64,000 bases of DNA, taken from positions 6,728 through 70,727 of IMG/VR virus record IMGVR_UViG_3300045286_000131; one strand, 5' to 3'. Numbering within the stretch: the stretch's first letter is position 1; every line of letters starts with the position of its first letter. Origin of the DNA: a virus. The position numbers and the translations under genes are program-made. Positions 1-64,000 of the stretch are shown here, in pieces. The notes beneath the pieces are model-generated. The model had not been told where the DNA came from. It worked only from the letters and a program-made list of their open reading frames with translations, and did not search any database.

Positions 1-90
1 AACCATCTGCACGCTGGCGATCCGGTGTGTGGAAACCCGCGACAGTTATTATTTCGTGGCGAACATCCACCGGCAGAACTCTGTTTTGCA

Positions 91-420
91 ATGAGCGACC
101 CGATTCAATTCATCTGGACGCTGGTTCAATTCCAACCGGCGGCACTTACGATGGCTGCGGTCGTCGTCATTGGCTACCTGCTGAAATGTATCCCGCAAGT
201 CCTGAACCAGAGGATTCCGATTTACATTGTGGTTGTCGCCACGGCGCTTTACTACGGCATGGTGACTCCAAGGCCGGCAAAGATGCCGGACATCATCGCC
301 ACCATTATTCTCGGCTCCGTAGTCGGACTGCTGGCATGGCTTTTCCACAATCAAATCTTGAAACGGTTTATTGATTCGCATATTTCATTTCCCGAACAAC
401 CAACAAAACCACAGCCATGA
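91..420 (+). CDS. putative holin (3 hydrophobic segments)
   Basis: About 109 aa from ATG 91, three hydrophobic stretches and a charged C-terminus; GYLLKxIP..NQRIP pattern resembles phage holins. Confidence 0.6.
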   Translation: MSDPIQFIWTLVQFQPAALTMAAVVVIGYLLKCIPQVLNQRIPIYIVVVATALYYGMVTPRPAKMPDIIATIILGSVVGLLAWLFHNQILKRFIDSHISFPEQPTKPQP

Positions 421-1001
421 AATTTAACATCAACAAATGGACTCTCGGACTGGCGGCAGTCACCGCCGCCATCTGCTGCGTGTCAGCCGAAGCTCAAACC
501 AATTCCGCGATGGACAAGACGGCTCCATTCCAGTCCATTGAGCAGGTTGCGGAGCACGCATCATGGCATGACAATTTTGACGCGGCTGGCGCTCTGCTGG
601 TCAACACGGCTTCACCCGGCGTCAAGACTTCGCTGTTTGCGTTTCAGGTATCTTATTCCACCGGCAGCAACACGTTTGTTCAGGGCGTGGCGTTTGCCGG
701 AACGCGCGAGCGCGGTGGCGGCGGCGCGGCTGGCGGCTTGAAGTCTTCCGGCGCGTTCACGCTTCCGATTGTCCATCGCGTCATCCATACCGTGCAATCA
801 GTGGCAGCGGGAATGGTCTATGTCAGCGGCTCGGACGGCGGGATTTCATTTGGCGTCTCGCGGCCGGCGCACAATGGATGGGAGGACTACGTTGTTACCA
901 CGCTGCTGATTAAGGCGAGCGACAATTTTTACTTCGGCGGAACGGCGGCGGTCATTGGTATTTCGTCATACGTTGGTTTGGTGGCAGACGCATCTTTTTG
1001 A
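417..1001 (+). CDS. signal-peptide protein, probable small outer-membrane beta-barrel
   Basis: Signal peptide MKFNINKWTLGLAAV..AEA; alternating amphipathic strands; ends YVGLVADASF (terminal Phe, beta-signal-like). Confidence 0.5.
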   Translation: MKFNINKWTLGLAAVTAAICCVSAEAQTNSAMDKTAPFQSIEQVAEHASWHDNFDAAGALLVNTASPGVKTSLFAFQVSYSTGSNTFVQGVAFAGTRERGGGGAAGGLKSSGAFTLPIVHRVIHTVQSVAAGMVYVSGSDGGISFGVSRPAHNGWEDYVVTTLLIKASDNFYFGGTAAVIGISSYVGLVADASF

Positions 1002-1004
1002 ATT

Positions 1005-1889
1005 ATGAAGCCTTCAATGTCATTGCGCGGCGGCGGCGGTTTGGATTACGGACAGGCCGTTTTTTTGGCGTTACTAGAGCAACGCTACGGCAACTTGGCG
1101 CAAGCGGTTTCAGCCGGAGCCGGAACATCTGCCGGTGGAATCAACCTTGGGTTTTTGGCCCTTGGGATGAAGATGTCGGAACTGGCTGATTTTTACGTCA
1201 AACTTTCACCCAGCATTTTCCATCAGGATATGCTGTCAACCGTCGGCATGGCCTTCGGCTCGAAATACAACCCGGATGCCCGCCAGAAGGCATTGCAGTC
1301 GGTGTTTGGCGATGCCGAAATGGGCGACCTGAAAATTCCGTGCTTCTTCACCGCGCACAGCAAGTCAAGCGGGAGGAATTTCTTCTTTCAGAACTACGGA
1401 AGCGCCTACGAAGACCGTGATGAAGTGATTGTCACAGATCCGAAAGTGAAGTTGTGGGAGGTAATCATGGCGACCAGCGCGGCCCCGACCTACTTCCCCG
1501 GCTACACGCTGAATGGTGAGGTTCTGTTCGACGGCGGTTTGACGATGTTGAACGACCCAAGCGAGACTTTGATGCGGGACTTTCCAAGCACGCCGAGAAT
1601 GCTGTCGGTTGGCAACGGGTGGACGAACTGGCTGATTTCGCCGGAGCCGAACCCCGGCGCTTTGAACGCCCTGAGCTACTTTGTCGCCGCCGCATTGCGC
1701 GCCGCTGAAATCACGTCCATCTACAACACCAAGCGAGAGCTTGGCAATAATCATCTTTTGGTGAATCCGAACATCGGGAACGGATTCGAGATTGACGACA
1801 CCACCGAGGCGACAAGGGGCGCTTTGGCGCTGGCGTGGACAAATGAATACAGCGCAAACATCCCCGCGCTCGACGCAATTTTTTCCTGA
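1005..1889 (+). CDS. patatin-like phospholipase
   Basis: Gly-rich LRGGGG loop, nucleophile GTSAG, SAAPTYF and catalytic DGG motifs. Confidence 0.9.
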   Translation: MKPSMSLRGGGGLDYGQAVFLALLEQRYGNLAQAVSAGAGTSAGGINLGFLALGMKMSELADFYVKLSPSIFHQDMLSTVGMAFGSKYNPDARQKALQSVFGDAEMGDLKIPCFFTAHSKSSGRNFFFQNYGSAYEDRDEVIVTDPKVKLWEVIMATSAAPTYFPGYTLNGEVLFDGGLTMLNDPSETLMRDFPSTPRMLSVGNGWTNWLISPEPNPGALNALSYFVAAALRAAEITSIYNTKRELGNNHLLVNPNIGNGFEIDDTTEATRGALALAWTNEYSANIPALDAIFS

Positions 1890-1897
1890 CAAAAAAA

Positions 1898-2224
1898 ATG
1901 AGAACGCTGCTTGAAATCGCCAATCGCATCCCGCCGTGCAAATGCCGCGCGATTGCCAGAAAGAATCGCGGGATGAAGCTGAAGACGCACGACGACATTG
2001 CCGCCGAATGCGGACTCAGCCGGCGAACCGTGATGCGCTACTCCCGCATGAAGGACTGGAATTCGATTCCGTTCGAGATGGCTCAGAAGTTTGCCAACGC
2101 CTGCGGCGTGAACCATCTTTCGCCTAGCAAGCAAATCCGGTTTTTGCGTCACGGTAAAACCATGTTCCTAAGAAACGCGCGGCCGAAGCAGCGCGTGATG
2201 CTGAAAAAACTGATGTCGGGTTAG
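1898..2224 (+). CDS. basic HTH DNA-binding protein
   Basis: THDDIAAECGLSRRTVMRY helix-turn-helix pattern. Confidence 0.55.
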   Translation: MRTLLEIANRIPPCKCRAIARKNRGMKLKTHDDIAAECGLSRRTVMRYSRMKDWNSIPFEMAQKFANACGVNHLSPSKQIRFLRHGKTMFLRNARPKQRVMLKKLMSG

Positions 2225-3789
2225 ACTTGGATGTTGAACGAAGCCCCCTTGCGGTTTCCAGAGCCGGAGTTGAACTGGTTCACAATGGCCTCAAGCTCTT
2301 CGGCGCATTCCTTGATTAAGGCGTAAGTTAGCGCGTCAAAAATATGTTTGTCGCTGCCAATGACGTAGTTCAGCCGGCCCTTCCCCTTTTTCAAATTCTT
2401 CAGCATCCGAATCACCGCCTTGCAATGCGCGGAAATCTTTATCCGGCCGGAAGCCAAAAGCTGCTTCAAAAGCTGGACGCGGACAGCGACGGAGCCGGCT
2501 GATTTTTCAACGCCCTGAAGCATGAATCGGTTGTTCGACGCGGCGGCAACCACAAGGTATTGAAACGTGTCGGCGGCGGCATTGTATTTTTCCAAAGATG
2601 AAGTATCCGACCACGACCGCTCAAAATTCAAAGGGCGTCCCGCCAGACGTTCAAGCAGGCTGCAAATTTCCGTAAACTCAACCGTGAAGTCCTCAATGCT
2701 TACGTTTTCTCCGACCACTTCAAGCTCGTCGAGAACTGTGAAGCATTTCCGGTTTCCGACTTGAATCGGCTCCAACGCGACGGCGGCATGGTTCACGTCG
2801 CCCAAGTCCCAGCCGGTGACAACATCCACGCACGCCGGGGATGGGTTGATGCACTCCCAATCATCCTCGTTTTTTGAAGAGGCGTCTCCGACGACATGGA
2901 CGGCTTCATTGAATGTCCCGCGAAAATGAAACGTCTCGTTCGTCTTGTGGAAGACCCACTGGCCCTTGACGTAGCGCGCGTAAAGAATCGGATCGTAGGA
3001 ATACTGCGCCTTCAGTTCGTCGAGCTTCTGCTTTGAGAGGAACGGATTTTCTTCGGGGAACATTTCCGTAAGCGCAAGCCCGCGCTGGAAAATTTCAAAC
3101 GGCTCCTTGTCCATCGGAAGCTGCTTTTCATCCGCGCAGTAAACAAGATAGTCGTCGTATTTCATCGTCCGCTCCTGATACCACACCTTGTAAATCCAAG
3201 ACTCGTCGCCGTCCTCGGCCGGGTTTGTGTCGGCAATCCAAAGATGCTCTTCAAACTTCAGATGCGGCATACGGAGACGCGGCAGGCAGACGGACAAAAC
3301 TTTCCGGTCGTTGAACTTGTCCAACTCGGAAAAATAGATGCACGAAAACGACTGCTCCTTAATCAGTTTTTCGATGTCCTGAACGTAGTCGAGCGAGAAC
3401 AGGTAGCATTCGGATTCGGTTCCATGCGCGTTCCTGACCTTTAGGAACGGAGTTCTGGTGATGCCGGAAACCTTCGGCCCCGGCGTTCCGGTATTGTCAA
3501 CGGTCGTGTAGTTCATCCCAATGTCGGCCTTGATCCACTCCGGCAGGATGTATTCGTTGAACAGTGACCAAGCGCCGCCTTCCTTTGACGTTTTGATTGT
3601 GCGTGAGAAGAACGCCATCCGCGCGCGGTTTGTGTCCCAGAGATGCCGGGCAAGCTTGTGTCCGACGGCAAAGCTTTTACCGGAAAGCGACGGCCCGCTG
3701 GCGAGATGCGCGCGGGCCTTTGAGTTGAACAAGTCGAAGCCTTTTCCGAACAGATTCGGATACCAGACCCCATCAGGCGTGTGTGGCAT
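2221..3789 (-). CDS. terL: terminase large subunit
   Basis: Walker A SGPSLSGKS, variant Walker B IYFSEL, coupling motif DTNP, ENPFL, RNase H-like GWDLG and C-terminal HIFDALTY. Confidence 0.85.
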   Translation of the reverse strand: MPHTPDGVWYPNLFGKGFDLFNSKARAHLASGPSLSGKSFAVGHKLARHLWDTNRARMAFFSRTIKTSKEGGAWSLFNEYILPEWIKADIGMNYTTVDNTGTPGPKVSGITRTPFLKVRNAHGTESECYLFSLDYVQDIEKLIKEQSFSCIYFSELDKFNDRKVLSVCLPRLRMPHLKFEEHLWIADTNPAEDGDESWIYKVWYQERTMKYDDYLVYCADEKQLPMDKEPFEIFQRGLALTEMFPEENPFLSKQKLDELKAQYSYDPILYARYVKGQWVFHKTNETFHFRGTFNEAVHVVGDASSKNEDDWECINPSPACVDVVTGWDLGDVNHAAVALEPIQVGNRKCFTVLDELEVVGENVSIEDFTVEFTEICSLLERLAGRPLNFERSWSDTSSLEKYNAAADTFQYLVVAAASNNRFMLQGVEKSAGSVAVRVQLLKQLLASGRIKISAHCKAVIRMLKNLKKGKGRLNYVIGSDKHIFDALTYALIKECAEELEAIVNQFNSGSGNRKGASFNIQV

Positions 3790-3842
3790 ATTTGCAAATT
3801 TAGCCTTGCTTTGAATAAATCCAAGAGTAAAGTCGAAATGCT

Positions 3843-4142
3843 ATGCAAACTGATTCACCAGTCACGGTTACAATCCCGCCCACCAGCGAACTCGCCAAAA
3901 ACATTGGCGTCGAAGCGAAGTCCCTCGCCGTTGGCGATGAGATTGAAATGACCGGCAAGGTTACTGCATCGGACGAAAGCGGCATCACCATCGAACTCGC
4001 CAGCGCCACCAAGCCGGCCGAAGGCGGAGCGCCGGAGAAGGAAAGCCCCAAAGAAGACGCGGCGGAAGGCGGGGAATCCGCCGAAGGCGACACCAGCAAG
4101 GCGACCGATTTCGTCAAGAAGCAGATGAGCATGGGCGCATGA
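3843..4142 (+). CDS. small acidic hypothetical protein (head module)
   Basis: 99 aa ORF with phage-like codon use, directly before the portal candidate. Confidence 0.6.
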   Translation: MQTDSPVTVTIPPTSELAKNIGVEAKSLAVGDEIEMTGKVTASDESGITIELASATKPAEGGAPEKESPKEDAAEGGESAEGDTSKATDFVKKQMSMGA

Positions 4143-4163
4143 TAATCCGGCCGCGCGCCGGCT

Positions 4164-6593
4164 GTGATTATGATTGACCTGCAAATCTTGAGCCAAAGGG
4201 GCATCACCAGCGATGCCCTTAAAAAACTTTTCTCCGCAAATCCCGAAGACACGAAGGACTTGGACAAGGAGGCAGTCAAGCGCGTTGACGCCTTGAAGAA
4301 CCGAATCCGCTCCCGCATCCAAGAGGGAATGACGCGCAACCTGAAGGACTGGCGCTGGCTCTACGCTTTGGATGTCGCTTGGGAGACTCCCTTCCGTCAA
4401 ATCAACCCGACGCTGCTTCAGTCGTTGGTTGACAGTGGCCCGAATCCAAACAATGAAGACGTGATGAAGGTTGTCGCCGGGCTTGGACTTGAGCGATTTG
4501 TCACCGAGGAAAAAGACGCCGACGGAAAGGGGACTGGCAAAAAGATGCTGGATGTCCCGACGTTTTTCAACCTGCTCGTTCCGCTCGTAAAAGCCTACGT
4601 CACAATCCGCATGGCGAAGATTGTGAACGACCGGATTAACAACGGTTTTCTTGAAATCCAGCCGGCCCGCGCGAACACGATAAACAGGATGCGGACAGAG
4701 GCGCTTAACGCGCGCATCCGCATCATGGAGTCGCAGTTTTCCTACGTCGAAACCTTCCGCAAGCTTGTCCTTAATACGCTTCACTACGGCACCGCGATTC
4801 AGTTCATCATGGAGGAATGGTATTCTGAGACGCAGTTGAAGAAGGCGACCAAGGACGACGTTTTTCTTGGACTGAAGAAAAAAGACGCTGGCGGGGCCGA
4901 AGTGAACATAAAAGAAGACGACGAAATTACAGTCGTTTCCAAGGAGGGATTGCGCTACAAAATTCCGCATCCTTCCCGCCAGTTTCGCGATTTAGACCAT
5001 CCGCTTCACACGTTGAATAGCGATTCTGGCTGCGCTTACGTCGGCTACTGGTCGGTTGTCCGCTACCGCGACATTCTCAACAAGGGCTTTTGGAATATCA
5101 GCGCCGTTCCGCTTGGCAATACCAACATCATTGGCGAAAACTCCGCGTTTTTTCAGACCGTCTATTCCGCCTGCAAGTTAAAGATTCCGCTCGCCGAAGG
5201 CGCGGCGGCGGCGGAAGGCGGCGTTGGCACTGGAAAAAACGACGCCGAGCGCCAGATGTCGAACCAGTTTTACGGGACAGACCAAGAAGACCAAGGCGTT
5301 TTGCTGACAAACTATTTCGAGAAGCTTGTGCCCTCGGAATGCGGGCTTGGCGACTACGCGCATCCAGTGTGGTTTCGCTTTGTGGTTGCGTCGGATTCAG
5401 CCACCGTGCTTTACGCCGCGCCGCTGCCTTCCTGCCCGGCGATTTACGCCGGCTACGACCCCGACGAGTCCAAGGACAAGAATATGTCCATGTCGCTCGA
5501 AGTGATTCCGTTTCAGGATCAGTTTGGAATGGTGCTGAGTCAGATTGTTTTGTCGGCCAAGCAAAATCTGGCGAACATGACGCTGATTAACTCCGACATC
5601 CTCGACGACGACCAAGTTGCCAAGGTGAGAAATCTTGGCGAGGGATTTTTCCGCAAGCTGAACATCTTCTCAACATCCTTCAAAAAGATGATGAAGATGA
5701 AGACCGACCCGGAGCAGGCGCTTGTTTCCCACACGCTGCCGAAGGCTAACGTGGCGGAACTCACGAACGTCCTGAAGACCATCTTGGATGTCTTGGAGCG
5801 TGTGTTGATGATGTCGAACGTGGAAATCGCGCAGCAGGCATCGCATGAGCAGCCGGCGGCGGAAATCACTCAGCTTGCGGCCTCGACGACGAGCCGCGTT
5901 GCCTACACCGCAATCTCAATTGACGGCGCGCTCGACGCGCAGAAGCGCCAGCTTTACGAATACACAATGGCGTATGGCGACGAGTATTTTTACGCGCACG
6001 TTCCGTCCGACCCGCCGCTGGACAAAACGCATCTTTCGCTGCTTGGATTCGACTACGCAAGCGGCGACATCCTTTTCTCCGGCGACAAATACCGGCGCGT
6101 GAAAGTGAACCTAAAGCGGCTTCTGATTCCGTTGCACGAATTTGCCAAGTGCAACTTCAACGAGCCGCAGCGCGTTGACGCCAAGACGGCGGCATCCATC
6201 GCGCAACTTCTGCAACCGCTGATGAGCAATCCCGCCATCATGCAGATTCTTGGCCCGCAGCAGATAATTGGCATCACAAACCAGATGGGCAAGCTCGTAG
6301 GCTGGGACGATGATTTCCGTCTGCGCGCGGCAAACAAGTCGCCGGAACAAATCCAGCAGGAAGCCCAGATGCAGTTGAAGAAGACCATCGCGGCGCTCAT
6401 GCAGCAAGTGGATGCAAAGATTCTCGCCGACATAAAACCGCTCGCGGAAAAGGTTCAGGAAATTTCCAAAGCCGTCGGCGCAATCGAACACGCCGCCGGC
6501 CTCGCGGATCATTCCGCCTCGCCGGGCATGAGTCCGGCACCGCAGCCAATCCCTCAAAATGCTCAACCTCTCCCCGCAGCCGCCCAACAGTGA
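4164..6593 (+). CDS. probable portal protein
   Basis: 809 aa, mostly helical with a Gln/Pro-rich C-terminal tail; lies between terL and scaffold/capsid; the call is positional. Confidence 0.6.
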   Translation: MIMIDLQILSQRGITSDALKKLFSANPEDTKDLDKEAVKRVDALKNRIRSRIQEGMTRNLKDWRWLYALDVAWETPFRQINPTLLQSLVDSGPNPNNEDVMKVVAGLGLERFVTEEKDADGKGTGKKMLDVPTFFNLLVPLVKAYVTIRMAKIVNDRINNGFLEIQPARANTINRMRTEALNARIRIMESQFSYVETFRKLVLNTLHYGTAIQFIMEEWYSETQLKKATKDDVFLGLKKKDAGGAEVNIKEDDEITVVSKEGLRYKIPHPSRQFRDLDHPLHTLNSDSGCAYVGYWSVVRYRDILNKGFWNISAVPLGNTNIIGENSAFFQTVYSACKLKIPLAEGAAAAEGGVGTGKNDAERQMSNQFYGTDQEDQGVLLTNYFEKLVPSECGLGDYAHPVWFRFVVASDSATVLYAAPLPSCPAIYAGYDPDESKDKNMSMSLEVIPFQDQFGMVLSQIVLSAKQNLANMTLINSDILDDDQVAKVRNLGEGFFRKLNIFSTSFKKMMKMKTDPEQALVSHTLPKANVAELTNVLKTILDVLERVLMMSNVEIAQQASHEQPAAEITQLAASTTSRVAYTAISIDGALDAQKRQLYEYTMAYGDEYFYAHVPSDPPLDKTHLSLLGFDYASGDILFSGDKYRRVKVNLKRLLIPLHEFAKCNFNEPQRVDAKTAASIAQLLQPLMSNPAIMQILGPQQIIGITNQMGKLVGWDDDFRLRAANKSPEQIQQEAQMQLKKTIAALMQQVDAKILADIKPLAEKVQEISKAVGAIEHAAGLADHSASPGMSPAPQPIPQNAQPLPAAAQQ

Positions 6594-6882
6594 GGACGTA
6601 AAAAAACTTCGCGCGTGGTTAAACCAGCCGGAATTCAAATTGCTTGAGGCGTATCTTGTCGCCAAGGATGCCGAATTTACGGCCGAAGCCGGCAATAAGC
6701 TGATTGGATCTTCCAGCATTGACGGCATTGCCGGCGTGGAGGAAAACGTAAAGGATGCACAGGAATTTGCAGAAAAAGCGCGCACATACCGCGCCGTGAT
6801 TGACGTTTTGCGCGATGTCAAAAATCCTAAAAAAAGCCTTGAAACTCAAAAAGTCGAGCCTACGATAGTCGTAAATACTTAA
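6559..6882 (+). CDS. hypothetical protein
   Basis: 107 aa helical ORF following the portal candidate. Confidence 0.6.
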   Translation: MLNLSPQPPNSEDVKKLRAWLNQPEFKLLEAYLVAKDAEFTAEAGNKLIGSSSIDGIAGVEENVKDAQEFAEKARTYRAVIDVLRDVKNPKKSLETQKVEPTIVVNT

Positions 6883-6888
6883 TAATTT

Positions 6889-8364
6889 ATGGCTAAAAAC
6901 GAATTCAGCTTCACCAAAACCAAAAAGCCCGAAGTAAAGCCCGCGTCACCTGAGCCGAAGCCGGCTGAAAAGCCCCCGACGCCGGAAGAGATTGAGCAGT
7001 CCAAAGCCGAAATGCTGGACTCACTTGGATTTGGCGGTGGCGCTGAAAAAAAGAAGCCGGCCGCGCCGCCGGAAAAGAAGCCCGAAGGCGAGAAGCCGGC
7101 CGGTGAGGCGAAGCCCGAAGAAGCCAAGCCTGAAGCCGGCAAGCCAGCCGCGAAGACGCCGGACAAAATCGCTTCCACCGAAGACATCATTTCCAAGACC
7201 GCTGCGAAGACCGCCGCTGCCGTCGCTGAAAAACTTTCCCCGCCGAAGCCGGAGGCGGAAGAGGTCGAGGACGCCGGAATTGAGTTGAAGCCGGAAGACC
7301 AGAAGGAGTCCCGCATTCTGGCGAAGCTCGCCGAAATCAATCCGTCCAAATACGGCGATTCTGTCAAGCAGTTCGAGGACTGGTGTTCCAAGCTCTACAA
7401 ATACGAGGAAAAGTGGCTGGCGGAAAACCCCGGCAAGAAGTTCAACATTGACGACGAGGAACACGCCGAATTCATCGAACAGAACCAGCCGGAGATTGAC
7501 GAGGACGATTACGAGGAAGCCAAGATTCAACATCGCGTTGACGAGGCTTACGAGCGCCGCATTGCGCCGGAGCAGCGCATCAAGGAAACGCGGGAACGGA
7601 TTCAAGCCGCGATGCCAACCATTGTCAGAAATGTCCACAAGGGAGCCTACAATCTGATTGAAAAAATCAACCCCGAACTCGCCGCGTTGCTGAAAAACGA
7701 GAAAGGCGAAATTGTCATGGAGGACGCGAACTTCAAGAAGATTGAAGCCGCCGATCCGATTGCCTACAAAGGCTTGATTCCGATTGTCACCAGCGCCGCT
7801 CAGGTTTTGACATCGCTGGAACAGATTTCAATTCCCGGCATTTCGCTGAAGCTCGACCCGGAAAATGTTCCGGCCCACGCCGAAATTCTCGCCCTTGCGA
7901 AAACTTACGAGGACACGCTGATGAAAGCGCCGGAAGACGTTCGCATTGTAAACGGCCGCGCATTCATTACCGCTGCGGATCGCGCTGCGCGCATTGACAA
8001 AATCAACGCCGCGAAAACGTCCAAGGCGACGAAGCAGAAGAAGATTTCGGAACTCAATGACTCGACGTGGACGGTCGGGCCGGAAGAGCTTTCGGAGATT
8101 CTGGTGGAGAAGCTTGCGGCGAAGGCGAAGGCTTCAATTTCCGAAAACGACGAGCTTGCAAGGAAAAAATATGGCGGCGAGAAAAAACCCGCGAGTCCGA
8201 ATTATGCGCCGCCGATTGTCCGGCCGGAAGCCGGTGCCAGCCGCGAAAAACCACGCCCGCCGCAAGCAGGGGGCGGTGTTGAGCAAGTGACAGCATCTTC
8301 ACCAACTGGCGACGGGGATAAAAAATTCTCTGAAACCGCTACCGAAGTAGCGTTTGCAGGCTAG
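6889..8364 (+). CDS. probable capsid scaffolding protein
   Basis: E/K/P-rich disordered N-terminus with coiled-coil character, immediately upstream of the capsid candidate. Confidence 0.55.
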   Translation: MAKNEFSFTKTKKPEVKPASPEPKPAEKPPTPEEIEQSKAEMLDSLGFGGGAEKKKPAAPPEKKPEGEKPAGEAKPEEAKPEAGKPAAKTPDKIASTEDIISKTAAKTAAAVAEKLSPPKPEAEEVEDAGIELKPEDQKESRILAKLAEINPSKYGDSVKQFEDWCSKLYKYEEKWLAENPGKKFNIDDEEHAEFIEQNQPEIDEDDYEEAKIQHRVDEAYERRIAPEQRIKETRERIQAAMPTIVRNVHKGAYNLIEKINPELAALLKNEKGEIVMEDANFKKIEAADPIAYKGLIPIVTSAAQVLTSLEQISIPGISLKLDPENVPAHAEILALAKTYEDTLMKAPEDVRIVNGRAFITAADRAARIDKINAAKTSKATKQKKISELNDSTWTVGPEELSEILVEKLAAKAKASISENDELARKKYGGEKKPASPNYAPPIVRPEAGASREKPRPPQAGGGVEQVTASSPTGDGDKKFSETATEVAFAG

Positions 8365-8419
8365 GATATTTGTAATAGGTTTCGTGCTGGAATGAATCCG
8401 GCCGAAACCGAAAACAAAT

Positions 8420-10162
8420 ATGCCAGCCTCACCCTTCCAAAATACACCGTGCAAAGTTGTTGCAACGAACAACTTTGATACCGTCGGCACCATCACCCTC
8501 GCGTCTGTCAGTTGCCTGACGCCTGACCAACTCTCCCAGCTTTTCAAGCCGGGCGGCTTGTATGCCGACATGGACGCTTGGTTTCGCACCAGCTTTGAAA
8601 TGCAGGCGTGCGGTATCAAGTCCAACGGCCTTTACGACTGGCTGATGTCCAGCCGCAAGGACGTGAAGAGTCTCGTTTCGGTTCAGAAGATGGATCGCGG
8701 CCCGTCGCTGCTTTTCCCGTTCGTTCTGGCGCGTCAGGATTCCTTTGTGAACCTCGACTTCTTCGCCATCACGAACGGTTGGCAGAACAACGCCTATACC
8801 GCTGGCGTCACCGGCCCGCTCACTTCCGGCGACCTCGCGCTTGGCGCGACGACCGACCGTGTTATCCGCGTCGTGTCCCGCTACGGCGTTGACCTCGACA
8901 GCAAGTGGTTCCTGAGCCGCGACCGCGTTTACATCTCTAACTTGGCTTCCGGCCAGCGCACCGACGGCCAGTGGAAGGTTCTCGCGTCCGAAGTCTCCGC
9001 CGACAACAGCTATGTTGACGTTCTGGTGGCTTCCGAAAACGCCGGCTCCACCGCCGTTTACGATGCGGCCCCGACGGCCGGCGTCCTCGTTCGCGGCGGC
9101 AACAACGTGAACGACTTCGAGAGCTACTGCGGCAATCGCCCGACGATTGACACCCGCCATCGCGTTCCGTTCTGGTATCAGACCATGCGGCGCGGCCGGC
9201 AGGTGGACAGCGAATACAAGAAGGTTTTCGCGCGGCTCATGGAGTCCAACGAATACTACGCCGAATTCGGCGACCTTCCGTTGGCGGAGCGCAACCGTCA
9301 GGATGAAGCGAACTACCAGAAACAGTGGCTTAACAGCTTCTTCTGGGGCAAGCCGATTTCCGCCAACCAGACCCTCGCCGGCTGGCAGTCGCTCGAACAG
9401 ATTACGTCCGTGACCGGCGCGCACGTTGATCCCGGCTTGGGCGGCAAGCTCGTCGCCTACCGCGCCAACATGATTGGCGTCGTCGAGCAGTTGCGCCGCT
9501 GTGGCCGCGTCTGGGACTTGCAGAACACGTCATTGAATTTCTACGACTTCCTGCAATCCATCTACGAAATCGTCCGCGCCCGCAAGTCGCAGGGCAAGGC
9601 GGCGGATTCGATTGACGTGTTCACGGATTCCGTGACTGCCGCCAACATGGAGTCGGCGTTTATCGCCTACTACAAGAAGGAATACGGCGACATCATCCGC
9701 ATCAACATCGAAACCGGCGGCAACGAATGGGGCTTCCAGTGGCGCTCCTTTACCGTGAAGTTCCCGGCCGGCGTGAAAATCAACCTGATTTCCCACGATT
9801 ATTTCGATGACCTCTACAACGCGCACGTCACCGAAAACTCGGCTGCTGCCGGCCGGTTCCTGATGATTCTGGAAATGGGCAAGCCCGGCCCGCGCGGCGG
9901 CACCATCTATCCCGGCACCATCGCCAGCAACCGCAAGGTTCGCACGCTGGGCGACTTGGAGAAGCTGGCGGCGCTCGACCCGACGTTCGCCTGTGTCATG
10001 GAGCATCCGACCGACGAAATCACGCTCGTCTCGGAAACCGTCACGGCCATTGTGGAATGCCCGCTGAACAACCTCGTCATCCAGTCCATCGGCTCTGGCG
10101 TGCCGGACACTTCGACCGGCTACAACGGCCCGTCGTCTGGCCCGTATCAGCCGCTTTATTAA
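8420..10162 (+). CDS. probable major capsid protein
   Basis: 580 aa, visibly strong codon bias, follows the scaffold and is followed by a strong terminator. Confidence 0.65.
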   Translation: MPASPFQNTPCKVVATNNFDTVGTITLASVSCLTPDQLSQLFKPGGLYADMDAWFRTSFEMQACGIKSNGLYDWLMSSRKDVKSLVSVQKMDRGPSLLFPFVLARQDSFVNLDFFAITNGWQNNAYTAGVTGPLTSGDLALGATTDRVIRVVSRYGVDLDSKWFLSRDRVYISNLASGQRTDGQWKVLASEVSADNSYVDVLVASENAGSTAVYDAAPTAGVLVRGGNNVNDFESYCGNRPTIDTRHRVPFWYQTMRRGRQVDSEYKKVFARLMESNEYYAEFGDLPLAERNRQDEANYQKQWLNSFFWGKPISANQTLAGWQSLEQITSVTGAHVDPGLGGKLVAYRANMIGVVEQLRRCGRVWDLQNTSLNFYDFLQSIYEIVRARKSQGKAADSIDVFTDSVTAANMESAFIAYYKKEYGDIIRINIETGGNEWGFQWRSFTVKFPAGVKINLISHDYFDDLYNAHVTENSAAAGRFLMILEMGKPGPRGGTIYPGTIASNRKVRTLGDLEKLAALDPTFACVMEHPTDEITLVSETVTAIVECPLNNLVIQSIGSGVPDTSTGYNGPSSGPYQPLY

Positions 10163-10177
10163 GCACGCTTCGGATTC

Positions 10178-10208
10178 AAAAACCCCCGGCTTCGGCTGGG
10201 GGTTTTTT
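10178..10208 (+). terminator. intrinsic (possibly bidirectional) terminator
   Basis: AAAAACCCCCGGC-TTCG-GCTGGGGGTTTTTT hairpin with T tract. Confidence 0.9.
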
Positions 10209-10212
10209 ATTG

Positions 10213-10239
10213 TTGACAGCTACGCGACTTGCGTATAAT
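10213..10239 (+). promoter_or_regulatory. sigma70-type promoter for the HTH-GroES-cassette-intI operon
   Basis: TTGACA (10213-18) and TATAAT (10234-39) with a short 15-bp spacer; overlaps near-palindrome TACGCGACTTGCGTA. Confidence 0.6.
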
Positions 10240-10249
10240 CTTTTCGCGC

Positions 10250-10345
10250 ATGAGCCGCCAGACATATTTCATCGTTGGATTCATGGCCGGCGCGGTGACG
10301 GCCGGAGCGATTATCGGCACCGTCCTTTTTATTTACCGCCCTTGA
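10250..10345 (+). CDS. 31-aa single-TM peptide
   Basis: MSRQTYFIVGFMAGAVTAGAIIGTVLFIYRP, directly after the promoter and ending 3 nt before the next ATG. Confidence 0.45.
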   Translation: MSRQTYFIVGFMAGAVTAGAIIGTVLFIYRP

Positions 10346-10348
10346 TTT

Positions 10349-10534
10349 ATGACAAAGCCGACAAGCAAGAAACGGAACTTCCCGAAGGCGCTGAAAGAGT
10401 GGCGCAAGGGACGCGGATTTACGCAGCAGCAGGCGGCGAAGGTAATCGGCGTCAAGCTTGCCACCTACCGGAATTGGGAGCAGGGCAGAAACCGGCCGAT
10501 TGAGGCGCTGGTTAATTTTCTTTTTCACAAATAA
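10349..10534 (+). CDS. Cro/XRE-family HTH regulator
   Basis: LKEWRKGRGFTQQQAAKVIGVKLATYRNWEQGRNRP. Confidence 0.85.
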   Translation: MTKPTSKKRNFPKALKEWRKGRGFTQQQAAKVIGVKLATYRNWEQGRNRPIEALVNFLFHK

Positions 10535-10538
10535 TTTT

Positions 10539-10853
10539 ATGGCAAAAGTTCCACCAATGCCGAGGCGGCTTTTCGGAAACCGCGTTATTATCGCCGTCAA
10601 ACCTTCGGTTGGCGGATTCATTGTGAAGGATGGCGTTCTTGTTCCGAACCGCGAGGGCGAGTTTGGAAACCCGAACTTCCGCGAAGCAGTCATTGTGATG
10701 ACCGGCGAAGGCATCACCGAAGACCTGAAGCCCGGCGACAAGGTTTGCTGGAACAGTCGTGGCGGAGTTCCGTATCACGGACTGCTTGTGGTGAGCGTGC
10801 TGGACATTGAGTTTGTGATTCCGCCTAACGACAAGCTGAGCGACAGCCGATAA
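10539..10853 (+). CDS. groES: GroES/Cpn10-like co-chaperonin
   Basis: LFGNRVII..GG..VLVP..AVIVMTGEG..LKPGDKV..VLDIEFVI matches the Cpn10 pattern; the last 7 codons and the stop lie in attC-1. Confidence 0.7.
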   Translation: MAKVPPMPRRLFGNRVIIAVKPSVGGFIVKDGVLVPNREGEFGNPNFREAVIVMTGEGITEDLKPGDKVCWNSRGGVPYHGLLVVSVLDIEFVIPPNDKLSDSR

Positions 10854-10949
10854 AACCACATGAACTTTACAGACTTCAAAAAGCCATACGAGGCAACAAA
10901 AGCGTGGCTGCCGCAAGCCAAGGCTGTTCGCTCCGGCGATTTGTTAGAT
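10823..10949 (-). other. attC: attC site 1 (127 bp)
   Basis: + strand GCCTAAC-GACAA-GCTGAGCGACAGCC ... GGCTGT[T]CGCTC[C]GGC-GATTT-GTTAGAT; inverted arms with two extrahelical bases. Confidence 0.85.
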
Positions 10950-11708
10950 GTCCGTCGTATGGCTCAAACATCCATGCTAGATGGCAGGCTAATCGTGTGG
11001 TTTTCAATGGGTGCGGCGTCTGCCTGTATGCTCAAACTTTTGGCGCATCTAAAACCGATGGCTGTCTATTGCAACACGTCAAAAGACGAGCATCCCGACA
11101 ACCTGCGCTTCCGTGGCGAAATCGAACACTGGACAGGAATCAAAGTGACTGTCATCGGCTCGGACAAATACCAAACAACCGATGAAGTCTTTGAGGACAC
11201 GCAATACATGAGCGGTATCGGCGGCGCACGCTGCACAACTGAACTCAAAAAAATTCCGCGTCTGCGCTTCGCGTATGCCGAGGACATCCACTGCTTCGGA
11301 ATGACGGTGGACGAACAAAAACGCATCAAACAATTCGAGGCAAACAATCACGACATGAATCTAGCGTGGCCGCTAGTGACGGCAGGCATGACCAAACACG
11401 ACTGCCTGAAAGAACTAATGATGAATGGCATCGAACTGCCCGCCATGTATCAACTCGGCTTTGAAAACAATAACTGCATCGGATGCGTGAAGGCTCAAAG
11501 CCCCGACTACTGGAACAGAACGCGCAAACACTTTCCAGAACGCTTCCGCCAGCGGGCGGAACAAAGCCGACGACTCGGAGTGAAGCTAGTAAAGCTCCAC
11601 GGCGAACGAATCTTTCTCGATGAACTGCCCGAAAACGAAACTGAAAAACTGTCCGAGGACTTGTCATGCGGCCCGCAATGCGCTGACGCGAGGACATCTA
11701 ACGAATAG
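10860..11708 (+). CDS. PAPS-reductase/PP-loop family protein (cassette)
   Basis: IVWFSMGAASA PP-loop variant, CTTELKKIP, NNNCIGCVKA. Confidence 0.8.
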   Translation: MNFTDFKKPYEATKAWLPQAKAVRSGDLLDVRRMAQTSMLDGRLIVWFSMGAASACMLKLLAHLKPMAVYCNTSKDEHPDNLRFRGEIEHWTGIKVTVIGSDKYQTTDEVFEDTQYMSGIGGARCTTELKKIPRLRFAYAEDIHCFGMTVDEQKRIKQFEANNHDMNLAWPLVTAGMTKHDCLKELMMNGIELPAMYQLGFENNNCIGCVKAQSPDYWNRTRKHFPERFRQRAEQSRRLGVKLVKLHGERIFLDELPENETEKLSEDLSCGPQCADARTSNE

Positions 11709-11804
11709 CTATGCAGCCACCGACCGACCAACTAACGAGCGCAATGGACGTTACCGATTCACGGGGCGCGTCCGCCGGTGGTCTGCATCAGCGTCTTGTT
11801 CCCC
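11696..11804 (-). other. attC: attC site 2 (109 bp)
   Basis: ATCTAAC-GAATA-GCTATGCAGCCACCG ... CGGTGG[T]CTGCAT[C]AGC-GTCTT-GTTCCCC. Confidence 0.9.
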
Positions 11805-12484
11805 AGCCCTTTTACGAGGACTCACATATAACGCTCTACAACGCTGACTGCCGCCAAGTGCTGCCCCACCTGAAAGTCGCCAACGCCTTTTGCTTCACTG
11901 ACCCGCCCTACAATGTCGGCAAAGACTACGGCGTGTGGAATGACGAAATGCCAACGGCTGACTATCTGCAATTCTGCGCCGAATGGATCGCGGAAGTGAA
12001 ACGGCTCTGCCCCGAAGTCTGCATCTACCCGCCGACAAAATACCTGCTCGAATACTGGCAAATGCTTGGACGCGACTACAAGCAAATCGCGCTCACATGG
12101 AGTCCCGAAGGTGCAATCCGTGGCGGCTGGGTGAATCAATTCGTGACGCTGCTGACCAACGCGAAACCGAAACAGCGCACGAAAGACTGGTGGCATAACT
12201 GCCAGATGCAAGGACTCGGCTACTTCTTCCGTGAAGAATCCTACGGGCATCCAGGCTACACCAGTGAGGATGTGACAAACCGCGTGCTGGCGGCCGTGTG
12301 TCCGACGGATGCAACTGTAATCGAACCTTTCGCCGGCACGGGGACAACTCTGTGGTGCGCGAAACTCCGTGGCATGAAAGCCATCGGATGCGAGATAAAC
12401 CCGAAATACTGCGAACTCATAGCCTCACGATGCGCCCAAAGCGTGCTGGGGCTGGGGAACGGCGGAGCTATGCCACGCCAGTAG
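11711..12484 (+). CDS. N4C/N6A DNA methyltransferase, beta class (cassette)
   Basis: TDPPYN (motif IV) precedes EPFAGTGTT (motif I) and GCEIN. Confidence 0.9.
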   Translation: MQPPTDQLTSAMDVTDSRGASAGGLHQRLVPQPFYEDSHITLYNADCRQVLPHLKVANAFCFTDPPYNVGKDYGVWNDEMPTADYLQFCAEWIAEVKRLCPEVCIYPPTKYLLEYWQMLGRDYKQIALTWSPEGAIRGGWVNQFVTLLTNAKPKQRTKDWWHNCQMQGLGYFFREESYGHPGYTSEDVTNRVLAAVCPTDATVIEPFAGTGTTLWCAKLRGMKAIGCEINPKYCELIASRCAQSVLGLGNGGAMPRQ

Positions 12485-12560
12485 TAAAGGAAAACATGAC
12501 AACTCAAAAAAACAAGAAACGGCCAACGCCAAAGGCGTTGGCATCAGCGACTGGTTCGGC
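12454..12560 (-). other. attC: attC site 3 (107 bp)
   Basis: GGGGAAC-GGCGGA-GCTATGCCACGCC ... GGCG[T]TGGCAT[C]AGC-GACTG-GTTCGGC. Confidence 0.9.
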
Positions 12561-12762
12561 ATGGGTGCGCGTAAAAGACAAACTCCCAATGGAATCGGAA
12601 CGGGTCATCGCCATCTATCGCGGCGTGTATCACCACCGCATCGTGACATTCTGGCGTGACGCCGGAGGAACGCCGCACTTCGGACATCCGAGCGAACCGG
12701 ATGGCAAAGGAAGCCAACCCGCAACCCACTGGCATCCGCTGCCGGAAATGCCGAACAGTTAA
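12496..12762 (+). CDS. DUF551-like phage protein (cassette)
   Basis: WVRVKDKLP...ATHWHPLPEMP signature; ATG 12496 preceded by AAAGGAAAAC. Confidence 0.8.
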   Translation: MTTQKNKKRPTPKALASATGSAWVRVKDKLPMESERVIAIYRGVYHHRIVTFWRDAGGTPHFGHPSEPDGKGSQPATHWHPLPEMPNS

Positions 12763-12788
12763 TTGAACAACTCCAACTTTGTTTATTT
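12748..12788 (-). other. attI: putative attI site
   Basis: ATGCCGAAC is complementary to the other end of the first cassette (GTTCGGCAT); no hairpin partner follows; directly 5' of intI; further GTT motifs on the - strand. Confidence 0.7.
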
Positions 12789-13772
12789 ATGACTGCCATT
12801 GAAATGTTGAAAGCTGCCATTGTAGAACAGGCTTGCGATGATGATACGTTTCAGCAATACGCATTTTGGGTTCGGAAGATTTATCATCATTTGAAAATTC
12901 CAGCCTCACAATGGACAACGGTGGACATGAACAAGGGCTTGATGTGGTTGCGGTCGGAAAATTATGCGGATCAGTCCCAGCGGTGCGCCTTGTGTTCGGT
13001 GGTTTTCTTTTTCCGGTATGTTTTGAAGCGCGAACTTGGTCGGCTGGATTTGCCAGCCATGCCCAAGCAGCGCAAGCAACTCAAGGAAGTCCCGACGCGG
13101 GAGGAAGTCGCCAAACTTATCATGCTGTTGCGCGATGAGTTTCGGCTGATGGGCGGTTTGATGTATGGCGGCGGCACTCGCGTAAAAGAAACCTGCAAGC
13201 TGCGCGTGAAGGATTTTGATTTCGACAACTGCGAAATCCGCATCCACAACGACACCGCCAAGGGTAAAAAATCCCGCTTGCCGCCTTTGCCACAAGCGAT
13301 GATTCCAGCGTTAAAGGATTACTTTGACAACAAACGCCGCGAACTCTACGAGCGCGATCTGGCGCAAGGCTGGGGCTTTGTGGAATTACCCGGAAGACTG
13401 GCGAACAAATACAAGTCGGCCAATCGTGAATATGGCTGGCAGTTTGCTTTTCCTTCACGCGCCGTTTCTCCAACTGGATACCGATGGCACATCACGCCGG
13501 AAGCGTTTCAGAACGAACTCCGCAAGGCTCGGCAGATTGCCGGCATCATCAAGCCGGTGACACCCCACACGCTGCGTCATGCCTTCTGCACCCATGCGCT
13601 AGAGAACGGAACCGAGTTTGAAACCGTCCGCAAATGGATGGGGCATGAGGACGCCAATACCACTTTGATTTACGCGCATACCACCAAGCGCGGCGAGTCG
13701 CCGATGGATTTTGGCCGTAACCTACGCCGATTCCAGATGCCGCCGCAAATCACTTTCGACGCCAAAAACTAA
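12789..13772 (+). CDS. intI: integron integrase (tyrosine recombinase)
   Basis: Catalytic R (YGGGTRVKE), K (AKGKK), HTLRH, MGH, TTLIY, plus the IntI-specific insertion DLAQGWGFVELPGRLANKYKSANREYGWQFAFPS. Confidence 0.93.
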   Translation: MTAIEMLKAAIVEQACDDDTFQQYAFWVRKIYHHLKIPASQWTTVDMNKGLMWLRSENYADQSQRCALCSVVFFFRYVLKRELGRLDLPAMPKQRKQLKEVPTREEVAKLIMLLRDEFRLMGGLMYGGGTRVKETCKLRVKDFDFDNCEIRIHNDTAKGKKSRLPPLPQAMIPALKDYFDNKRRELYERDLAQGWGFVELPGRLANKYKSANREYGWQFAFPSRAVSPTGYRWHITPEAFQNELRKARQIAGIIKPVTPHTLRHAFCTHALENGTEFETVRKWMGHEDANTTLIYAHTTKRGESPMDFGRNLRRFQMPPQITFDAKN

Positions 13773-14534
13773 ATGAAAACATCCATCCTGATAGTCACCT
13801 TTCGCAGAGACATTGAGTTCTGCACGTTCGCCCTGAAATCCATCGCCAAGTTTGCGGCCGGATTTTTGGAGACGGTCGTTGTTGTTCCTGAAAGCGACAA
13901 GGAGTTGTTTGGCGCGCTCCACGCGACATATAATTTCAAGCTGCGGCCGGTTCCAGAGCCGGCTGGAAAAGGGATGCTGAACCAAATGCTGGTGAAAAGC
14001 ACGGCGGATAGTTTCTGCCCGCAAGCGGATTTCATTTTGCATTTCGACAGCGACTACATTTTCACCGCGCCAGTTACGCCGGAAACTTATTTTCGGGACG
14101 GCAAGCCGGTTCTGGTTTGCAACCCGTATGAAAACGTGACCGAGGCCGGACACCGGCAATGGCAGCGGGTGGCTCAAAACGCCGTCGGGTTTGCGGTTCC
14201 GTTCGATACCATGTGCCGCCTGCCGATTATCCACTTGGCGGAGGTTTACCCGAAGCTGCGGGCGCACGTCGAGAATCACACCGGGCTTCCGCTTGAGGAA
14301 TTCATCATGGGCGGGCGTGCCGAGTATCCGCAATCATATGCGGAATTTCCGACCATTGGCGCGATTGCGCTTCATTTCTTCCGCGACGAATACACAGTCG
14401 TTGACCTGTCCAAAGAGCCGGAGCCGAAAAATCCAATCATGCGCGGATGGAGTCACGGCGGCATGGATCACGAAATGCTTTTTCAGGACGGTGAAACGAC
14501 GACTGCGCGGAAGAAGTGGGCGCAGTATCTTTGA
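13773..14534 (+). CDS. GT-A fold glycosyltransferase-like protein
   Basis: SILIVTF..D N-terminus and ILHFDSD DxD motif. Confidence 0.65.
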   Translation: MKTSILIVTFRRDIEFCTFALKSIAKFAAGFLETVVVVPESDKELFGALHATYNFKLRPVPEPAGKGMLNQMLVKSTADSFCPQADFILHFDSDYIFTAPVTPETYFRDGKPVLVCNPYENVTEAGHRQWQRVAQNAVGFAVPFDTMCRLPIIHLAEVYPKLRAHVENHTGLPLEEFIMGGRAEYPQSYAEFPTIGAIALHFFRDEYTVVDLSKEPEPKNPIMRGWSHGGMDHEMLFQDGETTTARKKWAQYL

Positions 14535-14569
14535 CTTTTTAAGCCCGACGTTTACAGGGCAATAAAAAT

Positions 14570-14770
14570 GGCCGGCGGCTGACCGCGACATGGAGTGATG
14601 CGCCGTTACAGCCGCCGGCCCTAGATTTACGGTGCGACTACACCTTGCAGGATAGCCGGAAATCCTGTTGAAATATGGATTCCCGCGATGAGTCGCCACG
14701 GAAGGGTATGGCTTCCGCTTCATACCGTGGATGGGAATGCTGTTTTTCTAATGGCAGCACGCAATGCGTC
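14570..14770 (+). ncRNA. candidate structured non-coding RNA
   Basis: About 300-nt gap lacking a convincing ORF, with serial stems including a perfect 12-bp GGCCGGCGGCTG/CAGCCGCCGGCC; strand uncertain. Confidence 0.4.
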
Positions 14771-14833
14771 CTCCGGCCAATTTCGTTAAAAAACGCTTTT
14801 CAAACCGGAAAGCGGTGATAAAGTCGAATTGTT

Positions 14834-15328
14834 ATGGCAATCAAGTTTTACAAAAAGACATCCCCCCGCACGACCGTCAAATTTGGAAACTTCGCCCTGA
14901 CCTTCCCGACGTTCGACAACATTGTTGGCTATTATTCCACCGACAACGCTGCGGTTCAGGCCGCGCTGGCCGACTACATCGCCAACCAGCAATACGGCCT
15001 CACGGAGATTTCGCAGGAGGAATACAACGCCGACTACCTCGAAAAAAAAAACAATGGGGCGACATTGCCGCCGCGACAATATCGGGAGGAAATAACCAGC
15101 AGAGGATTTTCGTCCGGCCAGCACCAAGGGGCTTATTCGGGGGACACAAGAGTTGCTGCGGTGGTTAGAACCGGCAACGGATCAATTGCCCCGAAATCCG
15201 AAACCCAAATGACCATCGCCGAAAGCTCCGAAGCCGATTCTATTGCACAGCCGAAGCCGGCGGTTTCGCCGACGGCGCAACCTCTTCCCGCCGGCCAGTT
15301 CCAACCATCCACCGGAAAGCGCAAGTAA
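14834..15328 (+). CDS. hypothetical protein
   Basis: 164 aa, abuts the next gene. Confidence 0.65.
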   Translation: MAIKFYKKTSPRTTVKFGNFALTFPTFDNIVGYYSTDNAAVQAALADYIANQQYGLTEISQEEYNADYLEKKNNGATLPPRQYREEITSRGFSSGQHQGAYSGDTRVAAVVRTGNGSIAPKSETQMTIAESSEADSIAQPKPAVSPTAQPLPAGQFQPSTGKRK

Positions 15329-16252
15329 ATGGCAAAGCAGCCTTACAAGACGTTTGCCGGACTGAAGACGGAAATCCGTCAAGAAGTCTGGCCGGGCGCG
15401 TCGGCGGGGACTTCCAATGAAGCGGAGAATCTTATTCAGGCGCATGACGCGCATTTCATTGAAGGCATCGCCGAAATCCAGCGGGAGTGTCCCGGCTTGC
15501 GCCATTTCCAAACGAACGTCGTTTCATTCGAGAAGACATTTTTCAAGGGCGCGATGACTTGCATTGCGGCTCCGAACGGAGTCGTCACCAGAATTTACAC
15601 AGTTGACCGCAACTGGTTTCAGCCGATTTATTACGTCCAGCAGCGTTGGCCGGAGCCGGAAATGTGGGGGCTTGCGAACCGCAAGTCTCTGGCGGCTGCG
15701 CTGAACACACAGAAGCCGCTTCCGCTTGGATTCATGCACGCGAGCGCGGAACACGACCGGAAAACCGGCCGGGCGCGCGGAGGTATTTGGGCGATTGATC
15801 CGCAAACGCGGAACATCTGCATTGCGCCTTGGATTCATTCCGAGGAAACGCTGGTTATAGAGTGGAGCGGTGTAAAAAATGCGTCCGAGTGGTCAGACCA
15901 AGACCCTGTTCCCGACTGGCCCGACTTTAAGCGCGTGCTGAAGCTTTACATCCAGTGGGCGCATGAGCGCGACTTTGGCTCGACGGTTCAGGCGCGGACT
16001 CTGCACAACGACGAATACACCGGCACCTACGACATGGCGCTGGCCGATTTGATTCTTTGGGACAGGGAAATCAACCGCGTCCACAGCGAGCAAGGCGAGG
16101 CAATCAACCGCCAGCATCGCCATCATTTCATGCAGGGCTTTGGAAACTTTCCGCAGGACATCACGGATGATTGGCCGGCGAAATGCCAGCCGCCGGCATT
16201 GATACGCGCGCCGGGCGCTCCGCCGCAACCGGGCGACTCTGATTCGGACTAG
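15329..16252 (+). CDS. probable head-tail adaptor
   Basis: 307 aa at the start of the tail block; positional call. Confidence 0.45.
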   Translation: MAKQPYKTFAGLKTEIRQEVWPGASAGTSNEAENLIQAHDAHFIEGIAEIQRECPGLRHFQTNVVSFEKTFFKGAMTCIAAPNGVVTRIYTVDRNWFQPIYYVQQRWPEPEMWGLANRKSLAAALNTQKPLPLGFMHASAEHDRKTGRARGGIWAIDPQTRNICIAPWIHSEETLVIEWSGVKNASEWSDQDPVPDWPDFKRVLKLYIQWAHERDFGSTVQARTLHNDEYTGTYDMALADLILWDREINRVHSEQGEAINRQHRHHFMQGFGNFPQDITDDWPAKCQPPALIRAPGAPPQPGDSDSD

Positions 16253-16254
16253 CC

Positions 16255-17667
16255 ATGAAATTGCACCGCACAATTCCAACACAGGTTTTTGCCCATGTCG
16301 GCAACATTGGGAACACCAGTTCCGACGCGCACGCAATCGCCGGCATAATTTCCGGCTGGCGGGATGAAATCTTGGAGGATGCGAATGAGGATGCGCGGCA
16401 GCGCGGCAGCAAGATTTTTCAGTCCGTGGTTTCGTGCGGCGGCAATACGATTGCAAACGGCGGCGGATACCTCGACTACGACATTTCGATTGGTGCGAAC
16501 TTTTTCCAGTTCATCCAGCCGTATTTCGGAACGCAGGGGAACGCCGCGAGCGAGACGCAGAATTCATTTCTGCCGGCACCGGACGACACGGACTGGCTGA
16601 ACAATGGTGGCTGGAATTTCGATCAGTTCTTCCTGCTTGGCGACACGCGGAACGACTACTACGAAGTCATCTACAACAACGTCCATTTCTTTGTCCTCGA
16701 CTCGTCCCAATACGAGCCGGATGGAAAAACGATTGACTCGAAGCAGGCGCAATGGCTGAAGCTCCGGCTTTTGCTTTCAACGGCGACTTGGAAAATCGTC
16801 GTGCTTGCCAAGCCGGTTTATTCTTCCGCGACTTCGGTTGACACCGACGTTCAATGGAATTTCGCTCAATGGGGAGCCGACTTGGTTCTTTCCGGCGGGC
16901 CGCAATGCTACGAGCGCGTCACCGCCAACGGAACTGTTTTTATCCAGAATGGGCTTGGCGGCACTGGAACATCCGGCGCGATTGTGAGCCTGCTTCCGAC
17001 ATCGAACTTTTTCTACAACACAACTTCCGCCGTCGGCAGAATCACGACTTGCGAAACGAGCCTGCTTTATGAGTTGCTGGATTTGAGCGGCAATGTGGTT
17101 GACTCCGTGACGCTGCTTGCGGAGGACAAAGTTTCGCTTGTTCCGCAGCCGCCGTCCGCAACCGTCATTCAGGGTGTTCAATGTTTTTCCGGCGCGGTGA
17201 ACGTGACAACCCAGACGCCTTATCTTGGCGCTGGAATCTATTACAACTACGCGACCAAAGAAGCCGTCGCGTGGCACGGCTTTTTGAATTGCTGGGCGGG
17301 GTTTCAGGGAACCGGAGGCGGAGCGATTCAACTTTCCGGCGGCGTGCAGGCGTTCGCCGGAAGCGGATCTCCGGCAACAAAAAACCCAATCCCGAAGCCA
17401 GCCAACAGCGCAGGGACGTATTACGACTACACCAACAAGGTGAATTATTTTTGGAATCCGACCATGAATTCCGGCTCCGGCGGCTGGGAAGGGACGGCAT
17501 CCGGCGGGACATTCGCCGCAATCAACACGGCAACCGGCCAGCAGTTTTTTTGCGGCTACGGCGCTCCGTCGGCGCTGATTGTTCCGGCAAACGCGGCCGG
17601 AATCTATTACGATTTTCAGGGCAATCAATTGTTGAACTGGAATCCGACAACCAATAAATTCGAGTAA
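16255..17667 (+). CDS. metallophosphoesterase-fold protein with degenerate active site plus C-terminal fibre-like repeats
   Basis: VHFFVLDS..QAQWLK..L...TWKIVV..PVYS..GADLVLSG..YER scaffold; repeated AGIYYxY motifs at the C-terminus. Confidence 0.7.
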   Translation: MKLHRTIPTQVFAHVGNIGNTSSDAHAIAGIISGWRDEILEDANEDARQRGSKIFQSVVSCGGNTIANGGGYLDYDISIGANFFQFIQPYFGTQGNAASETQNSFLPAPDDTDWLNNGGWNFDQFFLLGDTRNDYYEVIYNNVHFFVLDSSQYEPDGKTIDSKQAQWLKLRLLLSTATWKIVVLAKPVYSSATSVDTDVQWNFAQWGADLVLSGGPQCYERVTANGTVFIQNGLGGTGTSGAIVSLLPTSNFFYNTTSAVGRITTCETSLLYELLDLSGNVVDSVTLLAEDKVSLVPQPPSATVIQGVQCFSGAVNVTTQTPYLGAGIYYNYATKEAVAWHGFLNCWAGFQGTGGGAIQLSGGVQAFAGSGSPATKNPIPKPANSAGTYYDYTNKVNYFWNPTMNSGSGGWEGTASGGTFAAINTATGQQFFCGYGAPSALIVPANAAGIYYDFQGNQLLNWNPTTNKFE

Positions 17668-17671
17668 AATT

Positions 17672-18565
17672 ATGAAAACCATCCAATCATTGTTTTTATC
17701 ACTGGCCGTTATTTGCCTCGCCATCGGCCCCGCCAGCGCCGGAATTTTCCAGAACTCCGTCACGACGACGAACGATGCCGGCGTTCAAGCGTTCATCGCA
17801 ACGCACCTCCCAACGTCGCCCGACATCGCGTCCACGTTCTATTGCACCAACTACGGACAGATTTTCGGAATCCAGCCGGACGGAACCGTTTTGACGACGA
17901 ACATCTACAACCATTCGTGGTCGTTGACCGATACGAACGGGCAGGTTGCCTACCACACTTGGAACAACGGCACGCTTTTGTTTGCCACCAATGCCTTTGT
18001 CGTGCAGTTCACGAACGCGCCAACGTATTCGCCTACCAACATTAACGGCATCACTTACTGGATTTCAAACTATACCGGCTCCGCAATGATTTTCAGCAAC
18101 GGGCAAGTGTCGGTGGGCGGCTCCGTGATTGATATGTCCGTCTTGGGGCCGGTTCTCGCCCAAGTGACGAACGTATTTACAGCGTTAAACTCTTTTTCAA
18201 ACCAGATTGTAAACGTGGTGTCCAACGGGTTTGCCACGAACAAGCTGTTTGCGGCACCGCTGTCTTACATTTCAAATCCAATTACCATCAATGCGCTTTT
18301 CACGAACTCCTACGGCGTCAGAATCACAGGCGGAATTGATTACTTGCTGGACACGACTACTGGCGGCGGCTCCCACGGCTCGTTTGTTTACACAAACCTG
18401 AGCAACGGAGCGAGCAGCTTGGTTGACCTTTACTCTGCAACATCCGTATCCGGCGGGCGGGTTACGCTTGCCAACAGATTCAACTTCGACATGGGGCCGA
18501 ACGAAGTCATCAAGTTTTACAACACGACGAACTTTACGCTCATATCCAGTTTCATTCTCAAATGA
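17672..18565 (+). CDS. signal-peptide, Thr/Asn-rich beta protein in the tail block
   Basis: MKTIQSLFLSLAVICLAIGPASA leader; many TN dipeptides. Confidence 0.65.
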   Translation: MKTIQSLFLSLAVICLAIGPASAGIFQNSVTTTNDAGVQAFIATHLPTSPDIASTFYCTNYGQIFGIQPDGTVLTTNIYNHSWSLTDTNGQVAYHTWNNGTLLFATNAFVVQFTNAPTYSPTNINGITYWISNYTGSAMIFSNGQVSVGGSVIDMSVLGPVLAQVTNVFTALNSFSNQIVNVVSNGFATNKLFAAPLSYISNPITINALFTNSYGVRITGGIDYLLDTTTGGGSHGSFVYTNLSNGASSLVDLYSATSVSGGRVTLANRFNFDMGPNEVIKFYNTTNFTLISSFILK

Positions 18566-20424
18566 ACTTAAACTTTCCAGAAATCAAAACCGACTCTGCC
18601 GTTGTTCCAGAGATGGAGCCGGAGTTGATTGTGAAGCCGGGCCGGCTGGTGATGGAGGTTGGGCAGGTTGTGAACCTTCAGGCATACACCAGAAATTCAA
18701 TCGGCGAGACGGCGGTTTTGGCTGGCGTCAGGTTTTCCAGCGACAACCCGCTGGTTGTGTCGGTTAATTCAGACGACGGCAGTATCCGGCTTTTGTCGGC
18801 CGGCGCTGCGACCATTCGCGCGCAATGGAAAGACCTTCAGGCGAGTGTGATGGTGACGGTGGTTCAGAGCATGGCCCAGACCCCGTTGAGCTACGCAATC
18901 GCCGTGGACAATTCGCAGTCAATGTCCGGCCGGCTTCCGCTGGCAAAGTTTCTGGCGCAAAGTTTTTACGACAGCATCAATGTCGCCAAGGATTCGGTTT
19001 CGCTTTTGACGTTCACCACGGACAGTCAGGAAATCAAGCCGCTGGCCGAGGACTTGACGCTTTCGGCTCCCGACTTTCAAAACATCCAGCCGTCGGAAGG
19101 CAAGACAAGCATCGCAACCGCGATTGAAGGATGCCTGTCTGAATTTGCCGGTGTGCCGGCCGCGCAAAGAATCATCCTCATCATTTCTGACGGCGGCGAT
19201 TATCTGCTTGAGGACAAGGATGCGATGGACGAAACAATTTCAATCGCCAAAGCGTTCAAGGACTCCGGCGGCATCATCTGTGTGGCCGGCATCTCCGCGT
19301 TCGCCGCCGGATACGACTTGCTGCAAAGAATCGCAACCGAGGGGTTTTTCCTTAACATCAATGCGTCCGGCGATTATTCGACGCAGTATGCCGACAGCGG
19401 AATCGTTTCCGGCTGGATTGGTTTTTTCTGCGGAGCGCAACCGACGCTCGCCTACTCGCCGAAGGCGCAAAAACAATTTGAGCTTCCTTGGGCAGACCCG
19501 GAGGACGGAGGCGCGCAGCCGAAATACGAGGCGGTTTCGACGCGGCGAATTGACGTTGCCGGCGGCTATCAAAACATCAAGGCATTGATCGGCCCGAAGT
19601 CGTTGGCGAGCGGAACGGCAACCGCGTCGTCCGAGTCTCCGGCTGCGCGGGCATTTGCGGCATTCGAGTCTATTGGCAATGGATGGAGTTCTGCGATTGG
19701 AAACAAGGCGGCGTGGCTTCAGTTTCAGTTTCTTGTTCCTCGCCGCGTGCTGGCGTATGAAATCACCTTCCCGTCCAATCCGGCAAGTCTTCCCGCAAGT
19801 TGGGTGTTTCAGGGGAGCCCGGACGGAATCAACTGGTATGCTCTCGACGTGCAGACCGGATTTGTCGCCTTTGCCGGCCAGAAGGTGCGGTTTGAAATCG
19901 CAAACCCGAACGTCACCGTCCAATACTATCAAATCAGCTTCAGTGCGGCGGCAGCGGGCGCGACGGCAGTTGGCGTTGGACGGCTTCAGCTTTACGGCAT
20001 CGGCGACCCCGAAGTTGGCTTCGCACGCTGCTGGTCGTGTCTTAACTTGCAGGACGCGCAAGACAAGGCGTTTGCGCTGGCAGGAATTATCGCGGCGTCA
20101 AAGATGAATCTGAAGCGCCAAAGAATTCCGGGCGTTATTGTCACGCCAAACAGCGGTGCGATTATCAATGGAATCTCCTTGGGGTTTTCAGTCGCCGGCT
20201 ACCCGACCGCGCGAGTGCGTTACACCATCGGCGTTAATGCCCACCCGCAAATCCCGTCGTTTGACGAAGTGGCGTCACAGGCGAATGGAATCGAATGGGA
20301 TGGAAACCCTGTTGTGCTTTCCGTGCCGGCCGGATTCACCGACAAGGTTTACGTTCGCGCCGTTGCGCGCTATCAGGATTATCAGGACAGCATTTACACC
20401 GAAGCCGTGTTTACCCGGCAATAA
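18562..20424 (+). CDS. Ig-like + vWA + discoidin (F5/8-like) multidomain tail protein
   Basis: FSSDNPLVVSVNSDDG (Big_2-like); MIDAS DNSQS..T..ISDG; WLQFQF..PASWVFQGSPDGINW. Confidence 0.8.
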   Translation: MNLNFPEIKTDSAVVPEMEPELIVKPGRLVMEVGQVVNLQAYTRNSIGETAVLAGVRFSSDNPLVVSVNSDDGSIRLLSAGAATIRAQWKDLQASVMVTVVQSMAQTPLSYAIAVDNSQSMSGRLPLAKFLAQSFYDSINVAKDSVSLLTFTTDSQEIKPLAEDLTLSAPDFQNIQPSEGKTSIATAIEGCLSEFAGVPAAQRIILIISDGGDYLLEDKDAMDETISIAKAFKDSGGIICVAGISAFAAGYDLLQRIATEGFFLNINASGDYSTQYADSGIVSGWIGFFCGAQPTLAYSPKAQKQFELPWADPEDGGAQPKYEAVSTRRIDVAGGYQNIKALIGPKSLASGTATASSESPAARAFAAFESIGNGWSSAIGNKAAWLQFQFLVPRRVLAYEITFPSNPASLPASWVFQGSPDGINWYALDVQTGFVAFAGQKVRFEIANPNVTVQYYQISFSAAAAGATAVGVGRLQLYGIGDPEVGFARCWSCLNLQDAQDKAFALAGIIAASKMNLKRQRIPGVIVTPNSGAIINGISLGFSVAGYPTARVRYTIGVNAHPQIPSFDEVASQANGIEWDGNPVVLSVPAGFTDKVYVRAVARYQDYQDSIYTEAVFTRQ

Positions 20425-20439
20425 AGAGAAAGTAAAAAT

Positions 20440-21333
20440 ATGCAATGGCCCTATACGTTCACCAACACGCGCAAGGATTTCTTTGCGAACATTCCGACGG
20501 CCGGATCGTCCTCATGCTCGGCCTTCGCGAAGGCGCTTATCACGCTTCCGTATATGCTTTTCCAACTTGTCCGCACGATGATTGACGAGGGCGGGAACAT
20601 GACGGCGACATATCTCTCCATGATTTACTCGCCCGGCGACATCAAGCTTTCCGCCGCAAATCTGGCCGGCGGTGTCCAGAAGGGTTCATGGCTGGCCTGC
20701 GATGGCGGCGTTTACTTAAAGACTGCGTATCCCGACTTATACGCAGCCATTGGCGATATTTACGCCACCCAGACAAACCCAAACATTCTTGACGCGAACG
20801 GAAACATTGTCCCCGTTCAACCACTTCAGGCCGGATACTTTCGTGTCCCTGACATGAGGGGGCTTGCGCCGGTTGGAGTCGGATCGCTTGCGGTTGGAGG
20901 CTCCGTTGTCTTGGGAAATTCCGGCGGCGAGTCCGCGCACAGGCTTGTTGTGAGCGAGTTGGCACCCCACGAACACGACTTGTTTCTGACGCACGGACTG
21001 ACGAACACCAGCACCGTGACGGCGTATGCGCCGATTGGAAACGGGGCGTCGGTTGGAACCATCGGGCTTACGCAGTTTCAGTATCCGCAGGACATTCAAT
21101 CCTACTCTCCGACCTACAAGCCGGCCCAGCCTGACGGCGTGCAGAAGGCCGGCGGCATTCAGGTTGCACAGACTGAATCCGACGCGCAGCAATTCGGAAC
21201 CGACCAGAATTATTATGCGGCGAAAAAGCACAACAATATGCAGCCGTATATCGGGGTGAATTTTTACATTTTTGCCGGCGTGCCGGTTACAGTGAACACG
21301 CCTTCGCCCGACCAAACGCTTACGCCAATCTGA
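20440..21333 (+). CDS. tail collar domain protein
   Basis: WLACDG..YPDLYAAIG..FRVPDMRG..HNNMQPYIGVNFYI. Confidence 0.85.
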   Translation: MQWPYTFTNTRKDFFANIPTAGSSSCSAFAKALITLPYMLFQLVRTMIDEGGNMTATYLSMIYSPGDIKLSAANLAGGVQKGSWLACDGGVYLKTAYPDLYAAIGDIYATQTNPNILDANGNIVPVQPLQAGYFRVPDMRGLAPVGVGSLAVGGSVVLGNSGGESAHRLVVSELAPHEHDLFLTHGLTNTSTVTAYAPIGNGASVGTIGLTQFQYPQDIQSYSPTYKPAQPDGVQKAGGIQVAQTESDAQQFGTDQNYYAAKKHNNMQPYIGVNFYIFAGVPVTVNTPSPDQTLTPI

Positions 21334-21336
21334 GCA

Positions 21337-23316
21337 ATGCCAAACGCATCCAAGCCAGACAAGATTGCGCCGCTTACCGGAATTCTTGACACGCGCTCGC
21401 AGCCTGACGAGATGCCGCCGGGAAGCCTGCGCTGGCGGCAGAACATTCAGGCGGTAAACGAGCGGACGAGCCGCCGTGGATGCGGGTGGTCAAAGCTGCT
21501 TTCCGCGTCGAACTATAACAACGCCGACTTCCACGACCAGCTTCTTGCGATTGCTGGAACGCAGCGTGAGCCGATTACGTTTCAGGCGGAACTGGAACCG
21601 TCCGACGGAGCGCGGTATCTTTTCATTGGAACGCAGTCGCGCATTTTCCAGTTGAACCCATACAGCGGAAATTATTCGCTGATTGCGAGCGGCATGGGTG
21701 GCGGGCCGGGTATTGACTGCGCCGGCCCAAGGTTTCAGGTTTCACCGATTGGCGACTACGCGATTTTCACCAACGGATACGACGCGCCGTTTTATCATAT
21801 CATTGACCAGCCGCAGAATCCGTCTGGCTCTTCGGTGAATCAAATAACCGACCTCGCGCTAATCGGCCTTCAGTCTGCAAAAAAGACTTGGGTTTGGCGT
21901 GACTGCGTTTTTCTCGCCAATGTGCAAATGGGCGGGGTGAGCGCGCCATACCGGATGGTTTGGAGCGACTACCAAAATCCGACATCTTTCGACCCGTCCG
22001 TTGCCGGCTCAATTGCCGGATACCTCGACCTTCCTTTCGGGGAAGAGATTCTTGCTGGCATGGCGTTTGCAAACTCGTTCCTGATTTACACCACGAAATC
22101 AATATGGGAATTGTATGTCAACGCGACCGGAACATTTCAGGTGAAGCAGATGTCTGGAATCAGCGAGCAGAACTGCCTTCGGTTTGAAAACACGCTCGTT
22201 AATGTCGGCGACGGGCATCTCTACATGGGAAGGGACAGGATTTATTTTTTCAACCAGTTCATGTCGGAGCCGGATCAAATTGAGTGGCTGCATCTCGCCG
22301 ACAATCCGCTGTATGCAAACCTTGATGCCGATGCCTGCCGCGCCAACGTGGCGGCGTATGTAAACAACGAGGTTCTTATTTCGGTTCTGACGAACGACTC
22401 GAAAAACAACTGCCCAGACATCACGATTCGGATTAACCGGCAGTATCGCCATGCGGACATTATTGACCACGGATTCACGTCCCTTGTTTCATTCCGGCCG
22501 CAGCTTGTTCCTTCGTTCAGGGACTTTTTGGTTGACCAAGGAATCTGCACGCTTCAAGGAATGGCCGACAACGGAATTGGTTTTGCGAACGAGGGCTTGC
22601 CGCGCGCAGTCAAGCCGTCCGCGCCGTTTTCGCCGACGTGCGTTTACACCCACGCCGTCAAACAGTATCCGGGCATAGGACTCGAAGACCTAAGCCAGCC
22701 GACGCCGGCAGCGGACTCGCTTTGCGCGTTGCTGAATCAGGACGGATACGCCGGGCTTTCGGACTTCAAGCCGGCCTGCAACCCGGAGGCGATACTGGTT
22801 GGCGTTTCATCCGAAGACTGGTGCCTGAAGCAAATCGGCGGCGTCTTCTATCGCGAGCGTTGTGCTAATCCAACGGCCGTCGGCTCGACCGGAACGCTTG
22901 GATACTCCGCGTCCGTCGGAGCTTACATTCTGGATGGCTATGATTCGATTTTTGTCTTCCCGCCAATGTGGGTGCTGGACTCCGTTGTGACGATTTCCAA
23001 GGTGAGGTTTAATTACATCGCCGCCCAGCAGGCCGCGCCTTCAAAAGTCGCTCTTCAGATTGGAATTTCCGGTCAGGTTGCCGACGCCAACTCCGGCAGT
23101 TGCGGAATTAAATGGCAGTCCATGTCGAACAAGCCAATGGTTTGCATGACAAAGGAAATTAGCGACAAAACATCACCGTCGGCAGACCTGCAATGGAACT
23201 TCCTTTTCACTGGAAAATTTTTGCATTTGAGGCTTCAAATAAACGGAACTGGCGGTGACTGTCTGTTGAGCGGAATTCAGGCGGATGTCAGCGGCGGTGT
23301 CGTCAGAAACTACTGA
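21337..23316 (+). CDS. probable tail nozzle / tubular protein B-like
   Basis: 659 aa beta-rich (propeller-like) protein preceding the ejection-type genes. Confidence 0.55.
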   Translation: MPNASKPDKIAPLTGILDTRSQPDEMPPGSLRWRQNIQAVNERTSRRGCGWSKLLSASNYNNADFHDQLLAIAGTQREPITFQAELEPSDGARYLFIGTQSRIFQLNPYSGNYSLIASGMGGGPGIDCAGPRFQVSPIGDYAIFTNGYDAPFYHIIDQPQNPSGSSVNQITDLALIGLQSAKKTWVWRDCVFLANVQMGGVSAPYRMVWSDYQNPTSFDPSVAGSIAGYLDLPFGEEILAGMAFANSFLIYTTKSIWELYVNATGTFQVKQMSGISEQNCLRFENTLVNVGDGHLYMGRDRIYFFNQFMSEPDQIEWLHLADNPLYANLDADACRANVAAYVNNEVLISVLTNDSKNNCPDITIRINRQYRHADIIDHGFTSLVSFRPQLVPSFRDFLVDQGICTLQGMADNGIGFANEGLPRAVKPSAPFSPTCVYTHAVKQYPGIGLEDLSQPTPAADSLCALLNQDGYAGLSDFKPACNPEAILVGVSSEDWCLKQIGGVFYRERCANPTAVGSTGTLGYSASVGAYILDGYDSIFVFPPMWVLDSVVTISKVRFNYIAAQQAAPSKVALQIGISGQVADANSGSCGIKWQSMSNKPMVCMTKEISDKTSPSADLQWNFLFTGKFLHLRLQINGTGGDCLLSGIQADVSGGVVRNY

Positions 23317-23321
23317 ATTTT

Positions 23322-23528
23322 ATGGCTACAAAACCATCGCCGCTTACAAGCTTCTCACCCGGAAGCGCGTCCAACAAATTCCAGCTAGACCAGCTTCCAA
23401 GTCTTCACGAACACGTCTCGTCGAGCGGGTTAATGGACGGATTGAAGTCGTTTGACGCGGCGATGCGCGACTGGAAGCAGAATGCCGAAATGAACATCAG
23501 CGAGGCGCTTAACGGGAAGCAGGGTTAA
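23322..23528 (+). CDS. hypothetical protein
   Basis: 68 aa ORF in the operon. Confidence 0.55.
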   Translation: MATKPSPLTSFSPGSASNKFQLDQLPSLHEHVSSSGLMDGLKSFDAAMRDWKQNAEMNISEALNGKQG

Positions 23529-23545
23529 AAATCGCGGAAATTCAA

Positions 23546-24142
23546 TTGTCGAGCCTCGGTTTGCGTGGTAAAAGAGCATTGTTGAATGCCAACGTCCAAC
23601 CTTCATCCGCTGCCGGCCAAGACGCAAAATTGGTTGAAATAGATGCTCTGGTTGACGGCATCGTGGCGCACGGCCAGCGGCTTCAGAAAATCCAGAATCC
23701 GTTTGATGGAATCACCGACGAGCAGCTTGACCGGCTTGAAGCAAGGATGCTTCAGCTTCCGCAAATCGAAGCTGGAATAAGCCACACGTTCACGCCGAAG
23801 ACGTATGTGCGCGAAGGAACAATGCGGGCCGGCGGAATTTACCTTGGTCATTACCACAAGGAGCGCCATGTTTGCGTTGTGCTTACCGGCCGGATGCTGC
23901 TTTTGAACCGCGACCGGACGACGACGGAGATTATCGCGCCGTGTGTTTTTATGGGCGAGCCGGGGCGCAAATTGGTTTACATCCAAGAGGATGTTTTGAT
24001 GCAGAACATCCACGAAACCGAAAAGTGGCCGAAGGAGCTTTTCGAGGATGTCGCCAAAATGGAGGAACATCTTTACGCAAAGACCGATGCGTGGCGCGCG
24101 GCAAACGCGCTGAAATCGGATTCAAAAAAGGAAATCGCATGA
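23546..24142 (+). CDS. cupin-like phage protein
   Basis: HTFTPKTYVRE..G.YLGHYHK..H..VVLTG..PG-RK..ED; start codon uncertain. Confidence 0.6.
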   Translation: MSSLGLRGKRALLNANVQPSSAAGQDAKLVEIDALVDGIVAHGQRLQKIQNPFDGITDEQLDRLEARMLQLPQIEAGISHTFTPKTYVREGTMRAGGIYLGHYHKERHVCVVLTGRMLLLNRDRTTTEIIAPCVFMGEPGRKLVYIQEDVLMQNIHETEKWPKELFEDVAKMEEHLYAKTDAWRAANALKSDSKKEIA

Positions 24143-25233
24143 ATCAGAATTTTTATTTTCAGCCGCGCAACTTCCGGCACGAATTGGCGGAAAAAGAAGG
24201 CTGCGCGCCGCGACAATCATGCAAGCCGAATTTGAGTTGCGGGATTGGTGTCGCAACCGGCATTGGGCTTACCGCCGGACTCGGAATCGTCGGCGGAGTC
24301 GCTGGGATTGGTGGAAGTCTTGCGAGCGGGCTTGGCGCTGGAAGCGGAACAACCAGCGGAACAGACATCGTAAAAAGCCCGATGATTCAGGCCGACATCT
24401 CCGGCATGAATAGCCAATTCAATCGGGACAACAAGCTGAACCGAGTTGACCTGAACCAATACATCAAGGAGATGATGGCGAACACTCCTGAAGTCGGAAA
24501 ATGGACGGATCAGGAAATCGCGGCGATTGACCCCTATTTCAACGGCAACATGGAGGCGCAGCTTGCGGCGCTTCGCGCGGATTCAACGGTTGCGAGCCGC
24601 GAGGCGGTTGCCCGCGCGCTGGCGGATTATCGCGGGAATCAAAACCGGAGTCTGATGGCGACCGGCGCTCCCGGCGCGAGCGAATACACCGGCCGGCAGG
24701 CAATCACGGCAGAAACGAACGCCGACCTTGCAAGCCGGTTGCAAGACATCGCGCAAGCACGAAACGACCTCGGATACTTGAGCGGTCAAAAAATCGCTTT
24801 GGCTGGACGGCGCTCACAGCTTGCGGACGCTCTGGCCGGACGCGCTATGGTTGGCGTCAATGCCCGCCAGCAACTCGACCAGACGCAGGCGGGGCTAATT
24901 AGCGCACTGACCAACATGGATCAGCAAAACAACATTTACGGGACAAAATACACACCATCCACACTCGAAAAAGTTGGCAGCGCATTAAGTTCCGTCGGCA
25001 GCGGGCTTGGCGGCGTGGGAAGCCTGCTTGGCGACATGGGTGGCGGCTCTCCGGGTCAGGGTGGCATGGTTGCGTCCGAAATGTCCGGTGGCGCGTCTCC
25101 GTATAACTCCGCTTCGATTGCGTCCTACAAAAACGGCAGCTTCAACCAAAGCGGAATTCCGGCGCTCAATTATCCCAGCCAAGGTGGCGGCGGGTTGAAC
25201 GACATCATCCAAGGAACCGCATTCGCATTCTAA
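24139..25233 (+). CDS. probable DNA ejection/pilot protein
   Basis: Gly-rich hydrophobic N-terminal segment, Ala/Gln helical core, Gly-rich tail; ATG overlaps the upstream stop. Confidence 0.55.
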   Translation: MNQNFYFQPRNFRHELAEKEGCAPRQSCKPNLSCGIGVATGIGLTAGLGIVGGVAGIGGSLASGLGAGSGTTSGTDIVKSPMIQADISGMNSQFNRDNKLNRVDLNQYIKEMMANTPEVGKWTDQEIAAIDPYFNGNMEAQLAALRADSTVASREAVARALADYRGNQNRSLMATGAPGASEYTGRQAITAETNADLASRLQDIAQARNDLGYLSGQKIALAGRRSQLADALAGRAMVGVNARQQLDQTQAGLISALTNMDQQNNIYGTKYTPSTLEKVGSALSSVGSGLGGVGSLLGDMGGGSPGQGGMVASEMSGGASPYNSASIASYKNGSFNQSGIPALNYPSQGGGGLNDIIQGTAFAF

Positions 25234-25237
25234 CTTT

Positions 25238-26179
25238 ATGCCATTCTACGGAAACACCCCCGCCGAAGCGCAGCAGGCATACTTCGCGCAAGATGCCGCG
25301 CGCCGAGCCGAGCTTGCTCAGGCGATTCAAACCATCGTCAACAATCGTCGCCAGCAGCAGGCGATTAACTACCAGCAACAGCAGGACGCGCTTAACCGAC
25401 AACTTTCACAGGAGCAGCTTCGCCGCGAGGCTTTGCGTGACGCCATGACGGCTCAGTGGCACCAAGACGAGGTTGCCCGCCAAAACGCCGCGCTGGCCGA
25501 ACAGAAGCGGCAATTCGACATTGCTGAAGCGGACAGCAAGGCGAATCCTCCGGGCAAGGCAAAGGCTGACGCTGACAAGGTGAAGACCGAAAACGAGCGC
25601 GCGGCCGGCGATGCCCAAAACGGCCAGCTTGGCGATCCTGAAGATTACGAAATCCCGCCAGAGCATTACGCCCTTCACCAGCAAACACAGAATCAATACG
25701 AGCAAATTTTCGGCAAGGCGGCGGATGCGGCAGACGCCGGAAACCGGCTGGCGAAAATCAAGGACGACGCAGCCGCCGTTAAGCCGGTGGCTAACCAGCA
25801 TTGGTATAATTTTCTCTGGAATGGAGTTCCGGCCGCAAGCGTGATGCAACCGACCGACGCAGCCATCTCGAAGCGCGCCGTTTTGGCGAACGTCATTGCC
25901 GCAGCCCAGAAGGGCGGGGCAATCGTCCAAGACCCGCGCACCGGCCAATACGTTCCGGCAATGCCCGCCCCCCGCCGCCGGCCCGTAGCTGCCGATGATG
26001 GCGCGGATGAAAGCGATTCGGTTTACGACGAGGCCGAGCAGCCGGCCGCAGCGGAGGCGACTCCATCCAAAAAGCCGGTGACGTTCAAGGACAAAACCGG
26101 AAAGACGTTCAAATACACCGGCACGGCCAGCGACCCGACCAAAGACCGGAATCCCGACAATTGGGAACTGGTTAAATAA
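25238..26179 (+). CDS. probable ejection/internal virion protein
   Basis: Gln/Ala-rich coiled coil, located before the giant proteins. Confidence 0.5.
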   Translation: MPFYGNTPAEAQQAYFAQDAARRAELAQAIQTIVNNRRQQQAINYQQQQDALNRQLSQEQLRREALRDAMTAQWHQDEVARQNAALAEQKRQFDIAEADSKANPPGKAKADADKVKTENERAAGDAQNGQLGDPEDYEIPPEHYALHQQTQNQYEQIFGKAADAADAGNRLAKIKDDAAAVKPVANQHWYNFLWNGVPAASVMQPTDAAISKRAVLANVIAAAQKGGAIVQDPRTGQYVPAMPAPRRRPVAADDGADESDSVYDEAEQPAAAEATPSKKPVTFKDKTGKTFKYTGTASDPTKDRNPDNWELVK

Positions 26180-26222
26180 GTTTTGATTGATTTCGCGGGA
26201 AAACGAAGGCATAACATTCCTT

Positions 26223-29200
26223 ATGCCGCTACCGGACTTCGATTCACTTCAGCCAGCAACGGAATCTCCATCGAAACCGGCGGAAAAATTGTCGCCGGAT
26301 TTTGAATCGCTGAAGCCGGCACCGGACTTCGATTCGCTCGCGCCGGCAGATGCGGAAGGCGAGAAACCATCGCCCCTCAAAATTGCAGCCAAGCCCGTTC
26401 CGCGCTCAAGCGAAGAGTTGGGCGCTCAAAACTTTGCCGGTGAATCATCCGTCATCAAAGACATCAAGCCCGCATTCATTCAGGCGATGCAGCAGCACGT
26501 TAAGACGCCCGAAGACAAGGCGCGTCTTGACGCATTGGTGAAGGCCAAGTTCGACACCGAGAAGCTTCCCAGATCCGGCGTTGTTGGTGATGCCGTTACG
26601 GCTGCGATGCAAGGCCCGTTTGAGGCGCTTGGAGACATGAAAAAGTTCGCCGACGTTGAATCGCTTTGGAACGAACGCGAACAGCAGCGCAAGCTTTACA
26701 ACCAGACCGTTGAAAAATACCACGACCAATTAACCAAGGATGGAAAAGCGCCGAGCGAACTGGAGCCGCCGTCGGCAACCGACAAAATCGGCAGGCTCGC
26801 GTTTGGTGTGGCGCACGGCGCGGCCGGACTTGGCGACTTCATCGCGTCTCCATTCGGCGTGATAACCGGCGAGCTTTCGGCGATACCGGAAACGGCGCTG
26901 GCAAAATCTCCGCTGGCAAGAAACGCCGTGAATGTCGTCCAGAACGCTTTCAGCCTTGGATTCGGAGCGCAGATGGCAAGCGCGCTGCCAGCGGAGGTTT
27001 CCGAGCTTTACGACGAGGCAATGAAGCCGGAAAAAGACCGCGATTGGGCGAAAGTTGGCGCGCTGGCAATCTCGACGGCGACGACTCCGTTTTTCGCAAA
27101 GATGGCGATTCAGCACGGATTGCGGACGAAGCTCGACCGTGTTTACGCGCAGTTGAATGAGCAGGTTTCCAACACACAGCTTGACCCGCGCTTTGCCTAC
27201 GGGGCCGGCTTCGGAATTCCAGCGCCGCAAAAAGCAGCGGTCGAAAAAAGCCAGCCTCAAACCGAATGGTATTTCGATCCGAAGACGGAAAAACTTTTTC
27301 GAGTCCTAAACCTATCAACCAAGAAAGGAGCGCAAAATGCCCCTGATACAATCGTCGAGCCGCCAAGCGTTCAGCAGGAACGTGGCGGAATTAATGAAGA
27401 GCGGGAAACGTCCACAGAAACAGGCGGTGGCAATCGCCTACCGGGTGAAGGAGGGGGTGAAGAACCACCGCAAGTCGTCACTCCGCCGCAAGAAGAAAAG
27501 CCGGCGCTAAACGAGCGCGACAAAAAGATTTTGGTGCCGCTAACACGCGAGCGCAACCGGCTCGTCATGGAAGGCGCTTCACAGGTTGACCCGCGCGTAG
27601 TCGCATTGGACGCGCAGATAAAACATCACCTTGAAGAGAATCGCCAGACAGCCGCAAACGAAATTGAGATGGCTTCCGTAAAGCCGGAAGACATTCAAAG
27701 CCTTCGGCTCACTCCCGCGTTGATGGTGGATGGAAAGCCGGTGACTGGCGGGGCAAACCACAACGCAATCTACGAAAAGCTTGTGGCCGAAGCCAAGGCG
27801 CGCGGAAGCAAGTCGGCGGAAGCGGACGCGCACGAAGCGAAGCTGGATGACAGCGCGCACGTTTTCATTGACCGCGCCGGCAGGATTCAAACCCGCGAAA
27901 CCGCCAAGCCGATTCTGTCCAAGATGCTTGGCAAGGAAATCACTGACCCGGTTCACAGTGAGATGATACCGGACAGGTTTAAGGATTTGCCGAAGCCGGC
28001 GGAGCCATCTGGAAACATCCTTCCAAAATTTGACGAGCCAAAAAAAGGCATCTCGACATGGTATTCCGGCGGCTCCGAAGAGGCGGAGGGTGGGATTGGT
28101 GATTTCTGGCTGGCGAGCGACAAGGAAACTGCCGACGCGAGCGCGCGTCGAAAAGGAGGCACCACAAAGCAATATGCGGTGGATACTTCCGGCTTTCAGG
28201 TTAAGAAAATCCCAAAGAAATATGACCCTACGGATTGGCTTGATGGAACCGACCATGAAGCAGTTGAAAAAGCTAGGGAATCTGGCAAAAAAGGAATTGT
28301 TGTTACAAACGGCAAAGATTCGGTTGTTGTTGTGTTTGAGGGAAACGCGGAGCTTGTAAAACCAACCCAAGAATCTTCCCCCGCTTCAACGCCCGTTCTC
28401 CCGGCTCCCCCGGTCGCACCGGCAGTCGAGCCAACTAAAGGGATTGAGGCGGGGACTCCGCCTTCGGAAAAGAAAACACAGGAAGACGTCGTTCGCGAAG
28501 CGTTGCAGTCCGGCCCGAAGTCGCTCAAGCAGCTTGCGGACGAACTGGACATCATCAACCACAACATCCGCCGCATCCTTGGCGTCGGCGCAAAGGCCGG
28601 AAAGTTTGAACGCATTGCGAGAGGTGTTTACGCGCTCAAAAACAAAAACGGCTCGTATATCTACGCGCAGTCCACCGACGCGATACTGGCAATGCCGGAA
28701 CTGGCCGCGCGAGGCGTGAAGGCGGATTTTCTTTTTCTCGACCCGCCCTACAAGACGGCGGCTATCATGGGCGGCAATCGCGGCATCAAGGCATACGCGA
28801 TGATAACGCCGGAAGACTTCAACAAGATTGTCGCGGCGGCGAAGGTGATGATGCGGACTCCCGACTCGCCGGTTTATTATATGTATTCGCAGGCTCCATC
28901 CGGCCTGAAGGATATGCAGAAATACACCGACGCATTTGTTCAAAATGGTTTTACGCTGGTGGCAAAGGGCGGATGGACGAAGACTTTCAAGGACGGCAGG
29001 CCGGTGACGAATGTTCGCGGCAAGGTTTCAGAGCCGGAGGGAATCGCGCTGTTCACGCTGTCTGGAAAAACCGACGCGAAGCCGCTGCCGTCGCTGAACT
29101 TCAAATCCGTTCGCCCGCCGGTTGCCGGCGAAGGCGGCAGGCAGTCGCAAAAGCCGACGGAACTTTATTCCAAGTTGATTGGATTTCACGCCGACGAACT

Positions 29201-31655
29201 GCCGCCGGAGAAGCTGCCGGTTTTTGTGACCGTTGATCCGTTTGCCGGGGCCGGCGGATTGGCGGCGGCATCGCGGGAAAAAGGCGTGTCGAATGTTTCG
29301 CTGGAAATGGACGAGGATGCCATCCAGAAATTTATCATCCCGAAGGTGGAGGCCGCGAAGGAGCCGGAAGGCAATTACGTCGAGCCAACGACAGAACCGG
29401 CACCAAAAGGAGTCCGCGTTCAATACAAGAAAAAGGATGGAACATGGGCGCTGGGGACAACGCTCGGTGAAAAGTTCACTTCCGGCGGCTACGGTGAAGA
29501 CAGGTTTACGCAGCAAAAAATTCAGCCCGATGAAGGCTCTGAATTCTACGCGCTTGAGTCCGAACTGAAGCCGGCTGAGGAAGCAGCGGCAGCGCCGGTC
29601 GGGCAACCAAAGGGTGAATCAAAGCCGGCTATCTTTTACAAGGGCAAGGTTTACACCGGAGAAACGATTGACGCCGCAATCAAGGCGGCAAAGAAAAAGC
29701 TCGGAATTCCTGCCTCGCGAGGGATTAAGGGTGTTCGCCGGGGAACGGTTGATGCCGCCGGAAACTTTGCCGCCAGCGAGCCGAAGCAGGTAGAAAAAAA
29801 ATTCTCCGTCAAGCCCGGTGGGTTGACTGAAGCCGACGGCGACCTGTTTGCAATCGTTCACGACTTTGGAAAAATACCGATATTCATTCCCGACGGCGCG
29901 ATGAAGTCGCAATACCTGCGAATCAAGCGCAACCTTGCAACGGGAGGGGTTTTGTCCCCGAAGGACAGAAATCTTTGGGAGCGGCTGCAAAACATCTTCC
30001 CCGACGACTACGAGGATGTCTGGGGTGTGCGCGGTGAAAAGTCGAGGGCGGCATACGATGCCGCCAAAAAAGCTGGGATTGAAAACGAAATTTTCACCGT
30101 CGTTAAGAGCGCCAAAAAAGGCCAACTGGACGACCACTTGGACTTTATCCGCAATTTGCGCGGGAAAGATTTCTCCGCCGAAGACCTTTGGAATTTGATT
30201 GAGGGCCGGAGCGCCGCGCACTTAAAGGCCAAGCAGGGCGGGGAAGGAAAAATCGCTTCAGATGAAGACATCGCGGAGGCGGATGACAAGCTTCATGCAA
30301 GCATGGAGGAACCGATTGAGCCGGGTGAGGAAAATCTTGGCGACGTTGAATTCCTGCCGCCGGAAGAGTCGTCCGGCCAAGAAAAGCTAACGCCGAAAGC
30401 TTCGGAGCAGGCTTACGAGTCGTTGATGTATCTGGCGCAACAAATGAAGTCGGCGCGTGAAAGCGAAGCCACAGTCAAAAAGTTTGTCGAGGATGCGATT
30501 GCGGAAGGACAGTTGCTTGAGCCGGAAATCCAAGACGCGAAAAGGGTTCTTGAAAACTGGTATCCAAAGATGACTGAACCGCCGGCCGAAACGGAGCAGC
30601 AGCGAATCGAACGCGAGGGGAAAGAGGCATCGTCTCGCATTTCTGAAATGTTTCAAAAGCGGGAGCCGATGAAGCCCGGCGACAAAGTTTCGTTTTCCGG
30701 CGGCGACAAATGGCACGCGGACGTTTCGGGAACGGTTTTCGCAGTCCACAACGAGGGCAGAATTGTTGACGTTCAGCCGGAAGGCGCGCGTGCCGGCAAC
30801 ACAGTCCGAATCAATCTCAGCGACTACGGTGAATCCAAAGTCATTCCGCCGGAGCCGGCCAAGCCGGTTGCCCCCGATTTGTTTGGCGAAGTTGAGTCGC
30901 CAGTTCCGGCGGGCCAAGCCGAGTTCCGCCGCACGCCCGACACTATCAACGAGATGTCCGAGCAGCCGGAGCATTGGGAATATCGAATCCGCCAGTTGGA
31001 CTATGACGAGGCGCGCAAACTGTTTTCGACCGACTTCACGCGCAACGCCATCGGCTATATTGACAAGCCTTGGATCGTGGAAAGCCGCCGCGTTCACGGC
31101 AACCAAGTCCACGACTGGTTTGCGATGTCTGCCGGCCGGACGAAAGCGGACGCAATTTCCGGCATCGGCAAAAACGAAGAGGTTTTTGGGACGATTGGAA
31201 AAGCCGGCGACAACTTCGGCAAGGCGACGGAAATCAAGCCTTTGGCCAAGGAGGAAATCAACGCGCCAAAGCCGGTGGAGGTTCGACCGCTGACCAAGGA
31301 CGAGCAGGAGGAGCTTTGGTCGTTGCGAAAAAAATACGCGGCGGCGCGCGACGAGGGAGCGCCGGGATTGACCGCCGAAGAGTCTCGCCGGATGGAATGG
31401 CTTGAAGCCACCGGAGGCCAGCAGGAACTAATGCCGGTTAAGGCGACCGTGAACGCGCAGGCGGAGGTTTCGACGCATTGGGAAAATGTCGCCGACTTGG
31501 TTGGAGAATACAAAAGCGGGAAGGAGTTTCGCGAGGATTTTGAAAAGAACAGTCTCGCGGAACACAACGAGACGGAAACCGAATACCTAAATTACAAGTT
31601 TTGCAAGGCCAAGAATCCGGTCGTGAAGAAGGGCAAGCTGCGCGCATTGGAGTGA
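26223..31655 (+). CDS. giant polyvalent virion protein with DNA amino-methyltransferase and ART-like domains
   Basis: N-terminal PDFDSL repeats; LFLDPPY (about 28740) and DPFAGAG; WYSGG..FWLASD..GKKGIVV..VVVF resembles ART-PolyVal. Confidence 0.75.
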   Translation: MPLPDFDSLQPATESPSKPAEKLSPDFESLKPAPDFDSLAPADAEGEKPSPLKIAAKPVPRSSEELGAQNFAGESSVIKDIKPAFIQAMQQHVKTPEDKARLDALVKAKFDTEKLPRSGVVGDAVTAAMQGPFEALGDMKKFADVESLWNEREQQRKLYNQTVEKYHDQLTKDGKAPSELEPPSATDKIGRLAFGVAHGAAGLGDFIASPFGVITGELSAIPETALAKSPLARNAVNVVQNAFSLGFGAQMASALPAEVSELYDEAMKPEKDRDWAKVGALAISTATTPFFAKMAIQHGLRTKLDRVYAQLNEQVSNTQLDPRFAYGAGFGIPAPQKAAVEKSQPQTEWYFDPKTEKLFRVLNLSTKKGAQNAPDTIVEPPSVQQERGGINEERETSTETGGGNRLPGEGGGEEPPQVVTPPQEEKPALNERDKKILVPLTRERNRLVMEGASQVDPRVVALDAQIKHHLEENRQTAANEIEMASVKPEDIQSLRLTPALMVDGKPVTGGANHNAIYEKLVAEAKARGSKSAEADAHEAKLDDSAHVFIDRAGRIQTRETAKPILSKMLGKEITDPVHSEMIPDRFKDLPKPAEPSGNILPKFDEPKKGISTWYSGGSEEAEGGIGDFWLASDKETADASARRKGGTTKQYAVDTSGFQVKKIPKKYDPTDWLDGTDHEAVEKARESGKKGIVVTNGKDSVVVVFEGNAELVKPTQESSPASTPVLPAPPVAPAVEPTKGIEAGTPPSEKKTQEDVVREALQSGPKSLKQLADELDIINHNIRRILGVGAKAGKFERIARGVYALKNKNGSYIYAQSTDAILAMPELAARGVKADFLFLDPPYKTAAIMGGNRGIKAYAMITPEDFNKIVAAAKVMMRTPDSPVYYMYSQAPSGLKDMQKYTDAFVQNGFTLVAKGGWTKTFKDGRPVTNVRGKVSEPEGIALFTLSGKTDAKPLPSLNFKSVRPPVAGEGGRQSQKPTELYSKLIGFHADELPPEKLPVFVTVDPFAGAGGLAAASREKGVSNVSLEMDEDAIQKFIIPKVEAAKEPEGNYVEPTTEPAPKGVRVQYKKKDGTWALGTTLGEKFTSGGYGEDRFTQQKIQPDEGSEFYALESELKPAEEAAAAPVGQPKGESKPAIFYKGKVYTGETIDAAIKAAKKKLGIPASRGIKGVRRGTVDAAGNFAASEPKQVEKKFSVKPGGLTEADGDLFAIVHDFGKIPIFIPDGAMKSQYLRIKRNLATGGVLSPKDRNLWERLQNIFPDDYEDVWGVRGEKSRAAYDAAKKAGIENEIFTVVKSAKKGQLDDHLDFIRNLRGKDFSAEDLWNLIEGRSAAHLKAKQGGEGKIASDEDIAEADDKLHASMEEPIEPGEENLGDVEFLPPEESSGQEKLTPKASEQAYESLMYLAQQMKSARESEATVKKFVEDAIAEGQLLEPEIQDAKRVLENWYPKMTEPPAETEQQRIEREGKEASSRISEMFQKREPMKPGDKVSFSGGDKWHADVSGTVFAVHNEGRIVDVQPEGARAGNTVRINLSDYGESKVIPPEPAKPVAPDLFGEVESPVPAGQAEFRRTPDTINEMSEQPEHWEYRIRQLDYDEARKLFSTDFTRNAIGYIDKPWIVESRRVHGNQVHDWFAMSAGRTKADAISGIGKNEEVFGTIGKAGDNFGKATEIKPLAKEEINAPKPVEVRPLTKDEQEELWSLRKKYAAARDEGAPGLTAEESRRMEWLEATGGQQELMPVKATVNAQAEVSTHWENVADLVGEYKSGKEFREDFEKNSLAEHNETETEYLNYKFCKAKNPVVKKGKLRALE

Positions 31656-31680
31656 AATATGCCCGAAGGCTTTTCAGACG

Positions 31681-31947
31681 ATGATTGCACGCCGGATGAT
31701 GCCGACGACGGGGTTGACGGCGTTGCGGAAGACGAAGGTGATGATTGATTTTTTTATGAGCATCCATCTTGAAAATTGCCCGTATTGCTTGGCATATCCG
31801 AATGTGACGACGGTTAAAAATCGCGCGAAGGTTTCCTGCCCGCATCAGGAAGTCACCGCAAAGTCATTGATTGACTGCCAGCCAATATGGAATAGTTGGG
31901 CAAACCGCGCGGCCGGCGCGCACGACAAAAATCAAATGAAGCCATGA
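31681..31947 (+). CDS. small Cys-containing (Lar-like) protein
   Basis: LENCPYC...VSC...IWN pattern; true start probably later (about 31757). Confidence 0.35.
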   Translation: MIARRMMPTTGLTALRKTKVMIDFFMSIHLENCPYCLAYPNVTTVKNRAKVSCPHQEVTAKSLIDCQPIWNSWANRAAGAHDKNQMKP

Positions 31948-33260
31948 GCCAATTCAGCAACAAAACCGTGATGGTTGTAGATTCTGGGCTGTTTTTCAGT
32001 CTAGCTCTGCGATTGGCGAAAGATTTCGGCCGCGTGCTTTTCTTCAGCGAGTGGGATTCGGCCTGCCCGTCCTTGGGCGAGGTTGCCGCCGGCGACGGAT
32101 TCGGCGAGGTCGAGCGCGTGAGGGATTTTTGGGCGAACGACCCTGTAACCAAAAAGCGCCTGATTGACGCCGTGGATTTGTTTATATTCCCGAACCTTGG
32201 AAACGAGGGGGTTCAGGATTATTTGCAGGCGCTTGGTAAAAATGTCTGGGGCAACCGCAACGGAGGCCGGCTGGAACAGAACCGCGAATATCTTTTGCGG
32301 CTTCAGTCCGAACTCAAAATAGATGTCCCCGGATACAAGGTTGTCGTCGGCATGGAAAACCTTCGCGCGCACCTGAAGGCGGTCGAGGACAAGTGGATTA
32401 AGATTTCGTTTTACCGGAACGACTGCGAAACCTTTCATCACCAGTCCTACGAGCAGAGCCGCGCCGAACTGGACGCGCTGGCGCTGAAATGGGGCGACTT
32501 GCAGGACATGATTCGGTTTGTCGTTTGCGACACCATCAAGACGGACATTGAAACCGGAGGCGACTTCATCTGCATTGACGGAAAGTTTGCGGATCACGCC
32601 GTCTTGGGATTCGAGAAAAAGAACCGCTGCTACCTTGCAACCATCAAACCCTACGGCGAGATTTCCGAGCGCGTCACCGGCATCAACGCCAAGCTCGCGC
32701 CGACGCTAAGGGAATACGGATACCGCAATTTTATTTCGTCCGAAATCCGCATTTACAAGGACAAGGATTATCTGATTGATATTACGAACCGAGCCGGCTT
32801 TCCGTCCGGCTATTCGCAGTTCAACCTTTACGCCAACCTGCCGGAGATTTTCTGGAACGGCGCGCAGGGCAAGCTTGTGCCGGTCAAGCCGGCCGCAAAA
32901 TTCTGCGTCGAGGCCATCATCGCGCACAAGGGGGACAAAACCCACTGGCGTAACATCCGCCTGCCGGATGAAGTGATGCTGAACGTAAACCTGATTTGTC
33001 CGGTGAAGCTGGACGACAATCTTTACGCCATCCCGCCGTTGTCCGACTCGACGCATATCATCGGCTCCGTTTGCGGCACCGGCAACACGGTCGAGGAAGC
33101 CATGAAGGCGGTTGACGCCGTGGTGGAGAAAATCAAGGACAACGAAATATCCGTGGACACGGAGGCGCTTTACGATTTAATCAAGGAAGCTGAAGAGTCG
33201 AAGAAGCATGGCATTGACTTCGCGAAGAAGCTGCCGAAGCCGGAGGCGGTCTTGACATGA
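31944..33260 (+). CDS. ATP-grasp enzyme (PurD-like fold)
   Basis: LEQNREY, KWIKIS, IETGGD, SEIRI..YLIDITNRAG. Confidence 0.7.
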   Translation: MSQFSNKTVMVVDSGLFFSLALRLAKDFGRVLFFSEWDSACPSLGEVAAGDGFGEVERVRDFWANDPVTKKRLIDAVDLFIFPNLGNEGVQDYLQALGKNVWGNRNGGRLEQNREYLLRLQSELKIDVPGYKVVVGMENLRAHLKAVEDKWIKISFYRNDCETFHHQSYEQSRAELDALALKWGDLQDMIRFVVCDTIKTDIETGGDFICIDGKFADHAVLGFEKKNRCYLATIKPYGEISERVTGINAKLAPTLREYGYRNFISSEIRIYKDKDYLIDITNRAGFPSGYSQFNLYANLPEIFWNGAQGKLVPVKPAAKFCVEAIIAHKGDKTHWRNIRLPDEVMLNVNLICPVKLDDNLYAIPPLSDSTHIIGSVCGTGNTVEEAMKAVDAVVEKIKDNEISVDTEALYDLIKEAEESKKHGIDFAKKLPKPEAVLT

Positions 33261-33280
33261 ATACGCGACTCGCGCACTAT
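33252..33280 (+). promoter_or_regulatory. putative promoter of the 3234-aa gene
   Basis: TTGACA-17 bp-CACTAT, ending 9 nt before the ATG; contains TACGCGACTCGCGCA. Confidence 0.5.
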
Positions 33281-33289
33281 TAAACCACT

Positions 33290-36200
33290 ATGATTCTCGC
33301 TTGCCCAAACATACGTCTCCCCGAATGGCAATCGCTCGAAAAAGAGCTTGGCGAGCGCCGCGCGTATCTCGCATTTATTCGCAACGGGCATGACATCCCG
33401 ACGGCAGGCAAGGCGAGGGAAATTTTGGGGATGAAGTCGGCGGAAAAGCAATTAGGCTGGTCAAAGGAAATCCAAAATCACCTTGCCACGCTTGAGCGTT
33501 TTGAGCGCGGTGAATTGCATTCCCAGCCCGGCGAGGTTGGAACATTTCGCTCGCAAATCGAAAATGAAATGTGGGCGCAAATGCAATCAGGAGGTTTTAC
33601 GCCCGAAATGGAAAAACAATGGGACAGACTTAACAGGCTTTTGCCAGAGCCGAGGCAGGAAAAGCCTTCCGTAGTCAAATCCAATGACGTTACCCCCACT
33701 CAAAAGCCAGTTGAGGACACCATCGAATCCGTCGCCGCGTCCTACGGCCAGACGATTCAGGATGGCGCAATGTATAACCGCAAGGGCAACAAGGTTGCGG
33801 ACATCAAGATTTCAAAAGGCCGGATGCGCTTCCTTGCGCCGGACGACGGGCATCAAATGGGCAGCATCCCCGAAGGCGACGTGAAGATGTTTGAGCGCGC
33901 CCTGAAGGAAAACTTTTACGCGCAGAAAACCCCGTCGCTATTGGATTATGCAAAATCAAAGCTGCCGCACGAAACCGCCGACAAAATCACCAGCGAGTCA
34001 CAGGTTGAATCCCACCGCGCACAGTGGGAAAAGGATTACCCGCGCATCGCTCCTGCAAAGCCTGAAGACAAGCTTTCTGGCCTTGCCAAGCGTCTTCTGG
34101 CCCTGCCTGCTGAACGGCGGGTGTATCCAATGGGGGACGAGAACACTTCGCTGCGACAGGATGTTTTAGAGGCGCTGACCGGCACGCGACCTCCGCGCGC
34201 CAAGGCCGGCGCTACGGCCGTCCGTTCCGCGCTGGCGAAGCATTTTGGCGTGGACGAAACCAAGCTGTCACAGGCCGGCGTTGAGGATGAAGTTGAAGCC
34301 AAGCTGCGCGAGTTGGCCGGGGAAAAGCCTGCGTCAACCACTTCCGAGAAACGGGTTGACGCAACGGTTTTTCCGCCAAAGCCGTTCATCGGAAAGAAGA
34401 CCGACGCCGAGGCCGGCGAAAACATTTTCAAGACGTTTCACGCGAAGCTCGAAGCGTGGGAGAAAAACGTCGGCGAATGGCTTAAAACCAAGCCGGAGAA
34501 CAAGCCGATTATTTGGGAGCAGGAAAATGGAAATGTCCGCGCGCTCACCCGCAACATCGGCAACCTTGAAAAACCGTGGCGCGTCACCAGCTTTGTTCCG
34601 AGCAGGGATGGAAACGCTTTGATGCCGTGGGGCCATCAGGAATACGAGACGCGCGAAAAGGCGATGATTGAGGAAGGCGGAACGCCGGCAAGGTTTCACG
34701 ACAAGATGCCGAAGCGTGTCATGGACGAGCAGGAGATTCAGGGCTACAAGCTCATGGCCGACGTGCCGGACAAGTCGAGTCTGGCGTGGTATAAGGTGAA
34801 GCCGGGCGCGCAGTTCAATTCTGAAAAGATTCGCGGTTCTACCATCATGGGGACGTTCGTGAAGGATTCGATGACCGGAGACGGCAAAATCGCGTTTACG
34901 AGTCCGATCCCGACCGACGACCCGGAGCGACTGAACTGGCTGGGGCTTGAGCCGACGGATTCCCCTGAAAGTCTTTCCATCAATCCGCCGAAGACGCCGG
35001 AGGACATCAACCCGAAGCCTGTCCCTGTTGACGACATCGGCCCGCTAAAGGCTACGGCCAGCGACAAGGCGGTTATTACCTTTGGCGACGACAAAACTGT
35101 TCGCGCGGCCAACCCTGAAATCTCCCTTGTGATTTCGGCCGGCGCAAAGCACTTCACGCTCTGGCTTCAGGATAACCGGCCCGGCAAGTCGCGGCGCTCC
35201 GACTACCTGACCATCCTTGGGCAAAACAAGGAAGAGGCGATTGCCCGCGCAAAAAAAGTTGCGGACAAACTGGCCGTTGGCGATGTCACTGGCATTGCAT
35301 TTTTCGGGAAGCAAAAATGGGAGCAGCCGAAATCCATCGGCATTTTTGACACGCCGGTTACTTCCGACCAACTCATGTCGCGCGACCTGACGCCGGTTGG
35401 AGAACAAGTGATTGGATTCGGCAAGATGGCCGGGACGCGCGTGAAGGATGTCTGGGCCAAAGACCCCGGCTGGGCGCTTTGGGCGGCGGAAAACATGACC
35501 AGCGGCAAGAATGCGCCGATTGGAAACTATCTCCGCAACCATCCTGAATACCAGATTGCGAAGGATGCCAAGACGGCGGAGATTGAGGAAAACAAAGGCG
35601 CGGCGATTGACGCCGTTACGCCGGAAGTTTTGAACACGCTTCAGGCGCACAAGCTCGGAGCGGAAGCAACCAACGACGGATTTGTTAAAATCACAGGAGA
35701 AACTTATGACTGGAAAGATTCGATTAAAGCCATCCAAGGCCGGCGCTGGGACGATGTTGAAAAAGCGTGGAAGCTCCCCGTCGCCGGGTTTAACGAATTT
35801 GTCCGAAAGCTCGCCGGACTCCCCAGACCAGATGCAAAGCGACAAGGCGCTGGCGTTCCAAAATATCTCCGCGATGAACGACTCGGAACTGTTAGAAAAA
35901 ATGCTGACGCACGGCCCGACCGCAGCGGATTCACGGACGCTATCGGAAACCATATCGGAGACGATACAAAAGCCCTTGTCTCGCGCGGGCTGAAAATCGG
36001 GATGCCGCAATTCGTGGTGGACGAGCAGGTTGAAGACGTTGCCAGAATCAACCGCGCGTTCAAGGACGGAAAAAAACTTTTCATTCTGGCGAGCGAGCCG
36101 GGCAGCGGAAAAACATTTGTGCTGGGCGGAGCAATCCGCGAGATGAAAAAGGCCGGCGCGAAAAACATTGTTTACGTCACGCTTCGCAAGGAACTCATTT

Positions 36201-39200
36201 CGCAGATTCAGCATGACTTGGCCGACTTCGGAATTGACGATGTAAAATTCATCACTTACCCGGAGATGCGGAAGGCTCCGCCGGCAGAGTCCGACGTGCT
36301 AATTTTCGACGAGGCGCACGCGATTAAAAACGTCAAGGATGCGGAGGAAGGCGGCGCGCAGCAGGCGAAGAAGGCGGCGGAATGGATCAGTAAGGCGAAG
36401 TTCACCATCCTGTCTTCGGCTACCCCGTTCGAGAATCCGGTGCAAGCCATGTATCTCGAACCTACCGGAATCTTCAGTGAAGCGTTTGGTGATGCCAAGA
36501 CGTTCGCCGAGGCTTACGGCGCTTCATCCCGCACGTTCAAGGTGAGGACAAAATACGGCGAGATTGAAAAGACGGAACTTTACTGGAAACGCACGACCAC
36601 CAGTGACGTTGACTCCAAGGCTGTCCGCGAATTCTTCCGCAAGGAAGGCGTGTTTACGTCGCGGAAAATCCGGTTGCCCGCCGGCTCCGCAGACTCGCGC
36701 ATGGTGAGCATCACCGTTTCCGAAGCGGCGGCAAAGGTTTACAAGGGATTCGACGAGGCGGCGGAAGAGCGCGAAGACCAGCTTCCGAAAATCGCCGTCA
36801 TGTGGGTTACGAATTTCAAAAAGCGGCTGCTTGAGGCGGCGAAGGTTCAAAAGGGAATTGAAGAGGCCGACGACGCTATGAAGCGCGGGCGCTGGCCGAT
36901 TCTGTTTGTCGAGACGAAGGCGGAGCGCAAGTTCGACATACCGGAGATTCTTGCCAAGGAAGAGGAATACAAGGCGGCTTGCGCCATTGTTGCCGCACAG
37001 CGCCAGCGTGGCAGCGACGAGCAATACCCGAAGCGTTCAGACTACGGATTACCGCCGGAAGGCATCCCCGAAGTCTTGGGTGAGTTCATGGAAAAGACCG
37101 GGCTGAAGACCATTGAAATCCCGTCGGCAATGGACATCATCCTAAAGCATTTCGGCGAGAAGAATGTCGCGGTGTTTACCGGCGACGTGACGCCGGCCAA
37201 GGCGCAGGAAAATCTTGACCGCTGGCGTGCGGCGAAGAAGCCGATGGTGATTCTGGCGACGATGGCGAAGGGCGGCACAGGGCTTTCCCTGCACGACAAG
37301 GTTGGCGACCACCAGACGACCCAAATCAACATCAACCTTCCGTGGACGGCAACGCAGGTTGTTCAAGTGGCGCAACGCTCTGCCCGCTACGGCATCAAAG
37401 GCAAGGCGGAGATGCAATGGATTTTCGCTGACAACATTCCCTTTGACCGCGCGCTTTCAAACCGCGTCGGCGGGCGCATGGCCGACATGGGCAGCGTCGT
37501 TCACGGTGCGGAACTGGAAGGCGCGTCCAACATTGAAGACTTTAATTTCGAGGACAAGCCTTTCAGCGAAGTGAATCAGGAAATCAGGGATGAAAATTCT
37601 GGGTCGAGCAAAAAGCAGGGAAAACTTCCGTTCAAGGGAGTTGAAAAGATTGTCGCCGCCGCCGTCAAGGACGCGGAAAGTGGCGAGGTTGAAACCGCAT
37701 CGCATCACGGCTATTTGGAGGGCATTGACGACTCTGAAAAGGAAGCCGGGTTTTATACTTCGCACAATCGTTTTGTTTCGCGGCGCGAGGCATACAAGAT
37801 TGCCAAAAATGCCGGGCAGTTGGTGAAAGGCGGAGGATGGTCGGATTCGACCGGCGTTCTTCATTCCGAGGACGTGGTAAATATGCCGCTTACCGACAAC
37901 CGGAAGTTTCTTGAATCAAGGGTTTCACCGCCGGCACAAGATGAAATTCACGGCCCGCTTTCGGCGCGCGAAACGCAGTCGTATCTTTACCGCAACTACG
38001 GGCTTCAGCCGAATTCAATGGCTGTTTTGCTTTTGCGGGATAGTAGCGACAAGGGCGATTGGGCTGGCCGCGCCGTATTCGACAAGCCGGGCGGGAGGTT
38101 TCTCCGCATCGAATACAACATGGACAAAATCACTTCAGCCGAGCAGTTGAAGTGGACGACCGAGCATGAAGTCGCGCACGTTGCGGTTGAGGACGGTTCG
38201 ATGCAGCAGGCGTTGGCTCTGGTAACGCGCGAAGAGATGTCTGGAATAATGCAGGACATTGCCGACGCCGACTACAAGCCGAGTGAATACTACGACGAGC
38301 AAAATGCGCGCGGGTTGCAGGCGCTAGTTCAATCGTGGCGCGGACGCAACTGGTTTGAAAAAGCCGTTGGAGCAGTCACCTACATTGCCAGCAAGGTTGG
38401 ATTGAAATTGAACCGGCTTTCGGCCGAGCAGGCGGCGGTCGTCGCGTGGAGCCGCGCGCTAGACAAGGTTAAATCGCAGCGCCCGGAGTTCACGGCGAGG
38501 GAGAAGCAAATACAAGAGGCCGGAAGGTTTGAAGACGTAAGCCAGCCGGGAACGAAAACCAGCTACGCCAAGACGCCGGAAGCCGGCGGTGAGCCGGAAC
38601 GCATTCCAACACAGATTGCCGGCGTCGAGACGCACGTTTTGGGACGCGACCAGTTGACCAAGGAAGACCGCAATGCTTCCGACGCCTACGCTGTTCGCGT
38701 GATGTCGGGGTTTAAGCTCCCCGGCTCCGCCGATCCGTTTTACGGCTTCAAAATCCAAGGCGACGGATTCAACTACGACGCCGAGGGCGAGATGCTTTTG
38801 GCGCGATTAACCAAGGACATCGTTGAAAAAGACCGGCCGGGCAATTCGTGGGTTAATTCCACCGGAATCATCAACGCTCTGAAGCTGAATTTCAACGCCG
38901 GCAACCTTGACGATGTTTTCTCGCCGGAGATGAAATACAAGCTGATGTCGGTCGCACAGGGAGAATCCAGCCGGCGCGGCATTGAGCTTGCGGCGTTGAA
39001 AGGTTCACCGGAGGACTTGCGCGGTGTTGCCCGCAACGCGGACTTCTATCTCCGCCGGACGTATGACGACGCCTTTGGCGGGCCGGAAGTCAAAAACCTG
39101 ATTGAGCGGATTTTCCTGAATTTCCGCGACCACTTCACCGACAAGGAAATTGATGATGCGCGCAGGTCGTTTCCCGCATTGGACGAAACTTTCAACCGCA

Positions 39201-42200
39201 TCACGGCGCTTAACCGCGAGGACATTGGCGGCAGGGTTTACCGTAGAGTCCAAAACCTTTTGAAGCCGAAACAGGCCAAGAAGCTTTCCAAGCTTGAGGC
39301 CGACGCGAAGGCCGAGGAAGCGGTGAACGAGATTTTGGAGCAGGCCAAGAAGCAGGGCATGGTTCCGGTCGAGCGCCCCGGCAAGAAGTCGCTGTCGCCT
39401 CTGGAAAAGCTTTTGCACCTTGTCACGCCGGCCAACGCCGAAAAAATTGACGTGCTCATTTCACAGGCTGTCGCCGACGCGGAACGCAACGCGGGAATGA
39501 AGGCGGCGCTGAATCGCGCCGGAAAAGACGGCAAGGATGCCATCGCTGAATTGCAGGCGCGCTTTGACGCCGGGGAAGAGCCGACGCCGGAGGACATTGA
39601 ATCCGGCTTCACGCTGCCTGAATACGCGCATTGGAAGGCCATCCGCGACAACTTGGCCGGCTACTCGCCGACAACACTGAAGCTCGCGCAGGAAGTTTTG
39701 AAGGGTTCATTCAAGGGCTTGAAGTTTGAGGGAGGAAAGCAAAGGCCGGAGGATGTCCGCATTGACATCAACAAGCTGGCGAAAGAGCCGGACGCGGAAA
39801 TCCGCCGTGTGGCGGAAGACTACGTTGGCCGGATTGAAAACTTCATCGCACCCGCCGACGCTTCCGACGAAACGCGGCTGCGCGTGGTGCAGATGATTTA
39901 CTCCGAGTTGACCGAGCAGGTTGCCGCCGCGCGCCGCCGCATGGTGGACATCTTGGTTGCCGAAAAGGCGAAGAAGCAGCCGGGCAACAACCTCACGCCG
40001 GAACAAAAGATTGCACAGCTTTTGAATGCCGGATTGTTCAAGGACGAGCGCCTTTCAGACTCCGCCATCGTGGACAAGATTGCCGGCTCGACGACGATTA
40101 GCCGGCTTGTCCCGAATATCCGCGACTTGGTTAAGCAGGTATTGGAAACCCCAGAAGCCAAGCAGGGTGATTTGCGCGGCGCTTTCATTGAGAGGCTGAA
40201 GGCGTCAATGAATGTTTCCGACGAGCAGGCCGGCAAACTGTGGGATGTCTTCGGGAAGGCATTTGACGAGAAACTAAAACTGGCTCGTTCGCGCGCCGTG
40301 GATGAGGCGATTCAACAGCTTACGCCGAAGGAGCGTGAAATCGTTCAGAAGAAGACGCAGTTTGAACGCATCCGCAAGGCGGTGAATGCCGGCGTGTTCA
40401 GTGACCGTAAAATTGTAGAGGACTTGGCGCGCGAGAACGGGTGGAAGCCGCCGACGCCGGAACGGCTGGCCGCACTGCGCGAGCTTTCCAACGAGGAAGA
40501 GCGCCTTCGGACTCTTGATCCGGCGATGGTTGCGAAAATCAAAGCCACCACTCCGGCGGCGGAGGTCGAGACTGTGTTGAAGCGCGAGCGTGAGAAGCTT
40601 GAGGCGGCAACACTCTTTGCGCGCAGCGGCATCATGCGCCAGATGGCTACTGAATGGTCGTCAATGACCAAGCCCATTACCGTCCCCGGAATGAACGCGC
40701 CAATTCTTGCGGCGGATTCGTGGCGGAATTTCTGGAAGACTGCAAACCGGAAAAATGTCGCCGCGACGATGAACGAGCGCGGCACGTTGAACCTGCTTTT
40801 GAAGGCCGGCTTTGCCGTTCGCCTTCCAATCCATATTTTGACACAGACGGTCGGGCATGGCATCACGCGGCCCACCGCATACGCCATCAAATCCGCCCGC
40901 AATCGCGACGAATTTTTCAAGGACTTGGCGACGAACTATTCCGACTCCCTGAAAGCCCAGATTGCGGCCATCAAGCCGGCGATGGTTTCCGCCCGCGCTG
41001 AAATTCTTGGGCGGGGCGAAACCCGAAACGCGCAACGCCTGCTTTCCGGCGTGAACGGCATGGAACGCACGGCGGCTCAAATCAGCGAATACATGGCGAA
41101 GGGGGAACACGCAAAGGCGGCTATCGCCTACCTCTACAATCTCCCGCGCTACGTCGGCTGGTTTGTTTCCGCCGTTGACCACTGGCAGGGCAAGCCGGTT
41201 GAGTATCAGGAAATCATGCTTCAGATTGGCCGCGCCGCGCGCGAGAACGGCTGGTCGAGCGCGCAGATTGAAGCCTTCGGCGAAAACATTTTTAAGGCGA
41301 TGTCGGCGGAGCAGGCGGCAGCGGTTTCCTATGTCTCCGGCGTGCATGAGGCAATGGGACTCAAAACCAATCAGCGCCAGATTGAGGAAGAGGCAACCAA
41401 TGTTGTTCGCCGCAACATCTACAACATGATTGAGGCGGCGGGGTTGCCGGCGGATGACTTTGAAGCGCGCAACAACGTCCTTCGCAACGCGGTTTCGTGG
41501 CAGGAACGGACGGTTCGCGGCGTCGGCGGTGTCTTGAACAAGGCTTTGCAGTCGGTTTCCAGTTCGCTTGAAGACTACGGCATTCCGTTCGCCAGCGGCA
41601 GGTTGTCGAACGCCATCGGGACAGGCATCAATTACAGCCTCATGTGGACTCCGTTCTACAAGCTTGCTGAATTCGGTTCCAAGGATGATCCGGCTTCCGG
41701 CTGGTTTGCACAGGACGTTGACCGGACGCAACGGATGCTTCAGGCGGTTGTCGGAACGATGGTCGGCGCATCACTCATCGCGGCGGTCATGTCCGGCGCA
41801 ATCCGCGTCAATCTCTGGCCCCCGCAGGACAAACGGAAGCGCGAGGAATTCTACGCCGAAGGGCATCGCGGCGGCACGGTCGAGTTTTTGAACGACGACG
41901 GCTCGTTTGTGCCAGTCAGCCTCACCGTTGGCCCAATGTCGCTCGTAGCGCCCTATTTGACCGCCGGGCAGGCTGTCAGGGACTTAATTGACGGACGCGC
42001 CCGCAAACAGGCCGCGCTGGACGCAAAAAACGACGCCTTGGGCCTTGCGCGCACGCCGATTGAGGCTTTGGGAGCCGGCGACGTAATGGGCGTTGCCCTG
42101 AAGGGGGCTTACGGAACAATCATGGGCGGTCATGCTGCCGGCGGTTTCGCGCAAACCATGAGCGAGCAGGGTGTCCCGAATCTAGCCAAGATTGAATCGT

Positions 42201-42994
42201 CGCAAATCACGCCGTTTGCGCCGCTGCCGGTTGCCGGCTATCAGGAGTTCACCCGCGCAATGGGTATCCAGCTTGATTCCAAGATGGCTACCGCATGGGA
42301 TTTCCTTGTTCCGCTGCCAACCTCGGCCGCGCGGCAGGTAAACGTGCTTGGCGATCCGGTGAAGACGCCGGACGACATCCAGCGTATCATTCAGGTGGCG
42401 ACGGCAGGAACATATCCCGGCGTAGTTTCTCCGGGTGAATCAGTCCAGCAGGCCGGCGATGCCAACGCCTACGCCGCGCTTTACACAAGCGGATTCCGCC
42501 CCCCGACAATCAACGCCGGAAAGGGTTACGTTTTTGGCGGCTCTTACCGGCCCATGACAGCGACAGAGTTGCAGGAATACACCGTGGCAAGGGGGTTGAA
42601 CCTGAAGGCGGGACTGGCCGGACTTGGGCCTAATGCTTCGCTGGCCGAAGTGAAGTCAGCTTACGACGCGGCAAATGCACAGGCTTTGCAGTCGGCAGGG
42701 GTGTCAGTTTTGCCAGCCGTTCGAGCCGCGAAGTTGCCCGAAGCAGCGCCAGCATCGCAACCAGAGCGCCCTGTGGCACAGAAACCTCAACCGATTCGCC
42801 GCGCACGTTCCGGCTCACTCCGGTTCCGCGCCGGATCGTCTTCCCGCCGAGTTGGCTCGCATCTTCGCTTGCGCTCCAAGAAAGCCCGTCGCCCATCCGT
42901 CCGAAGCGCCTTACGGAAGCCGCGTGCGCTAAAGATTTCGTCGAAGCGGTCGAGCCTGAAATTTCGGAAACGGAAGAGCGTTTTTGAAACCTGA
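33290..42994 (+). CDS. giant polyvalent (DarB-like) virion protein: SF2 helicase, zincin-like motif, basic tail
   Basis: EPGSGKT, IFDEAH, SATP, GGTGLSLHD, PWTA..Q..RSAR (Strawberry-notch-like); HEVAH; Arg/Ser/Lys-rich C-terminus. Confidence 0.8.
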   Translation: MILACPNIRLPEWQSLEKELGERRAYLAFIRNGHDIPTAGKAREILGMKSAEKQLGWSKEIQNHLATLERFERGELHSQPGEVGTFRSQIENEMWAQMQSGGFTPEMEKQWDRLNRLLPEPRQEKPSVVKSNDVTPTQKPVEDTIESVAASYGQTIQDGAMYNRKGNKVADIKISKGRMRFLAPDDGHQMGSIPEGDVKMFERALKENFYAQKTPSLLDYAKSKLPHETADKITSESQVESHRAQWEKDYPRIAPAKPEDKLSGLAKRLLALPAERRVYPMGDENTSLRQDVLEALTGTRPPRAKAGATAVRSALAKHFGVDETKLSQAGVEDEVEAKLRELAGEKPASTTSEKRVDATVFPPKPFIGKKTDAEAGENIFKTFHAKLEAWEKNVGEWLKTKPENKPIIWEQENGNVRALTRNIGNLEKPWRVTSFVPSRDGNALMPWGHQEYETREKAMIEEGGTPARFHDKMPKRVMDEQEIQGYKLMADVPDKSSLAWYKVKPGAQFNSEKIRGSTIMGTFVKDSMTGDGKIAFTSPIPTDDPERLNWLGLEPTDSPESLSINPPKTPEDINPKPVPVDDIGPLKATASDKAVITFGDDKTVRAANPEISLVISAGAKHFTLWLQDNRPGKSRRSDYLTILGQNKEEAIARAKKVADKLAVGDVTGIAFFGKQKWEQPKSIGIFDTPVTSDQLMSRDLTPVGEQVIGFGKMAGTRVKDVWAKDPGWALWAAENMTSGKNAPIGNYLRNHPEYQIAKDAKTAEIEENKGAAIDAVTPEVLNTLQAHKLGAEATNDGFVKITGETYDWKDSIKAIQGRRWDDVEKAWKLPVAGFNEFVRKLAGLPRPDAKRQGAGVPKYLRDERLGTVRKNADARPDRSGFTDAIGNHIGDDTKALVSRGLKIGMPQFVVDEQVEDVARINRAFKDGKKLFILASEPGSGKTFVLGGAIREMKKAGAKNIVYVTLRKELISQIQHDLADFGIDDVKFITYPEMRKAPPAESDVLIFDEAHAIKNVKDAEEGGAQQAKKAAEWISKAKFTILSSATPFENPVQAMYLEPTGIFSEAFGDAKTFAEAYGASSRTFKVRTKYGEIEKTELYWKRTTTSDVDSKAVREFFRKEGVFTSRKIRLPAGSADSRMVSITVSEAAAKVYKGFDEAAEEREDQLPKIAVMWVTNFKKRLLEAAKVQKGIEEADDAMKRGRWPILFVETKAERKFDIPEILAKEEEYKAACAIVAAQRQRGSDEQYPKRSDYGLPPEGIPEVLGEFMEKTGLKTIEIPSAMDIILKHFGEKNVAVFTGDVTPAKAQENLDRWRAAKKPMVILATMAKGGTGLSLHDKVGDHQTTQININLPWTATQVVQVAQRSARYGIKGKAEMQWIFADNIPFDRALSNRVGGRMADMGSVVHGAELEGASNIEDFNFEDKPFSEVNQEIRDENSGSSKKQGKLPFKGVEKIVAAAVKDAESGEVETASHHGYLEGIDDSEKEAGFYTSHNRFVSRREAYKIAKNAGQLVKGGGWSDSTGVLHSEDVVNMPLTDNRKFLESRVSPPAQDEIHGPLSARETQSYLYRNYGLQPNSMAVLLLRDSSDKGDWAGRAVFDKPGGRFLRIEYNMDKITSAEQLKWTTEHEVAHVAVEDGSMQQALALVTREEMSGIMQDIADADYKPSEYYDEQNARGLQALVQSWRGRNWFEKAVGAVTYIASKVGLKLNRLSAEQAAVVAWSRALDKVKSQRPEFTAREKQIQEAGRFEDVSQPGTKTSYAKTPEAGGEPERIPTQIAGVETHVLGRDQLTKEDRNASDAYAVRVMSGFKLPGSADPFYGFKIQGDGFNYDAEGEMLLARLTKDIVEKDRPGNSWVNSTGIINALKLNFNAGNLDDVFSPEMKYKLMSVAQGESSRRGIELAALKGSPEDLRGVARNADFYLRRTYDDAFGGPEVKNLIERIFLNFRDHFTDKEIDDARRSFPALDETFNRITALNREDIGGRVYRRVQNLLKPKQAKKLSKLEADAKAEEAVNEILEQAKKQGMVPVERPGKKSLSPLEKLLHLVTPANAEKIDVLISQAVADAERNAGMKAALNRAGKDGKDAIAELQARFDAGEEPTPEDIESGFTLPEYAHWKAIRDNLAGYSPTTLKLAQEVLKGSFKGLKFEGGKQRPEDVRIDINKLAKEPDAEIRRVAEDYVGRIENFIAPADASDETRLRVVQMIYSELTEQVAAARRRMVDILVAEKAKKQPGNNLTPEQKIAQLLNAGLFKDERLSDSAIVDKIAGSTTISRLVPNIRDLVKQVLETPEAKQGDLRGAFIERLKASMNVSDEQAGKLWDVFGKAFDEKLKLARSRAVDEAIQQLTPKEREIVQKKTQFERIRKAVNAGVFSDRKIVEDLARENGWKPPTPERLAALRELSNEEERLRTLDPAMVAKIKATTPAAEVETVLKREREKLEAATLFARSGIMRQMATEWSSMTKPITVPGMNAPILAADSWRNFWKTANRKNVAATMNERGTLNLLLKAGFAVRLPIHILTQTVGHGITRPTAYAIKSARNRDEFFKDLATNYSDSLKAQIAAIKPAMVSARAEILGRGETRNAQRLLSGVNGMERTAAQISEYMAKGEHAKAAIAYLYNLPRYVGWFVSAVDHWQGKPVEYQEIMLQIGRAARENGWSSAQIEAFGENIFKAMSAEQAAAVSYVSGVHEAMGLKTNQRQIEEEATNVVRRNIYNMIEAAGLPADDFEARNNVLRNAVSWQERTVRGVGGVLNKALQSVSSSLEDYGIPFASGRLSNAIGTGINYSLMWTPFYKLAEFGSKDDPASGWFAQDVDRTQRMLQAVVGTMVGASLIAAVMSGAIRVNLWPPQDKRKREEFYAEGHRGGTVEFLNDDGSFVPVSLTVGPMSLVAPYLTAGQAVRDLIDGRARKQAALDAKNDALGLARTPIEALGAGDVMGVALKGAYGTIMGGHAAGGFAQTMSEQGVPNLAKIESSQITPFAPLPVAGYQEFTRAMGIQLDSKMATAWDFLVPLPTSAARQVNVLGDPVKTPDDIQRIIQVATAGTYPGVVSPGESVQQAGDANAYAALYTSGFRPPTINAGKGYVFGGSYRPMTATELQEYTVARGLNLKAGLAGLGPNASLAEVKSAYDAANAQALQSAGVSVLPAVRAAKLPEAAPASQPERPVAQKPQPIRRARSGSLRFRAGSSSRRVGSHLRLRSKKARRPSVRSALRKPRALKISSKRSSLKFRKRKSVFET

Positions 42995-43116
42995 CGATTT
43001 CAGGGAGTCCGGTTTGCGGGTTTGGCCGGCTAATCCAGATTTGAGAATGAGTCGTTTTCATTCCCCGCCTTTCTCAAACAGCTTCTTGGCGAACAGCTCT
43101 TTTAATTCTTTGGCGT

Positions 43117-43653
43117 TCACTGTTGTCCTTTCGCTTGGTTGATGGCGGCGAGAATGTTTGACTTGTTATCTTTTTGCGCCCACGGATTGTGTTCCAGTGG
43201 GTATTCATTGTCTTTAGGCCAGAGTGTTATTTTACAGCGTTCAAACACTGCATCCAACGCCTCGGCCTTCTCGCGGTAGGAGTCGCATAGCTCGCGCTGC
43301 TTCATCATGTCATAGTGACAAGCTGCTTGCGCTGCTTTTAACTCCTCATTCTCGCGTTTGAGTTGGTCGCGTTCTTCACACAAATCCTTGTTCAGTTCTG
43401 CCAGCGCATCGTGAGCAGGCTTCCAATCGTCTGCGCTTTGGATGATGGCGGTGAGTTCGGCGAGCAATTCATTGTCGCGGATATTGTGGCCGGAAGTGTG
43501 AACATTTGAGATGAAGTCTCTCGCCCGCTGTTCGGCGGATGGTGTTGGGGTGGTCGTATTCTTTTCGCGGTCAAGATACGCCCTCTGCGCTTCTGGACTC
43601 AACGAGCCAATCACTTTTGCTCGTTCGATTGCTTTATGAGATTCACGGCTCAT
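43117..43653 (-). CDS. hypothetical coiled-coil protein
   Basis: 178 aa, overlap-coupled ORF. Confidence 0.6.
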   Translation of the reverse strand: MSRESHKAIERAKVIGSLSPEAQRAYLDREKNTTTPTPSAEQRARDFISNVHTSGHNIRDNELLAELTAIIQSADDWKPAHDALAELNKDLCEERDQLKRENEELKAAQAACHYDMMKQRELCDSYREKAEALDAVFERCKITLWPKDNEYPLEHNPWAQKDNKSNILAAINQAKGQQ

Positions 43654-43892
43654 ATCTCGTCCTTTCCATCAAGTTGTGCGGTTTCAATCATCGCCGTGTA
43701 ACGCTTGCGCGCTTCGATTATTTGCAAACATTCGGACGGCTTAAACTTCGTCCTGAAATTGCCCAGCTTGTCGCCGTCGCGCTGCATGATGGTTTTAATT
43801 TCATGCTCGGTTAGTTTTCGACTCCCAAACTCAACCGTTGGCTCAATCATGTCGAGTAAGGCAATTACTGGTTGCAGGTCGCTTATTTTCAT
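43650..43892 (-). CDS. hypothetical protein
   Basis: 80 aa ORF in the - strand operon. Confidence 0.55.
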   Translation of the reverse strand: MKISDLQPVIALLDMIEPTVEFGSRKLTEHEIKTIMQRDGDKLGNFRTKFKPSECLQIIEARKRYTAMIETAQLDGKDEI

Positions 43893-43902
43893 TTGCTTTC
43901 CC

Positions 43903-44097
43903 TCACTTTTGAAACAGATGGTTCACTCCGCACGCCCAGCCGGCGACAAAGGACATGATGACGGACAGAATTATCAAAATCATCACTCCGGCGGTGTCAA
44001 GGCGTTCGGCTTTAGGAGCGTCCTGTTCCTGCTTCTGTTCGTTCATGGTGCGAAGCAAATCAAAATTGCTTACGCATGGTTTATGTGTTCTTTTCAT
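43903..44097 (-). CDS. small membrane protein
   Basis: One C-terminal TM segment. Confidence 0.55.
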   Translation of the reverse strand: MKRTHKPCVSNFDLLRTMNEQKQEQDAPKAERLDTAGVMILIILSVIMSFVAGWACGVNHLFQK

Positions 44098-45107
44098 TCC
44101 TTTTCCTTTCCGGTTGCGGCGTCAATGGCGGTGCGGAGTTCAAATTCTGTCATCATTGTATCGTGAATCTTTCCACGACCTTTGGCGGCTTGCTTGTCAA
44201 TGAGCCACCAAAGACCTTCATTACACATTCTTTGGATTTCGATGAAATCGCTGTCAGAATCAGTAAATGCTTTTCTCAACCGCTCCTTGCCCTTCTCCAA
44301 TTCCTTCACGCGGAGTTGGAGGGCGTTGCGTTCGTCATCCGCCGTTTTGTAGGTCATGTAGTGAATCACGCTTTTCGCTTCCGCCTCATCCGCCCGCTTG
44401 GTTGCTTCTTTAACTGCCTCAATAACCACGCTTTCCCTGTCAACTAATGCGCGAAAATCGTCCAAGTCGCCAGTATCTTCTCCGGTAGCGGCGTAGCATT
44501 GATACAGCGCAAGTTCATTATCTTTAGCCCGCTTGGTTGCGGCGGTGAGTCGCTTTTCCAAGTTGCGTGAGCGTTCTACCATCATCCAAAAATCTGTATG
44601 TGTTAATGAACTTTTGTAGGTTCTATTCGGATTCATTCCAAGCTTGATAGCAAGTTCATCAGTCTCCGGCGTCTCCGTCGAATCGTTGGTGGCGGGTTGC
44701 TTGGCGAGCGATGCGGAGTCCGGCATGATTGACAAATCAATATGTCCAGTTCCATTCTTCGGCGCATCTGGATATTCAATCCAGCAAACCGGAAACATCG
44801 TCGTCAATCTGCCGCAAGGTTTGTCGGTGCAAATCTGATACGACTCTTGAACCAATCCGCAAGCCGCTCGGTGAATGGCTTTGCACAGCGTCTGCGCGTC
44901 GGAATGTTCCGCGCTCCACGGAGCGGCAATCAAATCGAAGTCACGTTTCATTGAACCGTGAACTGCAATCGCGTAGCCATGTTGCCTTGCAGCTTCGCGG
45001 ATTTGCGGAAGGATTGTTTCGTAGAACTCGTTTAAGTGTTGCGGTGAGACAACGCGAGTCCAGCGAAACTCTTCCCTGTCCAGTTCGGGTGATGGTTGGG
45101 GTGTCAT
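44094..45107 (-). CDS. modular hypothetical protein with an N-terminal nucleotidyltransferase-like motif
   Basis: GYAIAVHGSMKRDFDLIA (GS..DxD) followed by coiled-coil modules. Confidence 0.55.
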   Translation of the reverse strand: MTPQPSPELDREEFRWTRVVSPQHLNEFYETILPQIREAARQHGYAIAVHGSMKRDFDLIAAPWSAEHSDAQTLCKAIHRAACGLVQESYQICTDKPCGRLTTMFPVCWIEYPDAPKNGTGHIDLSIMPDSASLAKQPATNDSTETPETDELAIKLGMNPNRTYKSSLTHTDFWMMVERSRNLEKRLTAATKRAKDNELALYQCYAATGEDTGDLDDFRALVDRESVVIEAVKEATKRADEAEAKSVIHYMTYKTADDERNALQLRVKELEKGKERLRKAFTDSDSDFIEIQRMCNEGLWWLIDKQAAKGRGKIHDTMMTEFELRTAIDAATGKEKE

Positions 45108-45274
45108 AGAGTTTGAACTTGTTTTAGCAATTGAAAATCTTCTGTTGTTAGATTGGTTAAATTAACCATATCGAAATCCTTACGACCGCCATAATGGATG
45201 TCAGCCATTGGGTTTGTTTTCCATTGAATAAATTCAGAGGCTTCTTGCTGCCAAGATTTGTTGTTGGGATTCAT
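45104..45274 (-). CDS. hypothetical protein
   Basis: AT-rich 56 aa ORF coupled to the next gene. Confidence 0.4.
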   Translation of the reverse strand: MNPNNKSWQQEASEFIQWKTNPMADIHYGGRKDFDMVNLTNLTTEDFQLLKQVQTL

Positions 45275-45299
45275 AATCTCATTTCTCCCACAAGACGGC

Positions 45300-45545
45300 T
45301 TAATCATTTAGTTTTGACCACGCCTTTTCCTCGGCGCTGGCGATTTCTTCCTTTGTTAATTCAACCGACACGCTCGGAAACCGTTTCGACCAAGCGGAAA
45401 TAAATTCCATCTCCGCATCTTCGTCCGGCTCTTCCGGCTCGCCGCAGGAGCCGCGTTTGCCCTTGTGCGCGCGGTGATATTGAAAATCAACCTCGACATC
45501 TATTTCATGCCCGCCGCGCTCTACGGTGATGGATACGGTCGTCAT
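45300..45545 (-). CDS. hypothetical acidic protein
   Basis: 81 aa ORF. Confidence 0.55.
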   Translation of the reverse strand: MTTVSITVERGGHEIDVEVDFQYHRAHKGKRGSCGEPEEPDEDAEMEFISAWSKRFPSVSVELTKEEIASAEEKAWSKLND

Positions 45546-45859
45546 TTTACGGTTGCGCCCTTGGACTGCTTGGCGCGCTGAATCATTTCGTCAAGCTTGG
45601 CAATGCAATCCTTGGCGTAGTTTTCGTGGATGCCGGCGACTTCGTTCCGCACCCGCTTCTTGGTCTTGTTCAAAAGCCGGATCAGGCCGGAGCCGGTAAA
45701 CGTGTGCAAGGCGCATTGCTGCCGGAAGTCGGAATAAATGCGTTGCATCTGCGCCGCCGCCTTCTGTTCTGCCAGTTGGTCGGCGGAAAGGATTTGCGTG
45801 TGGGTCGGGAGATGCTGGCCGTTCGCCATCATCTGCATGAGTCTGTCGAGTTTTGCCAT
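45542..45859 (-). CDS. hypothetical protein
   Basis: 105 aa ORF. Confidence 0.55.
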   Translation of the reverse strand: MAKLDRLMQMMANGQHLPTHTQILSADQLAEQKAAAQMQRIYSDFRQQCALHTFTGSGLIRLLNKTKKRVRNEVAGIHENYAKDCIAKLDEMIQRAKQSKGATVK

Positions 45860-45865
45860 AGTTGG

Positions 45866-46258
45866 TTATTCAATTTGTTGAACTGTTACTTCCGCGTGTC
45901 CGAGCGCCAAGCCATCCAGCTTGGCGAAAGCTTCGTCGGTTAAATCAATCAGGACTCCGTTCTCCTTTACATACTTGTCTGGAAGGATGTCGTTCACGGT
46001 AACAATGACAACGCTGCCATTGTGGCGTTCCGTGACTTCAAGCCGCGCGCCGGGAGGAAACGCCTTGGTGGCGCAATGCAGGCCGGCGGCGTAATACCAG
46101 CTTGCCTTGCATGAAATTGTTCCCCGCCTCGCTTGCTTTGGTGAACACAGATGAACGCCTTCGGCAGCTACCAAGTTAGTAGGATTCGGCGGGGAAATTG
46201 ATTGCCTTGCCGGCAGTAAAATGACGGCGGCTAAAGTTGTTGCCAAAATAAAATTCAC
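45866..46258 (-). CDS. RlpA-like double-psi beta-barrel lytic transglycosylase
   Basis: ASWY..CA..FPPG..LEVT..NG..VIVTVND..IDLTDEAF; hydrophobic leader; GTG start overlaps the upstream stop. Confidence 0.75.
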   Translation of the reverse strand: MNFILATTLAAVILLPARQSISPPNPTNLVAAEGVHLCSPKQARRGTISCKASWYYAAGLHCATKAFPPGARLEVTERHNGSVVIVTVNDILPDKYVKENGVLIDLTDEAFAKLDGLALGHAEVTVQQIE

Positions 46259-47106
46259 GGCTGCGCGGAAGACTTGATTTGGTGAACCGCAACAATCCGG
46301 CCCTGCTTCAGCCAAGACATCCGCTGCGCCTCGTTGGTCATCACGTCGGCAAAGCCGGAGTAGATGGACTTCATATTGTAGATGCGATCATAGACCGACA
46401 TACCGGACTGGTTCCACGCCTGAATGCCAACCTCGACATCCCACGGCGAAGATTTCACGGACAGTTCGGAGATATTACCCTTCAAATCCCAAAAGGAATT
46501 CATGCTGTCCATGTTGTAGATAGACAGAGCGCCATTGGTAAATGCGCATGGGTCGCCTTTTTCGCTCGCGCCCTTGCTGCCATAGGTGACGACCGGGACA
46601 AGCGGGTTCTTTTTGTTCTCCGCCTCGCAGAAGTTCGCCCAGCGCCGCGCCGCAAGCAGGCCGGCAACGCATGGGTTGTGGCAAACCACCGTTCCCGACA
46701 TGATGATTGGAAGTTCGCGGCTTGCCTCGGCGGCAAAGTGTTCGTCAAACATTGTTTTATCCCAATCCTTCGCGCCTACCCGACAGTCGGCTTCGAGCAT
46801 GATGACGTGCGAAAATCCGCGCACGTTGGCGACAATCAGGCCGGTGAAGAAAACATAGTTCGCGACGGAGAAGCGGTTTTTCTCCGCGCCGGCCTGCTTT
46901 TTAACCAGCATCGGGTCGTATGGCAGATGAATAAACTCGCCAATCCCTTTCACCTTTTCAGCCCAGCCGGCGACTTCGGAATAGAACACCACCGGATAAT
47001 GCGGCGGGAACGCGCGCAGGTTCTTAACGAGCGCATCGGGATCGCCGTAATTGGTTTTGCCGGCGACTGCCGGCGGCGGCAAATAGAGGACGGAGGCCGG
47101 TTTCAT
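46255..47106 (-). CDS. glycosyltransferase-like hypothetical protein
   Basis: HVIMLEADCRV (ExD), NGALSIY, PWD, VAVHQIK resemble GT-A patterns. Confidence 0.45.
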   Translation of the reverse strand: MKPASVLYLPPPAVAGKTNYGDPDALVKNLRAFPPHYPVVFYSEVAGWAEKVKGIGEFIHLPYDPMLVKKQAGAEKNRFSVANYVFFTGLIVANVRGFSHVIMLEADCRVGAKDWDKTMFDEHFAAEASRELPIIMSGTVVCHNPCVAGLLAARRWANFCEAENKKNPLVPVVTYGSKGASEKGDPCAFTNGALSIYNMDSMNSFWDLKGNISELSVKSSPWDVEVGIQAWNQSGMSVYDRIYNMKSIYSGFADVMTNEAQRMSWLKQGRIVAVHQIKSSAQP

Positions 47107-47429
47107 GCGCGGACAAGTTCGACGGTTGCCGGTATCTTGGAATGCCCGAATTTTTCAAACGCCGTGTATTTGGCCCGACCGGAGCGCACAAGCTTATGAA
47201 CCACGGCGGCAGAGAAAACAACGGTGCTGCCCTGTTTGTCCGACCATTTGCCGTCGGCGAGGCGGATGGCTTTCCCGCCGTTTGTGGTCATGTAGCCGTG
47301 AAGCTCTTCGGCCAGAGCGTTGATGGGCGGGCATCCGCCAAGCTTGCCGTTGGCGGCGCTGGAGATTTTTTTCTTCGGACTGGTCATGGAGCCGAGCAAG
47401 GCGGCTGCTTTGGAGGCTTTGGATTTCAT
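47103..47429 (-). CDS. putative DNA-binding protein
   Basis: AAALLGS..S.KK..SSAANGKLGG basic motif. Confidence 0.5.
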   Translation of the reverse strand: MKSKASKAAALLGSMTSPKKKISSAANGKLGGCPPINALAEELHGYMTTNGGKAIRLADGKWSDKQGSTVVFSAAVVHKLVRSGRAKYTAFEKFGHSKIPATVELVRA

Positions 47430-47438
47430 AAATTCGGT

Positions 47439-47636
47439 TCAACTTTTAACTATCGTTCGGTTTTTGTCAATGGGAATCTTTGGCAGGATGGCCGGCGGCA
47501 TCCATTTTACGGTGTGTTTTTTGCAATGCGGGCAGGCGGGGTTTTCAGCGTCTTCGGGGACACCATCCACCACGCGCGAACAGCGTTCGCAAAAATGGTA
47601 GCCGTTCAGGCAGCATTGCAGTATGGAATGTTTCAT
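47439..47636 (-). CDS. small Zn-ribbon protein
   Basis: CERC...CPHC. Confidence 0.5.
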   Translation of the reverse strand: MKHSILQCCLNGYHFCERCSRVVDGVPEDAENPACPHCKKHTVKWMPPAILPKIPIDKNRTIVKS

Positions 47637-47723
47637 TTTGAAATTGTGCTTTGCCGGCCCGAAGCTCGTTTAACTTTCGTTATCTTCGAGCCGGCAAAGT
47701 TTGGCGGCGTAATTGCCGGCAAA

Positions 47724-48200
47724 TTATGCGGCTGGCGGAAGCCGCTTGGCTTCGATTTGAACGCGGGCAATCGGGTGCTGCGCGCGGACGGCAGCGGCAT
47801 CGCGCAAGCGTTGTAGTGCTATGTCCTCTTGGAGTTGCGCCTGTTTCTTTTCAATCGCCTTCAGCTTGCGCCGGAGGTTTTCCGTCGTGAATGAGTCGGG
47901 CATTGATGCGTTGATGGCGTCGTCAAGAAAACCGGCATCGCCGGAAGAGCGGAAGTTCACCATCACGTCCCAGCAGGCTTCGGTTTTCGGCGGATACTTT
48001 CCGGTTGCCGGATCGCGATTCGCCGAATAATCATTCCGCGTCGTCACCTTCAGTTCAATCTTCGCGTGACCGTCCTTTGACTTGGCGAAGAGTTCGTTGG
48101 TTAATGCGGTGATGTCGAAGACTTCATCCGTTCCGTTGCCGTAGTCGAGCATGACCAACACGCGGGCCACGGGTCGTGATGTTTCTGGTTTTGTATTCAT
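47724..48200 (-). CDS. hypothetical protein
   Basis: 158 aa ORF. Confidence 0.55.
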   Translation of the reverse strand: MNTKPETSRPVARVLVMLDYGNGTDEVFDITALTNELFAKSKDGHAKIELKVTTRNDYSANRDPATGKYPPKTEACWDVMVNFRSSGDAGFLDDAINASMPDSFTTENLRRKLKAIEKKQAQLQEDIALQRLRDAAAVRAQHPIARVQIEAKRLPPAA

Positions 48201-48277
48201 AAATCAAGATGCGATATAGATTGCGATAACTGCCGCCGCGCAGATTAAAAATCCGATGGCGTCTGATATAATCGGCG

Positions 48278-48718
48278 TCATTGACCGCCTTTCGCCTTGC
48301 CGATGATTTTCTTGTAATGCGGAACGTCCTCGGCCTTGAACATCTCCAAAGATTCAGTCGCGGACTCCAAAGCCTCGACCAGTTCCCTGATGATAGGGAC
48401 TTCGATTTTGTTTTCCTCAATCTGCCACGTCAGGAGGTCGGTGCATGACTGGACATATTCAATCCAACCTTCCTCGGCATTCGGGCCGGCGTCGAAGTAT
48501 GCCGTCGCCAGCATCTTCTCATCCTCGTCCAATCCGGCCTGCTCAATCAGCGCAAGGAACGCATCGCGCTCGGTGGCGTAGGCTCCGCCGGTCGTGCCGC
48601 ATTTCGGCCCGTCCACGGCGAGCGAGTAAACAATGATGGTTTCGTATAGTCCCTCGTTGCGCTCGGCGTTCAAATAAGCCGCGTCCGCAAGGGACAATCC
48701 TTCTTTTCTGGTGTCCAT
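48278..48718 (-). CDS. hypothetical acidic protein
   Basis: Probable start MDTRKEG at 48718. Confidence 0.55.
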   Translation of the reverse strand: MDTRKEGLSLADAAYLNAERNEGLYETIIVYSLAVDGPKCGTTGGAYATERDAFLALIEQAGLDEDEKMLATAYFDAGPNAEEGWIEYVQSCTDLLTWQIEENKIEVPIIRELVEALESATESLEMFKAEDVPHYKKIIGKAKGGQ

Positions 48719-48723
48719 AGTTT

Positions 48724-49350
48724 TTATTTGTTGGTGATGGTTTCGATCAATTTTCTGGCGATGACTCCCCGGCAGTCGTCGGACGTGCAGTTGCCAAAGT
48801 TGACACCCTCGGCGTCGTTCAACTCGCGCCCGCAAAAGCGGCAAGCGCCAAACCCGTCGCTGTCGTGGTTGTCGCCAAGCAAGTCGTCGAGCGCCGACAT
48901 CAAAGCCGGCGCGGACGAAATCAAGACGGCATTTTTAAGCGCCCGTTGCTTTTTGTTGTCGGTGTGAAGGTCGCATTCGCAGTTGGCGACAATGTTTTCG
49001 TTCCCGTCGCGAACAACAATTTCTCCGGTGTCCTCATGGGTTGAAATTTTCCAAAGGTCATCGCTCCGGCTTTCGGGAACGCCAGCCGCTTCCAGAAGTT
49101 CAACGTCGCCCGGCGCGATGAAGGCCGCGAGCGATTGAAGCTCTACAAGCTCGCCTGTGCTGATGCGCTCCGCGCGCAGTTCGCCGCGCAGATATTCCAG
49201 CCGGGCAAGCTTGTCGGCCAATTCCGGCGGGTTTTTGTCTTCGACATATTTAAGCAGCGCGCCGACCGCTTCCCGCTGTTCGTGCGTCACGGTGGAAAGG
49301 AGATTACAGTTGTTCAGCATCTCCTTAACCAGTCCAATTTCTTTTTTCAT
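48724..49350 (-). CDS. modular hypothetical early protein
   Basis: Contains an NAVLISSAPAL module and CRFC; AAAGGCACAAAATG leader. Confidence 0.6.
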   Translation of the reverse strand: MKKEIGLVKEMLNNCNLLSTVTHEQREAVGALLKYVEDKNPPELADKLARLEYLRGELRAERISTGELVELQSLAAFIAPGDVELLEAAGVPESRSDDLWKISTHEDTGEIVVRDGNENIVANCECDLHTDNKKQRALKNAVLISSAPALMSALDDLLGDNHDSDGFGACRFCGRELNDAEGVNFGNCTSDDCRGVIARKLIETITNK

Positions 49351-49374
49351 TTTGTGCCTTTTTGGTTGTGCAGC

Positions 49375-49800
49375 TTAAAACATTTCAAGCTGCGGTTGTT
49401 TGTTTGTCTCTACTCCCTCGGCCTGAACCGTCGCCAAGACTGCCGGCGGCTCAAGCTCGAAATCGCATTCAATCCGCGAAGCCAGTTCCCGCTTCCGCGC
49501 GGCCTCGCCCAGATACTTTTTCCAGTTGCCAAGATATTCGTCCCGCCGATGGATTGATTCGTTGGCCCGCTTCAATTCGTAAGCGCCCATGTTTTCAAGC
49601 TCTTCGGCCTCGGCGCGCAGTTGTGCAACTTTGCCGGCGGCGTTTTCTCGGTCGTCGCGCGCCAGTTCCCTTATTAAATCAGTCTGGCCGCGCGCACCCT
49701 CCAATTGCCAAAGCTGGCGCTCGCCCCGAAAGTCGAGACAGCCGGCGGCTTTGAGTTCCAAGAGCCGGTTTATTTTCCGGTCTAGTTCGGTCGGCGTCAT
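49375..49800 (-). CDS. hypothetical coiled-coil protein
   Basis: 141 aa ORF. Confidence 0.55.
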   Translation of the reverse strand: MTPTELDRKINRLLELKAAGCLDFRGERQLWQLEGARGQTDLIRELARDDRENAAGKVAQLRAEAEELENMGAYELKRANESIHRRDEYLGNWKKYLGEAARKRELASRIECDFELEPPAVLATVQAEGVETNKQPQLEMF

Positions 49801-50480
49801 TGTTCAATCTCCTTCGGTTTCATCGCCTGAAGTTTGGCGCTGATTTCTTCCGGCGGAACCGCAAACCGGATTTGCCGGCCTAGCTCGACCGCTACCGCGT
49901 AAGGATGCAGGCCCAGCCCGGCGACGTGTCCCACCGCTTTTTTCTTCGCGCGTCCAATCGGCTTTGAAACCATGCGGCGCGGCAATGGCTGGCCGGCGGG
50001 CTTTTCCTCGTTCATCATGCCATCATACAAGCCGCGCAGGAACAAGGAGCGATCCGCAGGCGCAACTGTCGGGAAGGTTTGAAACTGTCCCCAAAGCTGC
50101 CGGAAACCGCCGGCAATGGTCGCGGCTATCGCCTGAAGCTTTTCCCCGGTTGCCGGCGTCACTTCGGCAAAACAGGCATCGCCGCGAAACGTGCAAACGA
50201 CCGAGCAAGAATTTTCGATTGCCCATTTGACGGTCGCGGCTAAATCCGTTTCCCCGGGCCCGAAGCTTGCCACCTGTTCAAGCCGGCCCGGATACCGTTG
50301 GAAACTGCCGGCGAATAATCCATCTTTGGCAACGCAGACTTGCCCGAAGTCAAAACGGGCTTCCAGCCGGTCAAGCTTGCGGCGCGCGGCTGTCCCCTCG
50401 TCCATCGTTCCCGGCGCGGCAATCAGGGCTAGAAGCTTTTCCCGTAGCCGGCGCGCGGCGTTTGTGGCTGGCGTCTTCAT
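49797..50480 (-). CDS. DUF2786-like N-terminal domain protein
   Basis: REKLLAL...GTMDEG.AARRKL..L. Confidence 0.5.
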   Translation of the reverse strand: MKTPATNAARRLREKLLALIAAPGTMDEGTAARRKLDRLEARFDFGQVCVAKDGLFAGSFQRYPGRLEQVASFGPGETDLAATVKWAIENSCSVVCTFRGDACFAEVTPATGEKLQAIAATIAGGFRQLWGQFQTFPTVAPADRSLFLRGLYDGMMNEEKPAGQPLPRRMVSKPIGRAKKKAVGHVAGLGLHPYAVAVELGRQIRFAVPPEEISAKLQAMKPKEIEQ

Positions 50481-50740
50481 TCTCCGGCCTCCAATGCTTT
50501 TTTGATGGCGAGCCGCGCCGCTTTGATTTCCGGCCTCCGTTCCCTTTCGTCGTTCCCGTTCCCGGCGTATTGCTTCAAAAAGAGTTCCACGGCGCGCAGC
50601 AACTCCGGGCCGGCTTTGTTGGCCCCGGCAACGTCCCAATGACAAGCCGGGCAAATCATGGTTTGCCGGCGCGCGGGATCGCTGGCCGGAATTAAAACGA
50701 GTTCGCAGCGCGGGCAAAGTGGCAGGTTACAAATTGGCAT
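50477..50740 (-). CDS. Zn-ribbon hypothetical protein
   Basis: CPRC..CPAC, GPELL..ARLAIKKA. Confidence 0.5.
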   Translation of the reverse strand: MPICNLPLCPRCELVLIPASDPARRQTMICPACHWDVAGANKAGPELLRAVELFLKQYAGNGNDERERRPEIKAARLAIKKALEAGE

Positions 50741-50851
50741 AAGATAAAAAAAGCCGCGCAACCTTCCGCCCCTGAAACCCTGAAACGGTCAGGGGAAAGG
50801 CGGGGACGAAAGGCGCGCGGAAAAATTTCATAAACCTTTTTTTGCGGCGGG

Positions 50852-51709
50852 TTACTTCGCGGCGGGTTCATGCCAGCCGCACATTTGACACCAAGAGCCA
50901 TTGCAAGGGTGTTGCATCGAATACTGGCCGGGGCATTCTTCCGGCGTCGGCTTCTGGCTCATCACTTCCCACCAGTTTCCCGGCGACTCGAAAGCCGCCG
51001 CGATTAGCTCCGGCGTCGGGTTAAATTCGGGATAGTAGCGACGGACTATGACCGTTCCCGAATGGTTTTCAGGCGTGGCAACCTCGGCGCAAAGCCGCTT
51101 CACGCGCGCATTTTTCTCGCGGATGTCGGCAACAAATTTTTCCTGCTCTTCCTTGCGCCACTTGTCGAAGGCTTCATGCTCCTTCGCCCATTTCAAAAGG
51201 AAAGCTTCGTCTTCAATCCGCCCAAAAGGCGTATCGCCGCAGCATCCGCCCGGCCAAATCAACATTGAATCATGCCAATTTTTACCGGCGGCGCGCAGTT
51301 CGGGAACTTGGTAGCAATGCCGGTGGTGGCTAAACGTCGCCGCAATCCATGCAACGGTGCGCGGGTGGTCAATCGGAAGTTTGTTCCAGATGCGGAGAAA
51401 AATCTTTTCGCGAAACTTCATCCAGTCATCCCACGATTTACAGGACGCGGGCCATTTTGCATTTTCGATTTCAAAATGATTTCCATCGTGCGTTATGACC
51501 ATGCGTGACCCGGTTTGCGGGTCGTTTCCTTGGCTGTTGTAAATCGAGCGTAGAAAGTAGGTCGGGAAGCCGGGCGGATCGCCCGCGCAACCGCTGCCCA
51601 TGTCGCCGGAAAAATGGCAACCGGCGCGAATTGTGGCGCGTTTCAATTTGTAGAGTTCCGCAAGGTTGATTGTCTCAAAGCTTGCGATTTGCGAGCGTGT
51701 TTTTTTCAT
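50852..51709 (-). CDS. hypothetical protein
   Basis: 285 aa, C-terminal Cys cluster. Confidence 0.65.
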   Translation of the reverse strand: MKKTRSQIASFETINLAELYKLKRATIRAGCHFSGDMGSGCAGDPPGFPTYFLRSIYNSQGNDPQTGSRMVITHDGNHFEIENAKWPASCKSWDDWMKFREKIFLRIWNKLPIDHPRTVAWIAATFSHHRHCYQVPELRAAGKNWHDSMLIWPGGCCGDTPFGRIEDEAFLLKWAKEHEAFDKWRKEEQEKFVADIREKNARVKRLCAEVATPENHSGTVIVRRYYPEFNPTPELIAAAFESPGNWWEVMSQKPTPEECPGQYSMQHPCNGSWCQMCGWHEPAAK

Positions 51710-51796
51710 TTTGTGCCTTTGTTTTTGTTTGTTGTTTTCAGCCTGTGAAGGCTTCAGCCCGGAGCCGGCAACCCTGCCCGCTCCGGGGTGAAACTG

Positions 51797-52264
51797 TCAA
51801 AGCTTGGCAAGAGCGTTTAGAGATTCAGACAACTCGTTCCGCTTGTCGTTGCATTGCCGGTTGATTGCCTCTTTGTAATGCGCCAGCAGGTTGACCGTCT
51901 CGGCCTCGCATTTCTTCAGCGCGCCGGCCTTGGTGCTGCTCGCCTCTTCCAATGAGGGGCGAGACACTATTGTCCCGAAGACATCAAACACAACAGCGCG
52001 AAAACCGCGCCGCGTGTTGTTCATGTCGAGGGCGTCAGAAGTCACCAGCAGGAACAAAAGCCCGCCATGAATCGCGCGGGCTGAAACCACGCGCGACTTG
52101 TGCCATTTTAGAGTGTCATTGTCAACGTAGTGTGTCCGTCCGTTTAAGTTGCGCTGCGCGTTTGTCTTCGCGTCGTCGCCGTGGCGGTCGAATGTCGTAA
52201 TGTTTAACTCCCTGATTGCCTCACGGATTTTTTTCAGGTCGTTTTCTGTGCTGTCTGTTTTCAT
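51797..52264 (-). CDS. hypothetical early protein
   Basis: THYVDNDTLKWHKSRV motif; probable start 52264. Confidence 0.6.
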   Translation of the reverse strand: MKTDSTENDLKKIREAIRELNITTFDRHGDDAKTNAQRNLNGRTHYVDNDTLKWHKSRVVSARAIHGGLLFLLVTSDALDMNNTRRGFRAVVFDVFGTIVSRPSLEEASSTKAGALKKCEAETVNLLAHYKEAINRQCNDKRNELSESLNALAKL

Positions 52265-52356
52265 CGTTTTTTTGCCTTTCGTGTTGTGTTGTTTACTGTC
52301 GCGGATGTTCCCGCAGTCTAGGCCCGGCAACCTTGCCCGGCCCAGAGTGCGAACCA

Positions 52357-52902
52357 CTACGCGCCAAGACCTAGAAAAAATTCATCCTGCCGCGCCGGCT
52401 TCACCGGAACCGCAAAGGACGTTTCCGCGCGAACCTCGAAGGGACAGGCGGAAACCGCCGCCGAAATCGGCTTGTTAATCTCCGCATCCACTTTCCGGCG
52501 CGCTTCCCGTTCCGCTTCTTCCTTGTCCGCCTGCGCCTGATATTCGCCGGCAATCGCCAGCAACCGAAGCGCCGCCGCGCTCCCGCCGTTCAGCCATGCG
52601 CGCGGCTCCTTCATGTAATCCGGGGAGCCTTGCACCGTCGCCACCGCATAAAAAATGCTGCGCGCGTCGAAGCATTCAGGGAACGCCAGCGCCGCCAATG
52701 CCCAATCACAATCCTCTTCCAGCCATTGCTCGCCCCCGTAGCTGCATTGAGTCGGGAAGAGCGCCCGCAATTTCTGCCAGCGTTCCGGGCTTAACCAGTA
52801 GCCGCCATGACCGGCGGTGTCACACTGAACCAAGCCGGGCGCAATCTGCTTTTGATGCTGCACCCGGCCCCAAGGGGTTGACGTCGTGAATTTTTGAATC
52901 AT
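52357..52902 (-). CDS. DUF7007-like protein
   Basis: TPWG..Q..IAPG..TAGHGGYWLS..EEDCDWA. Confidence 0.7.
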   Translation of the reverse strand: MIQKFTTSTPWGRVQHQKQIAPGLVQCDTAGHGGYWLSPERWQKLRALFPTQCSYGGEQWLEEDCDWALAALAFPECFDARSIFYAVATVQGSPDYMKEPRAWLNGGSAAALRLLAIAGEYQAQADKEEAEREARRKVDAEINKPISAAVSACPFEVRAETSFAVPVKPARQDEFFLGLGA

Positions 52903-52906
52903 AAAA

Positions 52907-53128
52907 TTAAATCTTATTCCAAGTTCCTTTGCCGTCCCCGGTGAGTTCGCCCAAGTCGCGCAGCTTTTGCAACTGCTGCCGAATCTTCGCTTGAACGTGC
53001 GAGTTTTCAGGATGAGCCGCCGCCAGCTTTTTCTCGCCGGCCTCATAGACGTTTTTTGTCGTGAAGCTGGCCGGCAGAGCCGCAACAATCGCGCGGACAT
53101 CGGGAAGCCATTTAGATTTTGCGCTCAT
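52907..53128 (-). CDS. stand-alone DpnI C-terminal-like winged-helix domain
   Basis: FTTKNVY...L...HPENSHVQAKIRQQLQKLRDLG....GKGTW. Confidence 0.8.
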   Translation of the reverse strand: MSAKSKWLPDVRAIVAALPASFTTKNVYEAGEKKLAAAHPENSHVQAKIRQQLQKLRDLGELTGDGKGTWNKI

Positions 53129-53421
53129 TTCGCGGCCTTTCCTTCGTGGATTGCGGCGAGGTTGGCGAGGGCTTTGTCCATTTCGGTGCGCTTCAATGAT
53201 TCGACTCCGCAAATGACCGCAAGCCGCCTTGCCGCTTCCGCCACCGCGACGAGCGCGGCGTGTTCGGACTGATTGCGGACAATCTGTTTTGAGTTCGCTT
53301 CCAGCCAATGCGATGTCCGCAGGCACGAGCTAGGCAAATGCCCGATGCGGGCATGATTGCAGAATGATTCAATGTCTAGCGCAGTTGGAATTTTTGCCGC
53401 CGTGTTTTGGTTTGTTTTCAT
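53125..53421 (-). CDS. hypothetical protein, first gene of the early operon
   Basis: 98 aa, downstream of a strong promoter. Confidence 0.55.
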   Translation of the reverse strand: MKTNQNTAAKIPTALDIESFCNHARIGHLPSSCLRTSHWLEANSKQIVRNQSEHAALVAVAEAARRLAVICGVESLKRTEMDKALANLAAIHEGKAAK

Positions 53422-53465
53422 GTTTTCGCCTTTGTTTTCAATGTTTTTGTTTCAACCGTCGCCAC

Positions 53466-53510
53466 AGTCTAAACCTTTCGTTAGGTTGTTGCAAGAAAAA
53501 AAAGAAAAAT
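53466..53510 (-). promoter_or_regulatory. strong sigma70-type early promoter
   Basis: - strand TTGCAA-17 bp-TAGACT with an upstream A/T tract (UP-like). Confidence 0.65.
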
Positions 53511-53549
53511 CTTTTCGCCTGTTTTTTCAGGCGGAAAAAGGGAAGGAAA

Positions 53550-54338
53550 TCAGGACGGAAAACCGGGCCGGCGCTGGCTGAAGATGGAAGGCGGGCGCGG
53601 CGCTGCTTTTGGCTCCGAAGGGGTAAAATTGCCCGCTGTCCTCACCCTGCCGGCATCCGTCAAACTCGCTGGCGGGCATCCTGGCGCGTCCGTTTTTCCG
53701 GTTTCGGTCGTCTCCGGCGGATTTTCCGCCTTTGGCGCTTCCACCGGCCCCGGCTCGACCGCAGGCGCATCCGCCCCGGTTTCCGCCGTCGGCGCTGCCG
53801 GAGTCTGTCCGGCTTCCGGTGGAAGGATGGATGCGGGAAGCTTCAGCCGGTCGGGATCGCGCTCGGTCACACCGGCATGAAGCGCCGCGCGTCCGGCTTC
53901 AAAATCATCTCCGGCCCCGTCGGCCTCGACCGCCATCCGTTCCCGCGCCGAAGTCCCGCCGCCGGCTTTCTTTGCCAGAAATCGCCGCTGGGCTTCCCGG
54001 TTTTGTGTCCGTCTGGTTTCCTCGTCCCGGATGGCGCGATATTTCGCACCGTTCACCACCTGAAACAGAAATTGCCCCAGCCGCACCAGTCGCCGCCCGT
54101 CCTGCTCTTTTGACCGGCTAAAGGGGTCAGGCTGGCAAAGAAAGTCAATCGCCTCGGCAACGTCCTTTTCCGCCTCGCCCAAGATGGCAGACAAAAGCCG
54201 GGGATTTAGCTCGACCACGGAACCATATTGCCGGCTGGGTTTCTGGGTGGCGATGACAAAGCCCCAGACAGCGAACCGGACAGCCCCAGCGCCGACCATG
54301 CTCCCAGAATAAAGAGATTCAAAAAGCTTTCCAAACAT
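53550..54338 (-). CDS. replication-initiator-like N-terminal wHTH protein with Pro/Ala-rich tail
   Basis: MFGKLFESLYSGSM..PDPFSRS..DGRRL..VVNGAKYR..R..NREAQRRF. Confidence 0.55.
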   Translation of the reverse strand: MFGKLFESLYSGSMVGAGAVRFAVWGFVIATQKPSRQYGSVVELNPRLLSAILGEAEKDVAEAIDFLCQPDPFSRSKEQDGRRLVRLGQFLFQVVNGAKYRAIRDEETRRTQNREAQRRFLAKKAGGGTSARERMAVEADGAGDDFEAGRAALHAGVTERDPDRLKLPASILPPEAGQTPAAPTAETGADAPAVEPGPVEAPKAENPPETTETGKTDAPGCPPASLTDAGRVRTAGNFTPSEPKAAPRPPSIFSQRRPGFPS

Positions 54339-54409
54339 GAGAAACATATTGCAAACAAAGGCCAAATCAGTCAATAAGCAAAGAAGATTATTTAAGCAGG
54401 ATTAAGCCC

Positions 54410-54433
54410 AAGCAGAAGCAGAAGCAGAAGCAG
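54410..54433 (+). repeat. (AAGCAG)4 tandem repeat
   Basis: Seen directly; preceded by three TAAGC motifs at 54375-54407. Confidence 0.9.
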
Positions 54434-54867
54434 AGGAAAAACGCCGATTTTGGCCTCGTAAACCCCCCAGCCGGCACAGGTTGACGCAGACCGAAATCAG
54501 GGGAAGCGAAGAAGGGGAAACACCGAGCGTTTTCTCCGCGCGTCCTTCGACCGCAAAAACAGTCTTCATCCGCCGGCGACGGCTCGGCTAGATGACCGGA
54601 ACGGCTTCAGGTGGCATTTTGCCGGCTCTTGTGGTGTCCCTTTTGGCGGTTTCAACCCAGAACTGGCGGGAATCTTTATCTTTGTAAGTGGTTGCAAAAC
54701 AAGGGGTGCGCCTTGTGGTCGAACTAAAGACAACTAATGTTGTGCAACCTTAATTACTCCCAGACCCCCTCCCCCATTTCGGGGGGACTGCCCCTAGCGC
54801 GACCAAATCAGGTCGTATCCCCCTCTGCTTCCCTCAAAGCCATTTTGTTTTTCGGCCTTTTTGCTGG

Positions 54868-54896
54868 GATTTCCGCAAGATTTCCGCAAGATTTCC
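54868..54896 (+). repeat. GATTTCCGCAA tandem repeat (about 2.6 copies)
   Basis: gatttccgcaagatttccgcaagatttcc, followed by tctcctgaga x2. Confidence 0.85.
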
Positions 54897-55013
54897 CTCT
54901 GTCTCCGGTTGGCGTCTCCTGAGAATTCTCCTGAGACAGTGAGTTTTCGGATCGCGGTTTCCGTTTCCTTGGGTTTCGGGCAGCAATTCCGCTATCTCGC
55001 TTAATAGTGCAAT

Positions 55014-55385
55014 TTAGGGCTTACCTCGCTTGTTAGTGCGTTTTGGCTGTGGCGGGTAGTTTTTGGTGAAAAGCGTCTGGGAGGCTGTAGGAGGCGTTTT
55101 GATGATGTCCGTCCACCTTGCTCCCTCTGGGATGACGACTGACGCGCGGAAGGCGGCGTAGCGTTGCGCTGCGGTGGGTTTTGGTTGATGGTTCATGTCC
55201 GGTTTATCTTTTCGAGGATTTCGGCCTGCTGGGCCTTTGGGAGTCCTTTCAGGAAGCAGGAGCGCCATTCCGGGGGGGCAGGCGAGGTAGTCTTGGACAA
55301 GGCGGGCGGTGAGCTTGTCGTTGTAGTCGGGGTCGGTTCTTTCGTAGGAGCCGGAGTTGCCGGATTGAAGGCGCTTGGTTTTCAT
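55014..55385 (-). CDS. basic Pro-rich hypothetical protein
   Basis: Start MKTKRLQ overlaps the upstream TGA. Confidence 0.45.
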   Translation of the reverse strand: MKTKRLQSGNSGSYERTDPDYNDKLTARLVQDYLACPPGMALLLPERTPKGPAGRNPRKDKPDMNHQPKPTAAQRYAAFRASVVIPEGARWTDIIKTPPTASQTLFTKNYPPQPKRTNKRGKP

Positions 55386-55791
55386 CGGTTGACTCCCCAG
55401 ACAGGCAGCGGGGTTGTGGACGGCACAATCCAGAGATGCCTCAGGTTGGCGACGTTCACGGTATGGTCGGCCGGCGGGTAGATTTCGACGGCGATGTGGC
55501 GGTCGAAGCCAAGGTCGTTTTTGATGGCTTGGAGTTCGTCCCAAGTGATGCCGTCTTTCCAGTTGCCGTGGCGGTCAACGTCGGTGCGGTTGATGGACAG
55601 GCGGATGATGCCGTCGTGTTCGACGAACTCTTGGACGAGGAAATGGCGGGAGCGCCAGACACGGTTGCGCCATTTGGCGGTGAAGTCATCCGGTGCCGGG
55701 TTCCATGTTCGGGCGGGATTGAAGTGAAGGCGTTGCCGTATTTCCGGTTCTCGGCCCGCATGAGGGAGACGGCCTGCTTGGAAGGTTTCAT
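55382..55791 (-). pseudogene. frameshifted conserved phage protein (DUF7694-like)
   Basis: MKPSKQ..PPE continues after a 1-nt shift near 55706 as WNPAP..WKDGITWDELQAIK..AVEIYPP..VNVANLRHLW, ending at a TGA coupled to the next ATG. Confidence 0.7.
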
Positions 55792-56351
55792 CTCCGTTTT
55801 TCGGGTTCGATGTATTTCACGCCGCAGAGTTCAAACAAGTGTTGCTCGGACTCGGCGCGGATGATTTTGCCGCCGCCTGTGGTAATGCCGGCCCCGTAGG
55901 CGTTGAGCGTGTTGCCGGCGCGCTGGGCGCTGGTGGTGAGCAGCAGGTTTGTGTCCTTGCCGCCGGTTCGGATCACCAGACTGGTAAACCAGTTGTCATC
56001 GGTGGTGGCAAAGAAGTCAATCGGGATGCCGCTGGCGACATGGACGGCCAGCTTGTTCTTCAGTCCCCAAGTGACGGAGCCGCGAGTGTTCGGGCGCTGG
56101 CGGATGGTGCCGAAGCGGAGCAGCTTGTTGATGGCGTCGTCGGCCATGTCGTATTTTTCCTTGGTAAGCATATCGGCGTCACGTTCGCCGGTCTTCGGGA
56201 TGAAGAGCAGTTCGATGTCGCCAACTTCGGGCTTGTTGCGCCGGATGCTGCCGGCGACTTCAATGCGCTCGCAGAACGGGGACAGGGCGAGGACGAAGGT
56301 TTGGGCGACGGCCAATGCCTTGTCGCGCGGATGTTTGATTTTGTCAGTCAT
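55788..56351 (-). CDS. minimal family X DNA polymerase-like nucleotidyltransferase
   Basis: AGSIRR..VGDIELL, IDFF, RTGG, LNAYG, YIEPEKR. Confidence 0.85.
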   Translation of the reverse strand: MTDKIKHPRDKALAVAQTFVLALSPFCERIEVAGSIRRNKPEVGDIELLFIPKTGERDADMLTKEKYDMADDAINKLLRFGTIRQRPNTRGSVTWGLKNKLAVHVASGIPIDFFATTDDNWFTSLVIRTGGKDTNLLLTTSAQRAGNTLNAYGAGITTGGGKIIRAESEQHLFELCGVKYIEPEKRR

Positions 56352-56970
56352 GTTTTTGCGGGGTTAAAAATTCAAGAGTCCATTGCTCGGCCATCGCGTC
56401 GGCGATGCCTTGAAACGTCCGGCTTCGCTCTTTCCAGCGTTCCGGCCCGGGTGGCAGGTAGTGAAGGCGCTGGCGCTGGTTGGCCGGCAAGCGGAGCATG
56501 GCTTCGCGGACGTTTTTTGTCGGCATCAACTTCGGCAGATTTTTCAGCCACAGGCAGGTTGCCTTCTGCTCCATGTGTCCAAACATCCACGGCTGGATGA
56601 CTTGGGCCTGCTCGACGCCGATCAGGCGCTTTGCGTATTTGTGCATCACCGGATTCTCGACGGCGATTCTGGCAACCGGGGCGTCGAGCATTTCGAGGAA
56701 AAAGTCGGCGGCGTCAAACAGCTTCGGCCAGCGCGCGGCATCCTTGTGCAGCCAGCAGACGCCGGAGTTGGTCATGTAAGTGCAAGTAGGATGGGCAATC
56801 AGGATGTCCCAGCCGTTGCCAAGAATCTCGCGGACATCCCCTTGGTGGTGGTTGCCGGGTTTCTCAGCCGGCAACAAGTCGCACGACCACGCATCCCAGC
56901 CGTGCCTTGCAAATGCGTCCCTGACTGTCCCGCTGTATTCGCAGGCAACCAGAACACGTCCTACGCGCAT
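56344..56970 (-). CDS. phage DNA cytosine methyltransferase-like protein
   Basis: VLVACEYSG, AHPTCT, VENP, QPWMFG, RSRTFQGIADAMA. Confidence 0.75.
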   Translation of the reverse strand: MRVGRVLVACEYSGTVRDAFARHGWDAWSCDLLPAEKPGNHHQGDVREILGNGWDILIAHPTCTYMTNSGVCWLHKDAARWPKLFDAADFFLEMLDAPVARIAVENPVMHKYAKRLIGVEQAQVIQPWMFGHMEQKATCLWLKNLPKLMPTKNVREAMLRLPANQRQRLHYLPPGPERWKERSRTFQGIADAMAEQWTLEFLTPQKHD

Positions 56971-57125
56971 AACGCATTCTGGTAAACGATTTCGGCGACG
57001 GCGGATTTCGCTTCCGTCTCCGCCTGCTTCACCTGTTCGGTGGTTGGCTCCCCGGCTTCGGACATCATTCCAAGCCGCTCCTGAAAGCGGTAGTTGAACT
57101 CTTCTTTTTTCTCCTGTGCATTCAT
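56961..57125 (-). CDS. hypothetical protein
   Basis: MNAQEKKEEFNYRFQERLGM; 54 aa. Confidence 0.45.
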   Translation of the reverse strand: MNAQEKKEEFNYRFQERLGMMSEAGEPTTEQVKQAETEAKSAVAEIVYQNALCA

Positions 57126-57141
57126 AATTTTTTTGGTGTTG

Positions 57142-57621
57142 TTATTCGGTTCCCTTGCCGTCGTCCGGTGCGGCCGGCGGAGTCCAGACGAATCCGACAT
57201 CGGATTCTCCTGACGGCCCAAGCGTCCATCCGGCCTGCTTGGCTTCACGATGGACGGCATCGCGCAAGGCAGGCTCGGCGACGGTTGAACCTTCAAGGAC
57301 GACGCCGTAGCGGTTCATCACGATTTGGTTTTGTTGGATTGCCGGGTGCGCCGTTTTGCGGACGGGGTGCTGGTTTAGCGACGGGATGAAAAGAGTTGGG
57401 GTCATACAAATTTTTTTCAGGTGTTCGTAAATTGCGCTGTCACGGTGAATCCAAAGCTTCAGGTCGGTCGCCTTGACGATGGCGCGAAACTCTTCGACTG
57501 TTTTCACCTTGTTCCAGTCAATCACGTCGCGGTTTTCAGAGTCGGTGATTCCGCTCTGGCATTCAGCGCATTCAACTTCCCCTTCGGGGATTTCAGCGCC
57601 GCATTTCCAGCAGGTAGGCAT
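57142..57621 (-). CDS. hypothetical protein with an N-terminal Zn ribbon
   Basis: CWKC..CAEC; may be two fused genes. Confidence 0.5.
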   Translation of the reverse strand: MPTCWKCGAEIPEGEVECAECQSGITDSENRDVIDWNKVKTVEEFRAIVKATDLKLWIHRDSAIYEHLKKICMTPTLFIPSLNQHPVRKTAHPAIQQNQIVMNRYGVVLEGSTVAEPALRDAVHREAKQAGWTLGPSGESDVGFVWTPPAAPDDGKGTE

Positions 57622-57629
57622 AGGTTTTT

Positions 57630-58403
57630 TTAGGGGCTGACAGTTACGGCAAGGTTAGTTGTTGTCCATGTCGTTCCGCCGTCGGTTGAATAATAAAGCG
57701 TGTATGTTGCGGCGTTGGCGTATGCAGAACCGCCCGCACCGATTGAAAGACTTGTATCGCTTGAAATATAAAGACCGGAGCCGGAAAAATTAAAAACATG
57801 GCCGGCACCGTCGTCCAATTTCATCATGTTAATGCCGTTGCCGACAAAACCCGAACCCGCCACCGCAGCCGCAACTGCATCAACCACGCTGGCCGTAGTT
57901 GGGGTTATTTTGGTAAACGTAAGTGATGCCACATTTCCATTTATGGTCGCCATGTTTCGGTAGTCTCCGTTCATCACGGTCACGACGACTGTTCCGGCGG
58001 CGATGGCGGGAGCGACCGCACTCATTGTCTGCGCGTCAATCAACTGCGTTTCAGCGCGCGTGTTTCCGAAGTAAACAAGCGTGCTGCTGTCAAAGTTTGT
58101 GCCGGTGATTTGAACCGTGTCGCCTTGCACAAATGTTGCGGCGACAATGCTGGTCACGGTGACTTGATTTTGAATTTGAGTCGGTGTCTGGTCAATCGCC
58201 TTGCTACCGTCCCAATTCACCAAAGCGCCCTTGAGTTTTTTGTAGGCGAGGGAAGCGACTAGCGCGCTCGGATAGGTGTAGGGGGCAAGGTCGCCCACTT
58301 TTATTTTTCTGGCGTCTCCGCCAAGGTTGTTGTTGATTCCGCCCCAGAGGACGGGGGCGGGCAAGGCAACGATGTCGCCTTGTTCGGTTATTAGGTGTGC
58401 CAT
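57630..58403 (-). CDS. IPT/TIG (Ig-like) domain protein
   Basis: GDTVQITGTNF..VYFG..AP....GTVVVTV. Confidence 0.7.
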   Translation of the reverse strand: MAHLITEQGDIVALPAPVLWGGINNNLGGDARKIKVGDLAPYTYPSALVASLAYKKLKGALVNWDGSKAIDQTPTQIQNQVTVTSIVAATFVQGDTVQITGTNFDSSTLVYFGNTRAETQLIDAQTMSAVAPAIAAGTVVVTVMNGDYRNMATINGNVASLTFTKITPTTASVVDAVAAAVAGSGFVGNGINMMKLDDGAGHVFNFSGSGLYISSDTSLSIGAGGSAYANAATYTLYYSTDGGTTWTTTNLAVTVSP

Positions 58404-58407
58404 AATT

Positions 58408-58818
58408 TTATTTCGTGTTGGTGGTTACGATTGCGGTAAACTCTTCAAAGCTTCTTACAAGGTGGTAGCGATGCCCGTTCATTTCAAGCGCAAGCTGCCA
58501 GCCTTTTTGATCCGTTGTCTGCTTCTTTTTTCCAGCTTTGCATTCGATGTTAAACACCCTTCCAGCGTCGGCGTAAATGATAAAATCAGTGACGCCCTTC
58601 GCCGTCGTGGTCGGCGTATCCATGCGCGAGTGAACAATCGGCCAGCCGCGATACTTGCAATAATTTTCAATCGCCTCATGCAAATCGCCCTCGGCGTCAA
58701 CCGGAGTATGGACACACTCCGGCCCGTCGTTGTCCGGCGGAAGGAACTTTGGGCGCTCCCAGACACCGGGACTGACTTGAACGTAGCCGGCCGCGCGAAG
58801 TGAAATCTCGTCCCTCAT
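58408..58818 (-). CDS. VRR-NUC family nuclease
   Basis: EGDL..AI, KGVTDF, IECKA, QTTDQ..W, VRS. Confidence 0.85.
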   Translation of the reverse strand: MRDEISLRAAGYVQVSPGVWERPKFLPPDNDGPECVHTPVDAEGDLHEAIENYCKYRGWPIVHSRMDTPTTTAKGVTDFIIYADAGRVFNIECKAGKKKQTTDQKGWQLALEMNGHRYHLVRSFEEFTAIVTTNTK

Positions 58819-60269
58819 GGAATGTCCTCCCCGCTGAATTTTGCGCGGCTCTCGAAACGGGTGTATGGCTTCAGGAACGTAAGCCCAACCGTTCCGGTAG
58901 GCCCGTTGCGCTGCTTCGCAATCAGCAAGTCAACGGCCTCGCCGTCTCCGGGGTCGGTTGCCGTAGAATTGCCATCCTCGTCCGCGTCCGGCTTCCAGAG
59001 CATCCCGACAACATCGGCATCCTGCTCCAAGTCGCCGGACTCGCGCAGGTCGGACAACTTCGGTTGCCGGCCCTTGTGCTTTTCCATTTCGCGGTTCAAC
59101 TGGCACAGCGCCACAAGCGGAATGTTCAACTCCTTTGCCAGCGTTTTCAGTCCCTTGGAGATGTCGCCAACCTCAATGCGGCGGTCGCCGCGCGCCTGCT
59201 CGGACGTTGAATGGAGAAGTTGAAGGTAGTCAACAAAGAGCGCCTTGATTCCGTATTGCTGGTGCATCCGGCGGGCGCGGGCGCGCAACTGCATGATGGA
59301 AAGGCCGGACGTGTCATCAATGTAAATCGGGGACGACTTGATTCTCGGCGCGGCGGTTACGAGCTTGGTCATGTCAAAGTCGGTGAACGAGCCGTCGGAA
59401 AGCGAGTGGATGTTCACGCGGCTTACGGAACTGAATTGCCGGATCATCAACTGCTTCGCCGTCATTTCCAGCGAGAAGACGCCGACGGGAACCTTCTGGT
59501 TTATCGCCGCCTCTTCGACCATGCCGCCCATGAGCGCCGTCTTTCCGCATGACGGCCGCGCCGCAATGATTATCAGGTCTGCCGGCTGAAGTCCGTTGGT
59601 CATCTTGTCCAAGTCCGCAAACCCGGTGGCAACCCCGGTCATCTTGCCCTTGTTGTTAAACCGGAACTCGAACTCGTCAATGCACGCCATCGTCAGCGTC
59701 TCCGGCGTTTGAATGCTGCCCCTTGCGCCGTCGTTTCTGACGGACAAAACATTTTTCTCGGCGTCGTCAAGAATCGCCTCAAGCCCGCTGGCGTTCTCGT
59801 AAACCTCGCCGACAATTTCGGAACAGACGCGAATCAGCTTCCTCGCCTTGAATTTTTCCTGAACCTTTTCGAGATAGTAGGAAAGGTTGGCCGCACTTGG
59901 AACCGCGTCCTGCATTTGCGACAGGTAGGCAATGCCGCCAATCTGGTCAAGCTCGTCGCAATCCTTCAGCCAGCTTTGCAGGGTGATTAAATCAATCGGC
60001 TGGCGCATCTCATACATCGCCAGAAGATTTTCAAAAACCGACTGGTGCCGAAGGTCGTAAAAAAACTCAGGCTTGATGCCGGCGGCAATCGCGTCGGCAA
60101 GACAGGTGTTCGGCTCAAGCAGGCAGCATCCAATCACGCCGACTTCCATTTGGATGTCGTGCGGCGGAAGCCGGTCGCAACCCGCTCCGGCGCGGTCGCC
60201 TTTCGGCCGGCGTGACTTCCTCAAGTCCGGCCCGGCTCCGGCGGATTCAGATACGGAAGGAATGCTCAC
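58815..60269 (-). CDS. dnaB: replicative DNA helicase DnaB
   Basis: AARPSCGKT, FSLEM, VDYLQL, QLNR, DLRESGDLEQDAD, KQRNGPTG. Confidence 0.97.
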   Translation of the reverse strand: MSIPSVSESAGAGPDLRKSRRPKGDRAGAGCDRLPPHDIQMEVGVIGCCLLEPNTCLADAIAAGIKPEFFYDLRHQSVFENLLAMYEMRQPIDLITLQSWLKDCDELDQIGGIAYLSQMQDAVPSAANLSYYLEKVQEKFKARKLIRVCSEIVGEVYENASGLEAILDDAEKNVLSVRNDGARGSIQTPETLTMACIDEFEFRFNNKGKMTGVATGFADLDKMTNGLQPADLIIIAARPSCGKTALMGGMVEEAAINQKVPVGVFSLEMTAKQLMIRQFSSVSRVNIHSLSDGSFTDFDMTKLVTAAPRIKSSPIYIDDTSGLSIMQLRARARRMHQQYGIKALFVDYLQLLHSTSEQARGDRRIEVGDISKGLKTLAKELNIPLVALCQLNREMEKHKGRQPKLSDLRESGDLEQDADVVGMLWKPDADEDGNSTATDPGDGEAVDLLIAKQRNGPTGTVGLTFLKPYTRFESRAKFSGEDIP

Positions 60270-60460
60270 TGTCTGCCTCCGATTTTTGCAAGCTGCGCGT
60301 CAAGCGCCGCCAGCGTCACGCTTTCAATCCTGAAAGGCTCTTCGCCTCCGTAGGACTTTGACCGCCCGTTTTCGGGAAGCTGCCGCTTGCCGACGGTCTT
60401 CGTGTTTTCCCTCACGCCGGACGTGCGGACGTGGAGATTTTTTCCGCGCAACGATTTCAT
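60266..60460 (-). CDS. hypothetical protein
   Basis: 64 aa, coupled at both ends. Confidence 0.4.
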   Translation of the reverse strand: MKSLRGKNLHVRTSGVRENTKTVGKRQLPENGRSKSYGGEEPFRIESVTLAALDAQLAKIGGRQ

Positions 60461-61356
60461 ACTTTCCTCCCAAGCTTCGGCCGCAACTCGGCGGCGCGAT
60501 CCATTGCGGTCTTCAGTTTTAACCAAGGCTTGCTGTCCTTCGGGTAGTCGCCAAGCTTGCCCATTTCCCGAATTGTGGCTTCACAGGCCCGCATTTCGTC
60601 CATGAGCAGGGAAATTTTCTGGGCTGGCGACGGCTCTGGCGTCTCAACCGCAACCGGCAGTTCGCGCGCGGCGTAGTAACCGTCGAACTTGGTCTTATTG
60701 AACAGCGTCTCAGGCCGGAGATATTCCTCCATCTTTGTCCCCTTCCAATTTTCACACTGGCGGTCAATCATCATTCGGACTCCGGGCAGGGTGACGCCAG
60801 ACTCTTTCATCCGCTCCTGAATGAACTTCATGTTCGTCTCCGTCTCACGAAAGTTTCTGCCGGTCTTCTGGTTCAAGTATGAAAGCGCCAGCTTGGATTC
60901 AAATTCCAAGGCGGTTGTCTCACCCTCTCTGCTTATGCTTGTAGCATCACTTATGCAATGCTTGTCTCCCCTTTCCTCTTTCCTCTTTCCCTTTCCTTCT
61001 TCTTTGGTTCTTTCTTCTTTGCCCCAGCGCGCATCAGCCGCCTTTTTTGCCCTAATAGAGAACTTGTCGTGGTATCCATTATGCTCGTTCCAGTCGTGGA
61101 TTTTTCCTGATTCATCAACAAATCCAGCATTCTTTAATGCTTGTAGGATGCTTGAAGCATACTTGGAGCATCCAAGAAGCTCTGCTAGTTCTTCGCTTGA
61201 GTAGGCAGACAAGTCGCCATCCGGCTGATTTTCGGCGGCGTAGGCCCATAGGCGCGGTGGAATCCAGTAAGCGTCGGTTCCAATGCTCAGGCGAAGCCTT
61301 ACCGTCTTCCTGTGCGTATAGAATGCCGTTTTAACTCGAATGTAGAGATTGCTCAT
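60457..61356 (-). CDS. phage replication initiator protein
   Basis: N-terminal wHTH (HRKT..L..RLW.YAAE..DG..IHDW); C-terminal YLN.KTG..YLRPETLFN.TKFDGY; upstream of dnaB. Confidence 0.8.
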   Translation of the reverse strand: MSNLYIRVKTAFYTHRKTVRLRLSIGTDAYWIPPRLWAYAAENQPDGDLSAYSSEELAELLGCSKYASSILQALKNAGFVDESGKIHDWNEHNGYHDKFSIRAKKAADARWGKEERTKEEGKGKRKEERGDKHCISDATSISREGETTALEFESKLALSYLNQKTGRNFRETETNMKFIQERMKESGVTLPGVRMMIDRQCENWKGTKMEEYLRPETLFNKTKFDGYYAARELPVAVETPEPSPAQKISLLMDEMRACEATIREMGKLGDYPKDSKPWLKLKTAMDRAAELRPKLGRKV

Positions 61357-61619
61357 GGCGTAAACCATCCCTCCTTAATTCCGGCCTTGCTGTGCATATA
61401 GGCGTGACATGGTTGACAGGCGACAACTAAATCTTCGTCTCGATATTCCCAAAGCTGAATGTTTGGTGTCTGAATTTTATGATGAACCGAAAGCTGGGCT
61501 TTTGTTTTGCCGCAGCGTTTGCACCGTGATCCATTGCGCTTTATGAAGTCGCGCTTAAACCGAATCCACTTTGAGCTTTTGTATGGATTTTTAAGCCTTG
61601 AGTTGTGGTTGGCAAACAT
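61353..61619 (-). CDS. HNH endonuclease
   Basis: CKRCG..LSVHH..LVVACQPCHAYMH. Confidence 0.85.
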   Translation of the reverse strand: MFANHNSRLKNPYKSSKWIRFKRDFIKRNGSRCKRCGKTKAQLSVHHKIQTPNIQLWEYRDEDLVVACQPCHAYMHSKAGIKEGWFTP

Positions 61620-61827
61620 TATTCAACCCTCCAAACTCTAACATCGCCACCCCGCGCCCCAGCGTGGAACCGGGACAAGCCGCACTTCGATGAAGTGCGG
61701 GAAACCCAATGCGCGAGACGACGAGGCGGCGATGTTAAATTTCGATTGTTCATGCTGTTGTTTCGGAGGTTCCAATTCCGGCCGCATTGCTGCGACGTTC
61801 GTATTAAATCAGTATCGTTTCTCTGGG

Positions 61828-62367
61828 TCAATGACTTTCAACTGAATCCAGAAAATCCTGTTTTCTGGCAAAGTATTCCTTCCAAAATTCGTCCGATCCA
61901 CGCTCATGCGCCTCGGCGACAATGTTGGCGATGGTGTGAAGCTGGCGGCTGAATTTTTTATCCAACTCGGCAACCTCTTCGCGTTCGGCCCGCGTCAATC
62001 CCTGCTGCTGGAAAAACGGCACAAACGATTTGCGCGCGTTTTCGGAAACCGTGATCGCCCTGATATTCCAACTGTGGTATCCGAATGCGTTTTCCACGCG
62101 GTCAATCGAAAGACTCAGGCTGGTCTTGCCCTTCAGCCGGCCGTAATCCGTGTCTTTCGCGAACTTGAAATACTCTTCGCGGGTCAGTGTAAAGTCCTTG
62201 CCACGCTCCAAGGCCCGCATCTTCAGCTTGTGGAACGAGTAGGACAGCGGATGCCTTTCGCGCCAGCGCCGCGTCTTGCATTTCGAGCAGTAGCACGAAT
62301 GGCTTGCCGGCGTCGGGATTCCACGGCACCCGCGCGTTTTACAGGAGTTTTTTTTGGCCGCGCGCAT
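61828..62367 (-). CDS. His-Me finger-like nuclease-domain protein
   Basis: Cys-rich N-terminus; SIDRVENAFGY..NIRAI..SEN.RK. Confidence 0.55.
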   Translation of the reverse strand: MRAAKKNSCKTRGCRGIPTPASHSCYCSKCKTRRWRERHPLSYSFHKLKMRALERGKDFTLTREEYFKFAKDTDYGRLKGKTSLSLSIDRVENAFGYHSWNIRAITVSENARKSFVPFFQQQGLTRAEREEVAELDKKFSRQLHTIANIVAEAHERGSDEFWKEYFARKQDFLDSVESH

Positions 62368-62542
62368 GGTCGTAGATTTCGCTGAATGGTAGGATGGTCG
62401 CCGGCTTGCGCGAGAATTTAACCCGCACGGCCAGCCCAAACGGCGTCATTTTGAATTCAACGTCGTCGCCGTCAACCTCGCGGATGATTTTTCCAAACAC
62501 CCGCCGGCATCTTTTCTTCGGCTTGTTAGCTGTGGCATCCAT
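62339..62542 (-). CDS. hypothetical protein
   Basis: 67 aa basic ORF. Confidence 0.5.
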   Translation of the reverse strand: MDATANKPKKRCRRVFGKIIREVDGDDVEFKMTPFGLAVRVKFSRKPATILPFSEIYDHARGQKKLL

Positions 62543-62580
62543 AGTGATAAATTTGTTACCTGAAAGTTCGGTTTTTGCAA

Positions 62581-63786
62581 TTATTCCGCGTCGTCTTTTT
62601 TTGCTTTCACAACCGGCTTCAGTGACGGCGATTTTTCCTCGGTTATGATAACGTCCGCGATTAGCGCACCAAGTTGCGCCTTCGCTTCATCAATGGTCAC
62701 GTTGTTCTTCAGCCGCAAACGGTTCACCAAAAGCTCTTCGAGCGCGCCGATGCTGACGGAGCAAATCGAATGGAACTCAGCTTCACTTACAAGTCCAGCG
62801 CCGCTCAAAATAGTCCAAAGTCCAGAAATCGAACTCACGGAGCGCGTGTGTCCGGTCTTGACACGCTTCAATCCAACCTCGCGCAACTCGTCGTCGGTGA
62901 AATTCTTCAGCCGGCTAGACACCGCCTCAAAAAGATTGGTGGCAACCGTTTTGCGGGACTGAATAAACGCCAGCGCCTCCGGCTTCAGAAGTTTCACCTT
63001 GTCGGTGATTTCGCGCTTTGAAGGAAGCCCAAGCGGTTCGTCGTTTTTTTCTTGGAGCGCCTTCGACAAAACCGCCGGCATCAGACACCAAGCGATGTGT
63101 TCAGGACAAAGGACAGCCGCCTTGCAATACTGGCACCACCATCCCGCGCAGCGCGGAGATTCAAACGTCCGCGCGCGTTGCAGGTAGAACACGATTTCAG
63201 TGTAGGCGCGATCAATGTCTTCCCGGCTGAAATCGCAAGAATCAAAAACTTCGCCGACGCGATGCTGGGCAACGGCAACGCGCGCCTTTTTGAACGGGCC
63301 GAATTGCTGGTCGAGCGCAACCAGTCCAATTTTAAGCTGCCAATTTTCGTTCGACGGAGTTACGCGCTTGAAGCCAGACTTGAAATCCAGCAGCAGACAT
63401 TCGGAGCCGTCGTTTGCAACCAGCGCGAAATCAACCTTTGCCGAAGTCAGCGGCTCAAGCAGCCGGCGATGGTTAATCCAAAACCGTTCCTCGCGAATAG
63501 ACGCAAATTTTTCCAGCGTCTTTCCAATTTCCGAAAGCCATTCTTCAACCGCCGCCGCCTCCATTTTTTGAAGTCGCGCCGCAATGCGTTCCTCGGTAAG
63601 CCCAAGCTCGCTCATGTCGTCGGTTGAAATCGCGTCGTGGATGGCCGTTCCCTGTCCGGCAACATCCGACTCGCGCTCTTCGGGGAGCGTTTTTTTGGCC
63701 TCGCGTTCCGCGTCAACGGAGCCGGGGCAATAAACAACCCGGTGAAATCCGCTGGCGGAAGGCTTGTCGTCGCGTTCGTCAATCAT
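62581..63786 (-). CDS. PD-(D/E)XK (Cas4-like/DUF2800-like) exonuclease
   Basis: SAS..CPGS, GTAIH, KVDF..LLDFKSG, WQL, GWWCQYCKA..CP. Confidence 0.85.
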   Translation of the reverse strand: MIDERDDKPSASGFHRVVYCPGSVDAEREAKKTLPEERESDVAGQGTAIHDAISTDDMSELGLTEERIAARLQKMEAAAVEEWLSEIGKTLEKFASIREERFWINHRRLLEPLTSAKVDFALVANDGSECLLLDFKSGFKRVTPSNENWQLKIGLVALDQQFGPFKKARVAVAQHRVGEVFDSCDFSREDIDRAYTEIVFYLQRARTFESPRCAGWWCQYCKAAVLCPEHIAWCLMPAVLSKALQEKNDEPLGLPSKREITDKVKLLKPEALAFIQSRKTVATNLFEAVSSRLKNFTDDELREVGLKRVKTGHTRSVSSISGLWTILSGAGLVSEAEFHSICSVSIGALEELLVNRLRLKNNVTIDEAKAQLGALIADVIITEEKSPSLKPVVKAKKDDAE

Positions 63787-63835
63787 TTGAAATAGCGCCC
63801 CTGTTCGCGGTAGGGGCCACACCGTTTTGTTTCAG

Positions 63836-64000
63836 TTAAACCGAAACCGGCATTTCCTTGATTTGGGGAAGGGCGTGCTGGAAGTTGGTGATGATGAGTT
63901 CAAGCTTCTGCGCCACAAAGTCATTCAGCGATTGCGCGTTTTTCGAGCAAAGCTTCTGCTTCTTGGCGTAGTTTACAACCTGCCCTTCGGTGACTCCGGC
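63836..64000 (-). CDS. partial CDS (C-terminus only)
   Basis: Open frame AGVTEGQVVNYAKKQKL...MPVSV* running off the window edge. Confidence 0.5.
   Translation of the reverse strand, partial: AGVTEGQVVNYAKKQKLCSKNAQSLNDFVAQKLELIITNFQHALPQIKEMPVSV

Follow-up and report, generated by a model that had tools for sequence, protein, structure and literature searches.

Results

Organization of the locus

The window, that is, the whole 64-kb stretch that was analysed, belongs to a 70.7-kb phage record, and its positions 10823-12788 hold a three-cassette integron array adjoining an IntI-family recombinase gene. All features listed below lie on the + strand. An upstream block of structural genes is closed by a hairpin resembling an intrinsic terminator (10178-10207; a 13-pair stem and then a T run), which is followed by a promoter-like element (10213-10239) with TTGACA at 10213-10218, TATAAT at 10234-10239, and a spacer of 15 nt. 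A preliminary description of this DNA had placed these hexamers beyond the oldest cassette, and they were found there; both are perfect, and the consensus may not be that of the host. Three small ORFs (10250-10853), resident genes that precede the array, separate the element from the oldest cassette: a 31-aa ORF (10250-10345), an HTH_3 protein (10349-10534), and ORF104 (10539-10853), whose last 8 codons lie inside the first attC site. No family was found for the 31-aa ORF or ORF104.

The oldest cassette, cassette 3 (10829-11701, 873 nt), carries a PAPS-reductase-like ORF (10860-11708; PAPS_reduct, 25.5 bits; phrog_424, 149.5 bits). Cassette 2 (11702-12459, 758 nt) carries an N6_N4 DNA methyltransferase ORF (11711-12484; N6_N4_Mtase, 74 bits), and cassette 1, the newest and attI-adjacent one (12460-12755, 296 nt), carries a DUF551 ORF (12496-12762; DUF551, 31.3 bits). 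All three cassette ORFs are on the + strand, as had been described, and each has family support. The array is followed by an attI-like junction (12750-12788), in which a variable left core, GCCGAAC, precedes a conserved stretch that reaches the intI ATG, and by intI itself (12789-13772, 327 aa). The next gene (13773-14534) abuts the intI stop codon (TAA, then ATG), has a weak DUF6492 match below the Pfam cut-off, and is not conserved in relatives; it probably closes the transcription unit to which intI belongs.

The attC sites

Three imperfect palindromes span the ORF junctions, each on the + strand in bottom-strand sense. Site s1 (10823-10949) consists of GCCTAAC, 5 nt, the arms, 5 nt, and GTTAGAT, with a putative crossover at 10828/10829 and extrahelical bases C 10934 and T 10928. 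Site s2 (11696-11804) consists of ATCTAAC, 5 nt, the arms, 5 nt, and GTTCCCC (putative crossover 11701/11702; extrahelical C 11789 and T 11782), and site s3 (12454-12560) of GGGGAAC, 6 nt, the arms, 5 nt, and GTTCGGC (putative crossover 12459/12460; extrahelical C 12545 and T 12539). In all three, the left arm carries the AAC core and the right arm both unpaired bases; the right arm runs from the 5-nt spacer through 3 bp to an extrahelical C (position 16) and through a further 5-6 bp to an extrahelical T (position 22/23). The spacer lengths of the preliminary description (5, 5, and 6 nt on the left and 5 nt on the right), its extrahelical bases on the right arm, and its core-proximal C in place of G were recovered at 3/3 sites. 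The part of Nivina 2016 considered here states that the bottom strand carries the AAC triplet on the arm facing the extrahelical bases, that G is the usual base at position 16, and that a T is conserved at position 23/24. The + strand of s1-s3 fits this bottom-strand rule, its two extrahelical bases being C (16) and T (22/23). The features by which attC sites are recognized, namely R and L boxes, an unpaired central spacer, extrahelical bases on one arm, and a variable loop, are all present. The sources consulted on which residues contact the extrahelical bases name none.

The arms pair at 13/13 positions. The covariation count over the sites is partly circular, because its sites were picked for pairing. 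Minimum-energy DNA folding recovered the proposed arms for s2 only (a 15-bp stem with two bulges); unconstrained folds of s1 and s3 used other local hairpins and did not recover the L-box pairing, and pairing was judged by explicit checks, not by free folding. When both strands were folded, the + strand, proposed in the preliminary description as the recombinogenic one, was more stable by 1.0 kcal/mol in s1 and 1.4 kcal/mol in s3 and had no advantage in s2. An Rfam search gave no match on the attC sites; its three sub-threshold matches all lay on the terminator (10120-10222).

A geometry scanner, written after the sites had been seen and designed on s1-s3, found only these three on both strands of the window and nothing in the remaining 6.8 kb of the virus record. 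Shuffled windows gave 1 match in 30 shuffles and 3 matches in 40 shuffles. Over 1.36 Mb of loci with intI set on the + strand, 49 matches fell on + and 1 on -, and the reversed sequences of the same loci gave 0. In an annotated class 1 control in the same orientation, the scanner matched the intI-sense strand at the 3' end of aadA16, and the cassette genes, aadA16 included, lie on the opposite strand. Since the control match is on the intI-sense strand with the cassette genes opposite, the intI/attI/attC geometry of the phage locus is regular and only the ORFs are flipped. The control also bears out two earlier claims, that the canonical attC top strand is the - strand (AAC being opposite the extrahelical bases on +) and that the array points away from intI as usual.

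The ends of the cassettes are perfect 7-nt complements in 3/3 cases (GTTAGAT/ATCTAAC in cassette 3, GTTCCCC/GGGGAAC in cassette 2, and GTTCGGC/GCCGAAC in cassette 1). On walking from attI, each left core is the reverse complement of the right core of the next hairpin in 3/3 steps of the window; the same walk in the clade gave 12 perfect and 2 one-mismatch links in 8/9 genomes, and none in L017. An alternative assignment, with the top strand on + and crossover at the right core, was rejected on three counts: the intI-adjacent site is a bare left core without a full hairpin, the intI-proximal cassettes differ in all relatives, and the right-core GTT falls in three different frames.

The integrase and its clade

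The IntI protein scored 102 bits against PF00589. Against TIGR02249 it scored 238 bits over 2-306 of 315 positions, below the curated cut-off of 265 bits and about twice its scores against XerC/XerD (about 110-115 bits). Its best solved relative is VchIntIA (2a3v; 155 bits), which aligns continuously over residues 19-304; the XerC-like chain 4a8e aligns only to residues 18-183 and 237-299. Because VchIntIA aligns through residues 184-236 and 4a8e does not, this segment is the IntI-type insert, that is, the additional domain specific to IntI. The catalytic residues of a tyrosine recombinase (R131, H260, R263, H286, and Y295) are intact and invariant in 19 clade sequences. In a quick tree, the window IntI fell in a clade of 22 rows (SH-aLRT 99, stem 0.83), and its best match among 50,697 GenBank phage records was 35.7% identical. 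The backward layout was found repeatedly across this distinct clade, nearly all members of which are on viral contigs.

The attI junction and cassette turnover

The attI AAC sits 35 nt before the intI ATG. A boundary between conserved and variable sequence was seen at AAC/AGT in 11/11 clade genomes, 28-56 nt before the intI ATG, so that, as expected of an integron, the attI adjoining intI would be the point of insertion. Three relatives (L001, L002, and L005) have IntI proteins 85-94% identical to that of the window, and their match to the window is confined to 12750-13773 (attI and intI), with homology beginning at 12750-12754. With the window included, each of the four genomes has a cassette of its own immediately to the left of the conserved junction, AAC followed by AGTTAATT; such variation in cassette content among close relatives is a mark of integrons, and the earlier proposal that the newest cassette adjoins intI is borne out by it. 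The other window proteins had no relative in any locus, bar one weak methylase match. In L002, two copies of a 33-nt stretch part right after AAC. A putative crossover in the + strand AAC is supported by this divergence of the L002 repeats and by the point at which the homology of the relatives starts. By homology, the + strand would be the one that recombines.

Homology to these relatives ends at the intI stop codon, which had prompted the idea of a second crossover bounding intI at its right end; four 3' ends had no common core, and the idea was rejected.

Orientation of the cargo and reading frames

By the usual description of a cassette, the ORFs lie on the attC top strand and are read from Pc divergently from intI, and the cassettes here do not follow it. 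Cassettes with a Pfam family are on the + strand, the attC bottom strand, in 5/5 cases over three genomes and in 3/3 within the window. By a crude comparison of ORF lengths, the longer frame was on + at only 9/15 clade sites. Of the six exceptions, two are truncated by contig starts, one has an ORF that stops 5 nt short of the site, and one runs antisense to a methylase with Pfam support; the other two (L012 and L015 site 1) are unexplained. Methylase cargo was also found in relatives L002 and L013. In one batch of the family search, 6/10 proteins remained without a family: four are ORFs from L002, L005, and L011, and the other two come from L027, outside the IntI clade. Another batch of cassette proteins left 9/10 without a family, with one match below the cut-off.

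A frame rule is new here: AAC is read as a codon, the stop lies in a short tail, and the next start lies in the attC loop. An ORF that extends over the crossover takes AAC as an Asn codon and stops within 17 codons, and the next ORF begins in the loop of the attC; the short tail after AAC comes from the neighbouring attC or from attI. At 10/16 attC sites of the clade, AAC is a codon of the longest + frame, which ends 2-17 codons further on; at 3/16 the stop codon of that frame is inside the core, and at 3/16 no long frame arrives. In 10/11 genomes, the longest frame at attI is likewise the one that has AAC in frame.

Transcription

A promoter scan of 9800-15000 demanded a spacer of 16-18 nt, by which the 15-nt pair at 10213-10239 goes unlisted, and it listed no + strand promoter in that interval, none before intI, and no - strand promoter-like site near attI or intI. 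A divergent Pc/Pint pair is the canonical layout given in the sources on regular integrons considered here; unlike in these, the scan found no such pair. The gaps between genes are 0-26 nt, and the attI tail stops beside the intI ATG. Among sequencing runs recorded as RNA, none was found to contain the stretch. From these purely anatomical features, gene gaps, attI tail, and lack of a listed promoter before intI, we infer that intI would be co-transcribed with the cassettes.

Discussion

Comparison with known integrons

The locus shares with class 1 integrons and Vibrio chromosomal integrons the extra domain of IntI and an attI at the 5' end of intI. Further features in common with regular integrons are AAC/GTT cores, an unpaired spacer of 5-7 nt, a variable loop, extrahelical bases at 16 and about 23 on the arm facing AAC, and an array that leads away from intI with its bottom strand on the intI-sense strand. 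It differs in that the cargo ORFs are on the bottom strand, whereas theirs are on the top strand, and in that the attC arms and loop contain the ends and starts of ORFs. It is also set apart by a C at position 16, by an attI crossover only 35 nt from the intI ATG, and by its location in a phage.

In the part of Nivina 2016 considered here, promoter-facing cassettes are stated never to have been observed in mobile or chromosomal integrons, and no description of a layout with cassette genes flipped relative to attC was found in the literature searched. In the Treponema denticola type of inverted-integrase integron, as far as the source consulted describes it, intI is transcribed towards attI, precedes the cassettes, and shares the attC strand. 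The common point is that cassette genes and intI have the same direction; in contrast, intI here leads away from attI and comes after the cassettes, the attC top strand is opposite intI, and attI is at the 5' end of intI, so that the phage locus does not belong to that type as there defined.

The sections of Qi et al. 2023 (PMC9892861) considered here describe complete phage integrons as pieces of host Vibrio, class 1, or Shewanella integrons in temperate phages, and attC clusters of virulent phages as lacking intI; cargo antisense to attC is not described in those sections. Those elements have in common with the present one a phage location and DNA methyltransferase as recurrent cargo, and differ from it in that this IntI is in a separate clade.

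Toxin-antitoxin cassettes of chromosomal integrons are often reversed. They offer a parallel for genes of an array that are not read from Pc, and one of them, in the source consulted, has its own promoter. Such single cassettes are exceptions in regular arrays, whereas every family-assigned cassette here is reversed, 3/3 in the window and 5/5 over three genomes.

Alternative explanations

With good confidence, we regard the locus as a phage integron, working or recently so, with regular intI/attI/attC geometry and flipped cargo genes. A frozen relic, in which the sites and recombinase derive from an integron, the cassettes are immobile, and the block is an ordinary phage operon, is improbable. 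Consistent with it, no excision or rearrangement joints were found among the matching contigs of two DNA runs (the half of the source run that was analysed left most of the stretch uncovered), and four 151-nt pieces from the run of a second study, all within 10221-11117, match the window without a difference. Nevertheless, relatives whose intI is 85-94% identical hold wholly different cassettes at the same junction, the cassette ends are still perfect complements, the arms pair throughout, and the catalytic residues are intact. In addition, two contigs from the likely source sample are of interest: one of 31 nt stops at the attI AAC, and one of 375 nt has an s2-like attC between other flanks.

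Somewhat less probable again is a lysogeny integrase, for which the attI-like stretch or an attC would be attP, perhaps with host integrons as targets, and the hairpins would be regulatory stem-loops of the operon. The recombinase is the sole tyrosine recombinase in the 70.7-kb record (87% complete), in which no serine recombinase was found, and a small HTH_3 protein is in the same operon; but regulatory hairpins are not expected to have AAC/GTT cores, a fixed 5-nt spacer, and bulges at 16 and 22/23, nor end-to-end complementarity of cores or replacement of whole genes between them. The recombinase may have a dual use in lysogeny. That the attC resemblance is due to chance, beside an ordinary Xer-like phage integrase, is scarcely credible: 2/3 sites are absent from unconstrained minimum-energy folds and cores of the RYYYAAC and GTTRRRY types are frequent (50 and 54 in the window), but the scanner's three matches lie within 1.7 kb beside intI, with 0 elsewhere in the window and 4 in 70 shuffles, its matches in the 1.36 Mb are split 49 vs 1 by strand with 0 on reversed sequence, the chain complementarity of cores holds, and the IntI-specific insert is present.

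Proposed mechanism

For the phage integron, we propose that the cut made by IntI falls between A and C of the left core, on the folded + strand, and that new cassettes would be inserted at attI. Positions 10250-14534 may be transcribed as a unit on the + strand, starting from the promoter-like element (10213-10239); a single transcript from there would leave the newest cassette furthest from the promoter, and intI would be made only via read-through of its own cargo. The shared frame would keep any cassette order translatable. The cargo, which here includes two DNA-modification-type enzymes, most likely serves the phage against host restriction.

More tentatively, and short of an even chance in our estimation, the clade may be an integron lineage native to phages, probably those of Verrucomicrobiota, with its cargo on the recombining strand and translationally stitched into the sites, coupled to transcription, and with a mobile intI-attI unit. 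AAC would then serve as an Asn codon, with the stop in the left arm or attI and the start in the hairpin loop, and any shuffle would give a translatable operon ending in intI. The bottom strand is in this case the non-template strand, and would therefore be freed to fold as the operon is transcribed during infection. Cassette exchange and integrase synthesis would be tied to phage gene expression, not to the host SOS response, and the intI-attI unit would travel between unrelated phages.

Implications

In standard integron logic, promoterless cassettes enter attI in a fixed orientation, Pc reads the newest most strongly, and intI is read the opposite way under SOS control. The phage integron would mean that control of orientation by the attC bottom strand does not dictate this expression logic, and it would offer a natural test bed for how single-strand folding interacts with transcription and with translation through hairpins. 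There is a consequence for annotation too: a pipeline that looks for cassette genes on the attC strand would call the cargo of this clade wrongly. The locus also suggests that phages may keep an exchangeable gene store of their own, here of DNA-modification enzymes likely used in counter-defence, which would parallel the defence cassettes recently described in bacterial integrons.

Results

Gene block and transcription

The viral record is 70,727 bases long (completeness estimate 87%), the window being its bases 6728-70727, and a large terminase subunit is encoded in the window (phrog_2, 67.7 bits). The structural part of the phage carries two very large + ORFs, 26187-31655 (1822 aa) and 33290-42994 (3234 aa). 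The interval 10213-13772, singled out in the preliminary description, is a tightly packed gene block, entirely on the + strand, with intergenic gaps of 0-26 nt. It contains a 31-aa ORF without family support (10250-10345), an HTH_3 protein (10349-10534; Pfam), ORF104, which has no family (10539-10853), a PAPS-reductase-like protein (10860-11708; PF01507, 25.5 bits; phrog_424, 149.5 bits), an N6_N4 DNA methyltransferase (11711-12484; 74 bits), a DUF551 protein (12496-12762; 31.3 bits), and the 327-aa tyrosine recombinase intI (12789-13772; TIGR02249 and 2a3v alignment). Another + strand gene abuts the recombinase stop codon (13773-14534; weak DUF6492 match, below cut-off).

The TTGACA/TATAAT promoter previously proposed at 10213-10239 has both hexamers perfect in sequence and lies downstream of a strong terminator (10178-10207); it is missing from the promoter-scan list because its spacer is 15 nt. 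The scan of 9800-15000 listed no + strand promoter; its sole listing was a weak - strand site at 10563-10534, and none was near attI or intI. By sequence inspection, no T run follows any attC site of the window. We infer a single + strand transcription unit from approximately 10246 to 14534. The 299-nt gap past this operon contains a perfect, G+C-rich inverted repeat of 12 bp (GGCCGGCGGCTG / CAGCCGCCGGCC; 14571-14620, loop of about 28 nt); it has no T run and was not called as a terminator.

Identity of the recombinase

By its sequence, the recombinase at 12789-13772 is an integron integrase. The top NCBIfam model was TIGR02249 (integron integrase; E 1.6e-70, residues 4-304 aligned to 2-306 of 315) with 238 bits, which is below the curated cut-off of 265 bits, whereas XerD and XerC scored 114.7 and 110 bits, respectively. 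The closest solved structure was 2a3v, the integron integrase of Vibrio cholerae (155 bits). Its alignment was unbroken over residues 19-304, while that of a XerC-like chain was limited to 18-183 and 237-299; thus, residues 184-236 represent an IntI-specific insert. The record contains no other tyrosine recombinase, and no serine recombinase was detected in it. In the 2006 structure of VchIntIA, the extrahelical T is reportedly held by W157 and W219, and the G by P232, H240, and H241. Based on the 2a3v alignment, we take the window equivalents to be H153, W217, P228, W233, and H234, respectively, so that two of the five differ.

attC geometry and the putative recombining strand

Three imperfect palindromes, s1 (10823-10949), s2 (11696-11804), and s3 (12454-12560), span the final three ORF junctions and share a common plan on the + strand. 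Read from left to right, the plan opens with a 7-nt core whose last three bases are AAC and a 5-, 5-, or 6-nt spacer, and continues through the left arm and a loop into a right arm in which paired stretches of at least 5, 5-6, and 3 bp are separated first by an unpaired T and then by an unpaired C; a fixed 5-nt spacer and a core starting with GTT follow. The attC features given in the preliminary description, namely left spacers of 5/5/6 nt, a fixed right spacer of 5 nt, and extrahelical bases on the right arm, match s1-s3 exactly. Its claim that the core-proximal extrahelical base is C rather than G also holds: counting from the right core, C occupies position 16 and T position 22 or 23 in s1-s3. 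According to the sections of one study that treat attC structure, the recombining bottom strand carries its AAC triplet opposite the arm with the extrahelical bases, usually has G at position 16, and has a conserved T at position 23 or 24, the two bases being separated by a stem of approximately 6 bp; this strand is cleaved between A and C (Nivina 2016). Given AAC opposite the bulges, C16, and T22/23, the + strand corresponds in structure to the bottom strand, except that C replaces G. Among the comparison loci fetched for their IntI-like genes, position 16 is C, as in the window, in L001, L002, L005, L011, L013, and L014, and G in L012 and L015.

The attC-geometry scanner was designed after s1-s3 had been seen and was therefore also tried on other loci. 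On both strands of the window it returned s1-s3 only; shuffled windows gave 1 match in 30 and 3 matches in 40, and the other 6.8 kb of the record gave no match. Over 1.36 Mb of fetched loci, with the integrase set on +, there were 49 matches on +, 1 on -, and 0 on reversed sequences. In an annotated class 1 integron placed in the same orientation, the match was the aadA16 attC on the intI-sense strand, and the four annotated cassette genes were on the opposite strand. Hence, the regular rule is that the scanner strand is opposite to the cargo strand; in the window, the two strands coincide. At 22 of 24 sites in bacterial loci, the longer open frame reaching the site was the regular antisense one.

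Cassette ends and the crossover point

At each site, the right core is perfectly complementary to the left core that comes next: GTTAGAT/ATCTAAC, a pair also listed as an 18-nt inverted repeat, GTTCCCC/GGGGAAC, and GTTCGGC/GCCGAAC, the last at attI (12750-12788). Such complementary ends are what cassettes circularising through one attC should show. In the window, walking from attI by core complementarity recovered three cassettes (296, 758, and 873 nt) and ended at s1; for the left core of this site there was no partner. In nine genomes, the walk yielded 12 perfect and 2 one-mismatch links in eight and none in L017; one L015 attC missed by the strict scanner was recovered in it. The window array is a real cassette array.

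In L002, a close relative, the first 33 nt of the contig recur at 1779-1811 and are AAC-terminated; one copy is followed by an attC, the other by attI. Since the copies diverge after AAC, the crossover is placed at the left core. The repeat could represent a duplicated cassette end or an assembly-graph branch from cassette-order variants in the population.

Turnover of the locus

The integrases of three close relatives, L001, L002, and L005, are 94%, 85%, and 90% identical to the window IntI, respectively. Their DNA aligned to the window only over 12750-13773, comprising attI and intI, at 80-85% nucleotide identity, and the remaining window proteins had no relative in any locus except for one weak methylase match. 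At the conserved junction AAC-AGTTAATT, the gene directly to the left differs in each genome: DUF551 in the window, a 73-aa ORF in L002, a Cys-rich 79-aa ORF in L005, and another, different ORF end in L001. Because the flanks of 12750-13773 are unrelated in the three relatives, the attI-intI unit itself seems mobile between different phages. No recognisable site was found at the 3' boundary of this shared unit in the four genomes.

The source habitat is freshwater sediment. The likely source sample, which is not independent of the window and is weak evidence, contained a 375-nt contig with an s2-like attC (11698-11800, 11 differences) in unrelated flanks and a 31-nt contig ending at the attI AAC. 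Run X2, a groundwater metagenome from another study, contained four 151-nt contigs identical to the window within 10221-11117, which span the promoter, HTH, ORF104, s1, and PAPS-reductase region; the methylase and DUF551 cassettes had no coverage in this run. In L001, the closest relative, a lone attC of the window type (7035-7143) lies 6 kb downstream of intI, with arms nearly identical to those of the L002 site 1264-1368; its AAC is read in frame by a 208-aa + ORF, and its loop contains the start of a 131-aa ORF. Either insertion of a cassette outside the array or a second array may account for this site.

Phylogenetic spread of the layout

A protein search with the window IntI gave graded relatives down to 59% identity, all metagenomic, followed by "integron integrases" at approximately 45-54%, one named Prosthecobacter sp. 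Among 185,579 species, each represented by one genome, the best relative, at 47% identity, came from a Chthoniobacter MAG (2.4-kb contig), and those ranked next reached at most 39%. The best match in 50,697 GenBank phage records was IntI1 (35.7%). In a quick tree, the careful search being unfinished, the window fell within a 22-row clade (SH-aLRT 99, stem 0.83), with the other 34 IntI rows outside. Besides the MAG contig and protein-only rows, the clade contains ten rows whose DNA context comes from viral or metagenome contigs.

AAC-AGT occurs 28-56 nt upstream of the intI ATG in all 11 clade genomes with DNA. Pfam-family cassettes were on + in five of five cases, three in the window and methylases in L002 and L013 (113 bits each). 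A crude frame-length measure favoured + at 9 of 15 clade sites, with six exceptions. Viral contigs outside the clade (L021-L029) have short sites of the G16 type, and their genes are in mixed or regular orientation, L023 being regular. An annotated GenBank phage, Virus Rctr41k (L035; KX853513.1), carries an IntI-like 'xerD' (4680-5678), 35% identical to the window IntI, amid a gene block all in one direction with two methyltransferase-like genes; the scanner found no attC there.

Inverted-integrase integrons are described as ones in which intI and attC share a strand, with transcription of intI running towards attI. Compared with the orientation types so described, the window element has a regular intI-to-attC relation and differs in its cargo strand. 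Where cassette orientation is treated, cassettes facing the promoter are stated never to have been observed (Nivina 2016). Sections on phage integrons in a later study report that temperate phages carry complete, host-derived integrons and that virulent phages carry attC clusters lacking intI, several of them with methylases, and these sections give no account of the window layout (Qi et al. 2023; PMC9892861). That study tabulates 17 attC clusters. Full-text literature searches found no description of bottom-strand-coded arrays or of a phage-specific IntI clade.

Reading frame at the crossover

A frame rule at the crossover AAC is an addition of this analysis to the preliminary description. 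The crossover AAC is an Asn codon in ORF104, the PAPS-reductase-like gene, the methylase, and DUF551, with 8, 2, 8, and 2 codons from AAC to the stop, respectively, the DUF551 stop being within attI. After each stop, the next ORF begins 2-11 nt on, in the attC loop, and the family-matching parts start past the attC (residue 32 for the PHROG match, about 40 for the methylase, and 22 for DUF551). The right-core GTT is read in three different frames across the three window ORFs.

The longest + frame that arrives at the core was recorded for 16 clade attC sites. It was in the AAC frame, with a stop within 2-17 codons, at ten sites; at three, the core itself contained its stop codon (twice the TAA in CTAAC and once the TGA in TGAAC); and at three, one of them at a contig start, no long frame arrived. 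At attI, the in-frame reading was the longest in 10 of 11 genomes, L014 being ambiguous (28 vs 30 codons), and in several genomes the tail encoded by attI either terminates no more than a few bases from the intI ATG or runs into it. As judged from these readings, the frame rule fits a left-core crossover together with real translation on the + strand. Since the crossover AAC is in a shared frame, any cassette order would stay in frame.

Follow-up and report, generated by a model that had tools for sequence, protein, structure and literature searches.

A probable integron resident in a phage genome, with cassette genes on the recombining strand

Integrons are bacterial tools that spread resistance genes. 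They also stock anti-phage defences, according to a 2024 preprint (10.1101/2024.07.02.601686). Whether a phage may carry such a device of its own is the question raised by a locus in the IMG/VR record IMGVR_UViG_3300045286_000131 (70.7 kb in total), of which we analysed a stretch of 64,000 nt (positions 6,728-70,727), here called the window. A first-pass annotation of this DNA had proposed a phage with its own cassette-capture platform. The proposal is largely supported: an integron integrase (IntI), an attI site and three attC-bounded cassettes are found in a phage record (Table 1), and together they very probably represent a genuine integron that is resident in the phage genome.

Table 1. 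Features of the locus, in window coordinates. Cassettes are delimited by the AA/C crossover points.
Feature	Position	Strand	Details
attC0 (distal, of PAPS-reductase-like cassette)	10823-10953	+	scanner match 10827-10945, 0 mismatches, 1 G-T pair
attC0, 5' half	R' to 10829; spacer 10830-10834; L' 10835-10848	+	R' GCCTAAC; loop follows L'
attC0, 3' half	L'' 10922-10937; spacer 10938-10942; R'' from 10943	+	L'' with extra T and C; R'' GTTAGAT
Cassette C	10829-11701	+	873 nt; 11-nt complementary ends
PAPS-reductase-like ORF (cassette C)	10860-11708	+	282 aa; PF01507 E 1.6e-5; phrog_424 E 2.9e-43
attC1 (of methyltransferase cassette)	11692-11809	+	scanner match 11700-11800, 0 mismatches
attC1, 5' half	R' to 11702; spacer 11703-11707; L' 11708-11722	+	R' ATCTAAC
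attC1, 3' half	L'' 11776-11792; spacer 11793-11797; R'' from 11798	+	L'' with extra T and C; R'' GTTCCCC
Cassette B	11702-12459	+	758 nt; 12-nt complementary ends
N6/N4 DNA methyltransferase ORF (cassette B)	11711-12484	+	257 aa; PF01555 E 2.2e-20; phrog_67 E 9e-32
attC2 (of DUF551 cassette)	12449-12562	+	scanner match 12458-12556, 0 mismatches
attC2, 5' half	R' to 12460; spacer 12461-12466; L' 12467-12479	+	R' GGGGAAC
attC2, 3' half	L'' 12534-12548; spacer 12549-12553; R'' from 12554	+	L'' with extra T and C; R'' GTTCGGC
Cassette A (adjoins attI)	12460-12755	+	296 nt; 9-nt complementary ends
DUF551 ORF (cassette A)	12496-12762	+	88 aa; PF04448 E 3.8e-7
attI (5' of intI)	12756-12788	+	33 nt; C AGTTAATTGAACAA-nnnn-AACTTTGTTTATTT
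intI	12789-13772	+	integron-type tyrosine recombinase, 327 aa

The phage origin of the record is indicated by its listing in IMG/VR as a virus, and family searches of its ORFs identified a large terminase subunit, tail and virion-structural matches, and a tail collar domain. The phage is known from metagenome assemblies alone, with a CheckV completeness estimate of 87%. The array is flanked on either side by phage genes, all on one strand, and intI lies inside the late structural operon, outside any lysogeny module. The proposed position between head and tail modules is supported in part: the presumed head genes (4164-10162) and the supposed groES (10539-10853) belong to no PHROGs or Pfam family (4/4 ORFs searched), and ORFs 10539-10853 and 8420-10162, the only two searched there, to no NCBIfam family.

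The recombinase ORF was found as annotated, with its insertion. Its best family is TIGR02249 (238 bits, below the curated NCBIfam cut-off of 265, with 115 bits for the XerD model), and the alignment spans model positions 2-306 of 315. Pfam matches are PF00589 (E 4e-29) and PF13495, in keeping with the tyrosine recombinase catalytic fold that the protein shares with XerC/XerD and ordinary phage integrases. Unlike IntI, the latter lack an insertion of 52-59 residues and are separate in the tree. VchIntIA (2A3V) aligns in a single stretch (residues 19-304, E 2.4e-44) that runs through the insertion; the alignment with the XerC-like 4A8E is broken in two (18-183 and 237-299) around it. The corresponding segment (184-236), which precedes the HxxR motif, comprises 53 residues in the window, 52-53 across its clade and 57-59 in IntI1/IntIA, compared with 17-31 in 11 other tyrosine recombinases. 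All six residues of the R-K-H-R-H-Y set (R131, K158, H260, R263, H286 and Y295) are present, align with VchIntIA and are unchanged in 15 clade members. The phylogeny called for in the annotation places the integrase with IntI1 and Vibrio IntIA, apart from other tyrosine recombinases: in a quick maximum-likelihood tree of 65 rows, with an outgroup that does not contain E. coli XerC/D and has some long branches, 54 IntI-like rows, IntI1 and Vibrio IntIA among them, split from 11 outgroup rows with an SH-aLRT of 96.

As defined in the accessible part of PMC5027507, attC is a bottom-strand hairpin of 57-141 bp with RYYYAAC at the 5' end, GTTRRRY at the 3' end, 5-6 nt of unpaired spacer and extrahelical bases on the L'' arm, the last of which is a conserved T. 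The three sites agree with this description, and scanner and sequence both bear out the earlier report of imperfect inverted repeats of 107-127 bp that end in AAC and GTT, with spacers of 5-6 nt and two extrahelical bases each. Site lengths, counted with 4 nt of R box per side, are 127, 109 and 107 bp, and the extra T and C are 5-6 bp apart. There are deviations from the norm: of the two extrahelical bases, the one nearest L'' is C, a position at which G is usual in the available text of PMC5027507, and the RYYYAAC consensus fits two of four R' boxes (GCCTAAC and ATCTAAC, not GGGGAAC and GCCGAAC). Minimum-energy folds of the whole sites on the + strand are unexceptional (z = -0.6, -1.2 and -2.2). 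The bulged L stem is recovered in one of the three, that of attC1 (11689-11812), and the fold of attC2 favours a local hairpin in the loop.

Could the repeats be due to chance, or the locus be an assembly chimera of a bacterial integron and a phage contig? Either is extremely improbable. The data are metagenomic, single inverted repeats of 9-12 nt about 700 nt apart are expected in 2-3 kb, and 38 repeat pairs are listed in 10700-12900. Our custom attC scanner, however, requires, in this order, AAC, 4-8 nt, a stem made of 3 bp, a bulge, 5-6 bp, a second bulge and 5 bp, then 4-7 nt and GTT, with both bulges on the 3' arm. On both strands of the 70.7-kb record it found three mismatch-free matches, all adjacent, on the + strand and with T and C bulges, against a mean of 0.07 per genome in 30 Markov-1 shuffles, none of which gave a T/C-bulge match. 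A fourth match (59056-59126, - strand, one mismatch and one G-T pair) is at chance level. The repeat-end strings of the annotation are in place: GTTAGATGTCC at 10943 and GGACATCTAAC at 11692, GTTCCCCAGCCC at 11798 and GGGCTGGGGAAC at 12449, GTTCGGCAT at 12554 and ATGCCGAAC at 12748. The two ends of each cassette are perfectly reverse-complementary to each other, as had been claimed, over lengths of at least 9 nt, a length reached by 4 of 9338 random GTT/AAC pairs taken from the window at spacings of 200-1200 nt. A chimera is at odds with the phage genes on both flanks, and the junction of backbone, attC0 and cassette (10804-10954) recurs with 100% identity in contigs of a second, independent study, so it is not chimeric.

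In an integron, cassettes are expected to move as separate units, with varying content and with ends that bear the footprint of circular permutation. We compared four loci, namely the window, L003 (an IMG/VR virus record), and L004 and L005 (metagenome contigs only). The IntI of the window is 84-93% identical to those of the other three, and the loci have in common only intI and the 33-nt attI; their alignment revealed no shared cassette. The groES-intI interval, which the annotation had suggested comparing, is thus not invariant: homology starts exactly at the AA/C crossover, and everything 5' of it differs. From this we place the crossover at attI (AA/C on the bottom strand, G/TT on the other) between 12755 and 12756. 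The flank downstream of intI differs in all four loci as well, so the module is not the passive passenger of one backbone. Complementary ends of 9-12 nt are found in seven of eight cassettes, the exception being L003 1362-1813 (two ORFs), with 5 nt. Related attC sites accompany different genes (L003 1268-1364 and L004 7039-7139), and in run X1 a contig of 375 nt is similar to 11698-11800 only (attC1-like, 11 differences), with unrelated flanks.

An integron once taken from a host may have decayed to a relic, its cassettes now fixed as phage genes and recombination ended. In favour of this reading, no circle or deletion junctions were seen in the assembled contigs of two runs, the genes span the cassette borders and are packed tightly against their neighbours, and several phage integrons are host-derived fragments in the cases detailed in PMC9892861. 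We consider it quite unlikely in view of the selection on the module. The dN/dS of intI among the relatives compared is 0.03-0.07, pointing to strong purifying selection on its coding sequence. The attI is conserved except for a 4-nt patch, and is almost invariant although the adjoining intI is near saturation at synonymous sites (0.53-0.64 differences per site). A relic is also hard to reconcile with four loci of such similar IntI that differ in all cassettes and in their downstream flanks.

Alternatively, the IntI-like protein could be, or could also be, a lysogeny integrase that integrates the entire phage at attI or attC sites of a host integron, with the attC-like sites as traces or targets. 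It is the sole tyrosine recombinase found in the record, which yielded no serine recombinase, and two more distant records that carry an IntI have been classified as proviruses. A Vibrio prophage with excision points in attC sites is described in the part of PMC9892861 that is available. Still, this alternative is unlikely. Integration of a whole phage leaves unexplained both the three single-gene units with complementary ends and the cassette-by-cassette differences at AA/C with attI kept. The gene is part of the late structural operon rather than a lysogeny module, and with the record at 87% completeness, another integrase could be missing from it.

If the locus is a resident integron, IntI would join the double-stranded attI with folded single-stranded attC hairpins, and also attC with attC. 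The predicted outcome is insertion, excision and reordering of the DUF551, DNA methyltransferase and PAPS-reductase-like cassettes. The + strand would be the one that recombines, and every 5' AAC on it would be cut after its second A.

The polarity of the cassettes, which is absent from the earlier annotation, is unusual. The three family-matched cassette genes are all on the + strand, i.e. the recombining (bottom) strand, and point to attI. They run in the direction of intI and of the phage operon, and only + strand ORFs have family matches. In a class 1 control, with intI1 set to the + strand, the scanner places the attC of aadA16 and dfrA27 on the + strand, and the annotated cassette genes are on the - strand, opposite to the polarity in the window. 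Hence the relative placement of attC, attI and intI is canonical, and the cassette genes are turned. Among IMG/VR loci of the same clade, 12 of 13 have + strand attC-like sites upstream of intI. Methyltransferases with Pfam support are encoded on the + strand in two of five such loci tested, and - strand frames gave no Pfam match in the four tested.

The canonical rule, that genes are on the top strand and read away from attI from Pc, does not hold in the window. Bottom-strand selection serves to point genes away from attI, toward expression from Pc, as stated in the accessible text of PMC5027507, and the reversed polarity therefore bears on a central rule of integrons: the geometry is unchanged, and the genes are apparently expressed in the opposite sense. 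With the cassette genes on the bottom strand, along the + strand operon of the phage, transcription of the cargo and intI would come from phage promoters, by read-through, and not from a Pc at attI. No promoter-like sites were found on the + strand in 9800-15000.

Every cassette gene starts within or just past its own attC, continues through the crossover AAC, read as an Asn codon, and ends a few codons further on, inside the next attC or attI. The methyltransferase ORF starts within the L' arm of the attC that belongs to it and stops 25 nt past the end of cassette B. The DUF551 ORF has AAGGA ahead of its ATG, in the attC loop, and takes its stop from attI (AAC AGT TAA). The PAPS-reductase-like ORF, with an alternative start at 10960, just past R'', has its stop codon 7 nt outside cassette C. 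As these genes cross cassette borders, a moved cassette would alter the last 2-8 residues of the protein.

The locus resembles class 1 integrons in the extra domain of IntI, the attI at the 5' end of intI, an attC bottom strand that is the intI-coding strand, 5' AAC and 3' GTT ends, a 5-6 nt spacer, and two extrahelical bases 5-6 bp apart. The intI-proximal box of the window has AACTTTGTTT in common with the attI1 crossover region of the class 1 locus L092. In contrast, IntI1 is only 36% identical to the IntI of the window, the class 1 cassette genes are on the opposite strand, the first extrahelical base is G instead of C, and the cargo consists of resistance genes instead of phage DNA-modification genes. 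The distance from crossover to intI start is about 135 nt in L092, and the attI of 33 nt therefore leaves no room for Pc or Pint.

The view that integrons are classically on chromosomes, plasmids or transposons overstated the novelty, because integrons and attC clusters in phages have been in the literature since 2023 (PMC9892861); as far as the accessible text goes, most of them are pieces derived from hosts or attC clusters that lack an integrase. It lists three complete integrons and one lone integrase, with virulent-phage cases devoid of integrase; the examples include a slice of the chromosomal integron of Vibrio, an inactive prophage of Shewanella and, on P1, a class 1 mosaic. These phages likewise contain integron parts, with methyltransferases among the cassette genes, and the described IntIs are 31-36% identical to that of the window. 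What distinguishes the window from the cases covered there is the recurrence of its intI-attI module with changing cassettes in L003, L004 and L005.

Co-directional intI and cassette genes are also found in integrons of the Spirochaetota type, where typical IntIs are generally reverse-oriented according to 10.1101/2022.02.06.479319, and in Virus Rctr41k (KX853513), a phage record with methyltransferase-like genes among attC-like sites. In Rctr41k, unlike in the window, the array is downstream of intI and its bottom strand is opposite to the genes, so intI is turned there, whereas the genes are turned in the window. The Rctr41k IntI is away from the window in the tree, within the group that holds IntI1 (fork SH-aLRT 88, drawn open).

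An orphan methyltransferase, a PAPS-reductase-like protein and small phage proteins make up the cargo, which suggests that DNA-modification and counter-restriction genes are exchanged among phages, with a possible role in counter-defence. It is about as likely as not that the window belongs to a large and so far undescribed group of integrons native to phages, through which counter-restriction genes (orphan methyltransferases, PAPS-reductase-like enzymes) pass between phages. In such a group, intI and the cassette genes would all run with phage transcription, in either of two ways: upstream of intI with the genes on the bottom strand of attC, as in the window (type A), or with intI itself turned, as in Rctr41k and loci L043-L052 (type B). 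If so, attC would double as a translational joint that provides a stop for the upstream gene and a start for its own. With a phage lineage that has an integrase and a compact attI of its own and turns over DNA-modification cassettes, phages too would use this device for shuffling genes in the arms race, and a route would be opened for cassettes between phages and host integrons. The Vibrio phage copy of PMC9892861 (L094) differs from the window in having host rplT/rpmI/infC/thrS beside intI. As in the class 1 control, its two intI-proximal upstream ORFs (1643-1837 and 1998-2531) are divergent from intI, and a methyltransferase CDS farther out (670-1338) is co-directional with it.

The integron is genuine, and so is the phage that carries it. 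The kind of element is already known: a screen of 10,705 phage genomes reports three complete integrons and one lone integrase in temperate phages, together with 17 integrase-less attC clusters, and notes five methyltransferase cassettes (PMC9892861). What is new is the gene polarity, the compact attI and the lineage. The IntIs described in PMC9892861 differ from the window IntI in being only 31-36% identical to it, and in the openly accessible literature searched (PMC9892861 without its supplements), neither a phage-resident lineage of IntI that has an attI of its own nor an array with all genes on the bottom strand was found described.

Features of the array and of the surrounding phage genome (window coordinates; cassettes are given between crossover points)
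Feature	Position	Strand	Evidence or remark
Large terminase subunit	2221-3789	-	phrog_2, E 1.8e-18
attC0	10827-10945	+	mismatch-free site
Cassette, PAPS-reductase-like	10829-11701	+	
attC1	11700-11800	+	mismatch-free site
Cassette, methyltransferase	11702-12459	+	
attC2	12458-12556	+	mismatch-free site
Cassette, DUF551	12460-12755	+	
attI	12756-12788	+	33 nt
intI	12789-13772	+	327 aa
Tail and virion-structural matches	18562-23316		
Phage tail collar domain	20440-21333		

The strongest part of the case is comparative. Close relatives of the window IntI are encoded in the IMG/VR virus record L003 (84% identity) and in the metagenome contigs L004 (93%; 30 kb, the same contig as L002 and L011) and L005 (~89-90%). 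The alignment block common to the four loci extends exactly from the AAC before intI to the intI stop codon, with unrelated flanks on both sides, and tblastn found no cassette gene that the four loci have in common. Four different ends, ATGCCGAAC, GCCGTCTAAC, CACGCCTAAC and TGCCCCCTAAC, precede the common 33 nt. Another four sites with this geometry lie upstream in L003 and L005, where the genes are also different ones; small proteins and a methyltransferase other than that of the window (phrog_67, E 8e-58) are among them. Across all loci, seven of the eight complete cassettes have a GTT end perfectly complementary over 9-12 nt to their AAC end, and in a random-pair control 9 nt were reached by 4 of 9338 pairs. 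The exception, with 5 nt of complementarity and two ORFs, may be a fusion.

The intI genes differ at 0.53-0.64 synonymous differences per site with a dN/dS of 0.03-0.07, and the non-coding attI is invariant, except for one 4-nt patch, despite the near-saturated divergence of the neighbouring intI. Such selection on intI and attI, and the complete cassette turnover among close relatives, contradict the reading of the integron as a dead relic. At the other boundary, homology ends at the intI stop (13772/13773), beyond which each of the four loci has different genes. Together, intI and attI thus act like a module moving between phage backbones; no site that would explain the movement was found at this boundary in the four loci.

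The integrase itself matches the integron integrase model TIGR02249 with 238 bits (model positions 2-306 of 315), below the curated cut-off of 265 and far above the scores for XerD (115 bits) and XerC (110 bits). Its best match among solved structures is VchIntIA (2A3V, E 2.4e-44), in one stretch over residues 19-304. The first-pass annotation had quoted an insertion as IntI-specific, and this is borne out, as the VchIntIA alignment runs unbroken through the segment. The next structure match, the XerC-like 4A8E, skips the segment, aligning over 18-183 and 237-299 separately. The segment 184-236 is 52-53 residues long within the clade of the window IntI; in IntI1 and IntIA its length is 57-59, in the 11 outgroup rows 17-31. 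The six catalytic residues are invariant across 15 clade members. A 65-row maximum-likelihood tree, built quickly (short search, E. coli XerC/D not among the rows, some outgroup branches long), sets 54 IntI-like rows, class 1 IntI1 and Vibrio IntIA among them, apart from 11 other tyrosine recombinases (SH-aLRT support 96). The window IntI falls into a 12-row clade (support 100) inside a 39-row clade (support 100) that includes proteins named integron integrase by their sources. A scan of genome contigs returned one distant Nitrospirae match (27% identity), and the integron integrases in the 401 Nitrospirae genomes searched are only 36-40% identical to the window IntI and were left out of the comparisons. 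The protein is the only recombinase found in the record; a role in lysogeny is therefore conceivable but improbable, and would leave the cassette-wise variation unexplained.

The attC sites follow a common layout. On the + strand, four variable bases and AAC are followed by 5-6 nt, an arm, a loop, the complementary arm, 5 nt, and GTT with variable bases. The complementary arm carries two extra bases, a T and then, after 5-6 bp, a C that lies 3 bp from the arm's end. Scanning both strands of the whole record for this layout gave exactly three mismatch-free sites, those of the table; in 30 shuffles, there were 0.07 mismatch-free matches per genome and none with the T/C bulges. As described in PMC5027507, the bottom strand of an attC site measures 57-141 bp and has an R' box 5'-RYYYAAC that is cleaved between A and C, a spacer of 5-6 nt that stays unpaired, and extrahelical bases beside L'', the distal one a conserved T. 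The features of the three window sites agree with this description. In contrast to usual attC sites, the proximal extrahelical base is C instead of G, and RYYYAAC fits only two of four R' boxes. Whole-site folding energies are unremarkable, with weak z-scores and the L stem present in only one of three minimum-energy folds; the geometry scanner, the shuffles and a class 1 control were therefore used in place of minimum-energy folding. A MAFFT alignment of eight sites split the L' arms and gave no usable consensus structure, and a covariance model was dropped. Chance repeats or an assembly chimera are contradicted by the shuffle and random-pair statistics and by a second study, which contains 100% identical pieces over 10510-11117, including the junction between backbone and attC0.

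The array ends at attC0, and there is nothing downstream of intI: looser scans of 9900-11000 and 12700-15200, and around L003, gave low-quality matches only. The partner GTTAGGCGG of the attC0 R' box is absent from the window, which fits attC0 being the last site. Within the attC2 loop, a putative terminator-like hairpin on the - strand (12522-12548; a consensus match of 11 pairs and then a T run) would stop transcription going outward from attI.

The strand assignment was controlled with a Klebsiella plasmid class 1 integron (L092), turned to put intI1 on the + strand and run through the same scanner. The attCs of aadA16 and dfrA27 were found on +, upstream of intI1, and the annotated cassette genes lie on -. 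The placement of intI, attI and attC in the window is therefore canonical, and + is the bottom strand. The PAPS_reduct, N6_N4_Mtase and DUF551 family matches in the window all fall on + ORFs. Thus, the cassette genes are on the bottom strand, reversed with respect to textbook cassettes, and point to attI and intI along the phage operon. They are co-directional with intI, whereas in the class 1 integron they are opposite to intI1. In L094, the copy of a chromosomal integron in a Vibrio phage, the two upstream ORFs nearest to intI (1643-1837 and 1998-2531) are divergent from it, and a methyltransferase CDS farther out (670-1338) is co-directional with it. A consensus-match scan of 9800-15000 found no promoter-like site on +, which fits read-through expression.

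Every window cassette has its attC at the low-coordinate end, and its gene starts within or right after this attC, reading the crossover AAC in frame as Asn. Genes stop 7-25 nt into the neighbour (AAC GAA TAG; AAC GGC GGA GCT ATG CCA CGC CAG TAG), and the stop of the attI-proximal gene is supplied in attI (AAC AGT TAA). In L003 and L005, too, the attI-proximal gene ends in Asn-Ser-stop. The attI consists of a junction box AAC A GTTAATTG, then GAAC, then a second box nnnnAAC TTT GTTTATTT, and the last ten letters of the second-box core are the attI1 crossover letters of L092 (…CATCTAAC TTTGTTTTAGGG). The second box may serve as an accessory binding site, as the direct repeats do in attI1, or else as an alternative crossover. 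The variable patch (12771-12774; CTCC, CGCT, GCCT and CGCC in the four loci) just precedes the second AAC box, the core of which, AACTTTGTTT, equals the class 1 attI1 crossover core. The patch could be due to drift where the sequence is unconstrained, or could be what is left of a second crossover site.

The source record, of which the window comprises bases 6728-70727, is an IMG/VR virus entry of 70,727 bases, classed as linear and with a CheckV completeness estimate of 87%, and nearly all long ORFs between 4164 and ~43000 are on +. The integron had been placed between head and tail modules. The virion and tail matches uphold the tail side; the claim as a whole is plausible but only half shown, because the presumed head ORFs (4164-10162) and the 'groES' ORF (10539-10853), four in all, match no family in PHROGs or Pfam. 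NCBIfam, queried with 10539-10853 and 8420-10162, also gave no match. A strong terminator-like hairpin (10178-10207) follows a 580-aa ORF. Between it and the 'groES'-like ORF, a small XRE-type helix-turn-helix protein is encoded (10349-10534; PF01381, E 2e-9); it lies outside the array, and no attC was detected at this place. Beyond the tail genes, farther downstream, are two very long + ORFs, 26187-31655 (1822 aa) and 33290-42994 (3234 aa).

There are weaker hints of mobility. Positions 1-33 of L003 exactly repeat 1781-1813, the end of the attI-proximal cassette, and are followed by an attC instead of attI, which points either to a duplicated or moved cassette or to a branch point in the assembly graph. 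Comparison with sequencing runs X1 and X2 used Logan assembled contigs, which leave most of the stretch uncovered and gave no joints. In the likely source run, a 375-nt contig with foreign flanks matches only 11698-11800, with 11 differences, and a 31-nt unitig ends at 12756. The contigs L003, L004 and L005 all break less than 1.85 kb upstream of attI. In L004, a lone cassette (7039-7471) with a 131-aa + ORF and 12-nt complementary ends is found 6 kb downstream of intI. Its attC has the same geometry and is close to L003 1268-1364. The sequence after the cassette, AGTGATTGTAAC, is similar to the attI start (AGTTAATTGAAC), and the cassette may have inserted at a secondary site.

Scanning IMG/VR with the clade alignment gave 80 loci. 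Among the 13 with IntI 44-50% identical, attC-like sites upstream of intI are on + in 12 and on - in none. Pfam confirmed + strand methyltransferases in two of the five loci tested, the four - strand frames tested gave no match, and three of the four records searched have a terminase match. Stop-to-stop frame lengths, tried as a guide to the coding strand in other loci, were uninformative at their G+C content. In L043-L052 and in the GenBank phage record Virus Rctr41k (KX853513), the sites lie on the strand opposite to intI and downstream of it, interspersed with methyltransferase-like genes. In the latter (4680-10097), five clean attC-like sites follow an IntI-like 'xerD', 35% identical to the window IntI, apparently an unannotated integron of the turned-integrase type.

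Follow-up and report, generated by a model that had tools for sequence, protein, structure and literature searches.

Integrons are understood as bacterial devices in which Pc drives the expression of promoterless cassettes, the genes being carried on the attC top strand. Some have an inverted integrase, the Treponema type being an example. According to the description in PMC13323075, this type keeps canonical cassettes and has intI turned around with respect to attI and the array. A precedent for an open reading frame that crosses a recombination point is ORF-11/ORF-18 of attI1, which, in the account given in PMC8876359, extends over the crossover and takes an in-phase stop from the neighbouring cassette, the ribosome restarting nearby; the same account has short ORFs inside attC sites that permit termination–reinitiation. 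Phage genomes carry integron integrases, attC sites, cassettes and CALINs, with DNA methyltransferases among the cargo (Qi et al., 2023, PMC9892861). The text of that survey gives three complete integrons and one In0 in 10,705 genomes and describes the complete ones as fragments captured from host integrons or as mosaics of class 1; the accessible parts of its main text yielded no passage on a reversed coding strand, a junction frame or starts within attC.

The window, by which we mean the whole 64,000-nucleotide stretch of DNA analysed here, belongs to a roughly 70-kb phage genome (70.7 kb), the one genome whose phage nature was checked among the IMG/VR contigs compared. Positions 10823–13772 have the make-up of a regular-type integron: an IntI-like recombinase gene, an attI-like site, three attC hairpins and three cassettes, which carry a PAPS-reductase-family gene, an N6/N4 DNA methyltransferase (MTase) gene and a DUF551 gene (Table 1). 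Overall, the region is probably best explained as a complete regular-type integron in a phage genome, and we are highly confident that it is a real integron with in-frame AA/C junctions (the slash marks the crossover).

All three cassettes lie upstream of attI, each with an attC hairpin at its start and xxxxAA at its end. The attC bottom strand, which is the recombinogenic strand, is the plus strand of the window, and the cargo genes lie on this same strand, co-directional with intI; the cassettes are thus reversed relative to canonical ones, in which genes occupy the attC top strand. With class 1 and regular-type integrons the locus shares an IntI with the family-specific insert and an attI directly upstream of intI. 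Class 1 integrons are further alike in attC hairpins that combine AAC/GTT boxes with an unpaired spacer and have their extrahelical bases on the bottom strand, in the position of that strand on the intI coding strand, and in a cassette-end box complementary to the cassette's own inner box. Unlike in class 1 integrons, the cargo of the window is on the attC bottom strand and co-directional with intI, the element resides in a phage, the start codon lies inside attC and the crossover inside coding sequence, the second attC bulge is C rather than G, and the 33 nt between the crossover and the intI ATG leave no visible room for Pc/Pint. Inverted-integrase integrons also have cargo co-directional with intI; as they are described, however, it is intI that is flipped, whereas the window combines a regular platform with flipped cargo. 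In the ORF-11/ORF-18 case, as described, a single short leader ORF on the attI1 top strand aids the first cassette, whereas here it is the cargo genes that cross, at every junction, and they do so on the opposite strand with a preference for one frame.

Table 1. Features of the integron region and its upstream flank (positions in the window; crossovers fall between the two positions given).
Feature	Position	Strand	Remarks
Intrinsic-terminator-like hairpin	10178..10207	+	13-pair stem, then T run
Promoter-like TTGACA - 15 nt - TATAAT	10213..10239	+	read from the sequence
Flanking ORF, 104 aa, weakly Cpn10-like	10539-10853	+	ends across distal half-site GCCTAA/C; end CCT AAC GAC AAG CTG AGC GAC AGC CGA TAA
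attC of PAPS-family cassette (bottom strand)	10823-10949	+	14/14 pairs, bulges T and C on 3' arm; outer box GCCTAAC 10823-10829, crossover 10828/10829, inner box GTTAGAT 10943-10949
Cassette 3, distal, 873 nt	10829..11701	+	from the C that follows AA through the next AA; inner box GTTAGAT = exact reverse complement of terminal ATCTAAC
PAPS-reductase-family ORF, 282 aa	10860-11708	+	Pfam PF01507, E 1.6e-5; ATG in attC loop; in-frame AAC 11700-11702; stop TAG 11706-11708 in next attC; end TCT AAC GAA TAG
attC of methyltransferase cassette	11696-11804	+	14/14 Watson-Crick pairs, bulges T and C; outer box ATCTAAC 11696-11702, crossover 11701/11702, inner box GTTCCCC 11798-11804
Cassette 2, 758 nt	11702..12459	+	inner box GTTCCCC = exact reverse complement of terminal GGGGAAC
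N6/N4 DNA methyltransferase ORF, 257 aa	11711-12484	+	Pfam PF01555, E 2e-20; in-frame AAC 12458-12460; end GGG AAC GGC GGA GCT ATG CCA CGC CAG TAG
attC of DUF551 cassette	12454-12560	+	13/14 pairs, bulges T and C; outer box GGGGAAC 12454-12460, crossover 12459/12460, inner box GTTCGGC 12554-12560
Cassette 1, beside attI, 296 nt	12460..12755	+	inner box GTTCGGC = exact reverse complement of terminal GCCGAAC
DUF551 ORF, 88 aa	12496-12762	+	Pfam PF04448, E 3.8e-7, domain from residue 22; ATG in attC loop, preceded by SD-like AAGGA; in-frame AAC 12754-12756; end CCG AAC AGT TAA
attI-like site	12750..12788	+	box GCCGAAC 12750-12756, crossover 12755/12756, 33 nt before the intI ATG
Integron-type tyrosine recombinase, IntI-like, 327 aa	12789-13772	+	NCBIfam and PDB matches

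The integron platform

The terminator-like hairpin stands after a large ORF (8420–10162; no family match) and bounds, on the upstream side, the island of small genes in which the integron lies. Judged by its sequence, the promoter-like site that follows could drive this co-directional island, cassettes and intI included; the promoter scan made no call there because it needs a 16–18 nt spacer and the site has 15 nt. An SD-like motif was found in only 4 of 36 genes, so that the genome is SD-poor. Overlapping or tightly spaced genes are widespread in it, for example at 18562 and 13773.

The ORF that precedes the first attC had been labelled GroES, a name it does not keep: Pfam Cpn10 gives only E 0.1 and 13.1 bits against a cut-off of 21.1, and neither PHROG nor NCBIfam has a match. 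Because its sole homologue (P0242, 59% identity) ends ..LDLEFKIV, its last about 10 residues (PPNDKLSDSR) are extra; the first attC supplies both the tail DKLSDSR and the stop. It is probably a flanking phage gene with the array inserted in its 3' end, and no cassette.

For attC sites we used a custom scan that requires AAC, a 4–6 nt spacer, a stem of 3+6+5 bp whose 3' arm carries two 1-nt bulges, a second 4–6 nt spacer and GTT. With at least 13 of 14 stem pairs, exactly three matches were obtained over both strands of the whole genome, all of them on the plus strand, where they form an uninterrupted series immediately upstream of intI; their 3'-arm bulges are T and C. Sixty shuffled genomes gave a mean of 0.08 matches, five of them having one. 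In a class 1 integron used for calibration, three sites were found, each abutting or overlapping an annotated cassette ORF end; all three were on the intI1 strand and the cassette ORFs on the other, and it is this calibration that places the genes of the window on the attC bottom strand. Across 39 related IMG/VR loci (376,513 nt) there were 39 matches, forming arrays beside intI.

The stem of the distal attC reads GCTGAGCGACAGCC / GGCTG-T-TCGCTC-C-GGC. A DNA fold of the methyltransferase-cassette attC reproduces the stem of the scanner; the DUF551-cassette attC also holds a competing 9-bp perfect hairpin (12522–12542). Folds of whole junctions were not significantly stable at three of the four junctions (z for the two strands, -0.4/-0.9, -0.4/+0.1, -2.1/-1.9 and -0.6/-0.6), the minimum-energy fold having the expected long stem at only some sites. 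RYYYAAC fits exactly at two of the four sites (two of the three attC outer boxes), and the window has no excess of the motif (104 matches vs 97 +/- 9). The inner GTTNNNN box is the reverse complement of the end box of its own cassette at 7/7 positions in all three cassettes. Two of the three cassettes of a related phage locus, L002, have this complementarity, and in another, L004, the second copy of the heptamer (513–519) was taken as the match at the attI junction, in preference to the one at 383–389.

It is scarcely conceivable that chance alone put an Asn codon near the end of four genes in an ordinary, tightly packed phage operon devoid of att sites. Such codons are common (19% of crude ORFs have an in-frame AAC in their last nine codons) and RYYYAAC shows no enrichment, but the attC scan with its shuffle control and calibration, the box complementarity and, as shown below, the frame counts in relatives and the methyltransferase tails contradict this account. 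We also consider it highly improbable that the sites have the canonical orientation, in which the plus strand would be the attC top strand, each ORF would be followed by its own attC with the crossover at G/TT of the inner box, and the N-terminal 'leader' would be part of the previous cassette. An ORF followed by an attC is the textbook order, and the complementarity of inner and outer boxes is symmetric and silent on orientation. Yet the scanner, which needs 3'-arm bulges, marks the intI1 (bottom) strand in the class 1 integron; homology among relatives breaks at AAC, not at GTT; there would be no attI beside intI and moved cassettes would lose their start codon; and the platform fits the regular-type intI/attC layout as set out in PMC13323075.

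The bottom-strand placement of the cargo is confirmed by Pfam, which puts PAPS_reduct, N6_N4_Mtase and DUF551 all on that strand in the window. Calling the strand from the longest ORF picked the opposite one in 12 of 34 cassettes of group A and the window lineage, mostly in near-ties in GC-rich DNA. Inverted-integrase loci with attCs downstream of intI were also recovered (L150–L158), and in 11/11 of their cassettes the top strand carries the longest ORF.

The best NCBIfam match of the IntI-like protein is TIGR02249, 'integron integrase' (E 1.6e-70), although it does not reach the curated integron-integrase thresholds (TIGR02249, 238 vs 265 bits; PRK15417, 160 vs 435 bits). PDB 2a3v (IntI4) matches it over its full length (E 2.4e-44), including the IntI-specific insert (residues about 190–222). 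In an alignment of 18 relatives R131, H260, R263, H286 and Y295 (window numbering), which we take to be part of the catalytic set, are among the invariant residues. Its nearest integrase among the phage integrons of Qi et al. (2023) is intI1 in the Escherichia phage P1 record (35.7% identity), with 35.3% identity to the Vibrio phage integrase and 31.1% to the Shewanella phage integrase.

After the attI box, conserved sequence (AGTTAATTGAACAA..AACTTTGTTTATTT) reaches the intI ATG. Four related phages (the window, L001, L002 and L004) have an IntI that is 85–94% identical and different genes directly at the same attI: homology starts exactly at the AAC beside intI, and the DNA upstream is unrelated. 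The same breakpoint at AAC recurs in a second lineage (L130/L132/L134/L160), and in three other runs, Logan contigs end at exactly 12756 or diverge there. The breakpoint among the four phages points to the attI adjoining intI as the cassette insertion site.

Other metagenome contigs share with the window only 11698–11800 or 11700–11787, the attC region, between unlike flanks, and the DUF551 body up to 12756 and the same attC type occur with other flanks in other metagenomes. Locus L002 has a duplicated cassette end, its nt 1–33 repeating nt 1781–1813 and diverging right after AACA; a near-identical whole cassette was not seen in any two sequenced arrays. An array captured once and since immobile, its IntI-like enzyme now acting as a lysogeny integrase or dimer resolvase, seems to us improbable. 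The integrase score below the curated cut-off is in keeping with it, as are the finding of only three other close contigs and the lack of alternative-junction joins in data that consist of contigs only. Against it stand the different genes found at one attI beside integrases of 85–94% identity, the perfect box complementarity of the three cassettes, the reappearance of attC type and DUF551 body between other flanks, and the invariance of the residues named above.

The reading frame of the crossover codon

With the cargo on the attC bottom strand, a cassette holds the start codon, in the attC loop, and the gene body, and only the last few codons of the gene lie beyond the crossover. The preliminary description held that the crossover AAC is always an in-frame Asn codon and that the stop is supplied by the neighbouring att site. 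The four gene ends that it quoted are present as given: in 4/4 ORFs the AAC is read as Asn, and the stop follows 2–8 codons on, within the neighbour. The second part of the claim thus stands, the stops coming from attI or from the following attC, in its 5' arm; the methyltransferase, for example, receives its tail GGAMPRQ and its stop from the next attC, and the DUF551 gene a Ser codon and TAA from attI. Alone, four in-frame AACs are weak evidence, as 15 of 78 crude ORFs of the 70.7-kb genome have one within their last nine sense codons (0.24 expected from codon usage).

Relatives carry the argument further. Four unrelated ORFs upstream of the shared attI, those of the window, L001, L002 and L004, all end N-S-stop. 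We surveyed 60 junctions in 18 related loci and counted as informative the 47 with an upstream open frame of at least 60 codons. The AAC was an Asn codon (frame 0) at 36 of these, with 10 in frame 1 and one in frame 2; against a chance expectation of 1/3 the binomial p is 1.6e-9, the loci sharing ancestry so that the junctions are not fully independent. Conservation of the frame in relatives is therefore borne out, but 'always' applies to the four window ORFs: 7/47 junctions stop within the box at TAA or TGA (six of the ten in frame 1 at the TAA of YTAA/C, the single one in frame 2 at an in-box TGA), and 4/47 read through in another frame. A frame-0 stop lies 1–20 codons past the AAC at 54 of the 60 junctions. 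Among control junctions from inverted-integrase loci with canonical ORFs, 8/20 were informative and fell 3/1/4 into the three frames.

It had also been proposed that the residues after the Asn vary with the neighbour, and they do among homologues in different contexts. Methyltransferase homologues differ in tails and leaders; those in cassettes end ..L-x-N followed by unlike tails (GGAMPRQ in the window, AESSHHAGSR in P0121, ALREPPATNDK in P0122, DRA in P0128), and ordinary homologues are 215–225 aa long, start M-x-PYY and lack the N.

In this arrangement the crossover AAC is an Asn codon, and the last 1–7 residues and the stop are taken from the next attC 5' arm or from attI. Each of these has a stop in the Asn frame after a few codons, and the next ATG usually lies no more than about 10 nt past that stop or overlaps it as ATGA. 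In the mechanism that we propose, IntI would presumably move cassettes by the normal attC x attI reaction, and selection may keep the frame locked, so that any cassette would be correctly terminated at any position. Transcription would enter the array from its upstream side and continue past the cassettes into intI. The terminating ribosome would melt the 5' arm of the mRNA hairpin and sit by the next start, coupling termination to reinitiation; such coupling would fit a host and phage that hardly use Shine–Dalgarno sites.

Starts, leaders and possible translational coupling

In the window, the gaps between a stop and the next ATG are 6, 2 and 11 nt. The preliminary description placed the next ATG inside the same attC, which holds for the attC loops of the window and for only 14/23 cassettes of relatives. 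Among these 23, which have a frame-0 ORF, the first in-frame ATG lies within attC in 14, at gaps of -22 to +9 nt, and past attC in seven, 13 to 404 nt after the upstream stop; a 4-nt stop–start overlap of the ATGA type occurs in five. The DUF551 cassette of the window is outside the 14 because its frame stays open upstream.

The further claim of an N-terminal leader encoded by attC fares differently from gene to gene. The methyltransferase ORF has a 30-aa attC-encoded extension, and the alignment of homologues leaves it no start codon between attC and the conserved core. The PAPS-family gene has an alternative in-frame start, Met34 at 10959, 10 nt past attC, which matches the homologues, most of which begin 2–10 residues before query residue 43; its leader may for these reasons not be translated, with a start just after attC possible. 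In L002, two 28-aa mini-ORFs lie in attCs, separate from the cargo gene.

The integron may be real and the frame lock serve merely as insurance of termination, keeping ORFs from running far into the neighbour or intI, with short stop–start gaps reflecting ordinary phage packing, no special reinitiation and no translational role for the hairpin. In this case selection would remove cassettes with overrunning ORFs. We think this less likely. In its favour, at the window attI, frame 1 is open for 339 codons in frame with intI and frame 0 closes after two; genes overlap or lie close genome-wide (18562 and 13773 again); and in the seven cassettes just mentioned the ATG comes only after attC. Yet frame 2 also closes within four codons, at this attI and at several attCs, and is the coding frame at just 1/47 junctions; five of the 23 cassettes have the ATGA overlap and 14 a start inside attC beside the stop; and an SD-poor genome is a setting in which coupling would matter. 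The stop–start proximity expected of termination–reinitiation is present in the window and in 14/23 cassettes of relatives. Whether translational coupling is a selected function of the junction design seems to us evenly balanced on this sequence evidence; stop–restart coupling, and the genome 'compaction' by att connectors that had been suggested with it, may follow from the same arrangement.

Cargo and implications

In relatives, Pfam matches on the coding strand comprise N6_N4_Mtase (L002, L160 and L125), a C5 DNA_methylase (L133) and Mom (L143), so that cargo with a family match consists mostly of DNA-modification genes. This suggests that the DNA methyltransferases, Mom and the PAPS-reductase-family enzyme may form a shuffleable bank of anti-restriction functions. 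Our full reading, that of a phage-borne integron lineage with 'antisense' cassettes, in which attC would be at once recombination site, terminator of the gene upstream and start or leader of the gene downstream, with an Asn lock and an anti-restriction bank, remains tentative, and we hold it at somewhat under even confidence.

The locus would represent a phage lineage with an integron of its own, the coding strand flipped and the recombination point placed within codons, following a frame rule seen at 36/47 junctions. It would provide a concrete grammar by which site-specific recombination shuffles protein-coding modules with translation unbroken, and would extend the isolated precedent of ORF-11 to a general design. 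For annotation, it carries the warning that the N-terminal 20–30 residues and the C-terminal tails of proteins in such arrays may be att-site sequence, outside the protein family. A recent view, as presented in bioRxiv 10.1101/2024.07.02.601686, sees chromosomal integrons as banks of anti-phage defence. The methyltransferase, Mom and PAPS-reductase-family cargo suggests that phages swap counter-defence genes through integrons, which, if true, would be the phage counterpart to the defence 'biobanks' of bacterial integrons.

The recombinase and its phage setting

The 64,000 nt belong to a single contig of 70,727 nt that encodes a large terminase subunit, tail and virion proteins, a DnaB-like helicase and an exonuclease, and that we therefore regard as a phage genome. 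Its structural region contains two giant + strand ORFs, 26187-31655 and 33290-42994, of 1822 and 3234 aa respectively. A strong terminator-like hairpin, 3' of a large ORF that gave no family match, is followed by a run of small co-directional genes (table). Perfect TTGACA and TATAAT hexamers, spaced by only 15 nt, lie directly 3' of the terminator at 10213-10239.

The recombinase of this run has 'integron integrase' (TIGR02249) as its best NCBIfam match, with 238 bits against a cut-off of 265, and aligns over its full length to the IntI4 structure 2a3v (E 2.4e-44). The alignment covers the IntI-specific insert, the feature that separates IntI from Xer recombinases. The stop codon of this gene, intI, overlaps the start of the adjoining gene 13773-14534 in a TAAATG at 13770; the product of the latter matches DUF6492 weakly (E 3.6e-4, below the cut-off).

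Close integrase relatives were found on three other contigs, L001, L004 and L002 (94%, 90% and 85% identity). L004 was the one new close locus from a metagenome search with IntI, in which the distant loci L005-L007 were left out; a search of genome contigs with IntI gave only a distant partial match, L121, and the nearest named relative in a protein search was from Prosthecobacter (46% identity). An alignment of the IntI relatives was used to retrieve further IMG/VR loci. Group A has the layout of the window, with arrays on the intI strand and upstream of that gene; its IntI proteins are mostly 44-50% identical to the query, with 37-39% in L136 and L143-L146 and a partial match only in L159. 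Group B (L150-L158, putative viral contigs from IMG/VR) consists of inverted-integrase integrons, in which attCs with very uniform arms (CGTTACCYGC..) lie downstream of intI but on the other strand.

Phage integrons and methyltransferase cassettes have already been reported (PMC9892861). When ten of the longest cassette ORFs from the related loci were compared with Pfam, five had clear DNA-modification domains (one C5 methylase, three N6/N4 methylases and Mom), one lay at the threshold (Methyltransf_11) and four had no match.

Features of the integron and its surroundings (window coordinates)
Feature	Coordinates	Strand	Remarks
Terminator-like hairpin	10178-10207		strong; 3' of large ORF 8420-10162
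HTH protein	10349-10534		first in run of small co-directional genes after the terminator-like hairpin
104-aa ORF	10539-10853		same run
attC	10823-10949	+	bulges T and C on 3' arm
Cassette	10829-11701		opens with attC, terminates xxxxAA
PAPS-reductase-family gene	10860-11708		same run
attC	11696-11804	+	bulges T and C on 3' arm
Cassette	11702-12459		opens with attC, terminates xxxxAA
N6/N4 DNA methyltransferase	11711-12484		same run
attC	12454-12560	+	bulges T and C on 3' arm
Cassette	12460-12755		opens with attC, terminates xxxxAA
DUF551 gene	12496-12762		same run
Tyrosine recombinase, 327 aa	12789-13772		same run

attC sites, the attI junction and the strand of the cargo

Elements similar in sequence to the window junctions, such as ..GGCTCCGGCGAYTKGTTAG.., are present in L002 and L004, and from these we derived an attC architecture that runs from AAC through about 5 nt of spacer, a stem and a second spacer of about 5 nt to GTT. 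The stem was modelled as 3+6+5 bp with two single-base bulges on the 3' arm, and our own script scanned for the architecture at a threshold of at least 13/14 pairs. In the whole genome, both strands included, exactly three attCs reached this threshold, and shuffled genomes (60) gave a mean of 0.08 matches; attC total length is 105-127 nt. Over 39 related IMG/VR loci (376,513 nt) the scanner returned 39 matches. A folding program gave the same long stem for several attC sites, which a gapless repeat finder did not pick up because of the bulges. The attC of the methyltransferase cassette (11698-11800) is abundant elsewhere: in runs X1 and X3, at least 11 contigs from an aquatic metagenome and one more from the likely source sample align to it alone and have unlike flanks. 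Inside the attC of the DUF551 cassette, a perfect 9-bp hairpin, GCCAACGCC AAA GGCGTTGGC (12522-12542), competes with the long stem in the predicted fold and has a terminator-like score on the - strand.

The inner GTTNNNN box and the far-end box are perfect reverse complements in all three window cassettes (GTTAGAT/ATCTAAC, GTTCCCC/GGGGAAC and GTTCGGC/GCCGAAC), as expected if the ends of a cassette are joined to form a circle. This complementarity was dropped as a test of orientation; the rule works out symmetric, and the scanner was therefore calibrated on the class 1 integron L200, which has intI1 on the + strand and dfrA12 and aadA2 on the - strand. In L200 the scan marked three sites with bulges T and G, which adjoin or overlap annotated cassette ORFs at their ends and share the strand of intI1, so the scanned strand is the attC bottom strand. 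Regular platforms carry intI and the attC top strand on opposite strands (methods of PMC13323075), and by its sequence the window platform is of this regular type. By their Pfam matches, the three cassette genes are all coded on the attC bottom strand, co-directional with intI, and it is this bottom-strand cargo that is an unusual feature of the window integron. In group B, the canonical top strand carries the longest ORF in 11/11 cassettes. Calling the coding strand by longest ORF was noisy in GC-rich loci, with 12 of 34 calls, mostly near-ties, going to the opposite strand, and was therefore replaced by an unbiased three-frame test.

DNA homology between the window and L001, L002 and L004 begins exactly at ..AAC AGT TAA TTG AAC.., 33 nt before the intI ATG; upstream of this AAC all DNA is unrelated. 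The box to the left of the breakpoint reads GCCGAAC, GCCTAAC, GTCTAAC and CCCTAAC across the four contigs, and the four unrelated ORFs upstream of the common attI all terminate ..N-S-stop. In L002 a copy of the last 33 nt 5' of the breakpoint opens the contig and diverges immediately past AACA, and contigs from three other metagenome runs end or diverge exactly at 12756. These breakpoints and contig ends agree with a crossover placed at AA|C on the + strand. Among the sequencing runs listed for this stretch, none is recorded as RNA. An all-against-all blastn of the arrays revealed no whole cassette common to two of them. A 16-mer attI query of IMG/VR proved too unspecific, since it matched at least 113 stretches and the extended motif occurred only in already known contigs.

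The 104-aa ORF that precedes the cassettes had been labelled GroES-like, an identity that finds no significant match in Pfam, NCBIfam or PHROGs. Since the scan placed no attC in front of it, and its only homologue terminates about 10 residues sooner, at ..LDLEFKIV, it is most likely a flanking phage gene. Its PPN-DKLSDSR tail combines the distal half-site with the arm of the first attC.

Reading frame at the crossover

Because each cassette opens with its attC and terminates in xxxxAA, the cassette genes have no stop of their own. The preliminary description had proposed that the ORFs always read through the crossover AAC, the last 3 nt of the outer att box, as an Asn codon, and obtain their stop from the neighbouring att site. 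The four gene ends that it quoted are indeed present, with AAC in frame in all four and 6, 2 and 11 nt from stop to next ATG. Chance was at first the expected explanation: for three of the four junctions, 146-nt folds were no more stable than shuffles, an in-frame AAC occurs among the last nine codons of 15/78 crude ORFs in the genome (19%), and RYYYAAC, a consensus that fits only two of the four window sites, is not enriched in the window (104 matches versus 97 +/- 9). Comparison with the relatives at the homology breakpoints led us to abandon it.

In a wider test, the upstream open frame was measured in all three phases at every junction, and junctions with at least 60 codons were considered informative (47 of 60, from 18 loci). 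AAC is a codon in 36/47, above the one-third expected by chance (binomial p 1.6e-9, for loci that share ancestry and junctions that are not independent). Phase 1 was found in ten, six of which terminate at the TAA of YTAA|C, and phase 2 in one, with TGA in the box; the in-frame reading is thus a strong bias, but 'always' does not hold. A phase-0 stop lies 1-20 codons downstream of AAC at 54/60 junctions. The group B control showed no phase bias (8/20 junctions informative, phases 3/1/4). In the Mom-family gene L143:141-737, from a cassette adjoining an IntI relative, the stop is the TAA inside the box AGATAA|C.

Residues after the Asn differ with the neighbour, as had been anticipated. The window methyltransferase and the three extended homologues closest to it all reach ..L-x-N and then carry four different tails, GGAMPRQ, AESSHHAGSR, ALREPPATNDK and DRA. 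At the N-terminus their extensions are mutually unrelated; one holds ..VGSGDLLA.., resembling the leader of the window PAPS-family gene.

Starts within attC and a proposed working

The gene ATG sits in the attC loop in each window cassette. Among 23 phase-0 cassettes, the first in-frame ATG is inside attC in 14, five of which show an ATGA overlap with the upstream stop; it follows attC in seven, and in two the frame is open upstream of attC, so that the proposed placement of the next ATG within the same attC describes a majority but not all. That the remainder of attC is translated as an N-terminal leader also finds partial support in the sequences. Ordinary methyltransferase homologues, 215-225 aa long, start with M-x-PYY at the equivalent of window residue 31; the window methyltransferase must start in attC, because there is no start codon between attC and its conserved core. 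The DUF551 domain begins at residue 22, and an AAGGA motif precedes the loop ATG. For the PAPS-family gene the leader is doubtful, since homologues start 2-10 residues ahead of query residue 43 and an in-frame Met34 lies 10 nt past attC. At L002:60-146 and L002:1306-1392 the attC 'leader' does not extend the cargo protein at its N-terminus but forms a mini-ORF of its own, 28 aa long; one of the two overlaps the cargo gene 1389-1601, a DnaJ-type zinc-finger ORF, by an ATGA, and the other stops 37 nt before the next ATG.

No passage found in PMC9892861 describes coding on the bottom strand, a start inside attC or a frame rule for junctions; its supplements may list ORF orientations. None of the three was found in the wider literature outside subscription journals. 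The nearest precedent is ORF-11 of attI1, which, in the account of PMC8876359, likewise spans the crossover and takes its stop from the inserted cassette.

Geometry, frame rule and variable tails are the part of the explanation that the compared sequences themselves demonstrate. Beyond this, we propose that IntI would move cassettes by attC x attI recombination, and that selection may keep the crossover in Asn phase and preserve phase-0 stops in attI and in the 5' arm of every attC, so that the genes would end correctly in whatever order the cassettes stand. With the stop at or slightly beyond the 5' arm and beside the loop ATG, a terminating ribosome would have opened the mRNA hairpin and could restart there. 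Across the whole window A/T-rich stretches precede most starts, which suggests a host that initiates translation SD-independently. Restart would help in such a genome, where SD-like motifs accompany only 4 of the 36 well-defined genes.
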